Of a DNA stretch of 58,326 nucleotides, positions 1 through 58,326 are shown piece after piece. Below the pieces are notes generated by a model that worked only from the letters and a program-made list of their open reading frames with translations, was not told the origin of the DNA and ran no database searches. The stretch spans positions 1 through 58,326 of IMG/VR virus record IMGVR_UViG_3300031509_000052. The stretch is one strand, 5' to 3'. The position numbers and the translations under genes are program-made. This stretch comes from a virus (Duplodnaviria; Caudoviricetes). Positions within the stretch are counted from its first letter, which is position 1, and every line of letters starts with the position of its first letter.

Positions 1-148
1 GTATACGGAGTCTGCATTTGTAAACATCGAACCTAAACCCGAATGCCATTCGTATACATCCCGCCCTTGACGGCCTTGCCCACCCCGCAAATAATTCTCT
101 TACCCCCGGGAGGGGGGTGTGCGAGGGGGGAGGGGCCAAAAAGAGCGG

Positions 149-201
149 CCCCAGAGCCCCAAGCCCAGAGCCCATAGCCCAGAGCCCATAGCCCATAGCC
201 C
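149..201 (+). repeat. Tandem heptamer array GCCCA(G/T)A near the left end
   Basis: gcccaga/gcccata units repeated in tandem; the reverse-complement array (tatgggc) is at the right end. Confidence 0.8.
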
Positions 202-255
202 CGCCCCATAGTCTTTCCCTTTCCCTTTCCCGCCCCTATGTAGTAGACTTTGTTT

Positions 256-1260
256 GTGGAGACGGCCGCCCCTCAACCCGCCCCCGCCACCGCGACTCCC
301 CCGTCGTCGCAGCCGCAGCCGCACCCGCACTGTGTCCTCTGTGGGGTCTCCCTCCGCTTTTCGCACAACGCGGCCGGATCATACGGCCTCATCCACGCCC
401 CCTGCGGGCCGTTGTGCGCGCATTGCCTTCGAGGCTTATCCTCCAGGTGCCCGTGCGGCAGGGCGGCCGTCTCCTCCCACTATGGCGTATGCCGCGAGCA
501 CTTCATCCCGTGGGACCTCTACACCGGCGAGCGCCGCCCGCGGCTCACCCGCCACGAGTGGGAGCTCCTCGCGCTCCTCTACGCCGCCTCCGGCCCCCTC
601 ACCCTCCACCCCTCCTCCCACGCCCTTGTCCGCAGGATCAACACCATCCTCCGCCTCAAGCCCGGCGTGGACCCCATCCTCACCCTCATCTCCTCCCGCT
701 TTGTCCTCAACCAGCGCTTTGTCGCCGAGGCCGCCTCGACCTCCGACTTCTTCCTCGACCGCTACCTCACCCACCCGCGGGCGTTCACCTTCGACGGCGA
801 TACCCGCACCATTACCGACCGCCGCGCGGGCTGCTTCACCGGCCCGCCTCCCGCCGCCGAGCCCATCATCCTCCCCCACCAGCTCACCGCGGCCGAGCTC
901 TCCTTCGCGGCCCTCCTCTCCTCCTCGCGCCTCAGCCTCGAGGCCTACCCGCAAGTCCGCGTAGGCGGCTATGTGGCTGATTTCCTCCTCACCGGCCTCT
1001 GCCTCAATAGCGGCCGCCTCTTCCCGCCGGTCATCATCGAGATCGACGGCTCCTCCCACAACTCCTCCTCCTCCCGCGCTTACGACAAACGCCGCACAGC
1101 CAACCTACGGGCCTTGGGCTACGAGGTCATCCGCTTCACCAACGACGAAGTCCTCAACTCCCCCGGCTCTGTCCTCACCGCGCTCCTCATCGTCCGCGGC
1201 TGGGACCCCTCCCGCCGCCCATCCCCGGCACCCGCCGCCGCGCCCTCTCCTTTACACTAA
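256..1260 (+). CDS. DUF559/Vsr-like endonuclease with N-terminal Cys-rich (Zn-binding) region
   Basis: C-terminal QVRVGGYVADF..IIEIDGSSH..YDKRRTANLRALGYEVIRFTNDEV pattern; CxxC pairs at N-terminus; GTG 256 lies 6 nt after TAGACT (possible leaderless start). Confidence 0.75.
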   Translation: METAAPQPAPATATPPSSQPQPHPHCVLCGVSLRFSHNAAGSYGLIHAPCGPLCAHCLRGLSSRCPCGRAAVSSHYGVCREHFIPWDLYTGERRPRLTRHEWELLALLYAASGPLTLHPSSHALVRRINTILRLKPGVDPILTLISSRFVLNQRFVAEAASTSDFFLDRYLTHPRAFTFDGDTRTITDRRAGCFTGPPPAAEPIILPHQLTAAELSFAALLSSSRLSLEAYPQVRVGGYVADFLLTGLCLNSGRLFPPVIIEIDGSSHNSSSSRAYDKRRTANLRALGYEVIRFTNDEVLNSPGSVLTALLIVRGWDPSRRPSPAPAAAPSPLH

Positions 1261-1264
1261 TGCT

Positions 1265-2158
1265 ATGCCTCCGTCGTCCTCATCCTCATCCTTCTCCTCA
1301 TCCTTTCCCCCCAACTCTCCCTTGTCCTCATCCTCATCCTCCTCCTCTCCCTCCTCTTCCCCTACCCTTGATCTCCTCCTCTCCCAGTTCGCAGAAAACC
1401 TCACCGGCCTCAAGGGGGACGACCGCCGCGCCTACGAGGACCTCGAATTCTACTCCCGGTACGTCATCGGCTGGGGCAACCCCGAGTACCGCGAAAACTC
1501 CCGCTTCCTCAAGCGCATCTACGAGGCCCTCCAGTACAGCCCGGACAACCAGTTCCTCATCCTCGGCCCGCGCGGCTCGGCCAAGTCCTCCGCGGTCACC
1601 ATCACCTACACCACGTGGATGATCGGCCGCAACCCGTCCATCCGCATTCTCCTCGCCTTCGCCTCGATGGAGGCGCAGGGCCGCGCGTTCGCCCGCCAGA
1701 TCGACCAGATCCTCACCGCCAACGAGCGCTATATCCGCATCTTCGGCCGCCTCAAGCCCGACCGCCCCGAGAAATGGGACGCCACGGAGAAGATCGTCGT
1801 CCGCCCAGAGCCGCCGGGCGGCCTGAAGGACCCCACGATCAGCATTGTCGGCGCGGGCTCCCACGTGCCAAGCCGCCGCGCGGATATCGTCATAGGCGAT
1901 GACCTCGTCACGCAGGAAAACGCCTACAGCCCCGCCCTCCGCGCCCAGCTCTCCGCGTTCGTCAAGCAATCCCTCCTCCCCATCCTCGTCCCCGGCGGCC
2001 GCGCCATTTTCGTGGGCTCCCGCTGGGACCCCCGTGACCTCTACGCCGAGCTCGCTGATGACTGGGGCCTCACGTTCCCTCCCCCGGTCCCTGTTGACAC
2101 CGCCAAACTCGCCGCTCTTCTCGATAAAGAAAAAGAAAACGAAGGAAGCACACCCTGA
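1265..2158 (+). CDS. terL: Terminase large subunit, N-terminal ATPase part
   Basis: Walker A GPRGSAKS, Walker B DIVIGDD, coupling motif GSRW; ATG 1265 lies 6 nt after TACACT; poly-Ser N-terminus. Confidence 0.85.
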   Translation: MPPSSSSSSFSSSFPPNSPLSSSSSSSSPSSSPTLDLLLSQFAENLTGLKGDDRRAYEDLEFYSRYVIGWGNPEYRENSRFLKRIYEALQYSPDNQFLILGPRGSAKSSAVTITYTTWMIGRNPSIRILLAFASMEAQGRAFARQIDQILTANERYIRIFGRLKPDRPEKWDATEKIVVRPEPPGGLKDPTISIVGAGSHVPSRRADIVIGDDLVTQENAYSPALRAQLSAFVKQSLLPILVPGGRAIFVGSRWDPRDLYAELADDWGLTFPPPVPVDTAKLAALLDKEKENEGSTP

Positions 2159-3057
2159 TGGCAGTCCTCATCTACGAACGCGCCATCCACGTCGACGAGG
2201 AAACCGGCGAACTCCGCTCCTACTGGCCTGAGTACTGGCCGCTCGAGCGGCTCGCCGAGCGCTGGCGCATCCTCGGCTCCGGGGCTTTCGCCGCTTCTTA
2301 CCAGAACGACCCCACCGCACTTCAAGGCAACGCCCTCGAGCGCGACTGGCTGACCTTCTACCTCCCGGACGAACTCGAAGCCGCCCGCGAGGCCGCCGGT
2401 GTAGAACGCGGGCAGATCATCGCCGGCGTGGACCCGGCCCGCGGCGGCACAGGCCGCCATGCGGACTACTTCGCCGCAGTCCTCGGCGAACTCATCGACA
2501 ACACCCTCTTCCTCATCGACAACTTCAACCGCCGCCTCCCCATCGAGCACCAGGCCCAGTTCCTCGAAGACTGGCTCACCGCCCGCGGCGGCATCCTCTA
2601 CGGCGTGATCGAAGACACCTCGGCCCGCGGCTATGTCTGGAACGACCTCCAGAACGTCAACGGCGGCGCCGGCTCCCGCTACAACTGGATCATCGAAAAG
2701 GTCCAAGGCCGCGGCGCGGTGGGCTCGAAAGAGATGCGCTTTCTGGCCATGGCACCGCGCTTCAAGTCCGGGCAGGTCCGCATTCCCGGCCGCCGCCTCA
2801 ACTCCGGTCAGCTCGATCCTGCACCCGCATGGGAGACCTTCGTCCAGCAGTGGTGTGCGTTCCCCGGAGGCCACGACGACCTCCTCGATGCCGCCTACTG
2901 GTGCCAGTACGCCGCCTTCGCCAAGGCCCAGCCGCCCGCCGCCGCGCAGGGCGCTCCGCGGCCGGGCCTCTGCCCGCACAACCGGCCTGAGGCTTCCTGC
3001 TATGATTGCAACTCTGTAAGCGGCCGCCGCATGCGGTTCGGCATCTTCCGCCGCTAA
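2158..3057 (+). CDS. terL: Terminase large subunit, C-terminal RNase H-like nuclease part
   Basis: YWPEYWPLERL, FAASYQNDP, GVDPA..DY, FPGGHDDLLDA motifs; TGATG overlap with the ATPase ORF. Confidence 0.85.
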   Translation: MAVLIYERAIHVDEETGELRSYWPEYWPLERLAERWRILGSGAFAASYQNDPTALQGNALERDWLTFYLPDELEAAREAAGVERGQIIAGVDPARGGTGRHADYFAAVLGELIDNTLFLIDNFNRRLPIEHQAQFLEDWLTARGGILYGVIEDTSARGYVWNDLQNVNGGAGSRYNWIIEKVQGRGAVGSKEMRFLAMAPRFKSGQVRIPGRRLNSGQLDPAPAWETFVQQWCAFPGGHDDLLDAAYWCQYAAFAKAQPPAAAQGAPRPGLCPHNRPEASCYDCNSVSGRRMRFGIFRR

Positions 3058-3079
3058 CTCCCAGCACGAAAGGATCACG

Positions 3080-3526
3080 ATGCTGCTCCGCCGCCTCTTC
3101 TCCCCCTCTTCCTCTTCCTCTCTCTCCCGCATCCGCCTCATTCCCCCCGTCCTCCCCTCGAACAAACCCTCCCCGCTTCCCATCCTCACCCTCGAGCCCT
3201 TCTCCACCACCGTCCTCTTCTTCGACTTCTCCCCGCTCGACTACAACCGCGCCTACCGCCTCCGCGCCGAAACCCCCGCGCTCTCCACCACCTCCATCTT
3301 CGACATCACCTTTTCCCGCCCCTCCCCCGATTACCCCCCAGTCACCATGGTCAACAAAGCCCCCGCCTCCCAGGCCCCTTCCCTCATTCTCTGCGCTTTT
3401 CCCCCGAATCCGTTCGAACGCCGCCTTTTTCTCCAGCAAACGCAGGGAGTCGAGCACGAAATAACCGTGTATAGTGTGGATGCGGGGAATCTCTCGTGGC
3501 CGCACCCGCAGGCCATCATCCTCTAA
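3080..3526 (+). CDS. Hypothetical protein
   Basis: ORF with aagga SD fills the gap between terminase and portal. Confidence 0.5.
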   Translation: MLLRRLFSPSSSSSLSRIRLIPPVLPSNKPSPLPILTLEPFSTTVLFFDFSPLDYNRAYRLRAETPALSTTSIFDITFSRPSPDYPPVTMVNKAPASQAPSLILCAFPPNPFERRLFLQQTQGVEHEITVYSVDAGNLSWPHPQAIIL

Positions 3527-3538
3527 GGGAAAGAACCC

Positions 3539-4843
3539 GTGGCGATCCCGCTCTACCCCGAGCCCGCAACCGTCTTTACCGCCACCGAAGCCGCGCGGAA
3601 CGAGGACGACGGCTGGCGGGTGGTCTCCGGCATCCCGAAACGCAAAGCCCCCATCATCGACATGGACCCCACCCTGCATACCCGCATGCAGGAGTACTCC
3701 ATGCGGGCCTACCGCTTCAACGCCCTCGCGCACCGCCTCATCGAGCACCAGATCCACGTCGTCCTGGGAAACGGGATCTCCATCAACTCCTCCAAGCCGC
3801 GCATTCTCGAAGCGATCCAGGAGTGGTGGGAGCTCAACGACTGGGACCGCCGCATTTACGAGCGCCTCCGCAGCCTGTACATCTACGGCGAGTGGCTGCA
3901 CCTCCCCACGGAGAACGGCCGCCTCGCCGACGTCGTCCCCATCAAGATCGCCAACGTCCAGCGTGATGAGGCCGACCACGGCCAGGCGGACATTGTGGTC
4001 ATCGATACCGTCCTCTCCGCGAACGGCAAAGAGCTCAAAGATGTCCCCTTCCGCGTGATCCGCGACCGCTCTGTCTCCGACCGCCGCCGCCTCGACGGCG
4101 ATATCTTCTTCTTCGCGATCAACCGCGTCGCCGGCAACATGCGCGGCGTGGGCGACCTCTTCCCCGTCCTCGACTACCTGCAGGTCTTCGATGACATGCT
4201 CTTCAGCCGCGCCGAGCGGGTCAAACTCATGTCCCAGATCTTCTGGGACGTCACCATTGACGGCATGTCTGAGGCCCAGCTCGACCAGTGGATCCAGACC
4301 CGCTCCGATCTCCCGCCCGCTCCCGGCTCCGTCTTCGCGCACAACTCGTCGGTCAAGATCTCCCCCGTCGCTGCCGATCTCAGAGCCGATGACCACAGCG
4401 TGGATGCCGGCCTCCTCAAAACCCACATCATCGCCTCCAGCGGCTGGCCCAGCATCTGGTTCGACGAGTCCGGCGCAAGCCGCGCCTCCGCACAGGAAGT
4501 CGCCGAGCCCGCATACCGCCACATCCAGAACCGCCAGCGCGAGCTCGCCTCCTTCCTCACCCTCGAAATCGACTGGTACCTCCAGCAGCGCGGCATCCGC
4601 CGCTCCTCGCGGCCGTGGGAGGACTACACTATCACCTTCAGCCGCCCCTCCACCCGCGAGCTCCAGCGCATCGGCCCGGCGATCGGCCGCATTGCCGACT
4701 TCATCAACGCCGCGCTCGAAGCAGGGATCATCACCAAGGAAGAAGCCCGCGGCGTGCTCCTCACGCAGATCAACCAGCTTGGCCTCACCGACATGCCTAT
4801 AGACCTCAAGCTCCCGGCAGAGCTCTCCACCCCCACGCAATAA
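3539..4843 (+). CDS. Portal protein
   Basis: 434 aa after terminase; LYIYGE, RGVGDLFPVLDYL motifs typical of portals. Confidence 0.75.
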   Translation: MAIPLYPEPATVFTATEAARNEDDGWRVVSGIPKRKAPIIDMDPTLHTRMQEYSMRAYRFNALAHRLIEHQIHVVLGNGISINSSKPRILEAIQEWWELNDWDRRIYERLRSLYIYGEWLHLPTENGRLADVVPIKIANVQRDEADHGQADIVVIDTVLSANGKELKDVPFRVIRDRSVSDRRRLDGDIFFFAINRVAGNMRGVGDLFPVLDYLQVFDDMLFSRAERVKLMSQIFWDVTIDGMSEAQLDQWIQTRSDLPPAPGSVFAHNSSVKISPVAADLRADDHSVDAGLLKTHIIASSGWPSIWFDESGASRASAQEVAEPAYRHIQNRQRELASFLTLEIDWYLQQRGIRRSSRPWEDYTITFSRPSTRELQRIGPAIGRIADFINAALEAGIITKEEARGVLLTQINQLGLTDMPIDLKLPAELSTPTQ

Positions 4844-4855
4844 AGGACACTCCCC

Positions 4856-5284
4856 GTGCTCCAGCGCTTTACCATCGCCATCGTCCTCAAGGGCATACCC
4901 CGCGACGACGCCGGCCGCGTTCTCCCTGCCGAAGTCCTGCGCGTCTCTGAAGCCCTCGCCAACTCCATCACCTACGGCACTTTCTACCTCCCCACCTCCC
5001 GCCTCCTTGTCCGCCCGGTAGTCCGCATCCGCTCTGACCCGCGCCGCCTGATGGTGGAGCTCCTCGCCGAAGAAGCCGCCAACGAGGCCGAAGCCCTCGC
5101 GTGGCGCAATACCGCCTACCAGCACAAGGTCTTCTCCGAGGCGATCAAGAAAGCCACCGCCCTTGCCGTTGCCGACTGGGCCTCCTCCTCCCACGATATT
5201 GCGCGGATTGCCTCCTGGGACGGATCTGTGCGATCATCCGCAGCAGACAGGGACGCTGCGGGGGAATATGTACGAGCCAGTTGA
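4856..5284 (+). CDS. Hypothetical protein (head module)
   Basis: ORF with aagga SD, in operon. Confidence 0.55.
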   Translation: MLQRFTIAIVLKGIPRDDAGRVLPAEVLRVSEALANSITYGTFYLPTSRLLVRPVVRIRSDPRRLMVELLAEEAANEAEALAWRNTAYQHKVFSEAIKKATALAVADWASSSHDIARIASWDGSVRSSAADRDAAGEYVRAS

Positions 5285-5477
5285 TTACGGCATAGCGGGT
5301 GCGGCAGCGCTGATCATTACCGCCCTCTGGCGGCGTCTTCTCGTGCTCGAAGACCGCAATGATGCGAACATCAAGCACATGACGATGACCATCGAACAGC
5401 TCACGGCGGTGATCAACCGCCTCTGCGAACGCCTCGACAGGGAGAAGCGCCGTGTCAGCTCTGATTCAGCGCCTTAG
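5268..5477 (+). CDS. Small membrane protein, one TM plus coiled coil (BhlA/holin-like)
   Basis: YGIAGAAALIITALW hydrophobic N-terminus followed by heptad-rich tail. Confidence 0.45.
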   Translation: MYEPVDYGIAGAAALIITALWRRLLVLEDRNDANIKHMTMTIEQLTAVINRLCERLDREKRRVSSDSAP

Positions 5478-5661
5478 CCACAACCCGCTCCTTCGCGCCT
5501 TCACCCGCACCCACGCACCAGACGACTGCGTTATCCAGACAGTCGCCAAAGCCCAGCAGACCATTGCCGAAGCGCTGAAACGCCTTGACGTGGAGGGTTC
5601 CGATGATGCCGCTGCCGCCCGCAACACGCGACGTTCTCGTCGACGCCCTCGCGCTGTTTAA
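5452..5661 (+). CDS. Hypothetical protein
   Basis: GTG with ggag SD, overlaps neighbours. Confidence 0.45.
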   Translation: MSALIQRLSHNPLLRAFTRTHAPDDCVIQTVAKAQQTIAEALKRLDVEGSDDAAAARNTRRSRRRPRAV

Positions 5662-5896
5662 CGTCCTCGTCTGGGGGATCGTCCTCCTCACCTCCTTCCG
5701 GGTCTTCTTCGCCCTCGGCCGCTACAACCCGCTCCTCCAGTTCTACGCCTTTCTCATTACCCTCTTCTTTGCCTTCTCCTTCTTCAACGCCATCGCGGCC
5801 TACACCAACTCCACGGTCGACTACCAGCTAATCGACCTTGTACTATCGACAACGGTCGCGATTCTTGTTATTCATCTCCTGTGGAGGGTCAAATGA
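5603..5896 (+). CDS. Three-TM membrane protein
   Basis: Three hydrophobic stretches; ggagg SD. Confidence 0.6.
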   Translation: MMPLPPATRDVLVDALALFNVLVWGIVLLTSFRVFFALGRYNPLLQFYAFLITLFFAFSFFNAIAAYTNSTVDYQLIDLVLSTTVAILVIHLLWRVK

Positions 5897-6168
5897 CTGA
5901 TGCACTCACCTTCGCCGCATCCGCGCCGTTCGTGGCCCTGATCATCCAGCTCCTGATCAAGCCGCTCTTCCCTGCGGTTCACGGCAGGCTCACGCCCATT
6001 GTGGCGTTCGTCATCGCCTGCGCATGGGGCGGCGTCCTCTCTTATACCGGCGACTTCGACGGCAATGCCGCGGAGTTCATCTTCCTCGCGGTGACCGTGG
6101 CTGCCGCGGCTGCCGGGGTGAAGTCCTGGGTTGATGAAGTAAGAGTGAGGAACGGCAGCGATGGCTGA
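5893..6168 (+). CDS. Putative holin (three TM)
   Basis: 91 aa, three hydrophobic helices, charged C-terminus; ggagg SD. Confidence 0.55.
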   Translation: MTDALTFAASAPFVALIIQLLIKPLFPAVHGRLTPIVAFVIACAWGGVLSYTGDFDGNAAEFIFLAVTVAAAAAGVKSWVDEVRVRNGSDG

Positions 6169-8566
6169 GAACGAAGAGCTGCTCGAACGCGACTACTCCG
6201 CGGACCAGCGGAAAGACATGGCCGCCAAGGGGCTTGCGCTCCCTGACGGCTCTTTCCCGATCGCGGACATCACTGACCTGAAGAACGCGATCAAAGCGTT
6301 CGGGCGGGCCAAGGACAAAGACGCCGCCAAGCGGCACATCATCAAGCGCGCCAGGCAGCTTGGTGCCACGGACCTCCTCCCCGATGGCTGGCTCGACGAG
6401 TCCGCGCCCGAGGATGATTCCCAGTCTGAGTCCGAGTCCCAGCCCGAGCCCGAACCCTCGACCTCCCGGGCCGAAGAGTCCGCCATCACCACCTCTCTCC
6501 CTGTGGAGGCGGTCTCCGAAGAAGCCCCCACTCCCACCACCTACCGCTTCCGGATGCTTGTCATCCGCCCCGGCCTCAGCGAGAACCGCAACCTCTGGAA
6601 GCCTGAGGTCCTCGCTGAAGCCGCTCCGCTCCTTGATGGCCGGCCGATTTACCTCGACCACGGGCTTGAGCGGAGCATGGCGGATAAGGTCGGCTGGTGG
6701 TCCGATGCCTCCTACATCGATCCCGGGGGCATCTACGCCACCGCCAACATCTTCCGGAACTCCGCGCACCCGTGGCTCGGCCCCATGATCTCCGAGGCGA
6801 TCAAAAACGGCCAGCCGGGGCTGATCGGAGTCAGCATCGATGCCTACGTTACAGGCACCATTGAACCAGGCCCTGACGGCTCGCTCCAGCGGGTTGTTCA
6901 CCGGATCGAGCGCTTCAACTCCGCGGACATTGTCGCGGAGCCTGGCGCTGGGGGGAAACCGGTCGCGGTCGTAGCCGAGGGAATCTGCACCGACGAGGAG
7001 TTGGAAATGCTCGAAAAACTCACTCTCGAAGAGCTTCGCAAGGCGCGACCCGATCTTGTGGAAGCGCTCGCGAAGACGGCTGAGGAGTCTTCTGTGAAAG
7101 AGGAGGCCCCGAAGCCGGAAGCCACCCATGCCGCTGAAGATAGCGGCGTCATCAAGGAAGTCTCCTCCAAACTGGAGGAGCTCACCCGCCAGCTCGCTCT
7201 CCGCGAGCAGCAGGCCGCTCTTGAGGCAAAGCTGAACGCCTCCCGCCTCCCGGACACCTTCAAGAAGCTCGTCCGGGAAGAGGTCGGCGACCGGCTCCTC
7301 GAGGACGGCGCAATGGACGTGATCATTGCGAAGTACGTGGACGCCTTCAACGCCGTCACCTCCTCGGCCGCTGCCGCCCCCGCCGGCCGGGTGGTGTTCC
7401 CGCTGGGGCCCTCCGATTCGCAGATCACGCCCATTGAGCAGGTGGTGGCCGCCCTCGAAGACTGGTTCGGCGCGCCGGACCCGGAGATGAAGGGCAAGTA
7501 CCACCCGATCGACTCGATCCGCCAGTTCTACACGGCGCTGACGGGCGACCGGGACGTCAGCGGCTACTACAACCCGAAGGAGTCGATTATCGGCGACTAC
7601 CTCGGGATGCGGCTCGCTGAAGCCCTGCCGAACCAGCCGAACATCATTGGCGGCTCGACGGTCACCCTGCCGAACATCTTCGGCCTTTCGATGAACCGCG
7701 CCCTCCAGCGGATGTACAAGGGACAGACCCGCTGGTGGGAGCCCGTCGTCACCCGCACGCGGCTCTCGAACTTCAAGGAGCAGCAGCGGATCATCATGCA
7801 CCAGTTCGGCTCCCTCACCAACCGCCCTGTCGGTACTGAGGAGTACACCGAACTGACCTACAGCGAAACCCAAGAAGTCTTCACCCCGACCGGGTACGGT
7901 AACGTGGTCTCGGTGAGCCGCCGGGCCATCATCAACGATGACCTCGACACGATCCGCCGGATCCCGCTGCTCCTCGCCCAGTCGGCCACCTACACGATCA
8001 ACGAGCGCGTCGCCAACCTGTTCCTCGCGAACTCCGGCGCTGGCGTCACGCTCTCTGACGGCTTCACGTGGTTCAACGCGGCCAACCACCAGGGCAACGC
8101 CGGCACGGCGGCGCTCTCCAAGGGCTCGCTGACGGACGCGATCAAGACCGTGGCCGCGATGACCAACCAGGCCGGCAAGCGGATCGGCTGGCAGCTCCGC
8201 TACCTGCTGATCCCCGTCGACCTGCTTGACACGGCCTACGAGATCACCGCCTCGGAGAAGGTGCCCGGTTCGAACAACAACGAGCCGAACTTCATCCGCT
8301 CGCGGTGGGGCATCCCGACGGAGAACGTGATCGTCGTCCCGCAGTTCACCGACGCGAACAACTGGTACGCGCTCGCTGACCCGTCGGAGATCGCCATTAT
8401 CGAGGTCGGCTTCGTCCTCGGCCGCGAAGAGCCGGAGATCTTCGTCCAGGACTCGGAGAACACCGGCACGGTCTTCACGCACGACACCATGATGTTCAAG
8501 GTCCGCCACGAATACGGCATGGGCGTGCTGGACTACCGTGGCTCGTACGGGGCGATCGTTCCCTAA
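6161..8566 (+). CDS. Fused prohead protease-scaffold-major capsid protein (Mu gpT-like capsid domain)
   Basis: N-terminal ALPDGSFPI domain, protease-like YLDH..GVSID..SADIVAEPGAGG, coiled coil, then capsid domain (YGNVVSVSRRAIINDDL, YLLIPVDL, FKVRHEYGMGVLDYRG). Confidence 0.8.
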   Translation: MAENEELLERDYSADQRKDMAAKGLALPDGSFPIADITDLKNAIKAFGRAKDKDAAKRHIIKRARQLGATDLLPDGWLDESAPEDDSQSESESQPEPEPSTSRAEESAITTSLPVEAVSEEAPTPTTYRFRMLVIRPGLSENRNLWKPEVLAEAAPLLDGRPIYLDHGLERSMADKVGWWSDASYIDPGGIYATANIFRNSAHPWLGPMISEAIKNGQPGLIGVSIDAYVTGTIEPGPDGSLQRVVHRIERFNSADIVAEPGAGGKPVAVVAEGICTDEELEMLEKLTLEELRKARPDLVEALAKTAEESSVKEEAPKPEATHAAEDSGVIKEVSSKLEELTRQLALREQQAALEAKLNASRLPDTFKKLVREEVGDRLLEDGAMDVIIAKYVDAFNAVTSSAAAAPAGRVVFPLGPSDSQITPIEQVVAALEDWFGAPDPEMKGKYHPIDSIRQFYTALTGDRDVSGYYNPKESIIGDYLGMRLAEALPNQPNIIGGSTVTLPNIFGLSMNRALQRMYKGQTRWWEPVVTRTRLSNFKEQQRIIMHQFGSLTNRPVGTEEYTELTYSETQEVFTPTGYGNVVSVSRRAIINDDLDTIRRIPLLLAQSATYTINERVANLFLANSGAGVTLSDGFTWFNAANHQGNAGTAALSKGSLTDAIKTVAAMTNQAGKRIGWQLRYLLIPVDLLDTAYEITASEKVPGSNNNEPNFIRSRWGIPTENVIVVPQFTDANNWYALADPSEIAIIEVGFVLGREEPEIFVQDSENTGTVFTHDTMMFKVRHEYGMGVLDYRGSYGAIVP

Positions 8567-8582
8567 GGTCTAGCCCCTAACT

Positions 8583-8619
8583 GGGAAGGGGAGGGGCGCT
8601 GAACGCTCCTCCCCTTTCC
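8583..8619 (+). terminator. Hairpin after capsid gene (terminator or stabiliser)
   Basis: gggaaggggaggggcg-ctgaa-cgctcctcccctttcc, 16-bp stem with two G-U; no U tract. Confidence 0.55.
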
Positions 8620-8639
8620 TGCATAAGGAGTAAGAACAT

Positions 8640-8915
8640 ATGGCGCGCCGACTCTCTTCTCTCAGTAACACCACCACTGCCTCTGGCGTGCGGGCGGTGG
8701 GGGATTCCAGCGCCGGGGAGGATGCCGCTCTCCTGAGTGAGCTGCTCACGTGGGAGCACATCCCCTCGGCCGAATCCCTTGCCGGCGTCGACCTCGCCAG
8801 CTACCTCAAGGCCCTCAAGGAAGCCGCGGCTTCGAAACCCCGCGCTGAGTGGCCATCTCCCGCGGCCTTCGCCGCCAGCCGCAAGCCGCCGGAGGACAGC
8901 GACGATGCTGCGTGA
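8640..8915 (+). CDS. Hypothetical protein
   Basis: taaggag SD, directly after capsid gene. Confidence 0.6.
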   Translation: MARRLSSLSNTTTASGVRAVGDSSAGEDAALLSELLTWEHIPSAESLAGVDLASYLKALKEAAASKPRAEWPSPAAFAASRKPPEDSDDAA

Positions 8916-9252
8916 CGTCATCCTCAAGATCGTCGGCAACGGTACGGCTTCCGCGCCGGCTTTCGGCGCGCTGAAAGCCATCACCATCGCCTCAGAGTCC
9001 GGGGCCGCGGCTACCCGCTCGGTCTCTGTCTCTGCTGGTCTCGGCAGCCCGTACGCGCAGACCTTCGGGCCGGTCACCATCGGCTCGGGCAGCGCCCAGT
9101 ACGCGCCGCGCCTGCAGGCTGTCGGCACGAACCTCACGACCACCGTCTCCGCCTACTCCGAGTTCGTCGTCAACGGCACCGTCTCCGCCACCGTCACCGG
9201 GGCGAACCCCACGGATGTGACCCTCGTCTACCTTTACTTCGACGGAGGCTGA
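8905..9252 (+). CDS. Putative virion structural (decoration-like) protein
   Basis: Ser/Thr/Gly-rich beta-type sequence, ggagg SD, head module position. Confidence 0.5.
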   Translation: MLRDVILKIVGNGTASAPAFGALKAITIASESGAAATRSVSVSAGLGSPYAQTFGPVTIGSGSAQYAPRLQAVGTNLTTTVSAYSEFVVNGTVSATVTGANPTDVTLVYLYFDGG

Positions 9253-9950
9253 TGATGGCGTACACGATCGTCGAAGCGCGTGCGAACATCCGGGCCGTTT
9301 TCCAGAATCTCGGCGAGCGGGCGGTGCTTGACGAGACGCTCGATGTGGCGATCTCCAGCGGCCTCCGGCGGCTTTCGTACGACCGCCCGGCAGTAACCGA
9401 GGTCACTCTTGCCGCGCCGGTCCAGCCTGACTACCCGCTCTCCACGCTCACCGGCTGGACCGATGGCTTCAGCTCCATCCGCGAGATCCGCGTCGCGCCT
9501 GTAACCGGCCGCATTTACGACCCGGCCGTCCTCGACCCGCGCGACTACCGGGTTGTCGGCAACCGCCTGTACATCGGCGACCCGTCCAGCCCCTCCGGCC
9601 TCGTGGTCGAGTTCACCGTCCCGTGGACTGTTGCCGGGGTCGACGGCGCTTCCTCCACCACGCTTGCGCCGCACCTCGAATCCGCCCACCTGTGGATCTC
9701 CTGCCACTTCCTCGCGCTCGCCATGGCCGCGAAGATGGCCGGGACTACGGACCGCCAGCTGCAGGCCGACTTCATCAACTTCCGCACCCGCTCCGACGAC
9801 TACCGCGCGATCGCCAAGGAGTACGAGGAGAACTACCGCTCTGAGCTCGGCTTCTACGGCAAAGCGGCCGCGCCGGTCATCTCCTCGTCGCCGGCCTACC
9901 GCTACTCCTCCTCCTCCCAGTACCCGGTCCGCCGGCAGGTGCGCATCTGA
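9252..9950 (+). CDS. Head-tail adaptor/connector
   Basis: Position and size; helical N- and C-termini. Confidence 0.55.
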   Translation: MMAYTIVEARANIRAVFQNLGERAVLDETLDVAISSGLRRLSYDRPAVTEVTLAAPVQPDYPLSTLTGWTDGFSSIREIRVAPVTGRIYDPAVLDPRDYRVVGNRLYIGDPSSPSGLVVEFTVPWTVAGVDGASSTTLAPHLESAHLWISCHFLALAMAAKMAGTTDRQLQADFINFRTRSDDYRAIAKEYEENYRSELGFYGKAAAPVISSSPAYRYSSSSQYPVRRQVRI

Positions 9951-10429
9951 TGAACACGCGACCCATTGCCGAGGCTATCGCCGCCGAACTTGAAGCTGCT
10001 GTCCCGGACATCCCGGTCTTCATCGGCTACCCGCGCGCCGAGACCATCGGCGAAGTCGCCGTCTCCCACACCGACCCCGAGGGCCGCGTGGCCTGCATCT
10101 ACGTCGCGCGGGAGCGCAGCCTCCCGATGACCTCGGAAACCGACCGCGGCCGCGTCCCCATCGGCTGCCAGGTCCACTGGAACCACACCTTCGAAATCGG
10201 GTTCTTCGTCTCCGAGTTCGGCGACCAGCAGGACTACCTCCAGTCCAGGGTCGACCAGATCCTCGACCACTTCCAGTCTGTCCGCACGCTCAACGATCTC
10301 GTCTTCGGCATTGCCCGCCCGCTGACCCTGAACCGCATCGGCGCGGCTGAGATGTGGGGAATCGGCGGCTGGCTGGCCCATTTCGAGCTGACGGTCTACG
10401 CGATCGAGACGGGGGTGACACCGACCTGA
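9950..10429 (+). CDS. Putative tail terminator/completion protein
   Basis: 159 aa upstream of tail tube. Confidence 0.5.
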   Translation: MNTRPIAEAIAAELEAAVPDIPVFIGYPRAETIGEVAVSHTDPEGRVACIYVARERSLPMTSETDRGRVPIGCQVHWNHTFEIGFFVSEFGDQQDYLQSRVDQILDHFQSVRTLNDLVFGIARPLTLNRIGAAEMWGIGGWLAHFELTVYAIETGVTPT

Positions 10430-10491
10430 TGTGTCTCTGCGGTGTGGACATCAGCTCGATAAAAGCGGCATACTACGCGATGGGAGGTACC

Positions 10492-10713
10492 ATGCAAGAA
10501 GAAGTGCGCCTCTATATCAAACCTGGTATCAGGAGCGTCAGCGCGGGCGAGGCTGGTGTCTTCGACGCCTCGCTCTCCTCGGACAACTCCGTCCTCGTCC
10601 GGCCTGATGTTGCTGAGTACCTCCTTGCGAACATGCCCGGCGTCTTCAGCCGCGTGCCGTTCGCAAAGCCGCCGAAAAACACGCCGGTTTCTGGCTCCAA
10701 GGAGAATGACTGA
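10492..10713 (+). CDS. Hypothetical protein
   Basis: ggagg SD before ATG 10492; TGATG coupling to tail tube. Confidence 0.55.
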   Translation: MQEEVRLYIKPGIRSVSAGEAGVFDASLSSDNSVLVRPDVAEYLLANMPGVFSRVPFAKPPKNTPVSGSKEND

Positions 10714-11660
10714 TGTCGCAGGCACGTTCCTTCCAGTACAAGATCGCACTTGCCAAGGAGACCACGTGGGGGACCGGCGTTACTCCGACGGTCACGTTCC
10801 CCATCATGAACGGCTCCGGCACGCCGCAGCTCCCGGCCACGTACGATGATGGGAAGCGCGGCCTCCCGACCGCGGACTTCAACGCGCTGCTTGACGCCGG
10901 GCAGGGCGAACTCAGCTTCGAAGGCTGGGTCTACCCGACGACCATCGGCCATGCGCTGGTCGGGCTTTTCGGCTCCGATGCCGTTACCGGCTCGGCCGAC
11001 CCCTACACCCACACCTTCTCGCAGGTCGCGGACGTGCCCTCCTTCACCTTCGAGGAGACCTACCTCTCCGGGACGAACGGCGGCGTCCGCTATACCGGCT
11101 GCCGCTTCTCGTCCCTCCGCCTCTCGTGGGACGCGGCCAGCGGCGCGCTCCAGTACTCGGCGCAGGTGACCGGCAGGATCCCCACGGTCGTCACCCCGGC
11201 CAACCCCGCCATCACTGAAGAAGATCCCTTCGAAGGCTGGCGGGCCTCCATCACCAGCACCGGCCTCACCTCGCCCTGCGTCGTCACCCAGGGCGAAATC
11301 AACATCACCCGCGAGCTGCAGGTCGTCCACACCGGCTGTGACGACCGCAACCCGTCCTTCATTCTCGTCGGCCCGATGCGCATTGAAGGCTCGCTGCAGG
11401 TTGCCTTCACGAACATGGCGCTGTTCAACCTGTTCCTGAACGGCACCCGCCAGTCCTTCACGCTCACCTTCTCGAAGGGTTCGCCGGTCCGCGAGCTGAA
11501 GATCACCTGCTCGGACGCCTTCTTCGGCGCGAACCCGCCGGAGTGGGACCGCGGCGGTGTCGGCACATTCATGCGCCTTTCCTTCCGCGGGTTGTACAAT
11601 ACTACAGACGCTGGCAGCTGCGTCGTCACCCTCAGGAACGGCCAGGCCACCGCGTACTAG
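10713..11660 (+). CDS. Tail tube (major tail) protein
   Basis: IALAKETTWGT start, PYTHTF, PSFTFE, YTGCRFSSL motifs of tail tube proteins. Confidence 0.8.
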   Translation: MSQARSFQYKIALAKETTWGTGVTPTVTFPIMNGSGTPQLPATYDDGKRGLPTADFNALLDAGQGELSFEGWVYPTTIGHALVGLFGSDAVTGSADPYTHTFSQVADVPSFTFEETYLSGTNGGVRYTGCRFSSLRLSWDAASGALQYSAQVTGRIPTVVTPANPAITEEDPFEGWRASITSTGLTSPCVVTQGEINITRELQVVHTGCDDRNPSFILVGPMRIEGSLQVAFTNMALFNLFLNGTRQSFTLTFSKGSPVRELKITCSDAFFGANPPEWDRGGVGTFMRLSFRGLYNTTDAGSCVVTLRNGQATAY

Positions 11661-11686
11661 CAGTAAGACAAGGAGCACGCCATTTC

Positions 11687-12145
11687 ATGTGGAAGACCGT
11701 CGTCTTCAACGTCGGGCGCGATCTGCAACTCGACCCGCCGAACAGTGAAGCCACCGTGCGGATTGTCCCGCTCGAGTGGCTTCCCAACCGCGTGCAGGTG
11801 GAACTCCTCGCACAGATCTCCGAGGCCGACGCGGCCGCCCGCGCGGCTGCGGAGCGCGAGGCCTACGCCGAGTCCGCGGCGATCAACCTCAAGATGATGT
11901 CGCGGGTTCTGCCGCAGCTCATCAAGTCGTGGACGCTCGTCGACCCGGACACCGGCCAGCCGCTGCCCGTCGACGGCGATTCGCTGGGCTCCCTTCCCAC
12001 GTCCATCCTCACCGCCATCTTCTCCAAGGCCATCGGCGCGGATGAGCAGAGGGATGAGTCCGGCATCCCTTTAGTGAACGCGACGCCGTCAGAGCCCTCA
12101 TCTTCGGCCCCGACACCTCTGCCGTCCAGCGTGTCTGGGCTCTAG
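11687..12145 (+). CDS. Tail assembly chaperone (gpG-like)
   Basis: After tail tube; IKSWTLVD..GQPLP motif; aaggag SD. Confidence 0.75.
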   Translation: MWKTVVFNVGRDLQLDPPNSEATVRIVPLEWLPNRVQVELLAQISEADAAARAAAEREAYAESAAINLKMMSRVLPQLIKSWTLVDPDTGQPLPVDGDSLGSLPTSILTAIFSKAIGADEQRDESGIPLVNATPSEPSSSAPTPLPSSVSGL

Positions 12146-12414
12146 CCCAGCTCGCTGCGGCCGAGGGCAAGGAGATTGACCCGGCGGCTCTGGAGGAGGC
12201 TCTCCAGCAGGCGCGCCCCGCAAACCTCCCAGCGCCCGATTGGCTGATAGCGGCGGAGTGCATCCGCCGCTATCATTGGACTGAGAAGCAATACTGGGAT
12301 GAGATGAGCGCGGGCATGGTCGCGCGCGTTCTTTTTCTCGAATCCCTGTATGCTGAACGCGAGGCCAAGGCGGCAAAGGAGGCGCAAAGTGCCTACCCCG
12401 GGGTTCGACGTTGA
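12067..12414 (+). CDS. -1 frameshift extension of tail chaperone (gpGT-like)
   Basis: In-phase slippery heptamer C CCT TTA at 12067-12073; the -1 frame is open to TGA 12412-12414. Confidence 0.75.
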   Translation, partial: PFSERDAVRALIFGPDTSAVQRVWALAQLAAAEGKEIDPAALEEALQQARPANLPAPDWLIAAECIRRYHWTEKQYWDEMSAGMVARVLFLESLYAEREAKAAKEAQSAYPGVRR

Positions 12415-12985
12415 TGCTGGCATCGCGTACACGCTGAGTCTTGATGTCTTCAAGCAGGGCTACGACAAGAAGCTCTTTGCGATTAGCAGCAAGATCACCT
12501 CTGAGAAGACATTTTTGGTTGAGCGCATCTACGCTGAGCTGCGCAACGCTGTCATGGCCTCCTACCAGGGCTTCCCGATGCCCGGGAGAAAACTCCCGCT
12601 CATCGACACCGGCCAGTGGGGCTCGGGGCTGTACTTCTGGGTCCAGCCGCAGCTCGGCGTGATCAAAGTCTGGAACAACACCTACTACGCGCCGATTATC
12701 GAGAAGCGCGCGCGGCCGCACCTCCCGCCGATCACGGTCATCGCGGAGTGGGCTCAGCGGAAGCTCGGCCTCCCGCGGCGGAAGGCCGGCGGGTTCGCCG
12801 CCTACCTCCGCAAGAAGTACAGCAGGTACGGCCGCGCGGCCTCGCCCATCCTCGGCCTCACCGTCCTCGCGATTGTCAACCCAGAGAGCGGACGCATGCT
12901 GCCGCCTGCCCGCGCCACCCGCAGGCTCCTCCGCGAATACTTCGTGGAGTTCGCTGAGCACGTCCTGCGCATCAGCAAGAGGTAA
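12389..12985 (+). CDS. HK97 gp10-like neck/tail-completion protein (basic)
   Basis: PLIDTGQW..VWNNTYYAPIIE..RPHLPP..IAEWAQRK pattern; aaggagg SD before GTG. Confidence 0.55.
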   Translation: MPTPGFDVDAGIAYTLSLDVFKQGYDKKLFAISSKITSEKTFLVERIYAELRNAVMASYQGFPMPGRKLPLIDTGQWGSGLYFWVQPQLGVIKVWNNTYYAPIIEKRARPHLPPITVIAEWAQRKLGLPRRKAGGFAAYLRKKYSRYGRAASPILGLTVLAIVNPESGRMLPPARATRRLLREYFVEFAEHVLRISKR

Positions 12986-12996
12986 GGGACTGAGAG

Positions 12997-15900
12997 ATGC
13001 CTGTAGGAGGCGGCGGCGTTGACGACCGATACACAGCCGAGTTCGTAATCGACACGACTGCGGCTGAGGCGGCTATCAAACGCCTTCGCGGCGAGCTGAA
13101 CCGCCTTGACGGCGTCATGCGCAACGTCAGCCCGGCTGTGCGCAACGCCACGCGGCAGGCCCGCGTCCTTACCGAGCGCGCGCTTCGCGACCTCAGCACC
13201 GAGGCCCTGCCCCGCCCTTCGCGCAAGAAGGGCGAAGACGAAGACCCGTACCGTCACCTCCGCGCCTCCCTTTACCAGCTCAATAAGGACTTCAACACGG
13301 TCGCGAGGGCTGGCGGTCTCGGCGCTGCGGAGATCGAGAACTTCGGCAAGCGCATTGACCGCATTTACTACAAGAACCAGCAGCTTATCCAGTCCAACAG
13401 CGCCCTGTTCAGCAGCTTCCGCAAACAGCGCGCGGCTATTGCTGAACTTGCCCAGTGGCTGCATCGGATTGAGCAGGTCGGGCTGGAACTCAACATGGCC
13501 GAGCAGGTCATGGCAGAGGCCCGCGAGATCGAGCGTACCCAGCAGCGGGCTCTCGCCGCACAGCGCCGTTATGAGGCGGAGAACGAGCGTATTGCGCGGC
13601 AGATGCGCCGCACGCTCGAAGCGGAGCAGAAGGCCCGCATCGAGGCGGAAAAGCGCGCCCTCGCGGAACAGGAGCGCATCCGCGCAAAGCAGATGCAGCT
13701 TGCGCGGGAGCGGCAGAAGCAGGCTGAGCGCGAACTGGCGGCCGCGCTCCGCATCTACGAGCAGATGAAGCGCATCCAGCCGGATCTCGTAATGCCGGCT
13801 GCGCTGCAGGGCTATGTCCGCAGGCAGCAAAAGAAGACTCCCACGTATACGCGGCTGGTCGACGAGATCCAGCGGGCTATGAGCAGCGCCGAGGCTGCGG
13901 CAGCTTCCGGCGGCGGCAGAGGAGGCGGCGGCGTCACGGGGCCCTATAGACCGGTCGCTTCTTCCGCAGAGCCGCCGCGCAGGCGCGGCATCGTTCCGCT
14001 CCACGGCAAGGACCGCATACGTGGCCAGGCGATGCCTGAGCGCACGCAGGAGCAGGCCAGGGCTCTCCTGAAGCTCTCCAGCGCGGCCCAGGGCGTCATG
14101 GTCGGCATGGGCCTCGCGCATGGCTCGGTGATGAACCTCGCCTTCAGCTTCATCTTCCTCTCCTACGGGATTGTGAAGCTTGTGGCGCTTTTTGCTGCCC
14201 TGACTGCTGCGGTTGTCACGCTGAAAAAGCTTCTCTATGACCTCCCCAAGGCCGCGCAGGCGGTTGGGCAGGCCTTTGAAGCGACCGGCCAGCAGATGGC
14301 GTCGTTCCTCCGCAGCGCCCAGATGGCTTGGGATGTTATGGAGCAGGGGCGGATCATCGCCGAGAACTACGGCGTTGCGATCGATGATGCCCGACAGGCC
14401 GTTTTCGAGCTCACGAAAGTCAACCAAGCCCAAGCTCCTGTTATCGAGGCCCTGCTCAACGCCTCCGCCGCGACCGGCCGGGCGTTCTCCGATGTGGCCC
14501 GCCAGTACGCTGATATCCTCCGCGCCTCGAACGAGCAGCGTTCTAACCTCGTGCAGCAGTTCGCGAAGGACATGGACATCGCCGTCCGTGACTACGCGAA
14601 CACTGTTGAACTCATCACTGCGATAAACGAACGGTTCGCGGGTGCCGCCGAGGCCCAGGCCCAGACAACCGCCGGCATGATCGGCCGCATGCGGGCATAC
14701 ATCAGCTCGCTGATGACCGATATAGGAATCATTGTCAATGAAGCCATCAAGCCGGTCATCGCTATTTTCGCCGGCTTCTTCCAGGGGATGTCCAAGGGCT
14801 TCCGCTCTGCTATGGAAGCGGCGAAGGCAAGCGGCAAGCTGAGCAAAGAGCTTCAGGAAGTCCGGGCGGCCGCTTCGGCGCTTCTGCCGAAGATGGCTGA
14901 GCTCGGCTACGTGATCGGCCGTGCGCTCTTCGGCGCGATCATGCTCGTCGTCCGCGCGATCAAAGTCTTTCTCGATGTGTTGCGGGCCGCGGTGAACGCG
15001 CTCAAGTGGATCATTGACCAGATCCGCTCTGTTGCGCAGATCCTGAAGAAAGAAGGCATCGAGCCGTTCCTCGACGCCCCGCCCGTTGTCACTGGCGTTG
15101 TCACGGCGATCATCAAGGCGCTTACGCACCTGATCAAATACATCGCTGATGACTTCCTGAAGCTCCTCCGCTCAGCTATCGATGACATCGCGAAGGGGCT
15201 CGGGAAGCTCAGCTCCGTCTTCGACGATGTTGTCAAGGGGCTCGGCAAGGCCACTAAAGGCGCGGCCGACGATGCCGGCAAGGGCCTGAAGCCGCTCGCT
15301 ACGCTGTTCGATGACATCGTCAAGGGGCTCGGAAAAGGCGTCTCGAAGGCCGTTACCGTCATAGACGACTTTTTCCGCGCGCTGATGAAAAACCCCAAGG
15401 GCGCACTCGATGACGTCGGCAAGGGGTTCCGCGGCCTGGCGGACAACCTCATCTCCAGCGCTGATGACATGGTCCGCGGTGTTATCCCGGCGCTGAAGAG
15501 CGTCAGCAGCAGCATCGGCTCGTTCGCTGACGACCTCGGCCGCGGCATCGTCCGCACAATGAGCAGCGGCAGCTTTGACGACGTTATCCGCGGCTTTTTC
15601 AGCGGCCTCGGCAACGCCTTCCGCACCGCTTCCTCCACCGCCACCAGCCTCTTCGACGATATCGGCCGCGGCATTTCCAGCGCGTTCAAGAGTGCGCTCA
15701 CCATCACGAGCGGTCTTGATGATATCGCCCGGGGCCTCTGGGGCTCGCTGAAAGCTGTCTTCGCCGTACCGAAGGAGATTTTCAAGGGGCTCGTCTCCGG
15801 TCTCAAGAGCGGCCTCATCATCGCGCTCATTGAGGCGGTGACGCTCAAGGGGGTCGACCAGCTCCCAATCTCTGAACAGTTGAAAACGTCCATCAGCGGC

Positions 15901-17298
15901 GTGGCCCAGATGGCATTCCTCGGAGCTGGACTCGGCACGATCTTCGGCCCTGCCGGGATAGCTATTGGTGCTGGACTCGGCGCGGCGATCGGCCTCGGAC
16001 TCGAAGCCGTAAAGCCGGGCCTCGCCAAAGAGATGATGGACAAGCTCAATGGGGCCATCGGCGGCGCGCTGGAGGGCGTCATCACCTTCACCCGCGAGAA
16101 GATCATCCCGTGGAGCAAGGAGTTCATCCAGGGATTCGTTGGGATCGGCGGCGAAGCTGATACGGCCGCGCAGAAGCTCGGCCAGAACTTCCGCGAGGGC
16201 GCAGACAAGGCCGCTGAGGCCTTGGGGCGGGCGACGCTTGCGGTCGGCGACTTTACTGTGAAAGCCGGCAAGCTGGCGGTTGATATCGGCTCGCACGCTG
16301 ACGACGCGTGGCGCAAGCTCAAGGAGATCCTCGGCGTTATCGGCGACTACATCAAGACCCGCTTCGGCCCGACGTGGGAGCGCCTCTCCACGTTCTTTGT
16401 GCAGGAACTTGTCCCCGCGATGAAGGAGACCTACGGCTGGTTCAAGGAAAACATCTGGCCGATTCTCAAGGGCCTTGCTGAGTTCATCGTCAAGGACGTC
16501 ATGCCGGTTCTTGGGAAACTCGCCCTCTGGTTCGGCGAGAAAATCCTCAAAGCCCTCGGTATACTCATCGACTTCGGCATTAAGGTCGCGCTGAAGTGGT
16601 TCAACGACTTCTTCGACTTCTTCAAAGAATACGGCTGGCCGGTGCTGAAGTTCACCATCGAGCAGATCGGCAACCTTGTTGAAATCATCATCGATGTCGG
16701 CAAAGCCATCTACGAAAAGGCTGAGCCGTACATCAAAGCCATTTGGGACTTCCTGAAGAACAAGCTCGGGCCGGTCATCAATGACGTGGTCGAGTTCGGC
16801 CTCAAGGCGATGAAGAGAGTTCTTGACGAGATCGCAGACATGCCTACGCCGTTTGGTATGCTCAAGGCAGCGCTTGATGGCATCAAATCGGTGGTAGAGA
16901 CCATTTGGAATACTCTGCAGAAGATCAAGGACTTCGACATTGGGAGCATCGCGAAGAAGATTCCCGGGGCCGGCATGCTGGGCAGGATCGACATCTACCC
17001 GTTCAGCAAGGGCGGCATTGTCCGCGGCCCATACCCGGGCGACACCGTCCCGGCCATGCTCAGCCCCGGCGAGGTTATCCTCAACGCCGCCCAGCAGCGC
17101 AACCTTGTCGGCCTCATGGCGGCCCTTGCCGCCTCGCCTCGTGATACCGGCGGAGGCGGCACGCTGATCATCAACGTCAGCCTCCCGAACAGCGTTGTGG
17201 CCGATGAGTCCTCTATGAACGCCCTGGCCGGCCGCGTGGCTGATGCCATCACAGCGCGTCTCGGGAGCGGCCGAAAGTTCACCTACCACAGGGTTTGA
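12997..17298 (+). CDS. Tape measure protein
   Basis: 1433 aa helical protein; FDDI-x-KGL repeats and W/F-periodic repeats; C-terminal FSKGGIV..DTVPAMLSPGEVILN. Confidence 0.9.
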   Translation: MPVGGGGVDDRYTAEFVIDTTAAEAAIKRLRGELNRLDGVMRNVSPAVRNATRQARVLTERALRDLSTEALPRPSRKKGEDEDPYRHLRASLYQLNKDFNTVARAGGLGAAEIENFGKRIDRIYYKNQQLIQSNSALFSSFRKQRAAIAELAQWLHRIEQVGLELNMAEQVMAEAREIERTQQRALAAQRRYEAENERIARQMRRTLEAEQKARIEAEKRALAEQERIRAKQMQLARERQKQAERELAAALRIYEQMKRIQPDLVMPAALQGYVRRQQKKTPTYTRLVDEIQRAMSSAEAAAASGGGRGGGGVTGPYRPVASSAEPPRRRGIVPLHGKDRIRGQAMPERTQEQARALLKLSSAAQGVMVGMGLAHGSVMNLAFSFIFLSYGIVKLVALFAALTAAVVTLKKLLYDLPKAAQAVGQAFEATGQQMASFLRSAQMAWDVMEQGRIIAENYGVAIDDARQAVFELTKVNQAQAPVIEALLNASAATGRAFSDVARQYADILRASNEQRSNLVQQFAKDMDIAVRDYANTVELITAINERFAGAAEAQAQTTAGMIGRMRAYISSLMTDIGIIVNEAIKPVIAIFAGFFQGMSKGFRSAMEAAKASGKLSKELQEVRAAASALLPKMAELGYVIGRALFGAIMLVVRAIKVFLDVLRAAVNALKWIIDQIRSVAQILKKEGIEPFLDAPPVVTGVVTAIIKALTHLIKYIADDFLKLLRSAIDDIAKGLGKLSSVFDDVVKGLGKATKGAADDAGKGLKPLATLFDDIVKGLGKGVSKAVTVIDDFFRALMKNPKGALDDVGKGFRGLADNLISSADDMVRGVIPALKSVSSSIGSFADDLGRGIVRTMSSGSFDDVIRGFFSGLGNAFRTASSTATSLFDDIGRGISSAFKSALTITSGLDDIARGLWGSLKAVFAVPKEIFKGLVSGLKSGLIIALIEAVTLKGVDQLPISEQLKTSISGVAQMAFLGAGLGTIFGPAGIAIGAGLGAAIGLGLEAVKPGLAKEMMDKLNGAIGGALEGVITFTREKIIPWSKEFIQGFVGIGGEADTAAQKLGQNFREGADKAAEALGRATLAVGDFTVKAGKLAVDIGSHADDAWRKLKEILGVIGDYIKTRFGPTWERLSTFFVQELVPAMKETYGWFKENIWPILKGLAEFIVKDVMPVLGKLALWFGEKILKALGILIDFGIKVALKWFNDFFDFFKEYGWPVLKFTIEQIGNLVEIIIDVGKAIYEKAEPYIKAIWDFLKNKLGPVINDVVEFGLKAMKRVLDEIADMPTPFGMLKAALDGIKSVVETIWNTLQKIKDFDIGSIAKKIPGAGMLGRIDIYPFSKGGIVRGPYPGDTVPAMLSPGEVILNAAQQRNLVGLMAALAASPRDTGGGGTLIINVSLPNSVVADESSMNALAGRVADAITARLGSGRKFTYHRV

Positions 17299-17301
17299 TG
17301 C

Positions 17302-18615
17302 ATGGCGTTCGAACTCTTCATCAACGGCGCTGACTTTACCGACTACTTCGTGCGGCAGTCCCTCGTGGTCACTGAGGCCCTGCAGGCGAACGGCCAGACC
17401 ATGCAGTTGCAGATTGTCCTCCCGACCAGCTCCTCGCTCACGCCGCCGCAGGGTGGGAACGAGATCGTCTTCCTCAAGGACGGCGGCAAGGAGTTCGCCG
17501 GCCGCATCAACCGCGTCGAGCAGCTCGCGCCTATCAACTCGCAGGTCAACACCTACGCGCTGGACTGCGTGGACTACACGGCGGACCTCGACCGCGTTCT
17601 CATCCAGACGGACATTGCGCCGGGCACGGCCGGCGACGCGGTCCGCACTGTCCTCGCGCTCGTCGGCAACGGCTTCACCTCGAACAACGTCGTCAACGGC
17701 CCGCAGCTTCAGAAGATCGAGGTCCGGTACGAGTCCCCGTCGTCGGTCATCTCGCGGATCGCGGAGTCCATCGAGCACCAGTGGTACGTGGACTACGACC
17801 GTGATGTCAATTTCTTCTTCATCCTCGACAGGCCGGCCCCGCTCGATACCGTCAACCTCGACACCGATACGGACACCTACTTCAACTGCGTGGTCTCCGA
17901 GGACTGGTCGCAGGTCAAGAACGTCATCTACCTGACAGGCGCGAAGGCGAAATCCTCCAACACCTACACCCAGTCGTTCACCGGCAACGGCTCGATTCGA
18001 TTTTTCCCGCTCGCGTATGAGCCATGGTCGCTCTCCACCACGACGGTCAAAATCAACAACGTCACCCAGAACCTCCTCCTTGACAGTGTCGACGGGTTCG
18101 CCGGCTCCTCCGACACAGCCCCGCCGAACAGCGCGTATCTTTGTCTGGATAACTGGGGCGTGCGCACCCCAGACAACCAATCACCCCCCGGCAACGGCGT
18201 CCCGGTGAACATCACCTACGCCTATGCCTACGAGCCGGTCATCGTCGTCGAAGACCCGGACAGCATCGCCCTCATGCAGCAGCGGGAGAACACCCCTACC
18301 GCACCGTCAGACGGCCGCCACATGTTCAAGTTCAACGTCCCCGACATGCGGGTGGAGTCCGAGGAGACCATCTACGAGTACGGCCTGCTCCTGCTTCGCC
18401 GTTACGCAAAACCGATCCTCACCGTGCGCTTCAGCTCGTGGTTCCAGGGCTGGCGGGCCGGCCAGAACTTCCACGTCTACTCCTCGCCCACCATGCGCAA
18501 CGTCGATACTCAAGTCTTCATCAAAAGCGTCTCGAAGCGTATCCTGAAGTCAAGCGACGGCCAGGCGCGGCTCTTCTACGACGTGACCGCGACGAACTCG
18601 CCGTTCCCAGGATAA
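17302..18615 (+). CDS. Tail tip/hub protein
   Basis: Follows TMP; FAGRI, WYVDYDRDVNFF hub-like motifs. Confidence 0.65.
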   Translation: MAFELFINGADFTDYFVRQSLVVTEALQANGQTMQLQIVLPTSSSLTPPQGGNEIVFLKDGGKEFAGRINRVEQLAPINSQVNTYALDCVDYTADLDRVLIQTDIAPGTAGDAVRTVLALVGNGFTSNNVVNGPQLQKIEVRYESPSSVISRIAESIEHQWYVDYDRDVNFFFILDRPAPLDTVNLDTDTDTYFNCVVSEDWSQVKNVIYLTGAKAKSSNTYTQSFTGNGSIRFFPLAYEPWSLSTTTVKINNVTQNLLLDSVDGFAGSSDTAPPNSAYLCLDNWGVRTPDNQSPPGNGVPVNITYAYAYEPVIVVEDPDSIALMQQRENTPTAPSDGRHMFKFNVPDMRVESEETIYEYGLLLLRRYAKPILTVRFSSWFQGWRAGQNFHVYSSPTMRNVDTQVFIKSVSKRILKSSDGQARLFYDVTATNSPFPG

Positions 18616-18619
18616 GCAC

Positions 18620-19558
18620 GTGGCTGGAATCGAAGACCTCGACCGCCTGAACCGCATGGTGTCGAACCTGTACACCGCGGCGTTCGAGAAGCAGCCGGTA
18701 GGCCAGAACGCCGTCTTCAAGCTCTCTGTGACATCCCGCGAAACGGTCGCTGTCAACGAGGGCGACCAGCCCTATATGCTGGGCTCTGCGTCTACCGGCC
18801 GCGCGTATACCCCGCTCACCACGACGAACTACTCCTACAGCACCGGTTACTCCGGGACGGGCCGAAGCTCGATTACCGCTGAGTTCTTCAAGGCGCCCTC
18901 TGCTCCGAACGGTTTCTGGGTCGCGGCCCGTGTCGTGCCGTACTGGACCGACTCCTCGCCTCCGCCCGGCCAAACCCACGCAACCCTCATCTCGTACGCA
19001 AACGTCTACTGCGGCTATAACTTCTCCACTAAGGCGTGGGAGGTCAACATCTACGGCCAGTCCACCGGGCCGTCTGTCCCCACCTCCTACACCACAAGCG
19101 GCACAGTCACCGACGTCCGGGCGGCGGCTTACCACAGCGCCAGCAACACGGTACTCAGCCTCTGGGTCAACAACAACCCGCTGGTCCAGGTCACGCTCTC
19201 GGGCAACCTGATCAGCACAGGCACAACGGTGACGATCGGCAACGAGCCGAACAGCAGCTATAACCGGCCGCTCCAGGCTGGGATCCGGGTTATAGCCGGC
19301 GGCCCGCCCCCGCCGCCCGCTACTGAAGCCGCGGACTTTCCCAGCTCGAACCTGAAGCAGCTCGGTGTGTACGAGGTCAAGGAGCGCTACGTCTTTGCTT
19401 TTATGACCCAGCCAAACGTCTCAACCAGCACGCTCTACGGTCCCTGCACCTTCCTCTGGCAGGGCGGCTGGTCTGGTACAATCAGCCCTGGCTTCTACGC
19501 GCCTATCAGCAATACGGCGTGGCAGGGCGACCGCTACGGGGAGTGCTATGCTGGATGA
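18620..19558 (+). CDS. Minor tail protein (possible lectin/LamG-like domain)
   Basis: Ser/Thr-rich beta sequence, LSLWVNN..TVTIGN. Confidence 0.5.
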   Translation: MAGIEDLDRLNRMVSNLYTAAFEKQPVGQNAVFKLSVTSRETVAVNEGDQPYMLGSASTGRAYTPLTTTNYSYSTGYSGTGRSSITAEFFKAPSAPNGFWVAARVVPYWTDSSPPPGQTHATLISYANVYCGYNFSTKAWEVNIYGQSTGPSVPTSYTTSGTVTDVRAAAYHSASNTVLSLWVNNNPLVQVTLSGNLISTGTTVTIGNEPNSSYNRPLQAGIRVIAGGPPPPPATEAADFPSSNLKQLGVYEVKERYVFAFMTQPNVSTSTLYGPCTFLWQGGWSGTISPGFYAPISNTAWQGDRYGECYAG

Positions 19559-20480
19559 TGTGATCAGCCCCTATGGGCGTGTGGTGCTTGAGTTCACCGA
19601 CCCGCTGACCGGCGAGGTCGTCGAGCGGCGCGAGTTCAAGAACACCACGACGAACCAGTTTAAGGCGGCTATTGCGGGGGCTATTGCCGGCACGCCGGGG
19701 ACGGCGCCTTCGCACATCGGGTTTTATGGCGGTGGGATATGGCGCGTTGGTACTAACCACTACAACGCGGCAAACTACTCAACCCTGAATGGGTCTTCAA
19801 CTCGTGTAGGCACATTTTTCATAACCGACCCCCCAACTGGTCAGGCTTTGGCGTCGTTCGCTTTCTATATGCAGCGTGTCGGGGTTGTGGCTGGGCCGCT
19901 ACGGGCCGAGATATGGACAAACTCGAGCGGGCAGCCCGGCGCGTTTTATGCGAGCGTTGTCGACCTCGATCCTTACCGGGTCAGCGCTCTTAATCCAAAC
20001 TGGGTGTTCTTCACTCCTTCCTCTCCGATACCCCTTGCCTCCTCCGCGACCTACTGGTTTGTCCTTTACGCACCGAACCACACTCATCAGGCAAATGTCA
20101 GCGAAATTCGCGTGTTCAGGAGCTCCTATGTGGTCAATGGCTCCACTGACCGTTTGTATAACGGCACATCGTGGACTGCTATCAACAGCAACTATCTAAA
20201 GACACCAGCCTTGAAGCACACCGCCGCCAGCACCGGTTTCAACCAAACTGCTGGCATCGACATCGGGCGGTACGCGCTCACATTCCAGAAAGCCTCAGGG
20301 ACTCAAGCGCGGCTTGGCTTGGCTGTGCCCACGAGCTTCGCCCCGACTTTCCCCATCATGGCCGTCGGTCTTTTCAACCACCCGACCTCGAATACATCGA
20401 TGCTCGCCTTCACCGAGCAGCCGTTCGTCAAACTCTCCAACTACGGCCTCAACGTCTACTGGCTGATTGATGTAACGTAA
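19548..20480 (+). CDS. Baseplate/minor tail protein with inserted beta domain
   Basis: EVVERREFKNTTT..PSHIGF N-terminus, VGLFN C-terminus; lower-GC insert. Confidence 0.55.
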   Translation: MLDDVISPYGRVVLEFTDPLTGEVVERREFKNTTTNQFKAAIAGAIAGTPGTAPSHIGFYGGGIWRVGTNHYNAANYSTLNGSSTRVGTFFITDPPTGQALASFAFYMQRVGVVAGPLRAEIWTNSSGQPGAFYASVVDLDPYRVSALNPNWVFFTPSSPIPLASSATYWFVLYAPNHTHQANVSEIRVFRSSYVVNGSTDRLYNGTSWTAINSNYLKTPALKHTAASTGFNQTAGIDIGRYALTFQKASGTQARLGLAVPTSFAPTFPIMAVGLFNHPTSNTSMLAFTEQPFVKLSNYGLNVYWLIDVT

Positions 20481-20491
20481 CGTGATGCAGT

Positions 20492-21172
20492 ATGACGAAC
20501 TCAGCAGTCCAACCCGGGCAGATCATCACAGCGGCGAAGCTGAACAACATCACGACTGGCACCAGTGCGCCAGCAGCATCGGGAAGCTACCCAGTTGGGG
20601 ACATTTGGGTAGATCCAACTGCAGACCCGCGTGTTTTCACCAGCCCCAGTGCTTGGTCCCCCTTGAGCCAGCTGCTCAACCCACCGCCGAGAGCGTTCCG
20701 CATTAGCAACACCAGCCTTACCTACAACAGCGCGTCGGATTACCTCACAACCGCTGTTAGCTGGACACAGGGCATCACGTCCAGCAGCGTCTTCGGCGGC
20801 TTTATCACATACAGGGTTGACCCCACCTCAACAAGCTACCGCTCGCGGTTCGAACTGCGCGCCGACAGCCAAACAGGCACACTCCTCGCGTCGACTTCGT
20901 ACTCCACCACCTACCAGAGCGTACCGGCGCGGCACTACGTCATCGAGTGGATCGTTGGCCCGGTGTTCACCACTTCAGGCGGGAACAGAAGAGTAGGCTG
21001 GTGCAGGATGTTCCAGGCCGATGACAACATGACGGCCGGATCATCCAGCACCGTGTCTGCTTTTGTAACACTCTCCACACAAACCGCGACCTTCACCAGC
21101 GCTTGGCTTATCCTGCCGCCGGCAACACTGACGAGCGGCACTTCGGCAAAAGTTGTCTACTGGGTGATCTAG
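20492..21172 (+). CDS. Tail fibre/receptor-binding protein 1
   Basis: VQPGQIITAAKLN anchor, GDIWVD motif. Confidence 0.6.
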   Translation: MTNSAVQPGQIITAAKLNNITTGTSAPAASGSYPVGDIWVDPTADPRVFTSPSAWSPLSQLLNPPPRAFRISNTSLTYNSASDYLTTAVSWTQGITSSSVFGGFITYRVDPTSTSYRSRFELRADSQTGTLLASTSYSTTYQSVPARHYVIEWIVGPVFTTSGGNRRVGWCRMFQADDNMTAGSSSTVSAFVTLSTQTATFTSAWLILPPATLTSGTSAKVVYWVI

Positions 21173-21175
21173 GAA

Positions 21176-21874
21176 ATGTCGAACTCGAAAGTCTCTCCCG
21201 GTGACGTCATCACCTCCCGGAAGGTGAACGAGATCACAGTCGGTACCACGGCACCTTCGACAACCGACTTGTCCGCCGGCTCGCTCTGGGTGGATACCTC
21301 TGTCTCGGGCCAGCCGAGGATCAGGTACTGGACTGGCAGTGCGTGGAATACGGTCACCTCACCTGCGAACCTTGTTACGTCCTACATAGGACAGCTTGGA
21401 CCGGTTACGGCCTACCAAGTAACCCAAGGGGGCACGACGGTAGCAAGCTTGTCCTTTACCGGGTACAACCCGGCCCAGTACAGGACGTACATCGTCGGAC
21501 AGATCCGCCAGACAGTCACTATGACCACCCAGACGTACTGGCGGATGGCAGTGCGGTTGAACTTCTCCACCACCGTTCTTGACTTCCAAGTGAACAACAT
21601 GAACCCCGGCACCTACTTCTTCGCCGTCGAGTACGGGCCGTCTTACAGCGGCGGCTCTTCCACACACCGCCTCGCCGCGCCATTCACAGGGCACTTCATC
21701 CCGGACTCGGCTACTCCCGGCACGGTGTACACCGCGTCAGCGGGCTTTACTGCGGTACAGTGGTTCTCCGGAAACGTCAACGCTCTCAGCGTCTTCCTCT
21801 ACGACACAGCGCCGAACCTTCAAGGCGTGTATGAGGTCGGCCCGATCCACATCTACCGCCTCGACTACCTCTAA
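21176..21874 (+). CDS. Tail fibre/receptor-binding protein 2
   Basis: VSPGDVITSRKVN anchor, GSLWVDT..YWTGSAW; N-terminus paralogous to previous gene. Confidence 0.6.
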   Translation: MSNSKVSPGDVITSRKVNEITVGTTAPSTTDLSAGSLWVDTSVSGQPRIRYWTGSAWNTVTSPANLVTSYIGQLGPVTAYQVTQGGTTVASLSFTGYNPAQYRTYIVGQIRQTVTMTTQTYWRMAVRLNFSTTVLDFQVNNMNPGTYFFAVEYGPSYSGGSSTHRLAAPFTGHFIPDSATPGTVYTASAGFTAVQWFSGNVNALSVFLYDTAPNLQGVYEVGPIHIYRLDYL

Positions 21875-22290
21875 GAAGCATAAAGCGCGTCGATGCTGTA
21901 CTCCGGCTCATAGGGGTTATCCTCTGCGGCATACACCGCCGCCACCCCCACACTTATCAGAGCCTTCAGGCACTCCGCACAGGGCGCGGTTGTCACATAG
22001 CACTCCGCGCCCTGCGCGCTGATCCCGAACTTCGCGCACTGCAGGATGGCGTTCAGCTCCGCATGGATGGTCCGTTTACAGTGCCCATTCACCACGAGAC
22101 AGCCCTGTTCCGTGCAGTGCGGGGCCTTGGGCAGGGAGCCGTTGTAGCCGGTCGCGATGATCCTCCCGTCCTTCACCAGCACAGCGCCCACCTTCCTGCG
22201 CGTGCAGGTCGAGCGCTGCGCGATGGTATACGCAACCTGCATGAAAACCTCAGCGGCTTCGGGCCGCCGCGTATCGCTGGAAGTACTCAA
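21871..22290 (-). CDS. dCMP deaminase (ComEB-like)
   Basis: RSTC..VGAVLV..ATGYNG, HAELNA, PCAEC zinc motifs; start uncertain. Confidence 0.9.
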   Translation of the reverse strand: MSTSSDTRRPEAAEVFMQVAYTIAQRSTCTRRKVGAVLVKDGRIIATGYNGSLPKAPHCTEQGCLVVNGHCKRTIHAELNAILQCAKFGISAQGAECYVTTAPCAECLKALISVGVAAVYAAEDNPYEPEYSIDALYAS

Positions 22291-22771
22291 GGAACAGCTC
22301 CTTTGCGTCTTTGGGTCTCAGACAGGCGATCTGGACGTTTGCCTTAGCCGCCACCGGGATCTCCCACGGGGCGGGTTCCGGTGCCATGAGGGCTTCCTTC
22401 TCAGCGAGGAGAACCTGCTGGTCGGCCACTACCACAATCCGCGGGATGGGGTAGGCCAGACCGAAGCGCTCCGCCACCGCCTCCATCAGCCGCTCCTCGA
22501 GGACCCTGTAGTCCTTGCAGAACTGCTTGACCGGGGCGGGGATATCCCCGAGGTACGCCTCGGCGGCGTCGTGGAGCAGCCCCTCCAGCGCGAACTGGCC
22601 GGAGACTGACCCGACCCGCACTGAGTGCTCCGCGACCGAGTAGAACAGCCGCGAGTTCCCCGCGAACCGGCAGACATGCGAGAGCGCATGGGCGATGTCC
22701 TCGATGTCAATCATCCCCGCCTTCGGGTTCAACAGGTCGATTTTCTTACCGCTGTAGCTCTGAACCCACAT
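22250..22771 (-). CDS. HD-domain phosphohydrolase (5'-deoxynucleotidase-like)
   Basis: DIAHALS..RFAG..YSVAEHS..LLHDAAEAYLGDIPAPVK. Confidence 0.85.
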   Translation of the reverse strand: MWVQSYSGKKIDLLNPKAGMIDIEDIAHALSHVCRFAGNSRLFYSVAEHSVRVGSVSGQFALEGLLHDAAEAYLGDIPAPVKQFCKDYRVLEERLMEAVAERFGLAYPIPRIVVVADQQVLLAEKEALMAPEPAPWEIPVAAKANVQIACLRPKDAKELFLEYFQRYAAARSR

Positions 22772-23291
22772 AGCGCAGTACCTGCTCCACACGTTCTTTC
22801 CTTGTTCCCGGCGTGATCTCTGCGTCCACGGCAAAGCTGAGCTGCTCGCGCTCAGATGGGTGCGCCCTCCACGGCTCGTCACCAAGATCCGACAGGGGAA
22901 GCACCCTGAAGAGCCAGCCGCCGCGGGCACGAACGGCATCAGCTTCGTCTTGGTAGCGGACGTCGTCAATAATCACGGCCTTGAGCCCGGGGCATTCGGC
23001 CGCCAGCCGGTCGATATTCTTCATCGCAATCCGCACATAGCGGCCAGGGTCGTGGAGCCTGTGCACCGCGCCCCACGCCTGCAGCAGCTCGCGAATCTCG
23101 CGGGTCTTGTGGGTGCGGTCCAAGATCATCTCCGCGATGGGCGGGAAGCCGAACGCCTCCACCGCGGCGGCAAGCTCGGCTCTCAGGCCGCCAGCAAACG
23201 ACACCCACAGGATGCCAAGCTCCGCGGCAAGGTCTTCCGCGAGCGTCGTTTTTCCGCTGCCGGCCGGGCCGCACAGCCCAATAATCCTCAT
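22746..23291 (-). CDS. Deoxynucleoside monophosphate kinase
   Basis: IIGLCGPAGSGKT, SFA..LR, RELLQAWG, IIDDVRYQDE, HPSE. Confidence 0.85.
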   Translation of the reverse strand: MRIIGLCGPAGSGKTTLAEDLAAELGILWVSFAGGLRAELAAAVEAFGFPPIAEMILDRTHKTREIRELLQAWGAVHRLHDPGRYVRIAMKNIDRLAAECPGLKAVIIDDVRYQDEADAVRARGGWLFRVLPLSDLGDEPWRAHPSEREQLSFAVDAEITPGTRKERVEQVLRYVGSELQR

Positions 23292-24406
23292 GCCTCTTTC
23301 TCCATGCTTATGGTGATCTGCGAGTACTCGGCGGTCTGCTTGTAGGGGACCTCGAAGCCGAACCGCGCGGCTATGGCCTCGAGAACCGCTGTATCAATAA
23401 CCCGCCGCCCGCGGACCTTCGTCCTCTTCATCCTGATACCGTTCCCCAGCGAGACCTCCTCCCCGTCCTGCAGCGCTTCGAGCAGCTCCGCCCGCAGCCG
23501 CTCCTTCTCGGCCTCAAGCTGCTTGATCTGCTCGTACACCTGCCAGTAGGCCAGCCCCGCTTCCACCGCGCGGCTCTGCGCTCGCGGCAGCGCCGTCCCC
23601 GTGCCGACCTCAACGGGGATGTCGTCCAGCCCCCTGAGCTCCTCATCCACGCCCTGGACGAGCGGGCAGAGCCGCCGGTACGGGCAGAACCAGCACTCCT
23701 CGCTGTTCCCGCCGCGGTCCGGCTCGGGAATCCGCCCCTCGTACATCGGCACAACGACCTTCTCGTACAGCCGCTTATTCATGGCCTCGAAGTATTCGCG
23801 GTCCCGCTCCACGACCTTCATGCCGATTTCCTGCGACTCCTTGTTGAGCGCCACGACCAGCGCCCACGAGGGCCGCCCCCACGTCTCGACGAACTCGCGG
23901 TAGCGATCGCTCTCCCAGAGCTCGTCCGCCGCCGGCGAGGCCATGGTGTTGATGTACTCTTGGATCTGCCCGTAGTACATGGCGAAGAGGCTGTTCGATC
24001 GGTCATAGCCGGCCGCCATGAACCGCCGGAAGTTGGCCGCGTTGAGCGTCTTCACCTCAAGAACAGCCGGCTCGCCGCGCAGCAGCCGCAGGGTGGCGTC
24101 CGGCGGCAGCCGCTGCACCAGCCACAGGCCGATCTCGCGGCTGTCGCTGATCGTCACCAGCCCGTCCGGGTGCCCGACCCTCCAGGGGTCGTCATGGGCG
24201 ATCTCAAGCTGCTCCTCCAGCGCAAACCACACATCCAGCCCGTTGTCCGCCAGCAACTGGATGATCATCGGCTCAAGGGCGCTCCCGATTCTAAAACTCA
24301 GGTTGTTCTTCCCGGCATCATCGCGCTCGGTCCCCACCATCGCGTGGTAGGCGACGAGCGCGCACGGGTCCCCCAGGCTCATCCGTATCGGCAGTAAGTT
24401 CCTCAC
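23288..24406 (-). CDS. PD-(D/E)XK Cas4-like exonuclease
   Basis: GHPDG, VLEVKT, QIQEY, C-terminal CWFCPYRRLC. Confidence 0.75.
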   Translation of the reverse strand: MRNLLPIRMSLGDPCALVAYHAMVGTERDDAGKNNLSFRIGSALEPMIIQLLADNGLDVWFALEEQLEIAHDDPWRVGHPDGLVTISDSREIGLWLVQRLPPDATLRLLRGEPAVLEVKTLNAANFRRFMAAGYDRSNSLFAMYYGQIQEYINTMASPAADELWESDRYREFVETWGRPSWALVVALNKESQEIGMKVVERDREYFEAMNKRLYEKVVVPMYEGRIPEPDRGGNSEECWFCPYRRLCPLVQGVDEELRGLDDIPVEVGTGTALPRAQSRAVEAGLAYWQVYEQIKQLEAEKERLRAELLEALQDGEEVSLGNGIRMKRTKVRGRRVIDTAVLEAIAARFGFEVPYKQTAEYSQITISMEKEA

Positions 24407-26892
24407 TTAGCCTTCTCCTTTGCCTTGACCCAGGGCGGGGCCTCAACCTCGCCCCACGAGGGGCCGCACTCAAAGTCTACGAATACCGGGACCTTGAGCG
24501 GGATGGCGCTGGCCATGAGGGGCGGGATGTTCTCATACAACCACTCCAGCTCCTCGTTGGGCGCTTCCAGCACCAGCTCGTCGTGGACGAGCGCGACGAT
24601 CTTCGCCCTTGAACCGTTCTCCTCGATCCACCGCTTTGTACGCAGGACGCCGAGTTTGAAAAAGTCCGCGGCTGAGCCCTGCACGGGGTGGTTGATGGCC
24701 CCTCGCTCAGCCTCGCCGCGCCGCTCGCGGTCGGTGCTGGTAATGTCCTCGAAGTAGCGCCGCCGGCCGAGAATTGTCTCAGAGTAACCGTTCTGGCGGG
24801 CGAAGGCGATCACCGACCGCTGCCACTCGCGGAGCTTCGGGTAGGCCCGGTAGAAGCCCTCGATGAACTCCTCGGCGTCTTTGAGCGTAAGGTTCAGCGT
24901 CGGGGCGCGCCTGATCAGCCCCGGGGCGGCGAGCCCGTACAGGGAGCCGAACCCGATGGTCTTGGCCAGGGCCCTCATCTCCTTCCAGCGCTTCGGCCCG
25001 ACCTCCTCCTCGGTCGTGCGGTAAATGGCGCGCGCGGTGTTGGAGTGGATGTCGCCGCCTTCGCTGAGCTCGCGGATCATCGCTTCGTCGCCGCAGAGGT
25101 GGGCGGCCACCCGCATTTCGATCTGCGACAGGTCGATGCCGCAGATCGACCACCCCGGCGGCGCGGTGAACGCGCGGCGGATGAGCGATCCGTCAATCTC
25201 CGCGGCGATGTCCTGCCGCTTGCGTGATGGGATGTTCGTGGCGTTCGGGTTGGCTGAGGAAAGCCGCCCCGTGGCCACAGCAGCCTGCCGGTATTCGGGG
25301 TGAATGCGCCCGGTTTGCGGGTCGACCCACTTCGGCAGGGTGTTGATGTACGTCCCCTCGAGCTTGAGGATGGCGCGGGCGGTCAGGATGTCGCGGATAA
25401 GCTGGTTATCAGGGTGCGCCGCGAGGTCGACTGCGCCGGTCGGACGGGCCTCTTTGCCGTCCTTCACCACCACGGGAATCCGGTACGGCGTATCCTCGTC
25501 GTAGAGCAGCCGCGCGACCTCCCGCCACGAATTCACGGGGAATTCCGGCTGGCCGGTTACTGCCTCCAGCCGCTTCATAACCTCGGCATAGGCGGCGCGG
25601 ATATCCGCGGCGGCCTTTTCCAGCGCGGCGGCCTCGAAGTGCATGCCGGTCCGCTCCATGTCCACGATCACGTCGTTGAACGGCACCTCAAGCCCGCGGT
25701 AGAGCTCCCAGAGGCCGCGGTTCTTCAGGACCCGCTCCAAATACCTGTAGAGGCGCAGCGACGCGTCAGGGTCCTGGGCGGCGTAGGCAGCCACGGCCTC
25801 GGGATCAGCCTCCTGCGCAGCGAGCATGTCCACCACGTACTTCCCCGTGACCGGGTGCTTGGCCTTGAATTTCCGCTGGTAGAAGACATCGATGCGCTCC
25901 ATCTCCAGCCCGAAGGCCCGCTGAAAGCCGTCCTTGAGGCCGGTCGGGAAGTCGCCCGCCACCCAAGCCATGAGCATGGTGTCGTCCCAGCCGCGCAGTT
26001 CAATCCCGTAGTTCCGGCAGATGTGCCGCTCGAACTTCACGTTCGAAACGATCTTGTGGACAGCGGGGTCTTCGAGGCGCGGCCTGAGCAGCTCCATAAC
26101 GCGCCGCGCCTCTTCCGGGTCGCTGCACTGATAGTAAATGCCGTTCCCCGGGACGGCGCAGATGCCCACGCCGATCACCCGCGCGCTCCTCAGGGAGATG
26201 CCGCTCTCGAAGCCGGTGGTCGTTTCAAGGTCAAAGCCCCACTCAGGCGCGGCGGCGGCTTCGAGAAGCTCCTCGAGGGTGCCGGCTGTTTTGCGGAACG
26301 GGATGCTCTCCGGCGGCGTGTAGCAGCCGCGGGCGACCTCCACGGCTGTGCGGATATCGGAGAGAAAGTTGCGGGCGTGAGCCGTCCTGTTGCGGAGAAC
26401 CGCCGCCGGGTGAAGCGCAGGCACCACGTACCGCTCCCTGCCGAGGATCTCCCGGCGGTAGACGTTCCCGCGGGCGGCGCTAATACTCACCTTCTCGCCG
26501 GGGAGAATCGCCTTGAGCGCAGTTGCGCCGAGGACGATGATCACGTCCGGGTCGACGGTCTGGATCTCAGCCTCGAGGAGCGGCCGGCAGGCCTTGATCT
26601 CCTGCGGCGTGGCCTCGCGGTTTCCCGGCGGGTGGCAGTGGTTGACGTTGGTGCGGAACACCTCCGTGTCCATGTCCACGCCGAGGACGCGGAAGTGTGA
26701 AGCGAGGAACTTCCCGGATGGCCCCACGAGCGGCTTTCCCTGTGCGTCCTCTTCGGCCCCCGGGGACTGGCCGATGACCATGATCCTCGCCTTCTCCGGC
26801 CCAATCCCCCAGCATATCCGAGACCTCGTCTCAGAAAGCGGGCAGCGCCTGCAGCCGAGGAACTCGCGGATGATCAGCGGCTTCGGCTTCAC
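24403..26892 (-). CDS. polA: Family A DNA polymerase with N-terminal family-4 uracil-DNA glycosylase-like domain
   Basis: CRRC..GQSPG..HPAAVLR (UDG); FDLETT exonuclease; TGRLSS, DLSQIEMR, AKTIGFGSLYG, VQGSAAD, VHDEL. Confidence 0.92.
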   Translation of the reverse strand: MKPKPLIIREFLGCRRCPLSETRSRICWGIGPEKARIMVIGQSPGAEEDAQGKPLVGPSGKFLASHFRVLGVDMDTEVFRTNVNHCHPPGNREATPQEIKACRPLLEAEIQTVDPDVIIVLGATALKAILPGEKVSISAARGNVYRREILGRERYVVPALHPAAVLRNRTAHARNFLSDIRTAVEVARGCYTPPESIPFRKTAGTLEELLEAAAAPEWGFDLETTTGFESGISLRSARVIGVGICAVPGNGIYYQCSDPEEARRVMELLRPRLEDPAVHKIVSNVKFERHICRNYGIELRGWDDTMLMAWVAGDFPTGLKDGFQRAFGLEMERIDVFYQRKFKAKHPVTGKYVVDMLAAQEADPEAVAAYAAQDPDASLRLYRYLERVLKNRGLWELYRGLEVPFNDVIVDMERTGMHFEAAALEKAAADIRAAYAEVMKRLEAVTGQPEFPVNSWREVARLLYDEDTPYRIPVVVKDGKEARPTGAVDLAAHPDNQLIRDILTARAILKLEGTYINTLPKWVDPQTGRIHPEYRQAAVATGRLSSANPNATNIPSRKRQDIAAEIDGSLIRRAFTAPPGWSICGIDLSQIEMRVAAHLCGDEAMIRELSEGGDIHSNTARAIYRTTEEEVGPKRWKEMRALAKTIGFGSLYGLAAPGLIRRAPTLNLTLKDAEEFIEGFYRAYPKLREWQRSVIAFARQNGYSETILGRRRYFEDITSTDRERRGEAERGAINHPVQGSAADFFKLGVLRTKRWIEENGSRAKIVALVHDELVLEAPNEELEWLYENIPPLMASAIPLKVPVFVDFECGPSWGEVEAPPWVKAKEKAK

Positions 26893-27536
26893 TGGGGCTT
26901 CCTCAGGATGGTGAAGTATTCGTGGACGAGCCGGATGGGGTAGTTGATATCCCCGCCGCTCTTCGTGTTGTGCTGGATCTTGATGACCCGGATCTCCTTG
27001 ACCAGCTTCGCGGCGCGGACGTTCTCAGCGCTGAGGAGATCGTCGGTAATGAAGGCGGTATAGGAGCGGGACTTGATCCGCGCGTCGCCGGCGAGCACCC
27101 CGAGAACGCCGCCCGGCCGGACAATGCTCCCCAGCCACACAAGGATGTCCCGCGCCATGGCAAGGAACTGCGGATAGGTGGAGGCGCGCGACAGGTCCGA
27201 GCTGTGGGCGGAGTACTTCACAATGTCCCAGTAGGGCGGGTGCCAGAAGACCCCGTCCGGGTACTCCTGAGCGAAGAACTCGCGGACTATACGCGCGCGG
27301 ACGGCCTTCGAGGTGAGGTCATAGCCGCTGTGGATGTCCGTGCCTGCGTACCTGATCCTGAGGTCCGCGGCCACCTCGCGCGACGTCCCTGAGCCTTCCA
27401 TCGGGTCATAGAGGAATGTGATGCCGTAGGACTCGATGAAGTCTTTCACTAACCATCCGCTGGTGTTGCCGGCCCACTGGCTATCGCCCCACTTCCCGCG
27501 GTCGGGGTATGACACCACCGTTGTCTCAAACGCCAT
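26889..27536 (-). CDS. Amino (N6-A/N4-C) DNA methyltransferase
   Basis: DPMEGSGT SAM motif and HPPY catalytic motif. Confidence 0.75.
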   Translation of the reverse strand: MAFETTVVSYPDRGKWGDSQWAGNTSGWLVKDFIESYGITFLYDPMEGSGTSREVAADLRIRYAGTDIHSGYDLTSKAVRARIVREFFAQEYPDGVFWHPPYWDIVKYSAHSSDLSRASTYPQFLAMARDILVWLGSIVRPGGVLGVLAGDARIKSRSYTAFITDDLLSAENVRAAKLVKEIRVIKIQHNTKSGGDINYPIRLVHEYFTILRKPQ

Positions 27537-28245
27537 CCGGGACCACCTCCCCGGAGAAGAATTCCCTGATCCGCATGGCGAGCGTCGGACCGATGCCCGC
27601 GGCTTCGGTGAGCTGCCGGATCTCTGCGTTGGCTATTGCCTGCAGCGAGCCGAACTGGATGAGCAAGGACTTTGCCTTTTCCTCGCCCAGCCCCTGGATG
27701 GACATGAGCGCCTCCACGCGGCTGTCAAGCGGCTCGCCGAGCGGGACGGTAATGACCGGCCGCGGCGTCGCGTCACGAAGAAGGTTGTGCTGGCCGCGTT
27801 CGAAGTAGTGCGCGAGGCTGAGAATGCGGCGCTCCACTGCGCCGTCATCCGGCACGTCTGTGCAGATGAGCCGCACGCCGTGCATTTGCGCCGCGGCAAG
27901 AGCACCCTCAAACCGCGCATAGGGGAACGTGGCCGGGCCGAGGCGGATCATCCCCCTGTAGACCCGCGGCAGCCCGGCGAGGAGCAGTACCGCTATGTCG
28001 TAGGTGATGAGCAGGCCGCGCATCTGGAAGTTGAAGCGGCCGCTGGTGATCTTCCCACAGAGGTCGGGCACGGTGGAGATCTCTATGCCGACGGAGATCT
28101 TCTTCCCGTCGAGTTCTACGTCCTCGAGCACGACATCCCCGAACTGGAGCCGCTCGACCTCGACATCAAGCTGTCCGGTAATCCGCAGCCATGTGGAGAA
28201 CCCCCTGCGGGAGGCCTCCTCTCTGTCATCAATCTTCACTCTCAT
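27526..28245 (-). CDS. ERCC4/XPF-like nuclease with helix-hairpin-helix domains
   Basis: IDDRE, LQFGD, DL..I.SGRF.FQ; IQGLGEEKA and GIGPTLA HhH motifs. Confidence 0.75.
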   Translation of the reverse strand: MRVKIDDREEASRRGFSTWLRITGQLDVEVERLQFGDVVLEDVELDGKKISVGIEISTVPDLCGKITSGRFNFQMRGLLITYDIAVLLLAGLPRVYRGMIRLGPATFPYARFEGALAAAQMHGVRLICTDVPDDGAVERRILSLAHYFERGQHNLLRDATPRPVITVPLGEPLDSRVEALMSIQGLGEEKAKSLLIQFGSLQAIANAEIRQLTEAAGIGPTLAMRIREFFSGEVVPDGV

Positions 28246-29254
28246 CCGCGGGCTCCTCCACTGCCTCCTGTACGAACGAGCGGAACTGCTCGCGGGCCTG
28301 TTCGAGCATCCGCACGGCCTCTTCTTTGTCCGTCACGTTCACCGTCTTCGCCACTTCCTTCCTGTACCGCTTGAGGTCCTCGTAGAACTCGGTGAACGGC
28401 TCCGTGTAGTAGCAGGCCTCCCCGCGGTCTTTCACGACCGTCATTAGGCGGCTGATCCGCGGGGAGCTCTCCTTGTTCGCGTCCAGGGGCCGCACGCTCC
28501 ACAGCACCACACAGGTGTTGACCATGCGCACGAGCTTCCCCACGCCGGTCGGCTTGAGCCCAAGCTGGTCGAAGAGGAGGATCGGCTCGCGGGACTCGCG
28601 GCCGGCCTTCGTCATCATTTCCGTGACGTGGGCCAGCCCGATGAAGTTCAGCTTGGGGCTGTTCACCAGCGGCCGCATGGTGGCCTCGTAGGTGCGCGTC
28701 ACCAGCGCCCACGTGTCGGCGTCGAAGGCGCCGAAGCCCAGCTTCTTCTGCCCGGGGAGGACGCCGAGCCGGTTGGCGACCTCGTCGTTCAGGTTCAGCC
28801 CCTTCAGCTCGGCGATGTACTGCTGGGCGAGGGCGTAGGCGGTCGAGGCGAGGTCGACCACGACCCAGTCGCCGGTTTCGGCGTGCTTGATGATGTAGTT
28901 GGCGGCTCTGACGATGGTCGGCCAGTCGCCGGCATAGAAGGGGTAGACGTTGCCGCCGTTCTCGTAGTAGAGGTCCTCAAACTCGTAGCCGGGGGCGAGG
29001 AACATCGGCGCGGTGTCGTCCGTGTCGATGACCCACATGCGCTTGCCCTGCGGCTGGAGGCGGCGGGCGATCTGCATGTAGGCGTAGGACTTGCCGGAGT
29101 TGGTGTCCCCGGCAAGGAGAATCCGCTCCTTCGGCGCGTTGAGCCCAGGGGAGATTGCCCCGCGGCCCAGTGTTTCGATATCGATGGCGGCCCTGCCGCC
29201 TGCTGCTGGCCCCGTTGTCGGACGGAGCGGCCGTAGTCCCTTCTGCTGTTCCAC
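28229..29254 (-). CDS. P-loop ATPase (RecA/Sak4-like)
   Basis: GDTNSGKS Walker A, VIDTD, WVVVD. Confidence 0.65.
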   Translation of the reverse strand: MEQQKGLRPLRPTTGPAAGGRAAIDIETLGRGAISPGLNAPKERILLAGDTNSGKSYAYMQIARRLQPQGKRMWVIDTDDTAPMFLAPGYEFEDLYYENGGNVYPFYAGDWPTIVRAANYIIKHAETGDWVVVDLASTAYALAQQYIAELKGLNLNDEVANRLGVLPGQKKLGFGAFDADTWALVTRTYEATMRPLVNSPKLNFIGLAHVTEMMTKAGRESREPILLFDQLGLKPTGVGKLVRMVNTCVVLWSVRPLDANKESSPRISRLMTVVKDRGEACYYTEPFTEFYEDLKRYRKEVAKTVNVTDKEEAVRMLEQAREQFRSFVQEAVEEPADESED

Positions 29255-29275
29255 GCTGTTTCTCCTGAGAGATCA

Positions 29276-29311
29276 CACAGGGCCGGGACCTGCGCCGGGC
29301 CCGGCCCTGTG
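29276..29311 (-). terminator. Intergenic hairpin
   Basis: cacagggccggg ... cccggccctgtg, 12-bp perfect stem. Confidence 0.55.
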
Positions 29312-29325
29312 CTGGCGGTTGTCGG

Positions 29326-29922
29326 CTAGCTGCCGGTGTCCAGCTTGATCGGCTTGAGCCCGGCTTCTTTGCGGATGTCGTTGTCGATGCCGTAGATCTC
29401 GGTGATCTCGTACTGGCGGCGCTGCGAGCCGTCGCGGTTTGCGACCGTCTTCTGCTGGCGGCGGAAGTGGAGGCCGATGAGGTCGGAGATGGACTTGATG
29501 TGGAGGACGGCGGCGTTCTGCGGGTTGCCGCTGATGCCGAAGTTCTCCAGCGACTGGAGGAAGGTGCCGTAGTCGCTCTGCTTGGAGGGGGCCATGCGGC
29601 GCTTCTGGCCGTTGCTGACGATGACCTTCGGGAGGTTCATGTACCACGTGACGGTGTCGGTCTCCAACCCAAGGTCAGCGGCGTTGTCGACCTGCATGTC
29701 GACGGCGAGGCGGTCCGGCGTGACGTACTCGCGGCCGGATTCGTCCGTGCGGAGCTCGCCGCCCGGCAGGACTTCCATGCCAATGATCTTGGCGGTGATG
29801 TCCGAGAGCATCCCCTCGGAGAGCTCGTCGACGCTGAGAGCAAGCGTCGAGAGGTCGTCGAGGTCCTCGGTCTTGAGCCCGATGACGGGCTTGCGGCGGG
29901 TGATGTCGGTAGCTTCAGGCAT
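29326..29922 (-). CDS. Hypothetical replication protein (possible ssDNA-binding)
   Basis: Own promoter, aaggag SD, strongly biased codons, next to recombinase-like ATPase. Confidence 0.55.
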   Translation of the reverse strand: MPEATDITRRKPVIGLKTEDLDDLSTLALSVDELSEGMLSDITAKIIGMEVLPGGELRTDESGREYVTPDRLAVDMQVDNAADLGLETDTVTWYMNLPKVIVSNGQKRRMAPSKQSDYGTFLQSLENFGISGNPQNAAVLHIKSISDLIGLHFRRQQKTVANRDGSQRRQYEITEIYGIDNDIRKEAGLKPIKLDTGS

Positions 29923-29954
29923 GCAGTACTCCTTTCGTTGTTGAAGCTGTCTGT

Positions 29955-29983
29955 ACGGTACGCGTCGTTGGCTTTGTTGTCAA
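29955..29983 (-). promoter_or_regulatory. Sigma70-type promoter
   Basis: TTGACA-17 nt-TACCGT on - strand. Confidence 0.7.
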
Positions 29984-29990
29984 TACCCTT

Positions 29991-31706
29991 CTATAGCTCT
30001 ACCCCCGTTCTGAACGCAACTTTCTGCATCGCTGCCCGGGCTTTCGGCAGGCGCGCCCACCCGTCGTAGACCAGTGAGCGGCGGAACCACTCCGGGAAGT
30101 CCGCGCGGTACGCGGCGTAGAACCACTTGAACTGGGCGTCTACGATAACCGTGGTCGCGTCGTACTTCGCAGAGCGCTTGGCGCGGCCCGCCGCCTGTAC
30201 CAGCTCGCAGATCGTATGGTAGGAGTAGAAGGTCTTGTCAACCTCCATCCGCTTTTTGATCACGGGGCTGGTCGTCGGCGGGAAGGGCAGCTTGGCGATG
30301 ATCTGCCAGCCGAAAACCCCGGGAAGGTCCACGCCTGTGGAGATCGACTGGCCGATGAGGATTTTCGGCTCCCGCGTGGAGATGAACTCCTCCAGGGCGG
30401 CCTCCTTGGAGGTGTACTTCTGGACCCGGCTGCCGGCCCCGTCGTAGGCGATGAACCGATCGCGGTGGCGGCTGCACATGATGAACAGGTCCCTGAGCGC
30501 GACCGAGGGGACGTGGATCATCCCCTTCTGCGGGCCGAACTCATCGATAATCTCGTCGACCATGGCGAAGTAGAAGTTCTGGAGCTGCGGCAGCATCTTG
30601 TGCTTGAGTGGCACGATGGGGGCGTAGAGGACCGGAGAGCGGCGGCGGTCGAAGACGGGCGGCGCAACGATCACGTCCACGTCTTCCGGGTCCAGCCCGA
30701 GGTTCTTTATGAGCAGCCGCGGCGCGAGGTAGGCGGACATGATGATGACCTTCTCCTTCGCGTCCTCCACGATGTCCCGGAAGGCGTACTTGCCGAAGAT
30801 CGGCGAGAGCGCCCAGTGATCCGAGGAGAACTCCGGCTGCTCCACGACCCACTCGGAAGGCGCGGACTGGTAGTTCGCAAGGCGGCGGCGGACTTCGGTG
30901 ATCCGCCGTGCGCGGGCCATGTCGGTCAGGAACGGGCGGATCTCCTCCGGCTCCACGATGTCGACGCCCTCGCCGGTGATAATTCCGTCCCGGTACTGGA
31001 GCCCCGCGGCCGCAAGCCGGTCCCTGAGGTCGGCCTCCCATTCCGCCGCGCGGCTGGTGAACAGGTTGATAAACGAATCCACCGAAGTCTTGAGGAGCGC
31101 CGGGTTGACCCGCAGAGCGCGGAGGTCGGAGTTATCAAACTCGATCCGGCCTGCGTCCATGAGGATGCTGTCCAGCTCGTGGCCTTCGTCGCAGATGATC
31201 CAGTCCCGGTTGCGGAAGGAGCTCTGCGCGCCGCTCCTCTCACGCAACCAGAAGGCATAGTTCTGGACGGAAACTTGGGCGCGGGCTGCGGCGGCCTTTT
31301 TCTTGAAGTAGCCGCAGCCGGGCTCGGTGATCGGCACGCCGTTTACCCACTTCCCCCGGAGGTGGCAGCGGTACCCAGCCACGCACGGCGCGCGGTCGGC
31401 GGTCAGCTCGGGCATGATGTCGCAGCGGTCGTGGCTGCGGCCTTTCATGAGCACGAGGCCCCGGAGGTCCCTGAGGTACTGCTCCTGAAGCTGGATGGTC
31501 TGGATCAGCACGAGCGCGGTTTTACCAAGGGCGCGGGCCGCCCCGGTGGGGATGAGCGATTTACCCGTCCCGCACTCGGCCTCAAGCATCACGATCTTCT
31601 TCTCAGAGGCGGCTATCCGCTCTGCAAGTTCGCGCTGGCCCTCGCGCCACTCCCAGCCCTCGGGTGCGAGGTCAAGCTTCGAGAGTTCCGGGATCTTCGC
31701 TGACAA
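29991..31706 (-). CDS. DinG/XPD-like SF2 helicase
   Basis: REGQ Q-motif, AECGTGKS, LQEQY, Cys cluster, ICDEGH, GVDLPG, KLPFP, QAAGRAKR. Confidence 0.85.
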   Translation of the reverse strand: MSAKIPELSKLDLAPEGWEWREGQRELAERIAASEKKIVMLEAECGTGKSLIPTGAARALGKTALVLIQTIQLQEQYLRDLRGLVLMKGRSHDRCDIMPELTADRAPCVAGYRCHLRGKWVNGVPITEPGCGYFKKKAAAARAQVSVQNYAFWLRERSGAQSSFRNRDWIICDEGHELDSILMDAGRIEFDNSDLRALRVNPALLKTSVDSFINLFTSRAAEWEADLRDRLAAAGLQYRDGIITGEGVDIVEPEEIRPFLTDMARARRITEVRRRLANYQSAPSEWVVEQPEFSSDHWALSPIFGKYAFRDIVEDAKEKVIIMSAYLAPRLLIKNLGLDPEDVDVIVAPPVFDRRRSPVLYAPIVPLKHKMLPQLQNFYFAMVDEIIDEFGPQKGMIHVPSVALRDLFIMCSRHRDRFIAYDGAGSRVQKYTSKEAALEEFISTREPKILIGQSISTGVDLPGVFGWQIIAKLPFPPTTSPVIKKRMEVDKTFYSYHTICELVQAAGRAKRSAKYDATTVIVDAQFKWFYAAYRADFPEWFRRSLVYDGWARLPKARAAMQKVAFRTGVEL

Positions 31707-32355
31707 CAGGGTCCTCCGGGATGCTCAGCACAAGGCTCTGCAGTTCTTCGTCCACAATGTAGCCCTTGCTGCAAAGTACGCTAATGGTAGCGGCCGCGCC
31801 CGGCGCGCGCAAGAGGGCTGTCGTCAAAACGTTCTCCCAGTACGGCGATTTGGAGCGCAAAGAGCGCGCCGCATCCATCCACTGGATGACCATGGCCGCG
31901 GCTTCCGGCTCTTCGCCGTTCTGGACCATGTGGGTGATCGCCTCCGCGACCTTCGCCGCTTTGGTAAATGCGTCCTGCCTGACCGCGGCCTGGGCGGTGA
32001 GGCGGCCGCCGACCTGCTCAAGGATGTACTGGACCTCAAGGAGCGGGGTGGCGTCGATCTCACCGGAGTCGAGCTGCTCCTGCAGCTTGCGGAGGTGCTT
32101 GAACCCGAACCCTATGCACCACCGCACAAGATCGGAGTTCCGCGCCCAGATCTTCTTCGGCATGCGGCTGCCGATCTTGTCGCGGAACTCCTCGAACTGG
32201 CCCGCCCACGAAATGGGGATCCGCGTGGAGACGATGATGGTCTCCTCTCCCGGGTAGGTGGTCGGCGGGTAGTCGATCAGCTCGTCCAGCATGCTGGCCG
32301 AGGTTGGTAAATCGTCCAGCCATGACGTATCCGTTGTAGTAACGTCGGTTTCCAT
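31672..32355 (-). CDS. Hypothetical protein (possible ribbon-helix-helix regulator)
   Basis: IVSTRIPISW..RNSDLVRWCI; first gene of the replication operon. Confidence 0.5.
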   Translation of the reverse strand: METDVTTTDTSWLDDLPTSASMLDELIDYPPTTYPGEETIIVSTRIPISWAGQFEEFRDKIGSRMPKKIWARNSDLVRWCIGFGFKHLRKLQEQLDSGEIDATPLLEVQYILEQVGGRLTAQAAVRQDAFTKAAKVAEAITHMVQNGEEPEAAAMVIQWMDAARSLRSKSPYWENVLTTALLRAPGAAATISVLCSKGYIVDEELQSLVLSIPEDPVVSEDPGTLEA

Positions 32356-32392
32356 ACGCACACCGCCGTGAATTCGGGACTCCGGGCCTCCG

Positions 32393-32421
32393 AGGCTAAA
32401 CGCCCGTGCTACCATTGTCAA
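32393..32421. promoter_or_regulatory. Overlapping divergent promoters
   Basis: - strand TTGACA(32421-16)-17-TAGCCT; + strand TGc-TACCAT (32410-15) 5 nt before ATG 32421. Confidence 0.65.
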
Positions 32422-33155
32422 TGATGCCGCTCCCTTCGTCCGAGACCCTGAAAATCCCCGAAGAGTTCGACCCCGACCAGCACTGCGGTGCCGCTGTGGG
32501 GGACACGGTCTGCATGCGCCCCGCCGGCTGGGGCGTGCGCGGCCTTGCGGCGAATGAGCGCCCCCAGTACCGCTGCGTCATCCACGCCGGCATCCCGGCC
32601 ACGCTGTCCATCCCGAAGAACGCGGACGTCGCGCCGCGCATTACAAGGCTGGAGGAACGCATTGAGCAGATCCGCAACTCTGCCGAGCTCCTTACCCTTG
32701 AGGACCAGATCGCCGCGCTCCGCGCCATCTGGGAACAGGAGCTCAGCGCAGTGGCGATCCAGTCCGACCTTTTCAATGAATACCTCGTGCAGCTACGTGC
32801 GGCCGCGGAACAGGGCATTGAGATGCCGCCGCCGCCGGAGGCCCCCCAGGTCAACACGCGGATCCTTGAGACGCTCGCCAAGCTCGTCAAGACCGAGTAC
32901 GAGATGCGGTACTCGAAGCGCTTCTCTGTGCCGATCGAGGAGGTCGGGCAGCTCCTCCTGAAGCTGGTGAAGGAGTTCAACAAGATCGCGGACAAATACC
33001 AGCTCCCGCCGGAAGTCAAAGAGGAGTACGCTAGGGCTGTGCTGGAGCTAAGGACACGACCCGCGGAGGACCCGGCGCTCATGCGTGTCATGCGCGGTCC
33101 GTACAGCGCGCGGCAGATCATCGAAGGTGAGGTTGTGGGTAGCGATGACTATTAG
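32421..33155 (+). CDS. HGGxSTG-like Zn-knuckle protein, candidate terminase small subunit
   Basis: CGA...CMRPAGWG...RCVIHAG, then LEDQIAALRA coiled coil. Confidence 0.45.
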   Translation: MMPLPSSETLKIPEEFDPDQHCGAAVGDTVCMRPAGWGVRGLAANERPQYRCVIHAGIPATLSIPKNADVAPRITRLEERIEQIRNSAELLTLEDQIAALRAIWEQELSAVAIQSDLFNEYLVQLRAAAEQGIEMPPPPEAPQVNTRILETLAKLVKTEYEMRYSKRFSVPIEEVGQLLLKLVKEFNKIADKYQLPPEVKEEYARAVLELRTRPAEDPALMRVMRGPYSARQIIEGEVVGSDDY

Positions 33156-33999
33156 CTACGAGCGATCGATTTGGGACGCGGTGAAAGAGCATACGTGGAA
33201 GTGGCGTCGGAGGAACTACGTCATCACCGGGATCATCTGGCACGCTACCCGCGGGAACCGGAACTATTCTGAGGGGACGGAGATGTCGGCCGCCCTGAAC
33301 TGGTTCCGGTCTCCGAACAATCGCATTCGGTACGCCGGCGGCGACTACGCGGGCATCTCGAACTATGTGATCGGAAACGGCGAGTGCGTGGAGGTCGTGC
33401 CGGGAGACCAGTACCTCGCGGCGTGGAGTTCGTGGCCGAGCGATGAGCACGCGCTGAGCGTGGAGGTCACGCAGTCCAACTACGGTCAGGAGATCTCCAC
33501 GCGCACCATCCTCCGCTGCGTGCGGTTCGCCGTCGAGGCCGCGCAGACGTACAAGTTCCCCCTCACGCGGGTGTTCCCGTCGAATGACTGGACATGGACC
33601 GGCATGACGGGGCATGCTGACACCGTTCAGGGGAAGCTCCAGGGTAAGTCCGACCCCGATGACAAATTCTGGGTGCCGTTTCTGAAGGCGCTGGAAGACG
33701 AAGTGAGGGATGAGGAGATGCTGGAAGAGATCAGAGCGAAACTGAACTGGCTCGAGGCGCGGCTGGGGCGCATCGAGCGGATCCTGCTGACGAACGGCGG
33801 GATCACGGTCAAGGCCACCCCGGACAACGTCATGATCCTGCAGCGGGCTGGTGTTCCGGGCCCGCAGGTCGGCCGCGATTACACCCTGACCGGCGAGACG
33901 CTGCTGGCGTTCCTCGACATGATGGAGATGAACCTGTACCTCGGCCACCAGCATCTCCAGAAGGACGTCGTTGATATCAAGAAGAAGCTTGGGCTATGA
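33145..33999 (+). CDS. Endolysin, N-acetylmuramoyl-L-alanine amidase (Amidase_2-like)
   Basis: IIWHAT, LSVEV, GH..GKSDP zinc-amidase motifs. Confidence 0.75.
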   Translation: MTISYERSIWDAVKEHTWKWRRRNYVITGIIWHATRGNRNYSEGTEMSAALNWFRSPNNRIRYAGGDYAGISNYVIGNGECVEVVPGDQYLAAWSSWPSDEHALSVEVTQSNYGQEISTRTILRCVRFAVEAAQTYKFPLTRVFPSNDWTWTGMTGHADTVQGKLQGKSDPDDKFWVPFLKALEDEVRDEEMLEEIRAKLNWLEARLGRIERILLTNGGITVKATPDNVMILQRAGVPGPQVGRDYTLTGETLLAFLDMMEMNLYLGHQHLQKDVVDIKKKLGL

Positions 34000-34003
34000 G
34001 GAG

Positions 34004-34240
34004 ATGGCGGGCAAAGGCGGCGACCCGGTCATGCGCATCCCCGGCGTCTCGTCGATCAGCGAGATCTTCTCGCCTGTGCCCGCCGGCGCGGCTGAGGTTG
34101 TTGCGGTCGACCCGCCCTATGTGCTAGTCTTCGTGCCTGCGTCGGAACGGTGGTTCCTGTTCATCACCGACCGCGACTACCAGCCGGGGGACACGCTCAC
34201 CAGTGCGCATCTGGAAGACAACCAATCAACGGGCAGCTGA
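34004..34240 (+). CDS. Hypothetical protein
   Basis: ORF in operon. Confidence 0.45.
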   Translation: MAGKGGDPVMRIPGVSSISEIFSPVPAGAAEVVAVDPPYVLVFVPASERWFLFITDRDYQPGDTLTSAHLEDNQSTGS

Positions 34241-34778
34241 GGAGCGGCTCGGGTTCAAAGCGGGCGGGCTGTGGTATGTGGTGTCCAATGAGGACCCGGG
34301 GAGAGGCTTCGAGTACTTCTGCGATGGCGTCCTCTACGGCCTTGGGATCCTGTACTACGACACCGGCAGCCCGGTGATCCTTACTGCGCCTGCAGTGCAC
34401 AGTCTTCTGAAGCCTGTGCTTTCCCAGACGATGGACTACTGGCGGATGATCTGTGTCCAGCCGTCGAGCCTGTCGCCGAGCGGCTCTCCGCTACTGGTGT
34501 ACATCATGGCCTCGTGGCCGAACGAGATCGCCGCCGACCTGCAGGACGAGCTGACGAACGGGGTGATCGACGCGGTCCATAAATACCTCTACGACACAGT
34601 CACGAGCGACCAGATCGTGCAGGCCCGCCTTATTGCAGGGAACTACACCATCGACAATACCGAGAACATCGATCTCCTCGAGACGGCGTTCGGGCTGTGC
34701 GGCCTTACCAACCCGCTGGAGTTCAGGCTCTCGTTCCGCTTTGAGGAAATCGCAGTCCCGGTGTATGCGCTCGAATGA
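34203..34778 (+). CDS. Hypothetical protein
   Basis: ORF with ATGA overlap to thyX. Confidence 0.55.
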   Translation: MRIWKTTNQRAAEERLGFKAGGLWYVVSNEDPGRGFEYFCDGVLYGLGILYYDTGSPVILTAPAVHSLLKPVLSQTMDYWRMICVQPSSLSPSGSPLLVYIMASWPNEIAADLQDELTNGVIDAVHKYLYDTVTSDQIVQARLIAGNYTIDNTENIDLLETAFGLCGLTNPLEFRLSFRFEEIAVPVYALE

Positions 34779-35530
34779 ACGTCACGCTCCTCTCGTGGTC
34801 CCCTGACCCGATCAAATCCCTCTACCTTGCCTATCGGACCTGCTACAGCCGCAAGCCGCCGGAGGAGATCCCGACGGAGAACCGGGAGAAGATGCTGGAG
34901 TTCGTACAGGAGCGGCTGAAGACCGGGCACACCTCGCCGCTCGAACAGGTGTGGTTCGAGTTCGCCATCTCGGGCGTGAGCCGGGCGTTCTCGCACCAGT
35001 TCGTCCGCCACCGCGTCGGGATGAGCGTCGAGCAGCAATCGCAGCGGTATGTGGTGTACAGGGGCGGTGTTTTCGACTACGTGATGCCGGGGAGCATCAA
35101 GGCGAACCCCAAGCTGCAGGCCGCAGTTGAGGACCACTTTGCGCAGACCGCGGCGTTGTACGATGAGCTCGTGCGGGCCGGCGTCCCCGCCGAGGACGCC
35201 CGGTTTGTCCTGCCGAATGCTACCGCCACCAACCTCAAGGTGACTATCAACCTGCAGGCCCTGCTCCACATGGCTGACCTGCGGCTCTGCACGCGGGCGC
35301 AGTGGGAGTTCCGCAAAGTCGTGGCGCTTATGCGCGCGGAGATCATGAAGAAGGTGGACCCGCTCTTCGGTAAGATGCTCCAGCCCAAGTGCGGGGCCGG
35401 GCGGCTCGGCTACTGCGATGAGGACTACGAGGCGTGGGAGGCGTGCCCGATCGGAAAGGTAAGGCCGCACAAGACCCACGTGCTCGGCGGTCTTGGAGGC
35501 GGCCTTATTCCCGAGGAAGACCTTAGTTAA
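34775..35530 (+). CDS. thyX: Flavin-dependent thymidylate synthase
   Basis: GHTSPLEQ, SRAFSHQFVRHR..SQRY, EDARFVLP, LRLCTRAQWE. Confidence 0.95.
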   Translation: MNVTLLSWSPDPIKSLYLAYRTCYSRKPPEEIPTENREKMLEFVQERLKTGHTSPLEQVWFEFAISGVSRAFSHQFVRHRVGMSVEQQSQRYVVYRGGVFDYVMPGSIKANPKLQAAVEDHFAQTAALYDELVRAGVPAEDARFVLPNATATNLKVTINLQALLHMADLRLCTRAQWEFRKVVALMRAEIMKKVDPLFGKMLQPKCGAGRLGYCDEDYEAWEACPIGKVRPHKTHVLGGLGGGLIPEEDLS

Positions 35531-36135
35531 GCGGAAGCTGGAGCGGCAGTGAGGACTTCCGGGTCGTCCTTGATCCGCGAGAGCGCATAGCGGATCGCGT
35601 CAGCCTCGCGGTCATAGAGCCCGATAAGCCGGACCGGCTTGTCGATATCTGTTGCGCGCATCACGAGGTGCTTGCGGCCCGCAGTGTCCTCGGCGATGAA
35701 GAGCTCCGTATAGCCGGCGTAGACGGGGACGATTTCCTTCGCGCTGTCCACCGCGTCCGGCAGCTTCTGCAGCTCTTCGATAACCCGCTCAAGGGTCTTG
35801 ATGCCCACGAGCGGCATGCCGGTGGTGCGGTCGTACTTCTGGACGATGCTGACGTTGAGGAGTTTGGAGGCGGCCCGCGGCGTGAGGCCTTTCTGCTGGA
35901 GCAGGGCGTTCAGCTGGGCGAACAGATACCGCAGGTAGCGGACGCGGGCGTTTTCTCCGCCGTACGTGGTAATAATTCGGCGGACTTTCTCGATGTCGTC
36001 TCCGATGAGCACCCGCATACGGCGGATCTCGTGGAGCTGCACACCTGCCAGCGCCGCGGCCGCGCGGACAGCCTCCTGCGTTACGCCGAAGTGCCGCGCG
36101 GCTTCTCTAAGGGTCATTGTTTCCTGTGCGGTCAT
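35527..36135 (-). CDS. HTH DNA-binding protein
   Basis: MTLREAARHFGVT and GLTPRAASKLLNVS helix-turn-helix patterns. Confidence 0.6.
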   Translation of the reverse strand: MTAQETMTLREAARHFGVTQEAVRAAAALAGVQLHEIRRMRVLIGDDIEKVRRIITTYGGENARVRYLRYLFAQLNALLQQKGLTPRAASKLLNVSIVQKYDRTTGMPLVGIKTLERVIEELQKLPDAVDSAKEIVPVYAGYTELFIAEDTAGRKHLVMRATDIDKPVRLIGLYDREADAIRYALSRIKDDPEVLTAAPASA

Positions 36136-36185
36136 GGGATCGTCTCCTGCGGGTGGTGTGGGTAGGAGGAATGACTACTGGGGAC

Positions 36186-36248
36186 AGAATAGCGGCTTAG
36201 GGCAGGGTTGTCCACCTTGTTGACATGCGTGCGGGTGTCTGGTATGTT
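36186..36248. promoter_or_regulatory. Back-to-back divergent sigma70 promoters
   Basis: + TTGACA(36220)-17-TATGTT with TG extension; - TGGACA(36214)-17-TATTCT. Confidence 0.7.
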
Positions 36249-36279
36249 GGCGGCCAACCGGGCAAGGGAGTACTACGAC

Positions 36280-36540
36280 ATGGTTGACGTCAACAAGCTG
36301 AGCCTGATGATCAAGGACTACGCCACGCACGCGCTCCTCGCGGGAGGCGCACTCGACTATGAAGCCGAGGAAGCCGCCATGGACATCGTGAACGACGCGC
36401 TCTACGAGATCGGACTGGAGACGGTGGTCCACGGCCTCGACGGGCAGACCGAGGAGGAGATCATGGAGAAGCTGAGCGCGTGGCTGGACGTACGGATCGA
36501 GGATGAGCTCGATGAAATCTTCGGGGAGTACGAGGAGTGA
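36280..36540 (+). CDS. Small highly acidic protein
   Basis: 86 aa, 24 D/E vs 4 K/R; gggag SD. Confidence 0.6.
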   Translation: MVDVNKLSLMIKDYATHALLAGGALDYEAEEAAMDIVNDALYEIGLETVVHGLDGQTEEEIMEKLSAWLDVRIEDELDEIFGEYEE

Positions 36541-36896
36541 TGCTCACGGAGAGAGAAACGGCGGTGCTTTCGGCGCTCAAAGACCTTGCGGAATTGGCCG
36601 CACAGCTTACCAGTGAAACCGAGGCGCCGGATAAACGGGAGACCACGCTGGTTCTTGATCGAGCCGCCAGGAAGCTGGCTGAGGCAGCGGGCGGAGGCCG
36701 CCTGCACTTTGTCGCCGGCCAGTACCAGTTCCGTACGAGGCCGATCATTGCCGCCGCCGCAGGGGCCGTGTCGCGCGGCCTCCGCGAGCTGGTCGCGGGG
36801 AACCCGCCTGATCAGGCAGCACACACGGCACTTTACATGCTTAGTGGGGTTGACCCGGACTGCGGGGTTATCACCATCAGGTGTAGCGACGACTGA
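36537..36896 (+). CDS. Hypothetical protein
   Basis: Coupled ORF with gagga SD. Confidence 0.5.
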   Translation: MMLTERETAVLSALKDLAELAAQLTSETEAPDKRETTLVLDRAARKLAEAAGGGRLHFVAGQYQFRTRPIIAAAAGAVSRGLRELVAGNPPDQAAHTALYMLSGVDPDCGVITIRCSDD

Positions 36897-38187
36897 CCTT
36901 CTTCCAGACCTCACCCAGCGAGCCGCCGGGGAACCACGAAAAGTCCCCGCGCGGCTCGTATGCGTTCTGGAGGTTCAGCCGCCAGCGGTGGGTCACGCCG
37001 TGCTCCTCGTGGATACCGAAGATCGTTTGGCCGGCGGGGACGGGTTTGAAGCCGGCGGAGAGGGTGTACTCGTCCGCGCCCTTGAGGCAGGGCGAGGCGA
37101 TGACCTCACCGCTTACCCTGTCTATGATCATCTCGTTGTGGAAGTGACCGAGGACGACGTGGTCTATGCCGAGGTCGCGGTCCTGCAGGACCTCGGTGAG
37201 CGAGCTTACAAAGCGGTTGATCCCGTACCACGGGATGGAGGCGAACCCGCGGATCTGGTGGCCGTGGAAGCCGAGAATGCGCTGGCCGCGGACTTCGGTG
37301 ATGAAGAAAAACGACCGCGGTATGGCGAAATCTACGCCATCGGATGAGTCGAAGAACGTGGAGACGATCTGCGGGACGACGATGTCCCAGTTGATGTGGG
37401 AGTCTTTGGCGGTCGGCTTGCGGGTCATGCGGCCGTGATTGCCCGGGGCCCAGGCGGTGCGGACTACGGCGAACCGCTGCCGCATGCGGGCGATGAACTG
37501 GACAAGCACATACGCCAGCCCGTAGACCGTCTCCATGAGATCGGTGGCCTGGGTGACGATCAGCTCGTCGTGGATCGCGCCGAGCATGCCGTTCACGAGA
37601 TCGCCGAGGCCCAAGATGACGAGTTCATCGAACTCGTAGCCGGTGAGGTGGTCGAACGCGATCTCCTCAATCTTGTCCGCGAGTAACTCCATACGGGCGA
37701 GGAAGACATCGATGTCGTACCGGTTGACCCCGTGCATCTGCTCGGCGTCGACGGTCTCGCCGACGTGGAGGTCGGAAAGGAGGAGCACGAGGCTTTCGCG
37801 GGTTCTTACCCGCTTCGGGACGCGCGAGGACTGCTTGATCTTCGGGACCGGCATCGACTGCCGATAGTCGCGCATGAGCTGTGCGATCGTCTGGTCCAGC
37901 GACTGCCGCTTTGTGAGTTCCTCGTATTTCCGCTTCCAGATCCGCACTTCACGCTTGAGGGCTTCAACTTCGAGGTCGCGGCTGACCTCAGCACTGATGT
38001 CTTGCGGCTCCTGAGGGGGTTTCTGGGCCCGCCGCCTGATGCCGCGCGTCCAGTACGCCGACTTCACCGTGGATGGGTTGAGGGTAAAGCCTTCTTCAGC
38101 GGCCTTGCGGACAACCGCTTCGATGCCTTCGTTGACGTACAGCTCACGCCATGCGTCCCAGCGATCCGGCGGTACGGCTTTTCCCAT
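36877..38187 (-). CDS. Calcineurin-like metallophosphoesterase with N-terminal coiled coil
   Basis: SDLHVGE, LGDLVNG, PGNHGR, FHGH, GHFH. Confidence 0.85.
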   Translation of the reverse strand: MGKAVPPDRWDAWRELYVNEGIEAVVRKAAEEGFTLNPSTVKSAYWTRGIRRRAQKPPQEPQDISAEVSRDLEVEALKREVRIWKRKYEELTKRQSLDQTIAQLMRDYRQSMPVPKIKQSSRVPKRVRTRESLVLLLSDLHVGETVDAEQMHGVNRYDIDVFLARMELLADKIEEIAFDHLTGYEFDELVILGLGDLVNGMLGAIHDELIVTQATDLMETVYGLAYVLVQFIARMRQRFAVVRTAWAPGNHGRMTRKPTAKDSHINWDIVVPQIVSTFFDSSDGVDFAIPRSFFFITEVRGQRILGFHGHQIRGFASIPWYGINRFVSSLTEVLQDRDLGIDHVVLGHFHNEMIIDRVSGEVIASPCLKGADEYTLSAGFKPVPAGQTIFGIHEEHGVTHRWRLNLQNAYEPRGDFSWFPGGSLGEVWKKVSRRYT

Positions 38188-38228
38188 ACTGCTTACAGGG
38201 TAAGCATAACTGCGAAAAATTCACAATC

Positions 38229-38257
38229 TTGCCCGGGCCGGCGTTGTATTGTATGTT
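38229..38257 (+). promoter_or_regulatory. Promoter for a leaderless mRNA
   Basis: TTGCCC-17-TATGTT; ATG 38264 is 6 nt downstream with no SD. Confidence 0.55.
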
Positions 38258-38263
38258 GGCAAC

Positions 38264-38680
38264 ATGAGCACGGGAAGCTGGAAGATCTCGTACGTGTTCT
38301 GGGCGTTCGGCGGCCCGGCGGACAACGTGGCTATCGGGTTCGTCATCTATGAACGGCGCGGTGGGCGGTATGCGTGGCGGCTCATAGACCCGCGGGAGAA
38401 GCTGCCCCACACCCACCCACAGCTTGCCGAGTGGGTACAGTGCATCGCGGAGAACAGGATCATGGCGGCCCTGCAGGAAGGCTGGGGTGATGAGGAGTTC
38501 CGCGAGCACAGCGGCCGGCGTCAGGGGGATGGGGACGTGTGGCTGTCGTGGAGCGAGACGTCCGTGGTGTTCGTCCCCGAGGGCCAGCCGCTGGAGGAGG
38601 TTGCCGACAGCATGGCCGCGGCGATGCTTTCAGCCAGGGATATCACGCGACTAACCAAAGGAGGTGAAGGGCAGGAGTGA
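38264..38680 (+). CDS. Hypothetical protein
   Basis: ORF after promoter. Confidence 0.55.
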   Translation: MSTGSWKISYVFWAFGGPADNVAIGFVIYERRGGRYAWRLIDPREKLPHTHPQLAEWVQCIAENRIMAALQEGWGDEEFREHSGRRQGDGDVWLSWSETSVVFVPEGQPLEEVADSMAAAMLSARDITRLTKGGEGQE

Positions 38681-39123
38681 AGACGTACGCGCCGAAGGGT
38701 ATCAGGCTCAGCTCGCAGCCGCCGCTCTTGAAGTACTGGGCGGGGCTGGCAGTCAACGGCGAGGAGATCCGCGGGGACGGCTACCAGCGGGCAGTGATCC
38801 TCTTCTACTCAGACAAGCAGCAAGACGCGCTGGTGAACTGGTTCCCGTGCACGTTCGGCATACCGGTCGACACCCGCGGGTGGGAAGGTATCAACTGCCT
38901 GAACATCTACGCGACGAAGGAGGCTGCCGAGCCCACCGGGTATCTCAGGATCCGCGGGCCGCGGCCGCGGAGTTTCCGCCCGTACACCATCCCCATGTTC
39001 GCGGTGAAGACGGGGCTGCCGATCCCGAGCGAGCGGTGGTGGGAGAAGAGAAAGAAACAAAAGGGAGGGGAGGAGCATGCTGCTGGAGAAAGCGGCGGGG
39101 CGGCTGAAACCGCAGAGATCTAG
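38677..39123 (+). CDS. Hypothetical protein
   Basis: GTGA-coupled ORF. Confidence 0.55.
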   Translation: MKTYAPKGIRLSSQPPLLKYWAGLAVNGEEIRGDGYQRAVILFYSDKQQDALVNWFPCTFGIPVDTRGWEGINCLNIYATKEAAEPTGYLRIRGPRPRSFRPYTIPMFAVKTGLPIPSERWWEKRKKQKGGEEHAAGESGGAAETAEI

Positions 39124-39280
39124 GAAGTCCACGGGGGTGAAAGGATCCGCGCCTAACCTTTCACCTTGGGGCTTTGGGTGGAAACAACCTTGCATCCGCT
39201 GCGGCGCGGAGATGCCGGGCGTCAGCGGCCTGAAGACGGCTATCTGCGAAGTCTGCGGCTGGAAGGACGACTGCTGCTAG
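39077..39280 (+). CDS. Small Zn-ribbon protein
   Basis: CIRCG...CEVCG; gaggag SD. Confidence 0.55.
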   Translation: MLLEKAAGRLKPQRSRKSTGVKGSAPNLSPWGFGWKQPCIRCGAEMPGVSGLKTAICEVCGWKDDCC

Positions 39281-39358
39281 AACCAAGAAGGCCGCCCTTT
39301 CAACAGGCGGCCTTCTTGGGTCCGGAGGTGAGGAGGCTCACGCCAAACCAGCAAGCCC
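39280..39358 (-). ncRNA. Candidate ~80-nt small RNA with anti-Shine-Dalgarno sequence
   Basis: Consensus promoter directly upstream, hairpin directly downstream, no credible ORF; contains CCUCCUCACCUCC. Confidence 0.5.
39283..39319. terminator. Bidirectional terminator-like hairpin
   Basis: ccaagaaggccgcc-9 nt-ggcggccttcttgg between convergent units. Confidence 0.7.
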
Positions 39359-39364
39359 AGAATA

Positions 39365-39393
39365 AGTGTATAGCACGTCTGCAGCGCTGTCAA
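39365..39393 (-). promoter_or_regulatory. Near-consensus sigma70 promoter
   Basis: TTGACA-17 nt-TACACT on - strand. Confidence 0.75.
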
Positions 39394-39399
39394 TTCAGG

Positions 39400-39741
39400 T
39401 CAGGCGTCAGACCAGTGGTTTTCTTCCCAGAGGCGGAACGTCCCGGGGATGTCGGCCAATTCCACGTCGAGGGGCTCGATGGAATCAGTCTGCTCAATGA
39501 ACAGCGGCTCGCCGGTACTGTCAACGAAGATCAGGCCGGTGATCGCGACCGGTTTGCCGAAGTGCTTCAGGACATCGTCGGGCGATGCCGCCAGCCCGGT
39601 AACGTCTTCGCCGGTGGAGAAGAGCACCGCAGTGTACTTGGCGATGCCGGGCGGCTGGAGGCGGACTGCGGTGATGATCCCGTTTACAGTCATCTCCTCG
39701 AAGCCGCCGCGGCCGTAGTCATGTGTGGTGATCGTCGTCAT
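39400..39741 (-). CDS. Hypothetical protein
   Basis: ggagg SD before ATG 39741. Confidence 0.55.
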   Translation of the reverse strand: MTTITTHDYGRGGFEEMTVNGIITAVRLQPPGIAKYTAVLFSTGEDVTGLAASPDDVLKHFGKPVAITGLIFVDSTGEPLFIEQTDSIEPLDVELADIPGTFRLWEENHWSDA

Positions 39742-40666
39742 CGTAGAGCCTCCTCCGGAGGTGGGTGAAGGCGTACGCCGCCTGCGCAGGGACAACGGCG
39801 TTGCCGAGGAGCATGAGGCGAATTGGCGGGCTCAGCGCACTATGGTTGACCCAATCGGGAAGCCCATAAGCCACTCCACGAAGAGCGGATTGAGCCGGAG
39901 AGAGCCAGGGCCACTCGCGGATGATATCAGCCCACTCTCCAAAAGCCAGCGGCCCAGGGGGCCATACACGACCTGATTCGGCAGTTGGTCCATGTGCGGC
40001 CGGCTGCGGGTGGTCATGTGGCGCAGCGTGTTCGGCGGTCTCCAGTCCCTCGCCGCGGGTGTAGCCCAGAGCTCCTCCCTTTTCGGCAAGGATGAAAAGC
40101 CGCCGCCTGACATGAGGAGCGCCGACTTCAAGCGCTGAGAATATTCCCTCTGCAACGCGGAAGCCGCGGCTTTCGAGGAACGGTTTAACGACGTCGTAGT
40201 AGCCGAGGTTGAGGTGGTTCGCGACGTTTTCGAAGAAGCACCACCGGGGTTCTGACTCATCGATGATGCGGGCAATGTGGGGCCAGAGGTGGCGCGGGTC
40301 TGACGTCCCGCCGCGGCGGCCGGCGATGCTGAACGGCTGGCAGGGGTAGCCGGCAACGACGCAAGCCACTTTTCCGCGCCACTGGCGAGCGTCGAAGGTG
40401 ACAAGGTCCGTCCATATCGGCGCATCATCCAGTTCACCTTCGGCAATATCCTCGACCAGGACCTCGCAGGCAGCGGCTTCCCTTTCCACGTAGCAGACGA
40501 CGCGAAAAGCTCCGCCCAGTGCCTGGCGGAGCCCGCGTTCGAGTCCTCCGATTCCAGAGCACAGGCTGAGGGCGGTATGTAGTACCACGTCATGGCGCGC
40601 AGCTCCAGCCGCCTCCGCCTCCCCAGCGGCCGCGGCGTTCGCAGACGTATCGTGCAACTCGTGCAT
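39719..40666 (-). CDS. DNA (cytosine-5) methyltransferase, alpha polypeptide
   Basis: SLCSGIGG (I), GYPCQPFS (IV), ENV (VI), HVRRRLFI (VIII), LLGNAVVP (X); motif IX absent. Confidence 0.9.
   Translation of the reverse strand: MHELHDTSANAAAAGEAEAAGAARHDVVLHTALSLCSGIGGLERGLRQALGGAFRVVCYVEREAAACEVLVEDIAEGELDDAPIWTDLVTFDARQWRGKVACVVAGYPCQPFSIAGRRGGTSDPRHLWPHIARIIDESEPRWCFFENVANHLNLGYYDVVKPFLESRGFRVAEGIFSALEVGAPHVRRRLFILAEKGGALGYTRGEGLETAEHAAPHDHPQPAAHGPTAESGRVWPPGPLAFGEWADIIREWPWLSPAQSALRGVAYGLPDWVNHSALSPPIRLMLLGNAVVPAQAAYAFTHLRRRLYDDDDHHT
39832..40593 (-). CDS. Nested alternative-frame ORF: putative MTase beta polypeptide
   Basis: WATPAARDW and RLNPLFVEWLMGFP (motif IX-like) inside the MTase gene, other frame, same strand; ggag SD. 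Confidence 0.65.
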   Translation of the reverse strand: MTWYYIPPSACALESEDSNAGSARHWAELFASSATWKGKPLPARSWSRILPKVNWMMRRYGRTLSPSTLASGAEKWLASLPATPASRSASPAAAAGRQTRATSGPTLPASSMSQNPGGASSKTSRTTSTSATTTSLNRSSKAAASALQREYSQRLKSALLMSGGGFSSLPKREELWATPAARDWRPPNTLRHMTTRSRPHMDQLPNQVVYGPLGRWLLESGLISSASGPGSLRLNPLFVEWLMGFPIGSTIVR

Positions 40667-40808
40667 TGACCAACGGATCATACCACGCGGACAGGTCCTC
40701 GTGGATCCCCTCTTGCACCGCCCCACCCCATATGCTAGAACTACGCAGACAACACTAACCCGTGCAACAAAAAGAGCTGCTCTCATACCACTGTCCTATG
40801 GAGTAAAG

Positions 40809-41429
40809 ATGTCTGAGGCAAAAACCTGCCGCCGCTGCGGGAGCAAACTCTACAACGCCCATACGAAAGAGGCCACCGGCTACTGCCTGTACCATGGGGA
40901 GCAGTACGACCCTTTCCCGGATGCTTTGGAGGAGACGAAACCCAAGCCGCAGAAATGCACCCTGACGCAGCTTGCAGCGTACATGGGGACGACAACGGAG
41001 CGGCTGGCGGTAGTGGTTGATGAATTGGGCCTCCCAAGACGCCGCGGGTACGTGTACAACAGCAGGCAGGTGGCGCAGATCGTCGAAGCGATGAAGCGGC
41101 CGAAGACGGTCTCGGTCCACACGTGGGCCACGCGGCACGGGATATCGGTTGTGGTGGCGAAGACCATTGCGCGGGAGCTGGGCGTCCCGTGGTGGCGGAT
41201 GACCGAGGCGGACACGTTGAAGATGCACGAGGCGCTCGTGGACCCCGGCGAAATGCGGCGGTACACGTTTGATGAGGCCGCCGCTTTGTGTAGAATGACG
41301 GTGCGGCAGATCAAACCGATCGTCGCCAAGATCCGCGGGAGGAACAGCGAGGCATGGCTGACGAAGGAGGAAATGGCGGCCCTTACCCGGTACGTTCAGC
41401 AATCGTCGACGGTGTACCGGCAGACCTGA
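40809..41429 (+). CDS. Zn-finger plus tandem HTH DNA-binding protein
   Basis: CRRCG..CLYHG; TLTQLAAYMG, SVHTWATRHGIS, YTFDEAAALC repeats. Confidence 0.6.
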   Translation: MSEAKTCRRCGSKLYNAHTKEATGYCLYHGEQYDPFPDALEETKPKPQKCTLTQLAAYMGTTTERLAVVVDELGLPRRRGYVYNSRQVAQIVEAMKRPKTVSVHTWATRHGISVVVAKTIARELGVPWWRMTEADTLKMHEALVDPGEMRRYTFDEAAALCRMTVRQIKPIVAKIRGRNSEAWLTKEEMAALTRYVQQSSTVYRQT

Positions 41430-41440
41430 TCCTGGATATC

Positions 41441-41683
41441 ATGTCAGGGACAAACACCCCGGTCGAGATCAAGGACCTCAGCGCCGACCAGAAGAAGATC
41501 CCCACCGACCCCGACGCGCTGCACCACTGCCCGCTGTGCGATGAGTTCTTCACGTGGGTGATCTTCAAGGCGCACGTGCGGCAGTGCGTACTGGCCCGCA
41601 CAGATATCGCCAAGCGGCATTTCCCTGTTGCAAAACGGGATGCTATCATCGAGGCAAAGCCCGCGGATGCCAGCGGGCGCTAG
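41441..41683 (+). CDS. Small Zn-finger protein
   Basis: CPLC...HVRQC. Confidence 0.5.
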   Translation: MSGTNTPVEIKDLSADQKKIPTDPDALHHCPLCDEFFTWVIFKAHVRQCVLARTDIAKRHFPVAKRDAIIEAKPADASGR

Positions 41684-41698
41684 CGAGGAGATCACAAC

Positions 41699-42142
41699 AT
41701 GGCTGTTACTGCCTACTGGTACACGCGGGCGCTCATCGCGCTGTTCAACGGTGCTGTCAACGTGACGAACGACGACATCCGTATGACGCTCCACACGGCT
41801 TCGTACACCCCGAACCAGAACACCCACGACTTCGTGGATGACCTGACCAACGAGGTGGCGAACGGCAACGGCTATACGACCGGCGGGATTACCGTCACCG
41901 GCAAGGCGGTCAGCCAGTCGTCCAACATCGTGTCGTTCACCCACAACAACGTCCAGTGGACCACGAGCGGCGCGGGGTTCACGGCACGGTACGCGGTGAC
42001 GTCGGACCGGACTCCTTCGGGGGCCTCGTCGCAGCCGCTCCTCTGGTATGTGGACTTCGGGCAGAACGAATCGGCCTCCGGCGGCGGCACGTTCACGGTC
42101 CAGACGAACTCGAACGGCGCGGCCCGGATCACGGCTTCCTAG
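41699..42142 (+). CDS. Small virion structural/fibre subunit
   Basis: DDIRMTLHTASYTP..THDFVDDLTNEV..GNGYTTGG..LLWYVDFG pattern of phage structural proteins; strong SD, biased codons, hairpin after. Confidence 0.7.
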   Translation: MAVTAYWYTRALIALFNGAVNVTNDDIRMTLHTASYTPNQNTHDFVDDLTNEVANGNGYTTGGITVTGKAVSQSSNIVSFTHNNVQWTTSGAGFTARYAVTSDRTPSGASSQPLLWYVDFGQNESASGGGTFTVQTNSNGAARITAS

Positions 42143-42167
42143 TAGGAAGAGGCTTGAGCAAGGAATA

Positions 42168-42195
42168 CGGCAGGCCCGCTTCGGCGGGCCTGTTG
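42168..42195 (+). terminator. UUCG-tetraloop hairpin
   Basis: cggcaggcccgc-ttcg-gcgggcctgttg. Confidence 0.7.
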
Positions 42196-42227
42196 TACTA
42201 TGTGGAGAGGAGAAGAAGTCTCTCAGG

Positions 42228-42614
42228 ATGGGGAGAAAAGCACGTACCATGGCAGCAGCAGGAAACGGGAAGCTTACGCTGAAGCAACTCAAGCTCGGTG
42301 CAGGTGGCGCAGGCGGCGCGGGCGGCGGGCTTGCGCCTGCGGCTCCGCAGTTCAAGTACTGGCCGTACGTCGGGCCGGAGAACCGGGTGCCGACGAAGGG
42401 GACGGGACATCTCCACTGGGGGATTACGGCGTTCTACTCGATGGACGAGGACGGCGGGATGCGGGATGCGGTCACCATCGAGGTCGAGGCGGATAACGAG
42501 GAGCAGGCGGTGAGCCGCGCTATGGAGATCATAACCCGCGAGAACTACCGGGTGAGCTGGGTGCGGGAAGGCTGCACTGCGGACCCGGTGCTGAAGGGGA
42601 AGGGTGATGAATAA
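42228..42614 (+). CDS. Hypothetical protein
   Basis: ORF; start 42228 or 42249. Confidence 0.5.
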   Translation: MGRKARTMAAAGNGKLTLKQLKLGAGGAGGAGGGLAPAAPQFKYWPYVGPENRVPTKGTGHLHWGITAFYSMDEDGGMRDAVTIEVEADNEEQAVSRAMEIITRENYRVSWVREGCTADPVLKGKGDE

Positions 42615-42840
42615 GGAAGCGATCGAGCAGCTTATCATGGACCTCGACCAGAAGATCTCGGAGATGGTCAGGCAGCGTGATCATCTCCGCGCGGTTGTGA
42701 CGCTTGCGGATCAATTGGACGCGGCGACTGCGGATCGGCTTGTGGCGGGGATCATTGGGGTAATGAGGGAAAAGGCGGCAGAGGTTGATGCTACGGCCGG
42801 AGCTGCGCTCCTGACCGGCGGCAGGGTGGAAAACAAGTAA
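42604..42840 (+). CDS. Small coiled-coil protein
   Basis: Coupled ORF with heptad pattern. Confidence 0.5.
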   Translation: MMNKEAIEQLIMDLDQKISEMVRQRDHLRAVVTLADQLDAATADRLVAGIIGVMREKAAEVDATAGAALLTGGRVENK

Positions 42841-42859
42841 GAAGGCGGGAGCGTAAGGC

Positions 42860-45800
42860 GTGCCTACTCCGATTGGCGTCATCACGATGTTCGTGGGCAC
42901 ACATAGCGGTGTGCCTTCCGGGTGGGTGCGCGAGACGTCGCTGGACGGTCGCTTTCCTTATGGGGCGTCGTCCGGTATTGGGGCACCGGAAGGCTCCTCG
43001 ACTCACTCGCACGACTTTGGTTCACACACGCACACTAATGTTTCGCACTATCACACAGTTGGTGTCACCGGCCAGGACGGAACGATTTACGCTACAGCGA
43101 GCGGTAACCCAGTTCAGGCAGTCCCGGGCTCTTTAGTGGCATCTGTTGCGAGCGTTGCAACGACACTGAATAACGTTTCTGGTAGTACGTCCTCGGAGAC
43201 GCATACTCCACCGTATAGAACAGTTATTTTCATTCGTAACACATCGCAGAATGACTTAACCACAAGCGAGGCTCGTTGGTTCGCCGTTAGCGGCGGGACT
43301 CACGATACCAATTTCAACGATGTTTTCCCAATGGGCGCGCCCGCGGGCAGCAACGCTGGCGCAACTGGAGGCAGCGCGACACACACGCATACGGCGACGA
43401 CAACACACACTACTACCAGCCATACGCACAGTGGAACGGCTTCTGTGTTCATACCCGGGGTATCTACTAACACGGCCAGCGGCTCGTCCTACTTCCTGCA
43501 ACCGTTTGACCATAACCACACAGGAACTATTTCAACAAGTGCCTCAACTCACGGAGTTGTTTGCTCCGGTTCGTCGGAATCGGTTAACCACGAACCGCCG
43601 TTTTACACGCTACGTGTAGTTTCACTTACAGGTGAGCCGCCGATAGGAACTATTGGAATTTGGCTTAGTAGTCTTTCTTCGATCCCAATTGGGTGGAAAC
43701 TTTGTGACGGTACATCAGGTACACCGAACCTCGTTGGCCGGTTCGTAAAAGGTTCTCCGACAGCCGGTTCTACAGGGGGAAGCGCTTCGCACACACATTC
43801 AAACATAAGTCTTTCACTAACATCTAGTAGCGAAAATAACACACATGGTATTGGTTTTAGTTTGACACACAACGCTGACGGTCAAACTGTATTAGGGGCT
43901 ACGGGTTCGGGCGTTCTGGCGGAAACGTTCAGCACCTCATTTAGCTTTGGCGGGTCGGCTACAACGGTTTATGCCAGCGGTGACGCCGCTTCTGTGAGCG
44001 TCCTCAGCGCTTGGAATATCCCGTTGTCTATCCAATCTGCTTTCATTCAAAAAACCGCCAACAACACACCGCCGACGGTTAGCGGCGTCACTGTCACCTA
44101 CGCCTCCGGCCGCACCCGCACCGGCCCAAACACCACATGGGGCGTTACGTTCACCCCGTCCGACTCCGAACAAACCGGCGCGAATGCCCTCCGGTACCGT
44201 ATCACAACCAGCGGCACCATAGGCGGCGGCGGGACAGTCATCGCCTCGGGCAACTGCACGAGCGGCTCGCAGGTCAGCCTCACCGGCCTCTCCCACACAA
44301 GCCTGAGCGAAGGCAACAACACGCTCTACGTCCACATCTTCGACGGCGGGCTCTGGAGCAACCCGGTCTCGTTTACTGTCAGCCGCGACTCTGTCATCAG
44401 CGCGCCGACGGGGCTGAGCGTCTCCCCCGACCCGACATACACCCAGGACTACTCGGTGACGTTCAACGCGCCTGACACCACCTCCACGAACGCTAACGAA
44501 ATGCGCTGGGAGATCAGGACCGCGGCGAACGGCGGCGGGACGCTGATTGCGTTCGGCAACTTCACCCAAGGGAACGGCCGCTCGACGGGAACTGTCACCG
44601 ACTCCCTGCTTGCCCACGGGGAGAATACCCGGTACCTGAGGATCTATGACGGCGCGTGGAATGCGGCGGAGACGTCGTTTACCGTCAACGCGGTCTTCAA
44701 CACAACGATAAACAGCGAGACCGCAAACGCCACAGCCGACGCGCCTGCGCCCTCGCTGGCCATCTCCGCCGTCCCGCAGGGCGTGCAGGCGGATGCTGCC
44801 GCAACCGCGCCCGCCCCGAACCTTGCGATCGCCGCGGTTGTAAGCTCCGCCGCAGCACTCAGCAACACCGCTGCGCTCGAGGCGAACGTCGCGATTGCAA
44901 AGCTCATCGCCTCCATAAACGCGGCCGCCGCCGCAGAGGCGCCTTCGCCGAACCTCTCCATCTCCGCGGTCGTGGCCGGGCTTTACTCGCAGGCCTCAGC
45001 CGAGGGTATCCCCGGAGCGGTTGGGCGCGGCGTTTACAGTGCGGCGGCTGAGGCGGCGGCGGAGGCTCTGCCGGCTTCTGTTGAAGCGAGTGTCATTGTC
45101 GCGGGGGAGGCGGCGGAGGCTTCGGCGGAGGCCCTGCCGGCAGCGGTCTCGGGCTCGGCGAGCGTAAGCGGCGAGGCGGCGGCGGCCACGGCGGATGGGC
45201 TGAGCCCGGTCATTGCGGCATCGAGTATCATCAGCGGCCAGCCTGCGGAAGCCGCCGCAGAGGCGCTGCCCGCGGCTGTTGCCGGCCAGCACGCAGTAAG
45301 CGTTGCCGCCGAGAGCGCCGCTGCTTCCGCAGAGGCTCTCCCCGCCGGGACCCAAGTAACGTACACGGCGCAGCCGCCCGCCGCGGAGGCTTCGGCGGAG
45401 GCGCTGCCTGCGAGCGTCGGCAGCTCGAAGATCGTCACTGCGGCGGCTGCGGATTCCGCTGCAGAAGCCCTGAGCCCGGTGATCGAAGCGCAGGTCATCA
45501 GGGCGATTGCGGCTTCGGCGGCGGAGGCGGCGGCGGAAGCGGGAGCGGCCGCGGTCGGCCGGGGCGTTTACACGCAGCCCGCGGATGCGGCTGCGGAGGC
45601 TATCGGCGGGGAGATCGGCCGCGGGGTATACGGCGCTTCGGCGGAGGCGGCTGCGGATGCGCTGGCCGCGGCTGTGGGGCGGGGCATTGCGGCAGACAGT
45701 GCGGCCGCGCAGGCCGCAGCCGAAGTCCCGGGGATCGGCAGGAGCGTCGTTGCGGATACTGCCGAAGCGGCGGCTGATGCGCCGGCTCCGCAGCTCGGCA

Positions 45801-47005
45801 TCAACGCCGAGCCTGCGGAGGCGACGGCCGCGGCGCTTGTACCGGGTATTGGGAAGGCGCTTATCAGCGCCGTTGCGGAGGCGGCCGCTGAGGCGTACGG
45901 CGTCGGGGTCGGCCGCGGGGTTTACGCAGAGAGCGCCGAGGCATCGGCTGACGCAGGCGAGAGCGGCATCGGGAAGAGCCTGATCAGCGCGGCGGCCGAG
46001 GCTGCGGCTGATGCGCTCGGCGGCGCTGTGGGGATCGGCGTTTACAGTGCGGCAGCCGAGGCTGCGGCGGAAGCCGGGGCTGCGGCGGTCATCACCGAAG
46101 CCGTCGTGCACGGCGAGAGTGCGGAGGCTGCTGCTGAAGCCTCTGCGCCCGGCGTCGGCGGAAGCGTGGTGGTGGAAGGCGCGGCGGCGGCCGCGAACGC
46201 GGAAGCAGGCATTCCCGGCATCGCGCGGGTGCAGGCCGCCCCGACTGCCGAAGCCGCGGCCGATGCCCAGCCCGCAGCGGCGGTCGTCGTCACCTACGCC
46301 GCCCAGCCGCCGGCGGCAGAAGCGTCGGCCGAGGCGCTGCCCGCTGCAGTCTCGTATGCGGCGCTGCTCAGCGGTGGGACCGCAGAGGCGGCAGCGGCTG
46401 CAGGAGAGGCGGCTGCTATTGTTGCGCGGGATGTCCCCGGCGAGACGGCGGAAGCGGCGGCCGATGCGTACAGCAATGGGGCGGCTATCGGCCGGGACAT
46501 CAGCGCTGAAACCGCGGAAGCCGCCGCGGAGGCGCTCCCGGCCGCGGTGCTGGTCTACCGCACGATCAGCTCCGTCCCGGCCGAGGCGTTCGCGGATGCA
46601 CTCGCTGAACTCGTGGCAATCGGCGCTGTGGTGCCCGGCGACGACGCCGAGGCTTCGGCGGATGCGCTCCCGGCCACCACCGCGCAGAACGCCCAGATCA
46701 GCGGAACCGCTGCGGACGCAACCGCAGAAGCCCTGGCCGCGGCGGTGCTGGTTGCGAGGGTCATCGCCGCCGCAACCGCAGAGGCCGCAGCGGACGCGAG
46801 CGGCGAGCAGGCGCTCACAGAGGCGATTATCGCCAGCGCCGCGGCTGCGGCTGTTGCAGCCGCTCTCGTGCCGGGAATAACCGCAACAAACCCGCTGATG
46901 ATTGCCGCGGTGGCGTCGCTCATCACCAAGGTCTACGGGAACGCGTCGCTTGTACAGGAGCTCCGCGCCACGGCATCACTGGTGCAGCGGATCGATCAGA
47001 CGTAG
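42860..47005 (+). CDS. Large fibre protein: two collar/HxH tip-like domains, two Ig-like domains, ~34 Ala-rich repeats
   Basis: PIGVITMF..VPSGW, PIGTIGIW..IPIGWKLCDGTSGTPNLVGRFVKG, HTH/HSH repeats; NTPPTVS Ig-like; AxAxAxA repeats from ~44710 to ~46880. Confidence 0.75.
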   Translation: MPTPIGVITMFVGTHSGVPSGWVRETSLDGRFPYGASSGIGAPEGSSTHSHDFGSHTHTNVSHYHTVGVTGQDGTIYATASGNPVQAVPGSLVASVASVATTLNNVSGSTSSETHTPPYRTVIFIRNTSQNDLTTSEARWFAVSGGTHDTNFNDVFPMGAPAGSNAGATGGSATHTHTATTTHTTTSHTHSGTASVFIPGVSTNTASGSSYFLQPFDHNHTGTISTSASTHGVVCSGSSESVNHEPPFYTLRVVSLTGEPPIGTIGIWLSSLSSIPIGWKLCDGTSGTPNLVGRFVKGSPTAGSTGGSASHTHSNISLSLTSSSENNTHGIGFSLTHNADGQTVLGATGSGVLAETFSTSFSFGGSATTVYASGDAASVSVLSAWNIPLSIQSAFIQKTANNTPPTVSGVTVTYASGRTRTGPNTTWGVTFTPSDSEQTGANALRYRITTSGTIGGGGTVIASGNCTSGSQVSLTGLSHTSLSEGNNTLYVHIFDGGLWSNPVSFTVSRDSVISAPTGLSVSPDPTYTQDYSVTFNAPDTTSTNANEMRWEIRTAANGGGTLIAFGNFTQGNGRSTGTVTDSLLAHGENTRYLRIYDGAWNAAETSFTVNAVFNTTINSETANATADAPAPSLAISAVPQGVQADAAATAPAPNLAIAAVVSSAAALSNTAALEANVAIAKLIASINAAAAAEAPSPNLSISAVVAGLYSQASAEGIPGAVGRGVYSAAAEAAAEALPASVEASVIVAGEAAEASAEALPAAVSGSASVSGEAAAATADGLSPVIAASSIISGQPAEAAAEALPAAVAGQHAVSVAAESAAASAEALPAGTQVTYTAQPPAAEASAEALPASVGSSKIVTAAAADSAAEALSPVIEAQVIRAIAASAAEAAAEAGAAAVGRGVYTQPADAAAEAIGGEIGRGVYGASAEAAADALAAAVGRGIAADSAAAQAAAEVPGIGRSVVADTAEAAADAPAPQLGINAEPAEATAAALVPGIGKALISAVAEAAAEAYGVGVGRGVYAESAEASADAGESGIGKSLISAAAEAAADALGGAVGIGVYSAAAEAAAEAGAAAVITEAVVHGESAEAAAEASAPGVGGSVVVEGAAAAANAEAGIPGIARVQAAPTAEAAADAQPAAAVVVTYAAQPPAAEASAEALPAAVSYAALLSGGTAEAAAAAGEAAAIVARDVPGETAEAAADAYSNGAAIGRDISAETAEAAAEALPAAVLVYRTISSVPAEAFADALAELVAIGAVVPGDDAEASADALPATTAQNAQISGTAADATAEALAAAVLVARVIAAATAEAAADASGEQALTEAIIASAAAAAVAAALVPGITATNPLMIAAVASLITKVYGNASLVQELRATASLVQRIDQT

Positions 47006-47017
47006 GATAGAGGAGAC

Positions 47018-47407
47018 ATGCCGCCGGTAACGAAAGATGTCCGCAGGTACGACTTCCCCGAGACCGACCCCATCGTCCCGGGCGAAGGGAAGATCCTCAG
47101 GTTCACTGTCCGGGAGAGGACGGGACCCAATACGTGGGTGAACGCGTCCAGCTTCGCCCAGTACGCGAACACGACGTTTTTCCTGATGGACAAAGCCGCA
47201 GATGCCGGGACCACGGACGCTGAGCGGAAGGCGAAGTCCGTTTTCTGGGCGAGCGCGACACCGGGGACGCCGCCGTACATGGATGTGATCCTCTCCCCGG
47301 CACAGACCGCGCTTGTGCGCACTGGAGCACGCTGGTATGAGCTCTGGACTGATTACGACGGTGTGCCGACGCGTCTTGCATACGGCCACATCAGTTTTGT
47401 TGATTAG
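47018..47407 (+). CDS. Small beta-sandwich structural/adaptor protein (BppU-N-like)
   Basis: LRFTV..VILSPAQT..WYELW..RLAYGHISF pattern; gaggag SD. Confidence 0.5.
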   Translation: MPPVTKDVRRYDFPETDPIVPGEGKILRFTVRERTGPNTWVNASSFAQYANTTFFLMDKAADAGTTDAERKAKSVFWASATPGTPPYMDVILSPAQTALVRTGARWYELWTDYDGVPTRLAYGHISFVD

Positions 47408-47930
47408 CACCGCGGCCGTTTACAGCGGAGCAGACGGGACAAAGGAAGGGCCGCAAACCGCCAGGGCGTATACAATAGCCGGCTGGAAGTACGACCACCT
47501 CGATATCACGTACAACGACCCGCGGCTCAGGGATGCGCTGCTCATCTGGGTGGAGATGTCCGCGCTGCGGGACGGCGGGCTGAGGGAAGAGGGCGCGGAC
47601 ATCAGGCTTGTCACGATCACCCCGTGGCCATATCCGTGGTTGTGGGGGATGGCCGCGCCGATCCACGGCGAGGACGGGATTGTCGAGTACTGCTGGGTGG
47701 CGATCAACCCCATCTTCGGGGATCAGCTCCCGCTCGGTATTCTGGCCCACGAGATTGGCCACTGCCTTGGGCTGGAGCACACAACGGTGCCTGATCAGTT
47801 GATGAGCGAGTTCTGCTGCGGTTTACCAGGGGACGATGACCGCGCGGGAATCCAGGCTATCTACGGGCCGCCCGCCCCGCTCAGCGGTTACAAACACAAA
47901 AAGATAGTCCCGCTGGTGGCGCGGGACTAG
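47337..47930 (+). CDS. Matrixin-like (metzincin) zinc metalloprotease, probably exported
   Basis: HEIGHCLGLEH, Met-turn QLM, DDRAGIQAIYG; hydrophobic N-terminus; start uncertain. Confidence 0.8.
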   Translation: MSSGLITTVCRRVLHTATSVLLISTAAVYSGADGTKEGPQTARAYTIAGWKYDHLDITYNDPRLRDALLIWVEMSALRDGGLREEGADIRLVTITPWPYPWLWGMAAPIHGEDGIVEYCWVAINPIFGDQLPLGILAHEIGHCLGLEHTTVPDQLMSEFCCGLPGDDDRAGIQAIYGPPAPLSGYKHKKIVPLVARD

Positions 47931-48160
47931 TCGAGTTTCGTTGCTTTGAGCACGCGTTTCCCCGCAGGGAGACGCTGGACGGTTAGCTGGTAGCCAAGGC
48001 GGCGGGCATAGGTGTACGCCGTCCGGTCAACCGGCGCATCGATCACTACACCTTGTTCGGCTTCGGCAACCTGCGCGAAGAACTCCTCCCAGTAGGCTTT
48101 GCGTTCTCCGCGGCGGGCTGCGATCGGCTTGCCATCCCTGGCGGGGTCGTATGGTCGCAT
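47927..48160 (-). CDS. Hypothetical protein
   Basis: aggag SD before ATG 48160. Confidence 0.55.
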   Translation of the reverse strand: MRPYDPARDGKPIAARRGERKAYWEEFFAQVAEAEQGVVIDAPVDRTAYTYARRLGYQLTVQRLPAGKRVLKATKLD

Positions 48161-48235
48161 TATGATTCTCCTGAAGTGCACGCTGCAGGACCCGGTATTG
48201 ACACGAATCCTACAGCGTGCACAACAGGCCGTCAA

Positions 48236-48898
48236 CTATGCGGGAAGGTCGCCGCCGACCTGCCCGCGCACCCCGTAGTACTCGCAGAGCACATCGAGGA
48301 GCGCTTCCGGGTCGATGTGGACCACCTCGCGAATATCGCATGGCAGGTTCATCGAGCGCGCACAGTAGGTCGGCATCGCCGGCAGCGACGTCGACACGTG
48401 AGCGACGCGCGGCGGAACCCAGATGTACTCGAGCCGCGCCGCCGAGGCCCTCCAGCCGTACTCGCCTTCGAGGACGACGCCCCACGCGCGCACGGCAGCG
48501 AGGACCTCGAGGCTGCAGTACATGTACCCGCTGAGGCTCTCTGAGAGGCGGTCGAACGGTGCGGCATCCGCCACCAAGTAGCGGTCTGCCTTGAGCTTGG
48601 CGACCGTCTTGTACCCCCACACACCGCAGGTGTGCTCGCCGTACTTCAAATGGTCGATGCACATCTGCCGCGTGTCGGAGGATTGGTTCTTGCGCTTGAC
48701 GACGTAGCCGTTGCGCAGTGCGGTGAGGGCATCGTCGTAGCGCGCCTTTTCACCGCCGCAGCGGCCGATCAGGTCCCGGCCCTCCCACTCGTTGCCGTAC
48801 GCGCCGGTCAGGACGACCTTATCTGCGTAGACGGTGGGATGAAAGACGCGGTACATGATGATCTGCTCGCTGCTCTGGACAACCGGGAGGAGCGGCAT
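48236..48898 (-). CDS. Conserved hypothetical Cys/His protein (paralog B)
   Basis: HTCGVWGY..AWGVVLEGEYGWRASAARL; ggaggagg SD. Confidence 0.6.
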   Translation of the reverse strand: MPLLPVVQSSEQIIMYRVFHPTVYADKVVLTGAYGNEWEGRDLIGRCGGEKARYDDALTALRNGYVVKRKNQSSDTRQMCIDHLKYGEHTCGVWGYKTVAKLKADRYLVADAAPFDRLSESLSGYMYCSLEVLAAVRAWGVVLEGEYGWRASAARLEYIWVPPRVAHVSTSLPAMPTYCARSMNLPCDIREVVHIDPEALLDVLCEYYGVRGQVGGDLPA

Positions 48899-48918
48899 GG
48901 TACTGATCCTCCTCCTCC

Positions 48919-49077
48919 CTAGTTCCGGCCGCGCCGGACAGGAACGGGAACAAGCTCCCGTTCCTCATCCGGCACAACCGCGGGCTCCGGTGCTGGAGCA
49001 GGCGCGGGAGTGATCACCGGAGCCTCGACGGGCTTCGGGACCACGACGACGCGCAGCGGCCTGCCGATATCGCCCAT
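48919..49077 (-). CDS. 52-aa Pro-rich peptide (not in ORF track)
   Basis: MGDIGRPLRVVVVPKPVEAPVITPAPAPAPEP..; ggaggtg SD; fills the gap exactly. Confidence 0.65.
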   Translation of the reverse strand: MGDIGRPLRVVVVPKPVEAPVITPAPAPAPEPAVVPDEERELVPVPVRRGRN

Positions 49078-49086
49078 GGCTTTTCT

Positions 49087-49506
49087 CTACACCTCCAGTA
49101 TGAACTCGTGTGCGGGTGCGGTACGGACAGTAGCAAACTGTCCGTAGTGGACAAGGTCCAGAGGGGAGCGTTCCGGCACGACGATGTGCCGGATCTCCAC
49201 CTCTGCAGCGCGGAAGCCGCGCTCACTGAGCACGACGTGTGTGCCGGGCACAGCGGCGACCCGCACAAGGGCGAGCCGCCGCTGCACGAATGCCGCGCGG
49301 CGGAATGCGTCCATCTTCGTGAAGTAGACGTAGATCCCGCACGTGCAGGACTCGACCGGCGCATCGTGCGACGGGTTTACGAGGCACCGCGCTTTCTGGC
49401 GCGGTGTGTCCCAGACCTCGTCTGTCGTGAAGGCGCGGAGCCTGCCGTCATCGCCGACAAGCATCCCGCGCCAGCCGAACGTGATGAGCACGTCAGCAGT
49501 AGTCAA
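49087..49506 (-). CDS. Conserved hypothetical Cys/His protein (paralog A)
   Basis: GWR..ARC..HDAP..CTCGIY..VVLSERGFRAAEVEI; TTG start with ggagg SD. Confidence 0.6.
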   Translation of the reverse strand: MTTADVLITFGWRGMLVGDDGRLRAFTTDEVWDTPRQKARCLVNPSHDAPVESCTCGIYVYFTKMDAFRRAAFVQRRLALVRVAAVPGTHVVLSERGFRAAEVEIRHIVVPERSPLDLVHYGQFATVRTAPAHEFILEV

Positions 49507-50704
49507 CCTTGCCCTCCGCAGCGAGGAGCGCGACGTGCATGCCTTTCGGCGTGAGTTCGCGCCCGCGATCCGTGCGAGCAATGAAGCCGAGCCGAACAAG
49601 GTTCGGCTCATAGACGCGCTCGATCGTTTCCACCGACTCACCAAGGCTTGCAGCAATGGCACGGACACCGACCGCCTTCCTGCTTGAGAACATGACGCGC
49701 TTGTAGATCGCAAGGAGGATCTCACGTTCGAACCGCGTGAGCCCGTACTTGTCGATCTGCATGGCGCGCATCGCCATGTCCACGATATCAGGCCGGAGCG
49801 GCGCGCTGGAGACGTCGAACGGCACGGTGTCGTCCTCCGGGTCAGGCATCTCAGCCACCGCGAAGTCGAAGACTCGCTTGAGCAGCTGGTTCGCCTGCCG
49901 CGGAACGCCTTTCGCACGCGCAGCGATCATCTCCAGCGCCTGCTGGGCGGGCGACTTTACCTCGATCGGCTCACCATCCGGGCCGCTGACGATGCCTGGA
50001 GCGAAGAGCCCGTCAACGTAGTTGTCGTACTCTTCCGACTCCAGCTCCCAGAGGATCCGGAAGGATCGCCGCAGCATCTTCGTGATGTCTTCGTCGCTGT
50101 AGTACTCGAGGTGATACTTCAGCGGGAAGCGGTCGAGGAAGGCCCGCGGCAGGATGGCCGGGTCCGTTGTCGCGCCGACAACGGTGAACCGCGGGACGAC
50201 ATGATCGACGAAGCGGAAATCCTCGAGGAGCGGGAGGAGCACCGTGATGGCGTCCTTCGGCAGCCCGTGGATTTCGTCGATCATGATGATCACCTGCGTC
50301 GGCGGGGTTTCAGCGGCTGCGTTGATGACCGCGGCAACGTGTGAGATGACACGTTCCTTGGACATCGACGGGCCGGTGTCGACAATGAGCGCATGGCCCA
50401 TCTCCGCCGCAAGCACCGACGCGATCGTGGTCTTGCCGAGACCGGGAGGCCCGGTCAGGAGGATGTGATCGAGCGGCACGCCGCGGCGCTGGGCCGCGCG
50501 CATGTAGGTGCGGAGCGTGCGCTTGATCTCATCCTGACCGACCACGTCATCGAGACGGCGCGGCCGCAGGGAATCATCGTGGACGTCGTCCAGTTCGCCG
50601 TGGTAGAGCGTCGAGACAGTCAGCAGGGCCCCATCAACAGGGGACCCAATGCTGCTGCTGCTATCAGAGTCGTCGGCCGAAAGCCGGGACAGGATATTCG
50701 TCAT
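49493..50704 (-). CDS. ruvB: RuvB-like Holliday junction branch-migration ATPase
   Basis: LRPRRLDDVVGQ, LDHILLTGPPGLGKTT, IDEIH, FTVVGATT, DRF, GVPR, YEPNL..RTDRGR. Confidence 0.88.
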   Translation of the reverse strand: MTNILSRLSADDSDSSSSIGSPVDGALLTVSTLYHGELDDVHDDSLRPRRLDDVVGQDEIKRTLRTYMRAAQRRGVPLDHILLTGPPGLGKTTIASVLAAEMGHALIVDTGPSMSKERVISHVAAVINAAAETPPTQVIIMIDEIHGLPKDAITVLLPLLEDFRFVDHVVPRFTVVGATTDPAILPRAFLDRFPLKYHLEYYSDEDITKMLRRSFRILWELESEEYDNYVDGLFAPGIVSGPDGEPIEVKSPAQQALEMIAARAKGVPRQANQLLKRVFDFAVAEMPDPEDDTVPFDVSSAPLRPDIVDMAMRAMQIDKYGLTRFEREILLAIYKRVMFSSRKAVGVRAIAASLGESVETIERVYEPNLVRLGFIARTDRGRELTPKGMHVALLAAEGKVDYC

Positions 50705-51507
50705 GCCTCTTCCTCCGTGTAGGTGATGCCGAAGATGCGCTGCGCAACAACAGCGCCGCTCCAGTTCGAACCCGCGAGCCGCCGCCGTTCGAGCACTTCG
50801 AACTCGTCCGGGGCGTTCTCCTGAATCAGCGCGCGCCACGACGGATACGTGGAGCCGTGCCGCACACCGACTGTTGCACCGATGAGGTGCGCGTACTCAG
50901 CGGCGGCGCCGGTGATCACGTAGCGCGTCGGGCGGCGGCCGCGCGTTGCAGACGGGCTGCGGCGCTGCCGCCGCGTGTTGTGCGCGGCTGATGCCTTGAA
51001 GCGGATGCTGGACTCGGACTCGGCCACGACTTCGATCTGCGTCGAATAGCCGAGTGCTGTGATCTCAGCAACACGCTCCGCGGCGAGGTTCTCGATCGCA
51101 TCAGCGATCTGCGACTGGAGGCTGGCGTTCTTGCGCAGCCGCTCGGCATCTGCGCGCAGCCGCTCGACTGTTGCCGCCAGTTCAGGCGGCCGGAAGAGCA
51201 GCAGGCGCTGACCCGGTGAAAGCGGCGGCACGTCGGTCAGCTCGATTGCCTCGCGATCTGCGAGAAGCTGACCAACCAGCGATTCCTGTTCCGCGGCATC
51301 GAGACGATCGCGAAGCCGCTCGAGTTTGAGGATTTTCCCGCTGAGCGCCTTTACATGCTGGCGGAAGATCACCAGCGCTTGGCTTTGCGGGTCCTGTTCT
51401 TCGAGCGACTTCACCGACTCCGTCAACGACGCGAGCGCGGCCTTTGCTTCGGACAGTTGCTTCTCCACTTCTGCCCGGAGCAGGGGGGTCGATTCCCCCG
51501 GTTTCAT
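50701..51507 (-). CDS. Coiled-coil hypothetical protein
   Basis: aaggaggtga SD; heptad-rich N-terminus, basic C-terminal domain. Confidence 0.6.
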   Translation of the reverse strand: MKPGESTPLLRAEVEKQLSEAKAALASLTESVKSLEEQDPQSQALVIFRQHVKALSGKILKLERLRDRLDAAEQESLVGQLLADREAIELTDVPPLSPGQRLLLFRPPELAATVERLRADAERLRKNASLQSQIADAIENLAAERVAEITALGYSTQIEVVAESESSIRFKASAAHNTRRQRRSPSATRGRRPTRYVITGAAAEYAHLIGATVGVRHGSTYPSWRALIQENAPDEFEVLERRRLAGSNWSGAVVAQRIFGITYTEEEA

Positions 51508-51529
51508 GGGTCTCACCTCCTTGCGCCAG

Positions 51530-51603
51530 TTGCGCACACCGTACGAGGAGTAGATTGTACTCCATGTACGGTGTGCGCAAGCATGCCAATGAGGCATGCT
51601 TGC
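51530..51603. repeat. Two overlapping inverted repeats
   Basis: ttgcgcacaccgtac/gtacggtgtgcgcaa (15 bp, inner ggagta/tactcc) and gcaagcatgcc/ggcatgcttgc (11 bp). Confidence 0.8.
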
Positions 51604-51624
51604 AACAACGGAGGGTGGTGTACT

Positions 51625-52578
51625 TTACAGGAAGTGCACGACGAGGTTGCGGATGTTGCTGAGCAGCATAGGGGTTACCTCTGTGCCGCCGATCGAATCC
51701 ACAACCGTGCAGCGGAGCCCCAAGCGGGGCGCGGCGATGATCGTGCCGAGTTTGCGCGGGTCGCCGGTGTACCGCGGCCCCGGCCATCTGCTCGACCATT
51801 GCGAGTAGTACGTGATCCACTCGCCGGGGTGCAGAGGATCGGGAGTGAAGACGCGGATCACCGGGCTGTTGTCGACAGCGTACGCTGCGATCTGTACGAC
51901 GTACTCGAGCGGCGCGCCCACTCCGACGGCATGGTGGATCACGCCGGTCTCCGAATTGCGCACCGTGAGGATGTCGCCAGTGACCAGCGGGTACTCCATG
52001 CCGCCGCGGCGGATGGCGAGGAAGTCTGCGGTTCGTTCCGCTTCGCCGTAGGCGAGACCGCACATGAGCGGCCTATCGCCGTCGAGCACCACGTCGAAGA
52101 TGCGCTTGTAGCGCACATCGTCGAGGATCGACGGCGACTCCGGAAGCGACTCAGCGAACGGGATCGGGAGTTCGAGCCGCACGATTTCCAGCTTGTAGAC
52201 TGGACCATCGTCGGTCTCGAACTCGTCGGCCCACATGATCGCGCGGCCCCCCTTGTACGGCACGATGTGCTCGGTGTCCGCAGCGAGCGGCTCCGTCCGC
52301 CAGTAGGTGCCCGGCCGGGAAAGATCAACCTCTTCAGCAGAGATGACCCACGGCTGCGCCTCTACAACGTGCGGCCTCGGCCCCTGCACGTACAGGTAGG
52401 AGTCTCGGCTAGGGCTGCCGCCATTGTACACGTCGGCATTGCCGAACCACCCCGGCGCCACGTTTGCGGCGTAGTCATCGGCTTCGTCCCATGCGGACTC
52501 GTCGATGTCGACGCCCTGATCCTTCAGCACGACCAATGCGTACCGGCGTGCTGCTTCCCGGTTCTGAAAAACCGGCAT
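51625..52578 (-). CDS. Hypothetical protein
   Basis: aaggaggtga SD directly after hammerhead 1. Confidence 0.65.
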   Translation of the reverse strand: MPVFQNREAARRYALVVLKDQGVDIDESAWDEADDYAANVAPGWFGNADVYNGGSPSRDSYLYVQGPRPHVVEAQPWVISAEEVDLSRPGTYWRTEPLAADTEHIVPYKGGRAIMWADEFETDDGPVYKLEIVRLELPIPFAESLPESPSILDDVRYKRIFDVVLDGDRPLMCGLAYGEAERTADFLAIRRGGMEYPLVTGDILTVRNSETGVIHHAVGVGAPLEYVVQIAAYAVDNSPVIRVFTPDPLHPGEWITYYSQWSSRWPGPRYTGDPRKLGTIIAAPRLGLRCTVVDSIGGTEVTPMLLSNIRNLVVHFL

Positions 52579-52595
52579 CTTGGTACTCACCTCCT

Positions 52596-52664
52596 TGGCC
52601 TGCCATCTTCAGTGCCGGTAGGCCAGCTCCGGCAGACGGGAGCAATCGCTGCTCCCGTTTCGGC
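52596..52664 (-). ncRNA. Hammerhead ribozyme type II (copy 1)
   Basis: GCC GAAA CGGGAGCA-loop-UGCUCCCG UC^ UGCCGG-AGCUGGCCUA-CCGGCA CUGAAGA U GGC AGGCCA; predicted cut after 52635. Confidence 0.9.
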
Positions 52665-52892
52665 TTACTTATCGGCGAGTTTGTTATCGAAGAGTTCGCC
52701 TGCGGCGATCTCACAGGCTGCTTCAAAGAGGAAGTCTTCTTCTTCGCTGAGGTCACACTCAATCAGCTCCCAGAGCTTCTTGAGCAGACGTTCAGCTTCG
52801 GCCTTTTCCTCTTCGGTCAGCGCTTCCCAGGCGGCGTAGGCTTCGGCCCGCGCCGCCTGGTACTCCTGCCACTCGTCTTCGTTCATCATCAC
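52665..52892 (-). CDS. Small acidic protein
   Basis: ~75 aa, 23 D/E vs 7 K/R; aggaggtga SD. Confidence 0.65.
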   Translation of the reverse strand: MMMNEDEWQEYQAARAEAYAAWEALTEEEKAEAERLLKKLWELIECDLSEEEDFLFEAACEIAAGELFDNKLADK

Positions 52893-53287
52893 TACTCTTT
52901 CTCACCTCCTCCTGCGGTTACAGCAGAGAACGCCGGGAGCACCGCGGCTGCGGCTTTTACAAGCTGCGCGTCGCCGAAGAGCACCCACGGTGTGTGTTTG
53001 ACGACGATCAGGCCGCCATAGGCGAAGGCGGGCTCGATCGCGACCGGCGCGAACGGCTCATCGGCGAAGATCGCCGCGAACAGCCGCGTCCAGTCGGGGA
53101 GCGTGTCGGGGCCCTTTACAGTCAGGAACCGCTCGCCGATCGTGATGTGCACAGTGAGGCTGTAGCCAGTCTCATTGACTATCACAGCACCGCGGCGATG
53201 CGCGACTATAACGGGGCTCCCGACCTGCAGCACTTCCGCAGGAGCGGGTGCAGCCGCTTGGGCTGCGGCTGCTACGGGATAAAGCAC
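52892..53287 (-). CDS. Hypothetical protein
   Basis: GTG 53287 after aaggaggtga SD; the longer ORF-track start lies inside the ribozyme. Confidence 0.6.
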   Translation of the reverse strand: MLYPVAAAAQAAAPAPAEVLQVGSPVIVAHRRGAVIVNETGYSLTVHITIGERFLTVKGPDTLPDWTRLFAAIFADEPFAPVAIEPAFAYGGLIVVKHTPWVLFGDAQLVKAAAAVLPAFSAVTAGGGEKE

Positions 53288-53300
53288 GGTGATCACCTCC

Positions 53301-53372
53301 TTGGCCTGCCTATCATCAGTGCATGGCGGCCAACCCATGCAGACAGGGGTTTCCGCCAACCCCTGTTTCGGC
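53301..53372 (-). ncRNA. Hammerhead ribozyme type II (copy 2)
   Basis: GCC GAAA CAGGGGUU-loop-AACCCCUG UC^ UGCAUGG-GUUGGCCG-CCAUGCA CUGAUGA UA GGC AGGCCAA; predicted cut after 53342. Confidence 0.9.
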
Positions 53373-53403
53373 TGTTCGAGGTTTACTTGGGCTCAGCGCC
53401 TGT

Positions 53404-53736
53404 TTACCCGTGGTAGCAGGCGCTGAGCAGCGTCTGCGGCACATACGTGCCGGTGTCTGCGTTCCAGTGAAGGAACGTGACAGGCCGCGGCTCGATAGAA
53501 ACCGCAGCCTCGAGAATCGCGAGTGCGGCCGGCGTAAAGCCGGACACCACTACAGCGAACGGGCCCTCGCGAGGGATGATCCTCCTCGCCATGCGCGTCA
53601 GCTCCGCTGGATTCAGCGGTAGCTCATTCGGGAAAATTGGCGGCCCCACTACAACGGGGCCGATGCCATCGATCGTGATGGTCTGCCCCGGCCGCACGTG
53701 ACGCGCGGTCATCGTGAAAATGGGATGATTTTTCAC
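53404..53736 (-). CDS. Hypothetical protein (possible CARF/SAVED-like fold)
   Basis: VVVSGFTPAALAIL..VTFLHWNADTGTYVPQ; aaggaggtga SD. Confidence 0.55.
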   Translation of the reverse strand: MKNHPIFTMTARHVRPGQTITIDGIGPVVVGPPIFPNELPLNPAELTRMARRIIPREGPFAVVVSGFTPAALAILEAAVSIEPRPVTFLHWNADTGTYVPQTLLSACYHG

Positions 53737-53760
53737 TTCGTCTGTCTCACCTCCTTGTTC

Positions 53761-53830
53761 GGCCTGCCAATCATCAGTGCGCGGAGGCCATCCCGCGCAG
53801 ACAGGGGCTCCGCCCGCCCCTGTTTCGGCA
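53761..53830 (-). ncRNA. Hammerhead ribozyme type II (copy 3)
   Basis: UGCC GAAA CAGGGGC-loop-GCCCCUG UC^ UGCGCGG-GAUGGCCU-CCGCGCA CUGAUGA UU GGCA GGCC; predicted cut after 53800. Confidence 0.9.
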
Positions 53831-53831
53831 G

Positions 53832-54095
53832 TTAGCTTTCGAGAATCGGGAGGAAGAGATCCTCCTTTTCGCCGATGAATACGCGCGCGAGCCGCGCCTC
53901 AGGAGAAAGACCCAGAATGTGCCGAGCAAGCCGTTCGGCCTGCTGGCCCGGGTCTTCCTCGTAACGCCGCCCCTCTACAATGCGCGCGTGGCACACTCCG
54001 ATCGGAGAGTGCGCCGTAACGGCGAGCCGCGGACCTTTGCAGTCCGTGGCTGGAAGATATTTGACCCGTGCGTAGTCGGTATCGTAGTACGGCAC
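53832..54095 (-). CDS. Hypothetical phage protein
   Basis: VKYLPATDCKGPRL; aaaggag SD. Confidence 0.6.
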   Translation of the reverse strand: MPYYDTDYARVKYLPATDCKGPRLAVTAHSPIGVCHARIVEGRRYEEDPGQQAERLARHILGLSPEARLARVFIGEKEDLFLPILES

Positions 54096-54150
54096 CCCTA
54101 AACTCCTTTGATTGTGTGTTGAGCGCTTTACAGTGTCGATCGTAGTTTAT

Positions 54151-54228
54151 GGCGCGGACCCTGCGAGGCGAACCACAGGTTCAGATGTACGGCATGACAC
54201 GCCGCGATGTGCCGCAGGGACCCGCGCC
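54151..54228 (-). ncRNA. Candidate structured RNA (three-way junction)
   Basis: GGCGCGG..CCCUGCG / CGCAGGG..CCGCGCC closing stem enclosing two hairpins. Confidence 0.4.
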
Positions 54229-54235
54229 TTTACAA

Positions 54236-54445
54236 TCACGCGCCGGGTACCTTCCAGTGCCCCGCGCGTCGACCGACAACGCTGGCTTCGACGTACCGCC
54301 GCGCTCCGCAGCGGCACTCTTCGACGTGCACCACGTTGCCGTGGTACATGTCACCGTAGCCCCGTGCGGAGCAATCGATCGCGGCCACGCAGTAGTGCCA
54401 AAGCTGCGTCATCGTCGAAGCGGCACGGTGCCTCTTGTGCAGCAC
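54236..54445 (-). CDS. Small His/Cys-rich protein
   Basis: aaggaggtga SD after hammerhead 4; HxH and CRCG. Confidence 0.55.
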   Translation of the reverse strand: MLHKRHRAASTMTQLWHYCVAAIDCSARGYGDMYHGNVVHVEECRCGARRYVEASVVGRRAGHWKVPGA

Positions 54446-54464
54446 CTTTCACTCACCTCCTTTC

Positions 54465-54538
54465 GGCCTGCCATCATTCAGCACCGGTAGGCCACCTCCG
54501 GTGGACCGCGGGCTGCGTTTACAGCACGCGGTTTCGGC
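54465..54538 (-). ncRNA. Hammerhead ribozyme type II (copy 4, core variant CUGAAUGA)
   Basis: GCC GAAA CCGCG..CGCGG UC^ CACCGG-AGGUGGCCUA-CCGGUG CUGAAUGA U GGC AGGCC; predicted cut after 54504. Confidence 0.8.
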
Positions 54539-55086
54539 TATGCGGGGAGCGTGACGCCGTAGGTTTTCGACACGCTGTTGTAGACGCGAGACTCGAGGAC
54601 TCGCGCCTTTACAACAGTCGCGTAGTCCATGATCGCGTCAAACTGCCGCGGGGAAAGCGGCAGTTTGTACTTGCGATCCTCCTCCGGTGTTTCCATCCAC
54701 TCCACGATCTGATCGCGGAGTGAGCGGCGGAACGGCGAGCGGAACTCCTTTGTCTTCAGGAGATTGACGATCGCCAGCACCGCGGGCATTCCCGCGCGCT
54801 CCTTTACAAGCATGAGCGCGCGCTGCCATGTCTCCGGCCATTCGGCCGGAACAATTGCCCACAGGTAGCGCCAGTCAATCTCGTTACGGCACCACTCTGC
54901 AGGATCCATCCAGTCCGGCAGCACCACGCGCTTTACAAGAAAGCGCGGCGCTTCGTACTGGGTGAAGTCGTCGGGCCCCTGAATGAACGCTTTCTGTTCT
55001 TCGAGGAGCTCAGCATCCTTCGCGGGATCAAACTCCCGCAGAGGCGCCAGCGTGTCGCTCACCTCGCCGTTCCGTTCGAACAGCAC
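54538..55086 (-). CDS. Hypothetical phage protein
   Basis: 182 aa, bounded by hammerheads 5 and 4. Confidence 0.65.
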   Translation of the reverse strand: MLFERNGEVSDTLAPLREFDPAKDAELLEEQKAFIQGPDDFTQYEAPRFLVKRVVLPDWMDPAEWCRNEIDWRYLWAIVPAEWPETWQRALMLVKERAGMPAVLAIVNLLKTKEFRSPFRRSLRDQIVEWMETPEEDRKYKLPLSPRQFDAIMDYATVVKARVLESRVYNSVSKTYGVTLPA

Positions 55087-55125
55087 CTCAACTGTTTTCG
55101 TAGATCACCTCCTGATAGAAATTGC

Positions 55126-55193
55126 GGCTTACCATCATCAGAGCGCATGTTGCCATCATGCGCTGAGCCCGATTCCGTCATCGGGCTTTCGGC
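55126..55193 (-). ncRNA. Hammerhead ribozyme type II (copy 5)
   Basis: GCC GAAA GCCCGAU-loop-AUCGGGC UC^ AGCGCAUG-AUGGCAA-CAUGCGCU CUGAUGA U GGU AAGCC; predicted cut after 55165 (CUC triplet). Confidence 0.85.
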
Positions 55194-55201
55194 TGGTTCC
55201 T

Positions 55202-55858
55202 TTACTTGGAAGCTGCGGCCGCGGCTTCTGCAAGCCGCGCCGCAACTTCACGATCGACACGGAGCGCTGCCGCCCCGTACCGGATGACTGACTCGACGGC
55301 GGCGATCAGTTCGTACCCATAACCGCCGGCGATTTCATTGACGAAATCGCTGAACGGCATGAGCACGTACCGCGCCGTGTCTTCGTCGCTACGCGGGCAC
55401 GCGTACCGCATGGCCGCACTGAGCGCCACACCAACGCCGAGCAGCTGCGGCGACTTCTGCGCCCACGCGACATACACGGGTGTCTGCGGAGCAATCCACC
55501 CGTGGTGTCGCTTGAGCGCGTTTACATGCGGCCTCGCTGCGAAGACCGCGCGCGCGATTGCAACCGCCGGATCTTCCGACGCTACGGTGTGCCGGATTTG
55601 ATACGGTCCCTCCACGTCAGCGACATAGAGGGGACCCTTTTCCGTGCGGACAATGTCGATCCACACCGTCACCTCGCCTTCGTCGTTTTCAACGAAGGCC
55701 CGGTAGCCGGTTGCGACCGGCGCGATGTCGATCAGCGGCCTGTTGTGCTCGCCGTATGCATCGGCGAGCATCTTCATCGCGCTGCGGATGATCTCGTCCA
55801 TGACGAGATCATCACCGCTGCTGATCGTCGTGCTGGGGTTTTCCACCCCCGTGTCCAT
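55202..55858 (-). CDS. Hypothetical protein
   Basis: aaggaggtg SD before ATG 55858. Confidence 0.6.
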   Translation of the reverse strand: MDTGVENPSTTISSGDDLVMDEIIRSAMKMLADAYGEHNRPLIDIAPVATGYRAFVENDEGEVTVWIDIVRTEKGPLYVADVEGPYQIRHTVASEDPAVAIARAVFAARPHVNALKRHHGWIAPQTPVYVAWAQKSPQLLGVGVALSAAMRYACPRSDEDTARYVLMPFSDFVNEIAGGYGYELIAAVESVIRYGAAALRVDREVAARLAEAAAAASK

Positions 55859-55971
55859 TTACTCACACCTCCTTGTGTTTCTTCAGTCAGCGATCGCCGC
55901 GCGTTTACAAACGCGCGCGTCGTGCGATCACTCGTACACACATACGCGGCCGCGTTTACAAACGCGTGGAA

Positions 55972-56062
55972 GCGTATCGCCGCTGATACCCGCACGCATG
56001 CGACAATCGCCGCGTGCGTGCGGGTATCAGCGGCGATACGCGCACCTGGTGCGCGTATCGCC
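55972..56062. repeat. Two overlapping long inverted repeats
   Basis: ~31-bp stem 55972-56041 with one mismatch; 15-bp perfect IR ggcgatacgcgcacc-t-ggtgcgcgtatcgcc at 56032-56062. Confidence 0.85.
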
Positions 56063-56083
56063 TGTTTGTTGTGGGTCTACCTG

Positions 56084-56290
56084 CTAGAGCGCCGTAGTCC
56101 TGAAGCGGCACGTATCCTCTGGTTCGTCGATCCACCAGTAGGTGAGCGTGCCGCTCTCATCATCAACGGCGTCGAAGTAGTAACATACTGCGTCGGTGTA
56201 CGGGATTTCTCCCAAACACCTCTCGATTGTGTGCCGTCCGAGCCACTTGGTGCGAATTTCGTGGACGTGAATCCACTTGTGGTTGTTCAC
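56084..56290 (-). CDS. Hypothetical protein
   Basis: GTG 56290 with ggagg SD. Confidence 0.5.
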   Translation of the reverse strand: MNNHKWIHVHEIRTKWLGRHTIERCLGEIPYTDAVCYYFDAVDDESGTLTYWWIDEPEDTCRFRTTAL

Positions 56291-56457
56291 TTGAACCTCC
56301 ACGAAAAATTTCCGCGCATTTACAAACGCGCGCAGTGCCGCGTTTACAAACGCGCGTATGCGTATGCGAACTTTCGCTCGCACACACATACGCGCGCCGA
56401 TCGCCGATGGCGATCGGACGCGGCCGCGCGCCCAGGGCGCTGAGACCTGGTCTCAGT

Positions 56458-56471
56458 AGAACATTTGTTCT
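56458..56471. promoter_or_regulatory. LexA box of GAAC-N4-GTTC type
   Basis: AGAAC-ATTT-GTTCT palindrome in a non-coding region. Confidence 0.5.
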
Positions 56472-56494
56472 GAATGCGATTCGGTCTCGAATTG

Positions 56495-56537
56495 GACTCA
56501 GTCTAAATCTGGAATGAATCCAGATTTAGACTGAGTC
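56495..56537. repeat. Perfect 19-bp AT-rich inverted repeat
   Basis: gactcagtctaaatctgga-atgaa-tccagatttagactgagtc. Confidence 0.9.
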
Positions 56538-56573
56538 TAGGTCTAGGCTTCGCGTCCTGGTGGCGCGCGGGTG

Positions 56574-57014
<441 letters not shown>

Positions 57015-57109
57015 AGGCGAACCTCCAAGTTGGGATCGTCGGGAGTGTCGCATGCGGCCGCCCGCGGCCGCCACGGCATGGCGTCATATGGTAAATGACT
57101 CCGGCCCCT

Positions 57110-57460
57110 CCTGGCGCTTCGGCGGCCGCGCCTGCGCCTTCGGCGGCCGCGCCTTCGGCCGCCTATGGCCATTCCCTGCGCCTACGGGCCGCTTGCGGCC
57201 GCTACGGGCCGCCTACGGGCCCGTACGCCTGCGCTACGCCATACGGGCCGCATACGCCCGCCTGCGGGCGCTTGCGGCCGCTATGGGCCGCTACGGGCCG
57301 CTACGGCCGCCTATGCGCCATACGGCCGCGCTTGCGGGCGCTTGCGGCCGCTTGCGCCCGCCTAGGGCTTCCTAGGGCTTCCTAGGGCTTCCTACGGCCG
57401 CTTGCGCGTCCTACGGCCGCTGGCGTACTGTGGGCACTGCGGCGGCCGCTACGGCCGTTA
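57110..57460. repeat. Degenerate short tandem repeat tract
   Basis: Units such as ctacg(g)gccg, cttgcg(g)gc(c)g, cttcggcggccgcgc and cctagggctt x3. Confidence 0.8.
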
Positions 57461-57482
57461 GCTCTACTGCTGGAGGGTCACG

Positions 57483-58100
57483 ATGACCATCGACTACGAG
57501 CGCGCCCGTGCCGAAGCGGAAGCGCGCATCAATGCATGGTTGAAAATTCTAGCCATGCAAGAACGGGCGCTTTCGAACGCCCGCATCGCTGCGGCCGTTC
57601 GGGCGCGGGCGCGGGCGGCCGCGCCTGCCGTCGCGTTCGCGAAAGCGGCCGCGAAGGAAGTTACGGCCGCCTACGATGCGCTGGCGCTGGCGCGCTTCGA
57701 AGCGCTGCGCCTGACGCAGTCGGCCGCGGGCGCCCGCCGGGCCGCGTGGCGCAAGCTTCGCGTGGCGCTGCGCTTGCGCTGCGCTTGCCATGCGGCCGCG
57801 GCCGTCGCGGCCGTCGATGCGGCCGTCGCAGCGGGCGCGGCCGCGCGCGAAGCGCGGGCCCGGGCGCAATCGGCAGCGGCCGCCTACGCCCGCGCTTGTG
57901 CCGAAAGCGAACGTTACCGGTACGAAGCTTCGGTGATCCTGTACGGGGGATGGTCAGTCGCGCCCGATGACCCGGGCGCGCCCGCGGCCGATGCGGCCGT
58001 CAGCACTGACGCCTTGATCGCGGCCGTGTACTCCGCGGCCGCGCCCGCCATCCGCGCCATGCGGCCGCGCCCGCGGGCGCAGTCGGGCGCGCAGGCGTAG
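57483..58100 (+). CDS. Ala/Arg-rich hypothetical protein
   Basis: ggagg SD and ATG; low complexity. Confidence 0.45.
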   Translation: MTIDYERARAEAEARINAWLKILAMQERALSNARIAAAVRARARAAAPAVAFAKAAAKEVTAAYDALALARFEALRLTQSAAGARRAAWRKLRVALRLRCACHAAAAVAAVDAAVAAGAAAREARARAQSAAAAYARACAESERYRYEASVILYGGWSVAPDDPGAPAADAAVSTDALIAAVYSAAAPAIRAMRPRPRAQSGAQA

Positions 58101-58139
58101 GCGGCCGCGCCCGCCCGCATAGCACCAGGACACATTACG

Positions 58140-58169
58140 CCACCGGATGGGACCCATCCCGTCCGGTGG
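58140..58169 (+). terminator. Hairpin after last ORF
   Basis: ccaccgga..tccggtgg outer stem. Confidence 0.45.
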
Positions 58170-58183
58170 TCCGCCTGTTATGG

Positions 58184-58211
58184 TTGCCACCCCCACAACC
58201 CGCGATATACT
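58184..58211 (+). promoter_or_regulatory. Possible promoter reading towards the genome end
   Basis: TTGCCA-16-TATACT. Confidence 0.45.
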
Positions 58212-58263
58212 CCCAAAACCCCACCAACAAACCAACGCTACGACGCCAGGCCAAAGCCCTAAG

Positions 58264-58295
58264 GCTATAGGCTATGGGCTATGGGCTATAGCCCC
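58264..58295 (-). repeat. Tandem heptamer array near the right end
   Basis: gctatag gctatgg gctatgg gctatag; reverse complement of the left-end gcccata units. Confidence 0.75.
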
Positions 58296-58326
58296 AAGCC
58301 CCGCCCCCAAGTCCCACTCCACCACT

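Follow-up and report, generated by a model that had tools for sequence, protein, structure and literature searches.

A candidate small RNA with an anti-Shine-Dalgarno tract, predicted between converging genes of a hot-spring phage

A promoter followed closely by a hairpin, lying between two converging units of a tailed phage, forms a reasonable but unproven candidate small RNA (sRNA) that would share its 3' end with the mRNA of the gene upstream. On the minus strand, the promoter is followed by ~35 nt, then by a pyrimidine tract (CCUCCUCACCUCC, 39336-39324) complementary to Shine-Dalgarno (SD) sequences, and then by the hairpin (39319-39283). Since this promoter is a good one with no other target ahead of it, we consider the chances that a short RNA is made to be somewhat better than even. 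A designed anti-SD function is less likely than production of the RNA. We tentatively favor a small RNA embedded in a 3' untranslated region (UTR), with an anti-SD linker that would be able to mask strong SDs, while regarding this reading as falling short of an even chance.

The window, meaning the whole stretch of DNA that was analyzed, is a 58,326-bp IMG/VR record that is rated ~71% complete and has 64% G+C. The stretch 37800-40800 is present in full in one hot-spring metagenome run, its possible source, and parts of relatives are found in other hot-spring runs. Among 21 listed runs, no RNA data set contained the stretch. PHROG matches identify a tailed phage, with terminase, portal, capsid/protease and tape measure genes on the plus strand at 0.25-21.9 kb. 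Genes for replication and nucleotide metabolism are mostly on the minus strand. None of the 54 proteins scanned matched an integrase, repressor or antiterminator family at E ≤ 1e-5, and a search of an isolate-phage collection found no close isolate. The ThyX protein of the phage (34775-35530) shares 64-71% identity with ThyX from Tepidiforma/Tepidiformaceae and from related Dehalococcoidia metagenome-assembled genomes, so the host is likely a thermophilic member of the Chloroflexota (Tepidiformaceae lineage), as judged from this one gene. In the literature on Tepidiforma and phage, we found no paper on such a phage. The large terminase extends over two adjacent frames, one (971-2158) corresponding to positions 266-465 of phrog_38 and the other (2158-3057) to positions 474-713; the split (971-3057) may represent a frameshift, the remnant of an intein or intron, or two real genes. 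Near the right end of the record, at 56950-58110, hairpins are dense and short GC-rich repeats of tandem-like form (GCGGGC..., GGCCGC...) occur, perhaps as the mark of an origin region or a genome end.

Immediately upstream of the promoter, on the same strand, is a gene for a protein of 113 amino acids (39400..39741) without a family assignment, the mRNA of which would share the hairpin as its 3' end. Besides the window's own copy, this protein has four homologues at 79-88% identity. It was not found in a search of 401 Dehalococcoidia genomes, and its AlphaFold model (pLDDT 54) is too low in confidence for a fold search. The gene is overlapped by that of a C5 cytosine methyltransferase (39719-40786, minus strand; Pfam E 7e-27), and the SD of the 113-aa gene falls within the methyltransferase reading frame. 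Converging from the other side is a plus-strand cassette of three genes (38264-39280), with GC3 values of 0.76-0.85 in the plus frames. Its last gene (39077..39280) encodes a protein with a CxxC...CxxC zinc-ribbon-like motif and only a weak Pfam match, and the TAG stop of this gene abuts the hairpin. A promoter-like site of the cassette, TTGCCC-17-TATGTT, was read by eye in the region 38229-38680, and the cassette mRNA is probably leaderless because transcription is expected to start at the ATG (38264). The first gene of the cassette is missing from one relative, where 45 other letters link 38260 to 38677 within a contig, so this gene looks like an accessory insert. The exonuclease gene beyond the cassette (38187-36877) has a candidate promoter of its own (TTCCCG-17-TACAAT, read by eye) and thus would not depend on read-through from 39393.

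The earlier note, made from the letters of the window, had described a minus-strand TTGACA-17-TACACT pointing into a stretch with no credible open reading frame, and both parts of this description held. The -35 hexamer TTGACA (39388..39393) starts 7 nt past the TGA of the upstream gene (39402-39400), leaving 6 nt between them, and a 17-nt spacer separates it from the -10 hexamer TACACT (39365..39370). With a score of 10/12, the promoter (39393-39365) is among only four sites in the whole window that reach this value. The window has four sites of the form TTGACA-N16-18-TANNNT, where 0.14 would be expected, and 0 of 100 shuffles gave four or more. The other three (29983 and 32421 on the minus strand, 36220 on the plus strand) each lie directly 5' of an SD and ATG, which argues that the phage uses such promoters and that the one at 39393 is probably functional. 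By its sequence, it probably works as a host-type (sigma-70-like) promoter.

From the geometry of the promoter and the position of the hairpin, we infer a non-coding transcript of ~80 nt (39277..39358, minus strand) that would start at the G at 39358 and end after UUCU. The minus strand reads, in order, the TGA, 6 nt, TTGACA, 17 nt, TACACT, GGGCUUGCUGGUUUGGCGUGAGCCUCCUCACCUCCGGAC, the hairpin with arms CCAAGAAGGCCGCCU and GGGCGGCCUUCUUGG around the loop GUUGAAA, and UUCUAG. The predicted RNA contains no more than two frames, one of 25 codons starting with TTG and one of 13 starting with GTG, neither with an SD. Folded as an 85-nt RNA, the sequence reaches -43.3 kcal/mol (z = -3.45), a value equalled by 0 of 200 shuffles. 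In the lowest-energy fold the tract is single-stranded between both hairpins. The open-seed fold (-42.9 kcal/mol) has a 5' hairpin (GGGCUUGC...GUGAGCC, 39334..39358) and leaves the 10-mer 39333-39324 unpaired. A competing GUGAG/CUCAC hairpin, which had been suggested as a gate for the seed, is indeed predicted; combined with GGUUUGG/CCGGACC it gives an alternative fold of -42.6 kcal/mol, within 0.3 of the open form. The predicted probability that UCACCUCC is unpaired is 0.47. As folded, a 5' hairpin, a single-stranded tract and a putative terminator make up the layout of a base-pairing sRNA. Rfam covariance models applied to 38500-40200 returned chance-level best matches only (E ≥ 0.3, far under the cut-offs), and a scan of the whole window gave no gathering-score match at the promoter-hairpin locus.

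The hairpin itself (39279..39323) is GC-rich and has 15 bp (39319-39305 with 39297-39283) where 14 had been noted, plus three outer pairs and a 7-nt loop. Its tail on the minus strand is UUCU, and the plus-strand side lacks a U tract. Judged as an intrinsic terminator, it combines a strong 15-bp stem with a tail of just UUCU, and for this reason a terminator scan makes no call there. Canonical terminators in the phage are at chance level (12, 10 and 13 found versus 11.3, 11.5 and 11.7 expected). The sequence of the hairpin arms is generic, with the arm pattern occurring in at least 118 unrelated metagenome stretches and in 4 viral stretches. These matches were rejected as relatives of the locus, given that BLAST of 38100-40000 against 123 collected loci revealed similarity in the 33-48 nt of the hairpin only. 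Since the hairpin sits between two converging units, it would be needed as their end with or without a small RNA.

The tract CCUCCUCACCUCC (39324..39336, minus strand), in which the anti-SD sequence named in the earlier note was found, reads GGAGGTGAGGAGG on the plus strand. The 16S gene of one Tepidiformaceae genome has GGATCACCTCCTTTCT as its 3' end, of which UCACCUCC is an exact 8-nt copy, bearing out the proposed likeness to the 16S 3' end. The SD GGAGGTGA occurs 13 times in the window against 2.09 expected, with 13 or more in 0 of 100 shuffles. Seven copies on the minus strand (51513-55112) precede the early starts whose SDs had been said to be complementary to the RNA (51507, 52578, 52892, 53287, 53736, 54445 and 55086), and all seven matches were recovered; the copy at 38660 precedes a plus-strand gene. 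The spacing between SD and start is 5-11 nt at six of the seven early sites, and the seventh SD (55105) lies 18 nt from a GTG. Five of the seven read GGAGGTGAG, which would allow 9 bp with the RNA versus 8 bp with the ribosome; being copies of a single module, these sites do not count as independent.

Four of these early SDs are associated with ribozymes. Type II hammerheads (RF02276; cut-off 37 bits, scores 41-49) are found on the minus strand at 52594-52665, 53300-53373, 53758-53830 and 54462-54539, between successive small early genes, and each ends either at the first G of GGAGGTGA or no more than 10 nt before it. A weaker, fifth look-alike precedes 55086. The arrangement suggests that an early polycistronic RNA would be cut by the hammerheads into single-gene mRNAs, and hammerhead arrays flanking single genes in phage transcripts are already known (PMC3088659). 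Because the hammerhead modules are repeated, GGAGGTGA(G) recurs with the same flanks, and because four of the seven early SDs lie in such modules, the SD matches of the earlier note amount to fewer independent observations than their count. In these modules a pairing between loop UUGGCC and tail GGCCAA adjoins the SD. The right end of the early region also contains very long perfect or near-perfect palindromes (51532-51581, 55981-56030, 56491-56540 and 56569-56666; -31 to -41 kcal/mol per 50 nt), one of them directly 5' of the SD at 51520.

We then looked for sequences perfectly complementary to any part of the RNA's first 42 nt, leaving out its own antisense. The segment CUCACCUCC pairs over 9 nt with five early SDs (GGAGGUGAG) and over 10 nt with the SD of the 113-aa gene. 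At the ribosome-binding sites of the phage, pairing stops at the SD and extends to 8-10 nt in all. The longest complement is a 13-mer on the minus strand at 5683-5695, which lies antisense to a structural gene and is presumably left untranscribed. The matching 13-mer of the candidate RNA, CCTCCTCACCTCC, recurs on the plus strand in that structural gene, most likely as a coincidence of Leu-Leu-Thr-Ser coding.

Target strength was compared by a cofold measure that includes the cost of opening each of the two RNAs, applied to 69 translation-initiation regions and 3879 60-nt windows. The mean gain was -9.6 kcal/mol for initiation regions versus -8.2 kcal/mol for the windows (Mann-Whitney p = 0.002). 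The best initiation regions were those at 49077, 47018, 39077, 53736, 51507, 52578 and 38677 (-15 to -22 kcal/mol), and the top-scoring sites overall are antisense to structural genes. At the SD of the 113-aa gene the gain was -9.8 to -12.3 kcal/mol, a value equalled by 442 of the 3879 random windows. RNAduplex on 50-nt windows was dropped, as the GC-rich background averaged -28 kcal/mol and gave no discrimination. In target prediction on phage leaders, which the earlier note had proposed as a check, initiation regions slightly beat random windows, and pairing never passes the SD. The complementarity is real but generic, and any RNA bearing CCUCC would show the same.

Contigs of four hot-spring runs from four studies (X2, X3, X4 and X6) were compared with 38100-40000 at a likeness of at least 80%. 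All four runs cover the hairpin together with the genes on either side, and three (X2, X3 and X6) also keep the tract as far as 39330-39333, CCUCACCUCC. In two contigs of X2 and one of X6, the match stops at 39330-39333 and resumes at 39451-39464. The gap holds 107 and an unknown number of unlike letters in X2 and 126 in X6, the replacement being known by length alone. An X4 contig breaks at 39302 and matches again from 39420, the interval holding 91 letters. For X3, a contig ending at 39333 is continued by two variants. The first is ~91% alike across the promoter. The second lacks 3 nt at 39334, whereby one CCU of the tract is lost and CCUCACCUCC kept, and also lacks 17 nt in total from the stop codon, the -35 and the spacer. 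Among the differences listed, both variants are changed once at 39362, downstream of the -10 but before the predicted start.

Across the set, five contigs of three runs break at 39330-39333 and the fourth run breaks at 39302, and in contigs of three runs the half with the promoter and the 5' hairpin is replaced by 91-126 unlike letters. As compared here, the hairpin is common to all four runs, and the promoter and the 5' hairpin are variable. Two readings fit equally: a constrained sRNA seed with a drifting 5' part, or a mosaic junction after an SD. With relatives this close (roughly 85-95% alike in the flanks), the conservation of a 10-nt stretch weighs little.

Other collections were searched as well. 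The isolate-phage collection held no DNA or protein relative of the locus, with the exonuclease reaching at most 27% identity. In IMG/VR and JGI contigs, single proteins, protein alignment and a 22-nt exact pattern yielded no usable relative; the sole match was 21 residues long and was rejected. A protein search with a shadow frame across the intergenic region found nothing. Five Tepidiformaceae genomes gave only chance matches to the locus (best E 0.02), two of which were inspected and proved to be coding CTCCTCACCTCC.

Under the reading that we favor, the promoter 7 nt past the stop of the 113-aa gene would fire into that gene's own 3' hairpin. The product would probably be an RNA of ~80 nt (39358 to ~39277, minus strand) with a 3' end common with the methyltransferase/113-aa mRNA. 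It would consist of a weak 5' hairpin, a pyrimidine tract of 10-13 nt (CCUCACCUCC) open for about half of the time, and a strong terminal hairpin. If active, the RNA would most likely pair with strong SDs (GGAGGUGA(G)) and compete with 30S binding, with repression as the presumed outcome. Candidate targets would be the RNA's own upstream gene, the early genes linked to hammerheads (51.5-54.5 kb), and those two genes of the plus cassette that have an SD. A bolder version holds that a mimic of the 16S tail, made by a virulent Chloroflexota phage, shuts off early translation once the RNA accumulates, with CUCACCUCC out-pairing the ribosome (9 versus 8 bp) at GGAGGUGAG directly past the hammerheads; the RNA would then be a counterpart of the T4 protein RegB. 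We regard this version as very improbable.

The anti-SD look of the tract may instead be the mirror image of an SD. According to this explanation, which we think rather unlikely although it deserves serious weight, GGAGGTGAGGAGG is an orphan plus-strand SD, a by-product of mosaicism at a module junction past the hairpin of the plus cassette. The hairpin would be a shared end, and the promoter would be real or near-real with a product that has no sequence-specific role. The plus-strand 8-mer is identical to working SDs of the phage (38660 and the seven early sites), and the breaks in similarity or assembly at 39330-39333 (five contigs, three runs) and at 39302 (the fourth) resemble a mosaic boundary. 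One relative also lacks the first gene of the plus cassette (38260 joined to 38677), and the sequence of the hairpin is generic. Repeats of 10 nt (TCCGGAGGTG) flank the segment with the 113-aa gene, but repeats at such density are expected by chance in 2 kb, and five such pairs were found. Other observations count against this explanation. No start codon follows the plus-strand SD in any frame; although this leaves the site without a present use there, it has been kept. Moreover, a consensus -35 with correct spacing, placed 7 nt past a stop codon, is unlikely by chance.

Three further explanations concern what the unit does where it stands. The short RNA, or its transcription, might pair or collide with plus transcripts that pass the hairpin, with the effect of less antisense read-through into the 113-aa and methyltransferase genes. 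This fits the convergent layout, in which the stop of the plus cassette abuts the hairpin, the minus-strand promoter lies 110 nt further and the plus-strand side has no U tract. It also has a parallel in lambda OOP, a short RNA with its own promoter that opposes cII (PMC5869508). Unlike OOP, the predicted RNA overlaps the plus unit by the hairpin and at most ~3 nt of coding sequence, and we consider an OOP-like role improbable. Alternatively, the tract could act in cis as part of a 3' UTR, folding back so as to cover the 113-aa gene's SD and lower its translation, in which case the promoter would be secondary. The SD region (39742..39759, minus strand) complements 39321-39342 with 10 perfect nt and ~17 bp with bulges. 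The perfect part lies between GAGCCUCCUC (39339-39330) and GAGGAGGCUC (39755-39746), and in folds of a 500-555-nt mRNA, 39759-39742 pairs with 39321-39342 at a probability of ~0.4-1.0. Precedents are icaR (PMC3868564) and hbs (PMC5737220). However, a perfect 10-nt complement in 2 kb is near chance (three 100% pairs were found), the cofold gain at this site is within background, and the SD is inside the methyltransferase frame, where translating ribosomes would open the pairing between 5' and 3' ends. Such a cis effect seems to us quite improbable. Last, a strong promoter followed by a strong hairpin within ~80 nt could be a regulated promoter-proximal terminator of the lambda PR'-tR' type, where the short RNA is the default and a phage antiterminator permits read-through. 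Yet what lies downstream on the minus strand is the antisense of three plus genes and then the exonuclease with its own candidate promoter, the late/structural genes are on the plus strand, and 0 of the 54 scanned proteins match an antiterminator family at E ≤ 1e-5. We give this possibility hardly any credence.

The 3'-UTR-embedded sRNA that we favor can be placed among known systems. Lambda OOP (PMC5869508) and the c4 RNA of P1/P7 (PMC12197685) are likewise short phage RNAs with their own promoters. OOP converges on a protein gene and c4 masks a ribosome-binding site. Both have long, specific complementarity to one target, whereas the candidate has 8-10 nt of generic SD complementarity. The icaR mRNA of Staphylococcus aureus (PMC3868564) has a 3' UTR with an anti-SD motif that complements the SD of the same mRNA; in the phage, by comparison, the pairing is no better than background and the SD is inside the upstream reading frame.

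Should the RNA be made and act via the anti-SD tract, a Chloroflexota phage would be the source of an sRNA, and the virus would be timing its own gene expression by imitating the sequence with which the ribosome docks on mRNA. If the tract is only an orphan SD by a shared terminator, the locus would illustrate that in SD-rich, high-GC phages the mirror of an SD next to a hairpin mimics an anti-SD sRNA.

Among bacterial RNAs, RsaE/RoxS and 6C are sRNAs of Gram-positive bacteria with C-rich or anti-SD seeds. The candidate resembles them in its own promoter, its bounding by hairpins, its predicted length of ~80 nt and a pyrimidine tract, unpaired in the open fold, that is complementary to SDs. 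It differs in being phage-borne, in having one linear tract rather than several C-rich loops, and in having no Rfam match. DapZ and MicL represent sRNAs that are embedded in a 3' UTR and have their own promoter; they are Hfq-dependent and enterobacterial. The candidate shares with them a promoter at the very end of the upstream gene and a putative terminator common with that gene, although DapZ and MicL are proven transcripts and the unit described here is known from its sequence alone. Finally, T4 RegB is a protein endonuclease through which early mRNAs are shut off via GGAG SD sites. Its likeness to the candidate is functional only: both would reach the same end, the inactivation of early messages via their SDs, with RegB doing so as a protein.

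What the first reader, a model, noticed from the sequence alone, without database searches (positions are those of the whole stretch)
52596..55193. Array of five type II hammerhead ribozymes punctuating the early operon
Seen: five - strand elements share GCC-GAAA-stem III-NUC-stem I-CUGANGA-U(N)-GGY plus a loop I/3' tail pseudoknot (e.g. UGGCCU/AGGCCA). Stems I and III differ between copies but stay paired. Each starts 0-31 nt after a stop codon and ends just before an AGGAGGUGA SD. Known: this is the hammerhead core, and type II pseudoknotted hammerheads occur in bacterial and prophage DNA. Inference: the phage self-processes a polycistronic early RNA into one- or two-gene units without host RNase III. 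The 5'-OH ends and structured leaders could set stability and translation gene by gene.
Basis: partly seen in the sequence, partly recalled or inferred. Interest (0 to 1): 0.95.

Follow-up and report, generated by a model that had tools for sequence, protein, structure and literature searches.

The report
Five hammerhead ribozymes between phage genes
Five self-cutting RNA motifs (type II hammerhead ribozymes) sit between small genes of a hot-spring phage; they are real, but the arrangement was described in 2011 and is thought to cut one long message into gene-sized pieces.

Summary
Five type II, pseudoknotted hammerhead ribozymes lie on the - strand at 55195-55123, 54540-54462, 53831-53758, 53374-53300 and 52666-52594. 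Four pass Rfam's gathering score for Hammerhead_II (41.0-49.4 bits, cut-off 37). The fifth (55195-55123) is missed by Rfam even at E<=10. A covariance model built only from 39 hammerheads of other viral contigs finds it at 46.3 bits, and the next best hit in the window scores 12.5 bits. Stems I and III differ between copies but stay paired (97.2% of 109 cells; 12 of 22 pairs changed on both sides). The stated cleavage sites, stop-codon distances and AGGAGGTGA sites are all correct. One copy (54540-54462) reads CUGAAUGA, an insertion reported to give low activity. The processing idea is not new. Perreault et al. 2011 (PMC3088659) describe several hammerheads flanking single genes or short blocks in prophages and propose the same role. 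Other public viral records carry up to 12 such ribozymes, and the layout stop codon / ribozyme / ribosome-binding site is the rule in this subfamily. Cleavage and transcription could not be tested. Verdict: a genuine new member of a known kind, of modest interest.

The parts
55123..55195 (-). HH1, a variant type II hammerhead. Stem II is GCC(55193-55191)/GGU(55133-55131). GAA is at 55190-55188. Stem III is 55187-55180 with 55173-55166. C17 is 55165, with the cut after it. Stem I is 55164-55157 with 55149-55142. CUGAUGA is 55141-55135, followed by linker U at 55134. Pseudoknot: loop UGGC (55155-55152) with tail GCCG (55128-55125).
   Evidence: R1 scores it 46.3 bits, E 1.8e-9. Rfam gives no hit at E<=10. 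Sequence read. It has G15.2-C16.2 (a CUC triplet), which none of 127 family sequences shows (pair 10-71). A contig of run X2 has GGC and GCCA at the same places (loose end at 55134).
54462..54540 (-). HH2. Its stem II 5' strand overlaps the TAG stop (54540-54538) of the 182-aa ORF. Stem III is enlarged and its loop holds a TGTAAAC motif. C17 is 54504. The core reads CUGAAUGA, a one-base insertion after A6.
   Evidence: Rfam 41.0 bits. R1 61.1 bits, with the insertion shown in the alignment. Perreault 2011 reports low activity for an insertion after A6, 'A6a'.
53758..53831 (-). HH3, with a canonical core, linker UU and C17 at 53800. It starts 2 nt after the TAA at 53834-53832.
   Evidence: Rfam 48.0 bits. 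R1 62.4 bits.
53300..53374 (-). HH4, with a canonical core, linker UA and C17 at 53342. It starts 31 nt after the TAA at 53406-53404.
   Evidence: Rfam 49.4 bits. R1 62.9 bits.
52594..52666 (-). HH5, with core CUGAAGA, linker U and C17 at 52635. It starts directly after the TAA at 52667-52665.
   Evidence: Rfam 42.6 bits. R1 71.6 bits.
55202..55858 (-). 218-aa ORF upstream of HH1. It is the first long gene of the leftward block.
   Evidence: ORF list. No Pfam or PHROG hit.
54538..55086 (-). 182-aa ORF between HH1 and HH2. The predicted unit is 55164-54504, 661 nt. The start codon is uncertain.
   Evidence: Three metagenome homologues besides the window's own protein, at 76-89% identity. Their N-termini differ.
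53832..54445 (-). 69-aa ORF (54445-54236), a structured 140-nt spacer, and an 87-aa ORF (54095-53832), all between HH2 and HH3. The predicted unit is 54503-53800, 704 nt.
   Evidence: The spacer folds at -63.3 kcal/mol, z -3.2.
53404..53736 (-). 110-aa ORF between HH3 and HH4. The predicted unit is 53799-53342, 458 nt.
   Evidence: Three homologues at 67-89% identity.
52665..53287 (-). 131-aa ORF (53287-52892) and 75-aa ORF (52892-52665) between HH4 and HH5. The predicted unit is 53341-52635, 707 nt.
   Evidence: No confident family hit.
51625..52578 (-). 317-aa ORF downstream of HH5. The block continues into a RuvB-like AAA ATPase (50839-49493) and replication genes.

Best explanation
These are five self-cleaving type II hammerhead ribozymes encoded between small genes. 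They lie at the promoter-proximal end of the phage's long leftward gene block, which runs on into replication and recombination genes.

Each folds as stem II (3 bp, open), GAA, a stem III hairpin, the cleavage C, a stem I hairpin, CUGANGA, a 1-2-nt linker and the other strand of stem II. A 4-5-bp pseudoknot between loop I and the 3' tail docks stems I and II.

Inferred mechanism: as the leftward RNA is made, each ribozyme cuts after its C17. This gives pieces of 661, 704, 458 and 707 nt that carry one or two genes.

- Each upstream piece ends in the stem III hairpin with a 2',3'-cyclic phosphate.
- Each downstream piece starts with a 5'-OH, the stem I hairpin and pseudoknot, and then AGGAGGUGA.
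- Only 3 bp of stem II hold the two products together, so they should separate at once.

The likely effect is to uncouple the stability and translation of neighbouring genes and to give each ribosome-binding site a fixed upstream context, much as synthetic ribozyme insulators do.

Shown here: the motifs, their structure, their covariation and their layout. Inferred: transcription as one RNA, cleavage in the cell, and the effect on expression. HH2 (core insertion) and HH1 (CUC triplet, G-U in stem II, 4-bp pseudoknot) are probably slower than the other three.
For: - Rfam Hammerhead_II passes its gathering score for 4 of 5 copies.
- The model built from other contigs finds 5 of 5, with a gap of more than 33 bits to the next hit in the window.
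- On the five copies, 97.2% of cells pair and 12 of 22 pairs change on both sides; 0 of 500 shuffles reach this.
- On 127 distinct family sequences, 96.5% of 2786 cells pair. All 5 pseudoknot pairs change on both sides, and the pseudoknot was not part of the model.
- The core nucleotides C3 U4 G5 A6 N7 G8 A9, G12 A13 A14, A15.1-U16.1 and C17 are intact in 4 of 5 copies.
- All five are on the coding strand, between a stop codon and AGGAGGTGA.
- The same layout holds across the subfamily in other viral contigs. Of 117 ribozymes, 96 have an ORF of at least 40 codons ending within 45 nt upstream (random positions 164 of 585). In 59 it ends within 3 nt (18 of 585). In 106 an SD, a start codon and an ORF follow within 45 nt (89 of 585).
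- Contigs of two other runs (X2, X3) keep the ribozymes while varying N7, the linker length and loop III. X2 has canonical GGC/GCCA where HH1 has GGU/GCCG.
- Published tests on relatives: three tandem arrangements cleaved in vitro, and one also after expression in E. coli (PMC3088659, passages). Three type II hammerheads of D. vulgaris were captured as cleaved RNA in vivo (PMC8782182, passages).
Against: - There is no RNA evidence for this phage.
- No sigma-70-like promoter stands out upstream (1 found against 1.2 expected in shuffles), so the transcript is assumed.
- HH1 fails Rfam's model.
- HH2 carries the A6a-type insertion, for which low activity is reported.
- The AGGAGGTGA after HH1 is badly spaced from any canonical start codon.
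- A homologue of the 110-aa gene (69% identity) sits in another metagenome contig with no hammerhead in 11 kb. The ribozymes are therefore not needed to express that gene.
- A strand-specific motif, TGTAAAS, is frequent in the same region (22 against 2.9 expected). It could mark internal promoters, which would weaken the single-transcript picture.
- A 2019 review calls the biological roles of bacterial self-cleaving ribozymes 'largely elusive' (PMC6765202).
Confidence: 0.75

Rival explanations
1. Portable cassette boundaries. The ribozyme plus AGGAGGUGA is a roughly 85-nt module that travels with accessory genes. Its conserved core (AGCCGAAAC, CUGAUGAUGGCAGGCC) gives phages short homologies at which gene cassettes are swapped. 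Cleavage matters mainly because it lets any newly acquired gene be expressed independently of its neighbours.
For: One contig in each of two other runs joins the HH4 stem III 5' strand, through 22 other letters that complete stem III, to a stem I and tail more like HH2. A different downstream gene start follows (joint 54506/53359, sides of 42 and 45 letters; loose end at 54465). The 9-nt AGGAGGTGA is concentrated here: 7 of the 10 window copies lie on the - strand in 51513-55113, and 5 sit right after the ribozymes. The 110-aa gene occurs elsewhere without ribozymes, and none of the other 12 ORFs tested from this region (48236-56389) matches that contig. Perreault 2011 notes that the identities of the flanked genes are not constant.
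Against: The joint was seen at 80% likeness on repeated sequence, where the tool warns of false joints. Only two contigs show it. Stems I and III differ strongly between the five copies, so the copies offer little homology beyond 9-16 nt. No recombination event was traced.
Confidence: 0.15
2. Leader-trimming insulators on separately started transcripts. Each unit has its own phage-specific promoter, possibly marked by TGTAAAS. The ribozyme only removes a variable 5' leader, so no long polycistronic RNA is processed.
For: TGTAAAS occurs 22 times against 2.9 expected. 21 of the 22 are on the - strand and 14 lie in 51349-56348, including inside genes and in loop III of HH2. Four exact GCGTTTGTAAAYGCG copies lie in the control region upstream.
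Against: Most copies lie inside ORFs, far from the next ribozyme. The genes are tightly packed, with stop codons abutting the ribozymes, and across the family the upstream ORF ends within 3 nt in 59 of 117 cases, which fits read-through transcription. No promoter function has been shown for the motif.
Confidence: 0.07
3. Inactive relics or purely structural spacers. The elements fold but no longer cut, and act only as hairpins that protect RNA ends or pause ribosomes.
For: HH2 has a core insertion and HH1 departs from the family consensus.
Against: The catalytic nucleotides are unchanged in 4 of 5 copies while the stems have diverged with compensating changes. That pattern is expected under selection for the active fold. 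Relatives in X2 and X3 keep the core.
Confidence: 0.03

Closest known systems
Rfam RF02276 Hammerhead_II (type II hammerheads with a loop I/3'-tail pseudoknot; Perreault et al. 2011, PMC3088659)
   Same: Same catalytic core, same open-stem-II topology, same pseudoknot, same association with phage and prophage DNA. Four copies pass the curated score.
   Different: All five have 1-2 extra bases between A9 and stem II relative to the Rfam consensus (alignments). This is usual in the GGCAGGCC subfamily, although my search pattern required it. HH1 falls below Rfam's reach, with a CUC triplet, a G-U in stem II and a 4-bp pseudoknot. HH2 has an inserted base after A6.
Clustered hammerheads flanking genes in prophages (Agrobacterium tumefaciens, with ardA; Clostridium scindens; Azorhizobium caulinodans; Perreault 2011)
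   Same: Several ribozymes on one strand flank single genes or short gene blocks, and the same processing hypothesis is proposed. Those arrays cleaved in vitro, and one also when expressed in E. coli.
   Different: Three ribozymes per tested array there, five here. This is an uncultured hot-spring phage and is untested. I could not see Figure 3 or the supplements of that paper, so larger arrays may already be drawn there.
Larger arrays of the same subfamily in public viral records (handles G001-G005)
   Same: Same model, same strand-coherent intergenic spacing. There are 12, 11, 11, 8 and 6 matches per record at E<=0.001.
   Different: They share no genes with this window as far as tested: no match by the 317-aa protein or by DNA. 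As far as my searches show, no paper describes them.
HHphage of haloviruses HF1/HF2 (Perreault 2011, discussion)
   Same: A hammerhead 13 nt upstream of the start codon of the first gene of an early polycistronic transcript. A mapped 5' end lies within 3 nt of the cleavage site.
   Different: A single ribozyme of a structurally different variant, in an archaeal virus.
Synthetic ribozyme insulators such as RiboJ (recalled; only a search listing was seen)
   Same: They work alike: a hammerhead placed just upstream of the ribosome-binding site cuts off the upstream RNA and leaves a hairpin at the new 5' end.
   Different: Engineered from a plant satellite-RNA hammerhead. This is an analogy of function, not family membership.

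Membership tests
Hammerhead_II (Rfam RF02276) | Score at or above the curated gathering score of 37 bits: HH2, HH3, HH4, HH5 | tested here: met
   41.0, 48.0, 49.4 and 42.6 bits, each matching the full model 1-66.
Hammerhead_II (Rfam RF02276) | Score at or above the curated gathering score: HH1 (55195-55123) | tested here: not met
   No Hammerhead_II match there even at E<=10. My own subfamily model scores it 46.3 bits, E 1.8e-9.
Hammerhead ribozyme (criteria of Perreault 2011, Methods) | Core C3 U4 G5 A6 N7 G8 A9, G12 A13 A14, A15.1-U16.1, H17 with no change: HH1, HH3, HH4, HH5 | tested here: met
   Read from the sequence and the model alignments. All have C17. There are 1-2 extra bases between A9 and G10.1.
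Hammerhead ribozyme (criteria of Perreault 2011, Methods) | The same core with no change: HH2 | tested here: not met
   It reads CUGAAUGA, one base too many after A6. The paper reports low but detectable activity for such an insertion.
Hammerhead ribozyme | Three helices around the core, supported by compensating changes; pairs next to the core intact | tested here: met
   Stems III and I each have 6 of 7 pairs changed on both sides among the five copies, and 94-97% of cells pair. The pairs next to the core (1.1-2.1, 10.1-11.1, 15.1-16.1) are standard pairs in all five.
Type II pseudoknotted subclass | Open stem II, and at least 4 bp between loop I and the bases just 3' of stem II | tested here: met
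   5 bp in four copies and 4 bp in HH1, all paired. In the wider family all 5 pseudoknot pairs covary and 97.0% of cells pair.
Hammerhead ribozyme | Site-specific self-cleavage giving 2',3'-cyclic phosphate and 5'-OH ends | not testable with these tools
   No run on record as RNA was listed. This needs in vitro transcription or end-specific RNA sequencing.
Clustered prophage hammerhead arrangement (Perreault 2011) | Several hammerheads on one strand flanking single genes or short blocks in phage DNA | tested here: met
   Five in 2.6 kb, all on the - strand, bounding units of 1, 2, 1 and 2 ORFs. The record is a virus contig with terminase, capsid/protease, tape measure and DNA polymerase genes.

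The most novel reading that the evidence does not exclude
The ribozyme plus ribosome-binding site is a portable 'expression socket'. Hot-spring phages swap accessory (possibly host-takeover or anti-defence) genes at these ribozymes. Because the stop codon of the upstream gene abuts or overlaps stem II, a ribosome finishing the upstream gene would hold the ribozyme unfolded. Cleavage, and so the release and stability of the downstream message, would then be gated by upstream translation. This would make the array both a recombination scaffold and a translation-sensing processing device, not just a passive cutter.
Probability: 0.12. Interest if true: 0.6.

Novelty: new member of a known kind. 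Interest (0 to 1): 0.3.

Why it matters
The biological role of bacterial and phage self-cleaving ribozymes is still described as 'largely elusive' (PMC6765202). A clean five-ribozyme array with predictable fragment sizes is a convenient test case for the mRNA-processing idea. It includes two natural core or periphery variants and comes from a hot-spring phage, so it is also a possible source of heat-tolerant ribozyme parts. I measured one regularity across the subfamily and found it in none of the four literature searches aimed at it: the upstream ORF ends within 3 nt of the ribozyme in 59 of 117 cases, and an SD, a start codon and an ORF follow in 106 of 117. This sharpens the hypothesis but does not change the kind of system.

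Tried and rejected
Relatives of the window
- The 317-aa protein found no relative in viral contigs or metagenome contigs. Blastn of 51600-55900 against cultured phages gave no match.
- The capsid/protease protein's best phage match is 26.9% identity over 70% of the query. No tRNA genes were found. The host therefore stays unknown.

RNA evidence
- No RNA holder was listed. The three runs listed are on record as DNA and kept as contigs, so laying them could show neither RNA ends nor the RNA strand.

Other ribozyme classes
- Nothing in the window other than the four hammerheads reaches a gathering score.
- The microRNA-family matches at 55971-56042 are long palindromes, far below their cut-offs.

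A sixth ribozyme in the 140-nt spacer 54236-54095
- Neither Rfam nor R1 matches there. It folds well, but I cannot name it.

Heat adaptation
- Stem III hairpins are more stable than the family median (9th-24th percentile at 37 C), but stem I is average. This is inconclusive.

Comparative test of array conservation
- The only relative fetched (L122) shares just the 110-aa gene and has no hammerhead.

RNA circles by religation
- I considered this and rate it unlikely. Only 3 bp of stem II would hold the two halves together. Perreault 2011 looked for circular or spliced products and found none. No RtcB-like ligase turned up among the 40 ORFs I scanned, but I did not search for that family directly.

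Closed or unseen sources
- Supplements and figures of the papers were not seen. Figure 3 and Dataset S1 of PMC3088659 may show arrays of five or more.


Full report
What the window is. The window is a complete IMG/VR virus record of 58,326 b, linear and estimated 71% complete. Its + strand from about 1 to 22.6 kb carries terminase, a capsid/protease fusion and a tape-measure protein. A long - strand block runs from 55858 down to about 22.7 kb. It carries a RuvB-like AAA ATPase, an exonuclease, a DNA methyltransferase, a helicase, an ERCC4/HhH nuclease and a DNA polymerase. The runs that hold the sequence are labelled hot-springs metagenomes. No cultured phage is close: the best capsid match is 26.9% identity and there is no DNA match. 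The finding lies in the first 3.3 kb of the leftward block, just downstream of an intergenic control region (55860-56790) that is full of inverted repeats.

Checking the observation. Rfam's Hammerhead_II model (RF02276, gathering score 37 bits) matches four - strand elements over its full length: 53373-53300 (49.4 bits), 53830-53758 (48.0), 52665-52594 (42.6) and 54539-54462 (41.0). The fifth claimed element, at 55193, gave no Hammerhead_II match even at E<=10.

To test the fifth element without circularity I built my own model.
- I scanned viral contigs for a pattern taken from the four validated copies.
- From 141 matches (114 unique) I picked 39 sequences less than 85% alike and at most 72 nt long.
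- I aligned them, checked the hand-drawn structure (87.0% of cells paired against 64.7% in shuffles, 0 of 500 reaching it) and built model R1.
- The fifth element does not fit the search pattern, so its score is a fair test.

Run over the whole window with filters off, R1 gives five hits at 71.6, 62.9, 62.4, 61.1 and 46.3 bits. The last is 55195-55123, E 1.8e-9. The sixth best of 54 matches at E<=10 is 12.5 bits. There are therefore exactly five, all in 52594-55195 and all on the - strand.

Anatomy. Each copy reads GCC, GAA, stem III (closed by A15.1-U16.1), C17, stem I, CUGANGA, one or two linker bases, GGC (GGU in HH1), A, and a tail that pairs with loop I.
- On the five-copy alignment, 97.2% of 109 cells form standard pairs and 12 of 22 pairs change on both sides. 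In stems III and I this is 6 of 7 pairs each. No shuffle out of 500 reaches this, and sliding the partners drops pairing to 27-37%.
- The pseudoknot is UGGCC/GGCCR in four copies and UGGC/GCCG in HH1.
- In 127 distinct family sequences from other contigs, all five pseudoknot pairs show changes on both sides and 97.0% of cells pair. The pseudoknot was not part of the model that made that alignment. The nested helices of that alignment are fitted to the model, so their counts lean towards it.

Two copies depart from the canon.
- HH2 reads CUGAAUGA, one base too many after A6. Perreault et al. 2011 tested such an 'A6a' insertion and report low activity. Its stem III is also enlarged.
- HH1 has G15.2-C16.2, so its triplet is CUC rather than GUC, which none of the 127 family sequences shows. 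It also has a G-U in stem II and a 4-bp pseudoknot with a U-G pair.
- A contig of run X2 has GGC and GCCA at the corresponding places of HH1 (loose end at 55134). This argues that the element is maintained as a ribozyme in relatives.
- That CUC is cleavable follows the NUH rule, which I recall rather than tested.

Layout. The upstream stop codon lies 8, -1 (TAG overlapping stem II), 2, 31 and 0 nt before the G of GCC. AGGAGGTGA follows each copy. The 9-mer occurs 10 times in the window against 0.46 expected, and five of these are the sites after the ribozymes. Start codons follow the GGAGG core of that site (its bases 2-6) after 8-13 nt for HH2 to HH5. After HH1 the first canonical start (GTG at 55086) lies 18 nt past the end of the motif, and homologues do not conserve the N-terminus, so that start is uncertain. 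The ribozymes bound units of one, two, one and two ORFs, with predicted pieces of 661, 704, 458 and 707 nt. The flanked ORFs have no confident Pfam or PHROG family. Two of them have only three homologues each, all from metagenomes.

How it compares with what is known. Perreault et al. 2011 (PMC3088659; passages and section 8 read) described type II hammerheads and their loop I/3'-tail pseudoknots. [quoted passage not shown] They showed cleavage in vitro for three tandem arrangements, and in E. coli for one. A 2021 study captured the cleaved ends of three type II hammerheads near phage-like genes in D. vulgaris (PMC8782182). A 2019 review repeats the processing idea and says the roles remain largely elusive (PMC6765202).

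The array is not exceptional in size either. R1 found 190 matches at E<=0.001 in 100 of the 117 fetched loci. In five whole viral records chosen for their many hits it found 12, 11, 11, 8 and 6 matches, strand-coherent within about 8 kb.

A family-wide regularity. I examined 117 hammerheads of this subfamily in other viral contigs. Duplicates with identical context over 60 nt on each side, and sites within 200 nt of a locus end, were dropped.
- 96 have an ORF of at least 40 codons ending within 45 nt upstream (random positions in the same loci: 164 of 585).
- 59 have it ending within 3 nt (18 of 585).
- 106 are followed within 45 nt by an SD-like site, a start codon and an ORF of at least 40 codons (89 of 585).
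- 88 have both.

The window's layout is thus the norm. My literature searches turned up no paper giving such counts. I did not see the supplements of the 2011 paper.

Mechanism. The fold and its conservation are shown. The rest is inference. In the type II topology, stems I and III are closed hairpins, and only the 3-bp stem II links the two halves.
- After the cut, the upstream RNA ends with the stem III hairpin and a cyclic phosphate.
- The downstream RNA begins with 5'-OH, stem I and the intramolecular pseudoknot, then the ribosome-binding site.
- The products should part quickly.

From general knowledge of bacterial RNA decay, such ends would resist end-dependent nucleases. Each ribosome-binding site would also sit in the same local context whatever lies upstream. 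Because the stop codon abuts stem II, a terminating ribosome would cover the 5' part of the ribozyme, so upstream translation could delay cleavage. This is a testable idea, not a result.

Evidence that tempers the reading.
- No RNA data exist for this phage and no promoter was identified.
- A homologue of the 110-aa gene sits in another contig with no hammerhead within 11 kb and no other shared gene, so the ribozymes are add-ons rather than requirements.
- Contigs from two other runs suggest a mosaic. One contig in each joins the HH4 stem III to a different stem I and a different downstream gene. This fits cassette exchange at the ribozymes, but it was seen at 80% likeness on repeated sequence.
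- The strand-specific motif TGTAAAS occurs 22 times against 2.9 expected. 21 are on the - strand and 14 lie in 51349-56348, one of them in loop III of HH2. It is unexplained and might mark internal promoters or operators.

Verdict. The functional inference is reasonable but already published and untested here. This is a new member of a known kind. Its value is as a tidy, thermophile-derived test case with two natural variants. Interest is about 0.3.

Noticed in passing
window, - strand, mainly 51349-56348: Motif TGTAAAS occurs 22 times against 2.86 expected (0 of 100 shuffles reach 22). 21 of the 22 are on the - strand and 14 lie in the ribozyme region and its control region. Several are in frame as Val-Lys inside ORFs, and one lies in loop III of HH2 (54517-54523). 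It could be a promoter or operator half-site, or a Chi-like site. Unresolved.
   Followed up: partly
window 55900-55914, 55951-55965, 56315-56329, 56339-56353 (- strand): Four exact copies of the near-palindrome GCGTTTGTAAAYGCG lie in the intergenic region upstream of the leftward block (9 matches at up to 2 mismatches against 0.18 expected). The pair at 56356-56313 forms a terminator-like hairpin followed by a T run. They look like operator sites.
   Followed up: partly
window 55973-56040 and 56032-56062: There is a 68-nt near-perfect palindrome, which matches microRNA hairpin models far below their cut-offs. A 31-nt hairpin overlaps its end. Both lie in the same control region.
   Followed up: no
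window 54236-54095 (- strand): A 140-nt spacer lies between the 69-aa and 87-aa ORFs, which have no ribozyme between them. It folds into a long helix closing two hairpins (-63.3 kcal/mol, z -3.2). Neither Rfam nor R1 matches it. It holds two TGTAAAG copies and the only sigma-70-like site of the region (54139-54111). It could be a protein-nuclease site, a terminator plus promoter, or an unknown RNA.
   Followed up: partly
window 51513-55113 (- strand): The 9-mer AGGAGGTGA occurs 10 times in the window against 0.46 expected. 7 of the 10 lie in this 3.6-kb stretch and 5 sit directly after ribozymes, so this extended ribosome-binding site is not general to the phage's genes and seems to travel with the ribozyme.
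   Followed up: partly
window 55113-55062 (- strand): The start of the 182-aa ORF is unclear. The first canonical start (GTG at 55086) lies 18 nt past AGGAGGTGA. An in-frame ACG sits at ideal spacing, but homologues do not cover that N-terminus.
   Followed up: partly
G001-G005 (whole viral records behind L102, L070, L100, L024, L019): Other public viral records carry 12, 11, 11, 8 and 6 hammerheads of this subfamily. Those of G001 all lie on one strand within about 8 kb. Such very large arrays do not appear in the papers I could search.
   Followed up: partly
L122 10001-10321: A 69%-identical homologue of the 110-aa flanked gene lies in a 29-kb metagenome contig. It has no hammerhead within 11 kb, and none of the other 12 window ORFs tested matches that contig. 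The gene moves independently of the ribozymes.
   Followed up: yes
window 52400-55400, runs X2 and X3: Two other hot-spring runs hold mosaic relatives. They vary at N7, in linker length (U to UU or UUU) and in loop III of the ribozymes. A contig in each joins the HH4 stem III to a different stem I and a different downstream gene.
   Followed up: partly
window 6161-8566 (+): An 801-aa protein matches both head-maturation protease and major head protein families (PHROGs), so it looks like a protease-capsid fusion. The best cultured-phage match is 26.9% identity, and the window has no tRNA genes.
   Followed up: no

What the first reader, a model, noticed from the sequence alone, without database searches (positions are those of the whole stretch)
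52635..55164. Excised gene units can rebuild a complete chimeric hammerhead: possible protein-coding circular RNAs
Seen: stem II (GCC with GGC or GGU) is nearly invariant across copies while stems I and III vary. A segment between two cut sites (661, 704, 458 and 707 nt) has stem I-CUGANGA-GGY at its 5' end and GCC-GAAA-stem III-UC at its 3' end, so its two ends can assemble a full ribozyme. Known: cleavage leaves 5'-OH and 2',3'-cyclic phosphate, the substrates for hammerhead ligation and for RtcB. Inference: circular SD+ORF mRNAs, or reshuffled cistrons, from a DNA phage. The conserved flanks could also promote DNA-level cassette exchange.
Basis: inference. Interest (0 to 1): 0.85.

Follow-up and report, generated by a model that had tools for sequence, protein, structure and literature searches.

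The report
Hammerhead ribozyme array between phage genes
Five self-cutting hammerhead RNAs sit between small early genes of an uncultivated hot-spring phage, an arrangement already known from other phages; it most likely chops a long transcript into single-gene messages, and nothing yet shows that the pieces close into circles.

Summary
Five type II hammerheads lie on the minus strand at 52594-55194. Four pass Rfam's threshold; the fifth scores 25.8 bits against a threshold of 37. Stem II is GCC/GGC in four copies and GCC/GGU in one, while stems I and III vary with compensatory changes. Each unit carries a Shine-Dalgarno site and one or two ORFs.

Perreault et al. 2011 described such clusters in prophages, raised spliced or circular products, and reported detecting neither. 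No RNA run holds this stretch, so back-junctions could not be sought. In other phage arrays, stem II is complementary within each ribozyme (55 of 59) but often not between neighbours (27 of 44). That argues against selection for chimeric reassembly. No phage-encoded RtcB or RNA ligase was found.

Best reading: the ribozymes process a polycistronic early transcript into messages with a hairpin at each end. This is a new member of a known kind, of modest interest.

The parts
55122..55194 (-). HH5, a divergent type II hammerhead. Stem II is GCC/GGU, the cut follows CUC with C17 at 55165, and the first nucleotide of the downstream product is 55164.
   Evidence: RF02276, 25.8 bits (below the gathering score of 37), E 0.0019 locally, model 1-66. 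The stems and core were read.
54462..54539 (-). HH4, a type II hammerhead with C17 at 54504. The core is CUGAAUGA, with one inserted nucleotide. Stem III is long. The UAG stop codon of the upstream gene overlaps the first two nucleotides of the ribozyme.
   Evidence: 41.0 bits. The core was read. Perreault 2011 reports low activity for an insertion after A6.
53758..53830 (-). HH3, a type II hammerhead with C17 at 53800. Stem II can extend to 5 bp (CUGCC with GGCAG).
   Evidence: 48.0 bits; probability of the cis stem II is 0.98.
53300..53373 (-). HH2, a type II hammerhead with C17 at 53342.
   Evidence: 49.4 bits.
52594..52665 (-). HH1, a type II hammerhead with C17 at 52635. It is kept at the same place in a relative at 80% protein identity, where stem III is wholly different.
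   Evidence: 42.6 bits. L119 carries RF02276 at 41.2 bits between the homologues of genes G and H.
55202..55858 (-). Gene A (218 aa), the last gene upstream of the array. Its own Shine-Dalgarno site is present. Function unknown.
   Evidence: GC3 0.75; no Pfam or PHROG family.
54504..55164 (-). Unit 1 (661 nt) between the HH5 and HH4 cuts. It holds a Shine-Dalgarno site and gene B (54538-55086, 182 aa).
   Evidence: only a weak PHROG hit (phrog_30881, E 6.6e-4); no informative Atlas neighbour.
53800..54503 (-). Unit 2 (704 nt) between the HH4 and HH3 cuts. It holds gene C (54236-54445, 69 aa) and gene D (53832-54095, 87 aa), each with its own Shine-Dalgarno site.
   Evidence: no family.
53342..53799 (-). 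Unit 3 (458 nt) between the HH3 and HH2 cuts. It holds gene E (53404-53736, 110 aa).
   Evidence: no family.
52635..53341 (-). Unit 4 (707 nt) between the HH2 and HH1 cuts. It holds gene F (52892-53287, GTG start) and gene G (52665-52892, 75 aa). The stop of F and the start of G overlap by one base.
   Evidence: no family.
51625..52578 (-). Gene H (317 aa from the ATG behind the Shine-Dalgarno site), the first gene after the array. The leftward block continues with a RuvB-like ATPase (49493-50839) and replication genes.
   Evidence: three homologues at 80-90% identity, all unnamed.

Best explanation
The five type II hammerheads are self-cleaving processing sites in the promoter-proximal part of the phage's long leftward early and replication transcript. 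They fill the gaps between genes. Each begins 0-30 nt after the upstream stop codon and ends 12-35 nt before the next start codon, and a strong Shine-Dalgarno site directly follows the ribozyme's 3' tail.

Co-transcriptional cleavage (inferred, not shown) cuts the polycistronic RNA into one-gene or two-gene messages. Because the topology is type II, the cut falls between two closed hairpins. Every message therefore starts with a 5'-OH on the stem I hairpin, which is locked to the tail by a 4-6 bp pseudoknot. It ends with the stem III hairpin plus C17 carrying a 2',3'-cyclic phosphate.

By established knowledge of bacterial mRNA decay (recalled, not tested here), such ends resist 5'-end-dependent RNases and 3' exonucleases. 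Each cistron also gets a defined leader that is insulated from its neighbours. This allows gene-specific stability and translation.

The short stem II makes the two products fall apart after cutting. As a side effect, the repeated ribozyme sequences mark the borders of DNA modules that are gained, lost or replaced among related phages.
For: Ribozyme identity: 4 of 5 copies pass Rfam's curated threshold with full-length matches. The fifth matches full length at 25.8 bits. In the five-copy alignment, 13 of 19 pairs show compensatory changes.

Placement: all five copies are on the coding strand and in the gaps between ORFs. Those ORFs have GC3 of 0.67-0.82, against 0.57-0.64 for antisense ORFs, and each is followed by AAGGAGGUGA-like sites.

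Conservation: a relative at 80% protein identity keeps HH1 between the same two genes. Stem I is almost unchanged and stem III is completely different but still paired.

Generality: among hammerheads that I detected in other IMG/VR loci, 69 of 90 have an SD-like motif within 42 nt downstream, against 215 of 708 random positions. An ORF of at least 40 codons starts within 70 nt in 83 of 90, against 447 of 708. Of 50 records searched, 8 hold 2-11 RF02276 matches.

Literature: Perreault 2011 (passages) proposed this processing role and saw the expected cleavage products from three tandem arrays transcribed in vitro. Reviews repeat the proposal.

Product release: predicted binding of the two halves is weak. 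Kd is mM-range for 3 of 5 cognate pairs at 37 C and 4 of 5 at 65 C.

DNA modules: whole cut-to-cut units are present or absent among three collinear phages. Similarity breaks at hammerheads in contigs of this phage's relatives.
Against: No RNA data exist for this phage, so neither transcription as one RNA nor cleavage is shown.

No convincing promoter or terminator was found. The scan gave 3 promoter-like sites against 1.9 expected from shuffles. The polycistronic transcript is inferred only from gene packing and orientation.

HH4 has an inserted core nucleotide of a kind reported to lower activity, and HH5 is below Rfam's threshold.

The stabilising and insulating role of the terminal hairpins is my inference from general knowledge. 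Reviews still call the function of phage hammerheads an open question.
Confidence: 0.65

Rival explanations
1. The excised units are closed into circular, translatable mRNAs, or are joined to each other in new orders. Closure would occur by the reverse hammerhead reaction on a chimeric ribozyme built from a unit's two ends, or by a host RtcB-type ligase.
For: The geometry is correct, and all five copies share GCC/GGY. Both strands of the tertiary pseudoknot lie on the same half, at the unit's 5' end, so a chimera would keep it.

In the nearest-neighbour model, the chimeric stem II of the 704-nt unit forms with probability 0.99 at 37 C and 0.8 at 65 C, because it extends to 5 bp. Chimeric and cognate half-to-half binding energies are similar.

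RtcB is present in 10 of 14 control genomes, including Thermus thermophilus. An engineering paper's discussion (passages) mentions hammerhead-based circularisation of 83-103 nt RNAs in E. coli at 6.7-9.5% efficiency.
Against: Perreault 2011 looked for spliced or circular products of phage arrays and reported finding neither (data not shown).

For the other three units, the chimeric stem II probability is 0.0002-0.05 at 37 C. Predicted Kd at 65 C is 0.5-70 mM.

In other arrays, 17 of 44 neighbour pairs lack a full stem II while 55 of 59 ribozymes have one in cis. In those arrays two hammerheads stand only 69-70 nt apart with no gene between them.

No RtcB, RNA_ligase or 2_5_RNA_ligase2 family is found in this record. 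No RtcB is found in 0 of 30 other hammerhead-bearing phage records, 7 of which are at least 90% complete.

Recalled, not checked here: the hammerhead's internal equilibrium favours cleavage, more so at high temperature.
Confidence: 0.07
2. The hammerheads exist mainly as borders of mobile or exchangeable gene cassettes. The repeated ribozyme sequence would be the joint at which small accessory genes are inserted, deleted or swapped at DNA level. RNA cleavage would be secondary.
For: Three related phage contigs (L029, L105, L109) are collinear. L029 has an extra 326-nt cut-to-cut unit with one ORF. L105 and L109 share an extra 1109/1117-nt unit that L029 lacks. Only the ribozyme halves match elsewhere.

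In DNA contigs of relatives of this phage:
- 52606-52691 (HH1) is replaced by 82 other letters (X4, side 255).
- A joint runs from 53381 to 53761, across gene E (X4, side 74).
- The gene E block is joined through a hybrid hammerhead to different downstream sequence (X2 and X3, sides 42 and 45).

The cassette proteins have no known family.
Against: The copies in this window are only 49-82% identical, and their longest shared exact runs are 9-18 nt. They are poor substrates for homologous recombination.

Stems covary to keep the fold (L119), which shows selection on the RNA and not merely on a DNA site.

The joints were laid at 80% likeness. For one, it is not known what lies between its two sides. 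A further joint (X3, 53834 to 54478) has only 25 letters on its shorter side. Diverged rather than exchanged sequence could explain them. No recombinase is tied to the array.
Confidence: 0.15
3. Cleavage is conditional. Some copies (HH4 with a core insertion, HH5 with a weak stem II) would be slow, or tuned by temperature or Mg, so that the array sets the timing or ratio of early proteins rather than cutting constitutively.
For: HH4 has an inserted nucleotide after A6, and HH5 scores only 25.8 bits. Perreault 2011 suggests that slower phage variants may be regulated.
Against: No ligand-binding or sensor element is visible, and no data on rates exist. The other three copies are canonical.
Confidence: 0.1

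Closest known systems
Clustered hammerhead ribozymes flanking genes in prophages and phages (Perreault et al. 2011, PLoS Comput Biol; passages read; also de la Pena et al. 2017 review)
   Same: Several hammerheads lie close together on one strand, flanking single genes or short blocks of small, non-conserved genes of unknown function in a phage genome. The type II topology has a pseudoknot between loop I and the 3' tail. The proposed role is processing of a long transcript. The circular or spliced idea was already voiced there.
   Different: This is an uncultivated phage whose DNA is held by runs labelled hot springs metagenome. It has no close relative in the phage collection: DNA polymerase identity is at most 33.3%. 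All five copies share one stem II. Stop codons of upstream genes abut or overlap the ribozyme.
Hammerhead-bounded circular RNAs: Avsunviroidae, viral satellites, plant and animal retrozymes (reviews read in passages)
   Same: Units of a few hundred nucleotides are bounded by two hammerhead cuts, with 5'-OH and 2',3'-cyclic phosphate ends that a tRNA ligase or RtcB can join.
   Different: Those elements use type III or type I ribozymes. They are tandem copies of the same, mostly non-coding unit, and they fold so that the ends are held together. Their circles have been shown experimentally. Here the topology is type II, the four units are different protein-coding genes, only 3-5 bp would hold the ends, and no circle has been seen.
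Ribozymes in 5' UTRs and intergenic regions of linear RNA viruses that yield subgenomic RNAs and aid translation (Nucleic Acids Res 2026, PMC13725137; passages read)
   Same: A hammerhead fills a short intergenic region and cuts just upstream of the next ORF.
   Different: Those are type I ribozymes in eukaryotic RNA viruses. The paper set DNA phage hits aside as already described.
Synthetic ribozyme insulators (RiboJ) and ribozyme-plus-RtcB circularisation (Tornado); recalled, not read here
   Same: A self-cleaving ribozyme placed before a ribosome-binding site standardises the leader. Ribozyme-made ends are ligated by RtcB when a stem holds them together.
   Different: Those are engineered constructs. 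Tornado relies on a designed stable closing stem, which these units lack.

Membership tests
Hammerhead ribozyme, type II (Rfam RF02276) | Full-length match to the covariance model at or above the curated gathering score (37 bits) | tested here: met
   4 of 5 copies score 41.0-49.4 bits. HH5 scores 25.8 bits, below the threshold, with a full-length alignment.
Hammerhead ribozyme, type II (Rfam RF02276) | Conserved core: CUGANGA, GAAA, the A15.1-U16.1 pair, and H17 at the cut | tested here: met
   The core is exact in 4 of 5 copies. HH4 has CUGAAUGA, with one inserted nucleotide. C17 is present in all five. 1-2 extra nucleotides lie between A9 and stem II in all five.
Hammerhead ribozyme, type II (Rfam RF02276) | Three-way junction with stems I and III closed by loops and stem II open | tested here: met
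   The RNAalifold consensus of the five copies has 19 pairs, 13 with compensatory changes.
Hammerhead ribozyme, type II (Rfam RF02276) | Pseudoknot between loop I and the tail 3' of stem II | tested here: met
   Loop UGGCC(U) faces tail (A)GGCC in four copies, and UGGC faces GCCG in HH5. I read this by eye as 4-6 possible pairs. In other loci, loop UGACC goes with tail GGUCA.
Hammerhead ribozyme, type II (Rfam RF02276) | Self-cleavage at the predicted site | not testable with these tools
Clustered phage hammerheads flanking genes (Perreault 2011) | Two or more hammerheads close together on the coding strand, flanking single genes or short gene blocks in a phage or prophage | tested here: met
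   Five copies lie within 2.6 kb, separated by one or two ORFs each. The record is a phage, with terminase, capsid-protease, tape measure, DNA polymerase and helicase genes.
Hammerhead-derived circular RNA elements (viroid-like RNAs, retrozymes) | Covalently closed circular RNA detected | not testable with these tools
   No RNA holder was listed for the stretch.
Hammerhead-derived circular RNA elements (viroid-like RNAs, retrozymes) | Tandem copies of one and the same unit, with type III or type I ribozymes | tested here: not met
   The four units hold different ORFs and have different lengths. The ribozymes are type II and only 49-82% identical to each other.
Ligase-assisted circularisation of ribozyme-cut RNA (RtcB type) | A ligase for 2',3'-cyclic phosphate and 5'-OH ends is at hand | tested here: inconclusive
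   No RtcB, RNA_ligase or 2_5_RNA_ligase2 family is found in the 58-kb record, which is estimated 71% complete. The host is unknown. RtcB is common in bacteria, found in 10 of 14 control genomes.
Ligase-assisted circularisation of ribozyme-cut RNA (RtcB type) | A stable pairing that brings the two ends of the unit together | tested here: inconclusive
   Only the 3-bp stem II is available (5 bp in unit 2). Its predicted probability at 37 C is 0.007, 0.99, 0.0002 and 0.05 for the four units. The model ignores tertiary contacts.

The most novel reading that the evidence does not exclude
In infected cells, the four ribozyme-bounded gene units are closed into translatable circular mRNAs or are joined in new orders. 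Closure would come from host RtcB or from the reverse hammerhead reaction on the chimeric ribozyme formed by a unit's own ends. This would be the first case of protein-coding circular RNAs made by a DNA phage.
Probability: 0.07. Interest if true: 0.85.

Novelty: new member of a known kind. Interest (0 to 1): 0.3.

Why it matters
What hammerhead arrays do in phages has been an open question since 2011. This window adds a clean example from a hot-spring phage: five ribozymes in one register with the genes, all carrying the same stem II. That makes it a convenient template for testing processing against circularisation in vitro.

Two comparative results here narrow the question. First, stem II is kept complementary within each ribozyme but not between neighbours. 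Second, whole ribozyme-bounded units come and go among related phages. Together they favour two views: RNA processing sites that leave hairpin-ended messages, and ribozymes that mark module borders. They do not favour a conserved circular-RNA pathway.

If circles were nevertheless found, that would be a new mode of phage gene expression.

Tried and rejected
RNA evidence. The look-up of sequencing runs listed no RNA holder for 52400-55400. It listed five DNA runs labelled hot springs metagenome, one of which may be the source. Back-junction reads therefore could not be sought. This says nothing for or against expression.

Relatives of the phage.
- blastn of 51000-58326 against the phage collection gave no match.
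- tblastn of gene H gave no match.
- The DNA polymerase is at most 33.3% identical to any phage record.
- The search for related loci with gene H or the RuvB-like protein found nothing in viral contigs, metagenome contigs or genome contigs.
- An alignment of H with its three homologues found one 1111-nt metagenome contig and nothing in viral contigs.
Cassette order in close relatives therefore rests and on L119 only.

caveats. The joint 53834 to 54478 (X3) has only 25 letters on its shorter side, and I give it no weight. For several joints, what lies between the two sides is not known. All were laid at 80% likeness, so strong divergence can look like a skip. The joint 54506 to 53359, listed as 'goes back', is in DNA contigs. 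It is a hybrid hammerhead with a consensus-like stem I, not an RNA back-junction.

Promoters and terminators. The scan of 48500-58326 gave 3 promoter-like sites (1.9 expected) and 5 terminator-like sites (6.7 expected). None is convincing for the leftward operon.

Cassette functions. Pfam gave no family for 9 of 10 proteins. PHROGs gave only weak hits. The Atlas gave nothing informative for gene B.

Other points.
- Rolling-circle translation is not favoured: every unit has stop codons, and the lengths 661, 704, 458 and 707 are not multiples of three.
- Literature searches found no paper reporting circular RNAs from phage type II hammerhead arrays. The search for 'type II hammerhead' with 'Caudoviricetes' returned 0 papers.
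- I did not see the supplements of Perreault 2011 (Figures S1, S2 and the data not shown). They may bear on how hard circles were looked for.

Full report
WHAT IS THERE

The window is an IMG/VR virus record of 58,326 bp. It is linear and estimated 71% complete, with 63.7% G+C. It encodes terminase, a capsid-protease fusion, a tape measure protein, DNA polymerase, helicase and an exonuclease. It is therefore a tailed phage. It has no close relative in the phage collection. The DNA runs that hold it are labelled hot springs metagenome.

Rfam finds four type II hammerheads (RF02276) above the curated threshold. All are on the minus strand and all are full length: 53300-53373 (49.4 bits), 53758-53830 (48.0), 52594-52665 (42.6) and 54462-54539 (41.0). 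No other ribozyme family appears at E<=1. A fifth copy at 55122-55194 scores 25.8 bits, below the threshold of 37, in a local scan. It has the full core and both hairpins.

CHECK OF THE OBSERVATION

The cleavage-site C17 lies at 55165, 54504, 53800, 53342 and 52635 (one search read by hand).

RNAalifold on the five copies gives the three-stem hammerhead with 19 pairs. Thirteen pairs carry compensatory double changes, all in stems I and III. Stem II has three pairs: two invariant, and one that is GC in four copies and GU in HH5. The statement that stem II is nearly invariant while stems I and III vary is correct.

Three small corrections apply:
- HH4's core has one inserted nucleotide (CUGAAUGA). 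Perreault 2011 links this kind of change to low activity.
- One or two nucleotides separate the core from GGY in all copies.
- HH5 is cut after CUC.

GENES

On the minus strand the order is: A (218 aa) | HH5 | B (182 aa) | HH4 | C (69 aa), D (87 aa) | HH3 | E (110 aa) | HH2 | F (about 131 aa), G (75 aa) | HH1 | H (317 aa). A RuvB-like ATPase and the replication genes follow.

The ORFs have GC3 of 0.67-0.82, against 0.57-0.64 for antisense ORFs. None of the cassette proteins has a Pfam family, and PHROG hits are weak. The Atlas gave nothing useful for B.

The ribozymes almost fill the intergenic gaps. The stop codon of B overlaps the first two nucleotides of HH4. The stop of G abuts HH1 and the stop of D lies 1 nt before HH3. 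An AAGGAGGUGA-like site follows the 3' tail at once.

The geometry is valid. A unit's 5' end holds stem I, the core and the 3' strand of stem II. It also holds both strands of the loop I-tail pseudoknot. Its 3' end holds GCC-GAAA-stem III-C17.

The idea is not new. Perreault et al. [quoted passage not shown] They propose processing of long transcripts. [quoted passage not shown] A 2017 review repeats that such motifs flank ORFs for small, non-conserved proteins and that their role is open. A 2019 review says the same. My six searches found no report of circles from phage type II arrays.

TESTS THAT BEAR ON IT

(a) Is stem II compatibility selected? I fetched IMG/VR loci holding the core-plus-tail motif. 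Of 50 records searched, 23 have an RF02276 match, and 8 have 2-11 matches.

In arrays found by my own structure scan (window excluded), stem II is fully complementary within the ribozyme in 55 of 59 cases. Between the neighbours that would form the chimera, it is fully complementary in only 27 of 44. In the 10-11-copy arrays L029, L105 and L109, the numbers of incompatible units are 4 of 10, 5 of 9 and 6 of 9. These three contigs are related to one another, and L030/L056 and L022/L073 look like near-duplicates, so there are few independent lineages. The loci were chosen by a motif that contains GGC, which biases them towards the window's stem II type. In these arrays two hammerheads also stand 69-70 nt apart with no gene between them.

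(b) Energetics. In the nearest-neighbour model, the chimeric stem II has probability 0.007, 0.99, 0.0002 and 0.05 at 37 C for the four units. The cis values are 0.003-0.98. The high value comes from a 5-bp extension at HH3. Ensemble binding of the two halves gives Kd values of about 2.6 mM, 1 uM, 20 uM and 2.2 mM at 37 C, and 0.5-70 mM at 65 C. These are similar to the cognate product complexes. The model ignores tertiary contacts, so this shows only that the halves are built to part, not that they cannot meet.

(c) Ligase. No RtcB, RNA_ligase or 2_5_RNA_ligase2 family is found in the record. None of 30 other hammerhead-bearing phage records has RtcB, and 7 of those are at least 90% complete. 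A host enzyme would be needed. RtcB is common in bacteria.

(d) RNA reads. None were available.

WHAT IT MOST LIKELY DOES

The placement, the covariation and the conservation of HH1 in a relative all point to selection on the folded RNA at this position. In that relative, L119, stem I is kept, stem III is replaced but still paired, and the score is 41.2 bits.

Across other phage loci, 69 of 90 hammerheads are followed by an SD-like motif, against 215 of 708 random positions. An ORF on the same strand follows in 83 of 90, against 447 of 708.

The type II topology puts the cut between two closed hairpins. Each product therefore begins with a hairpin-pseudoknot on a 5'-OH and ends with a hairpin on a cyclic phosphate. 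From general knowledge of bacterial mRNA decay (recalled), such ends are protective. The leader of each cistron also becomes independent of its neighbours. I take this, processing plus insulation, as the best explanation at confidence 0.65. Cleavage itself is very likely. The purpose is inferred.

DNA-LEVEL MODULES

L029, L105 and L109 are collinear. L029 has an extra 326-nt cut-to-cut unit with one ORF. L105 and L109 share an extra unit of 1109 and 1117 nt respectively that L029 lacks. Only ribozyme halves match elsewhere.

For this phage's own relatives, DNA contigs show three things:
- HH1 is replaced by 82 other letters.
- A joint runs from 53381 to 53761, across gene E.
- The gene E block is joined through a hybrid hammerhead to different downstream sequence.

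Caveats apply. The contigs were laid at 80% likeness, and for the joint across gene E it is not known what lies between its two sides. The copies in this window share only 9-18 nt exact runs and 49-82% identity, which is little for homologous recombination.

VERDICT

The arrangement is a new member of a known kind. The circular-mRNA reading is an old, still untested idea that the comparative data make less likely. I put it at 0.07. Interest is 0.3.

Noticed in passing
window 55904, 55955, 56319, 56343 (+ strand); further copies of the half motif at 51350, 52956, 53115, 54127, 54229, 54518, 54608, 54803, 54932, 55521: A near-palindrome, CGCGTTTACAAACGCG, occurs four times in the region upstream of gene A. 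GC-flanked TTTACA half sites recur in one orientation through the hammerhead operon, and one lies in the stem III loop of HH4. Fifteen of the 24 TTTACA on the + strand lie in the last 7 kb. This may be an operator or regulator site array near the early promoter.
   Followed up: partly
window 971-2158 and 2158-3057 (+): The large terminase subunit is split into two adjoining ORFs. These match PHROG 38 positions 266-465 and 474-713 respectively. This could be a frameshift, a sequencing error or a real split.
   Followed up: no
window 6161-8566 (+): An 801-aa ORF matches both head maturation protease and major head protein families, so it appears to be a fused capsid-protease gene.
   Followed up: no
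L029, L105, L109 (IMG/VR loci; two of the records are estimated 100% complete, 53 kb): These related phages carry arrays of 10-11 type II hammerheads with mixed stem II types (GGC/GCC, GCC/GGC, UGC/GCA). Each array includes two ribozymes back to back, 69-70 nt apart, with no gene between them.
   Followed up: partly
L119 386-467 and the ORF that ends inside it: In the relative, the upstream gene (homologue of G) reads through GCCGAAAC and stops inside the stem III loop of the hammerhead. Coding sequence and ribozyme overlap there.
   Followed up: no
window 55209-55256 (-): A strong GC-rich hairpin lies at the 3' end of gene A, just upstream of HH5. It gives a weak chance-level match to an unrelated sRNA model.
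   Followed up: no
L023 (IMG/VR locus): Five hammerheads with almost identical stem I and stem III sequences are spaced 261-856 nt apart. They look like recent duplications, unlike the diverged copies in the window.
   Followed up: no
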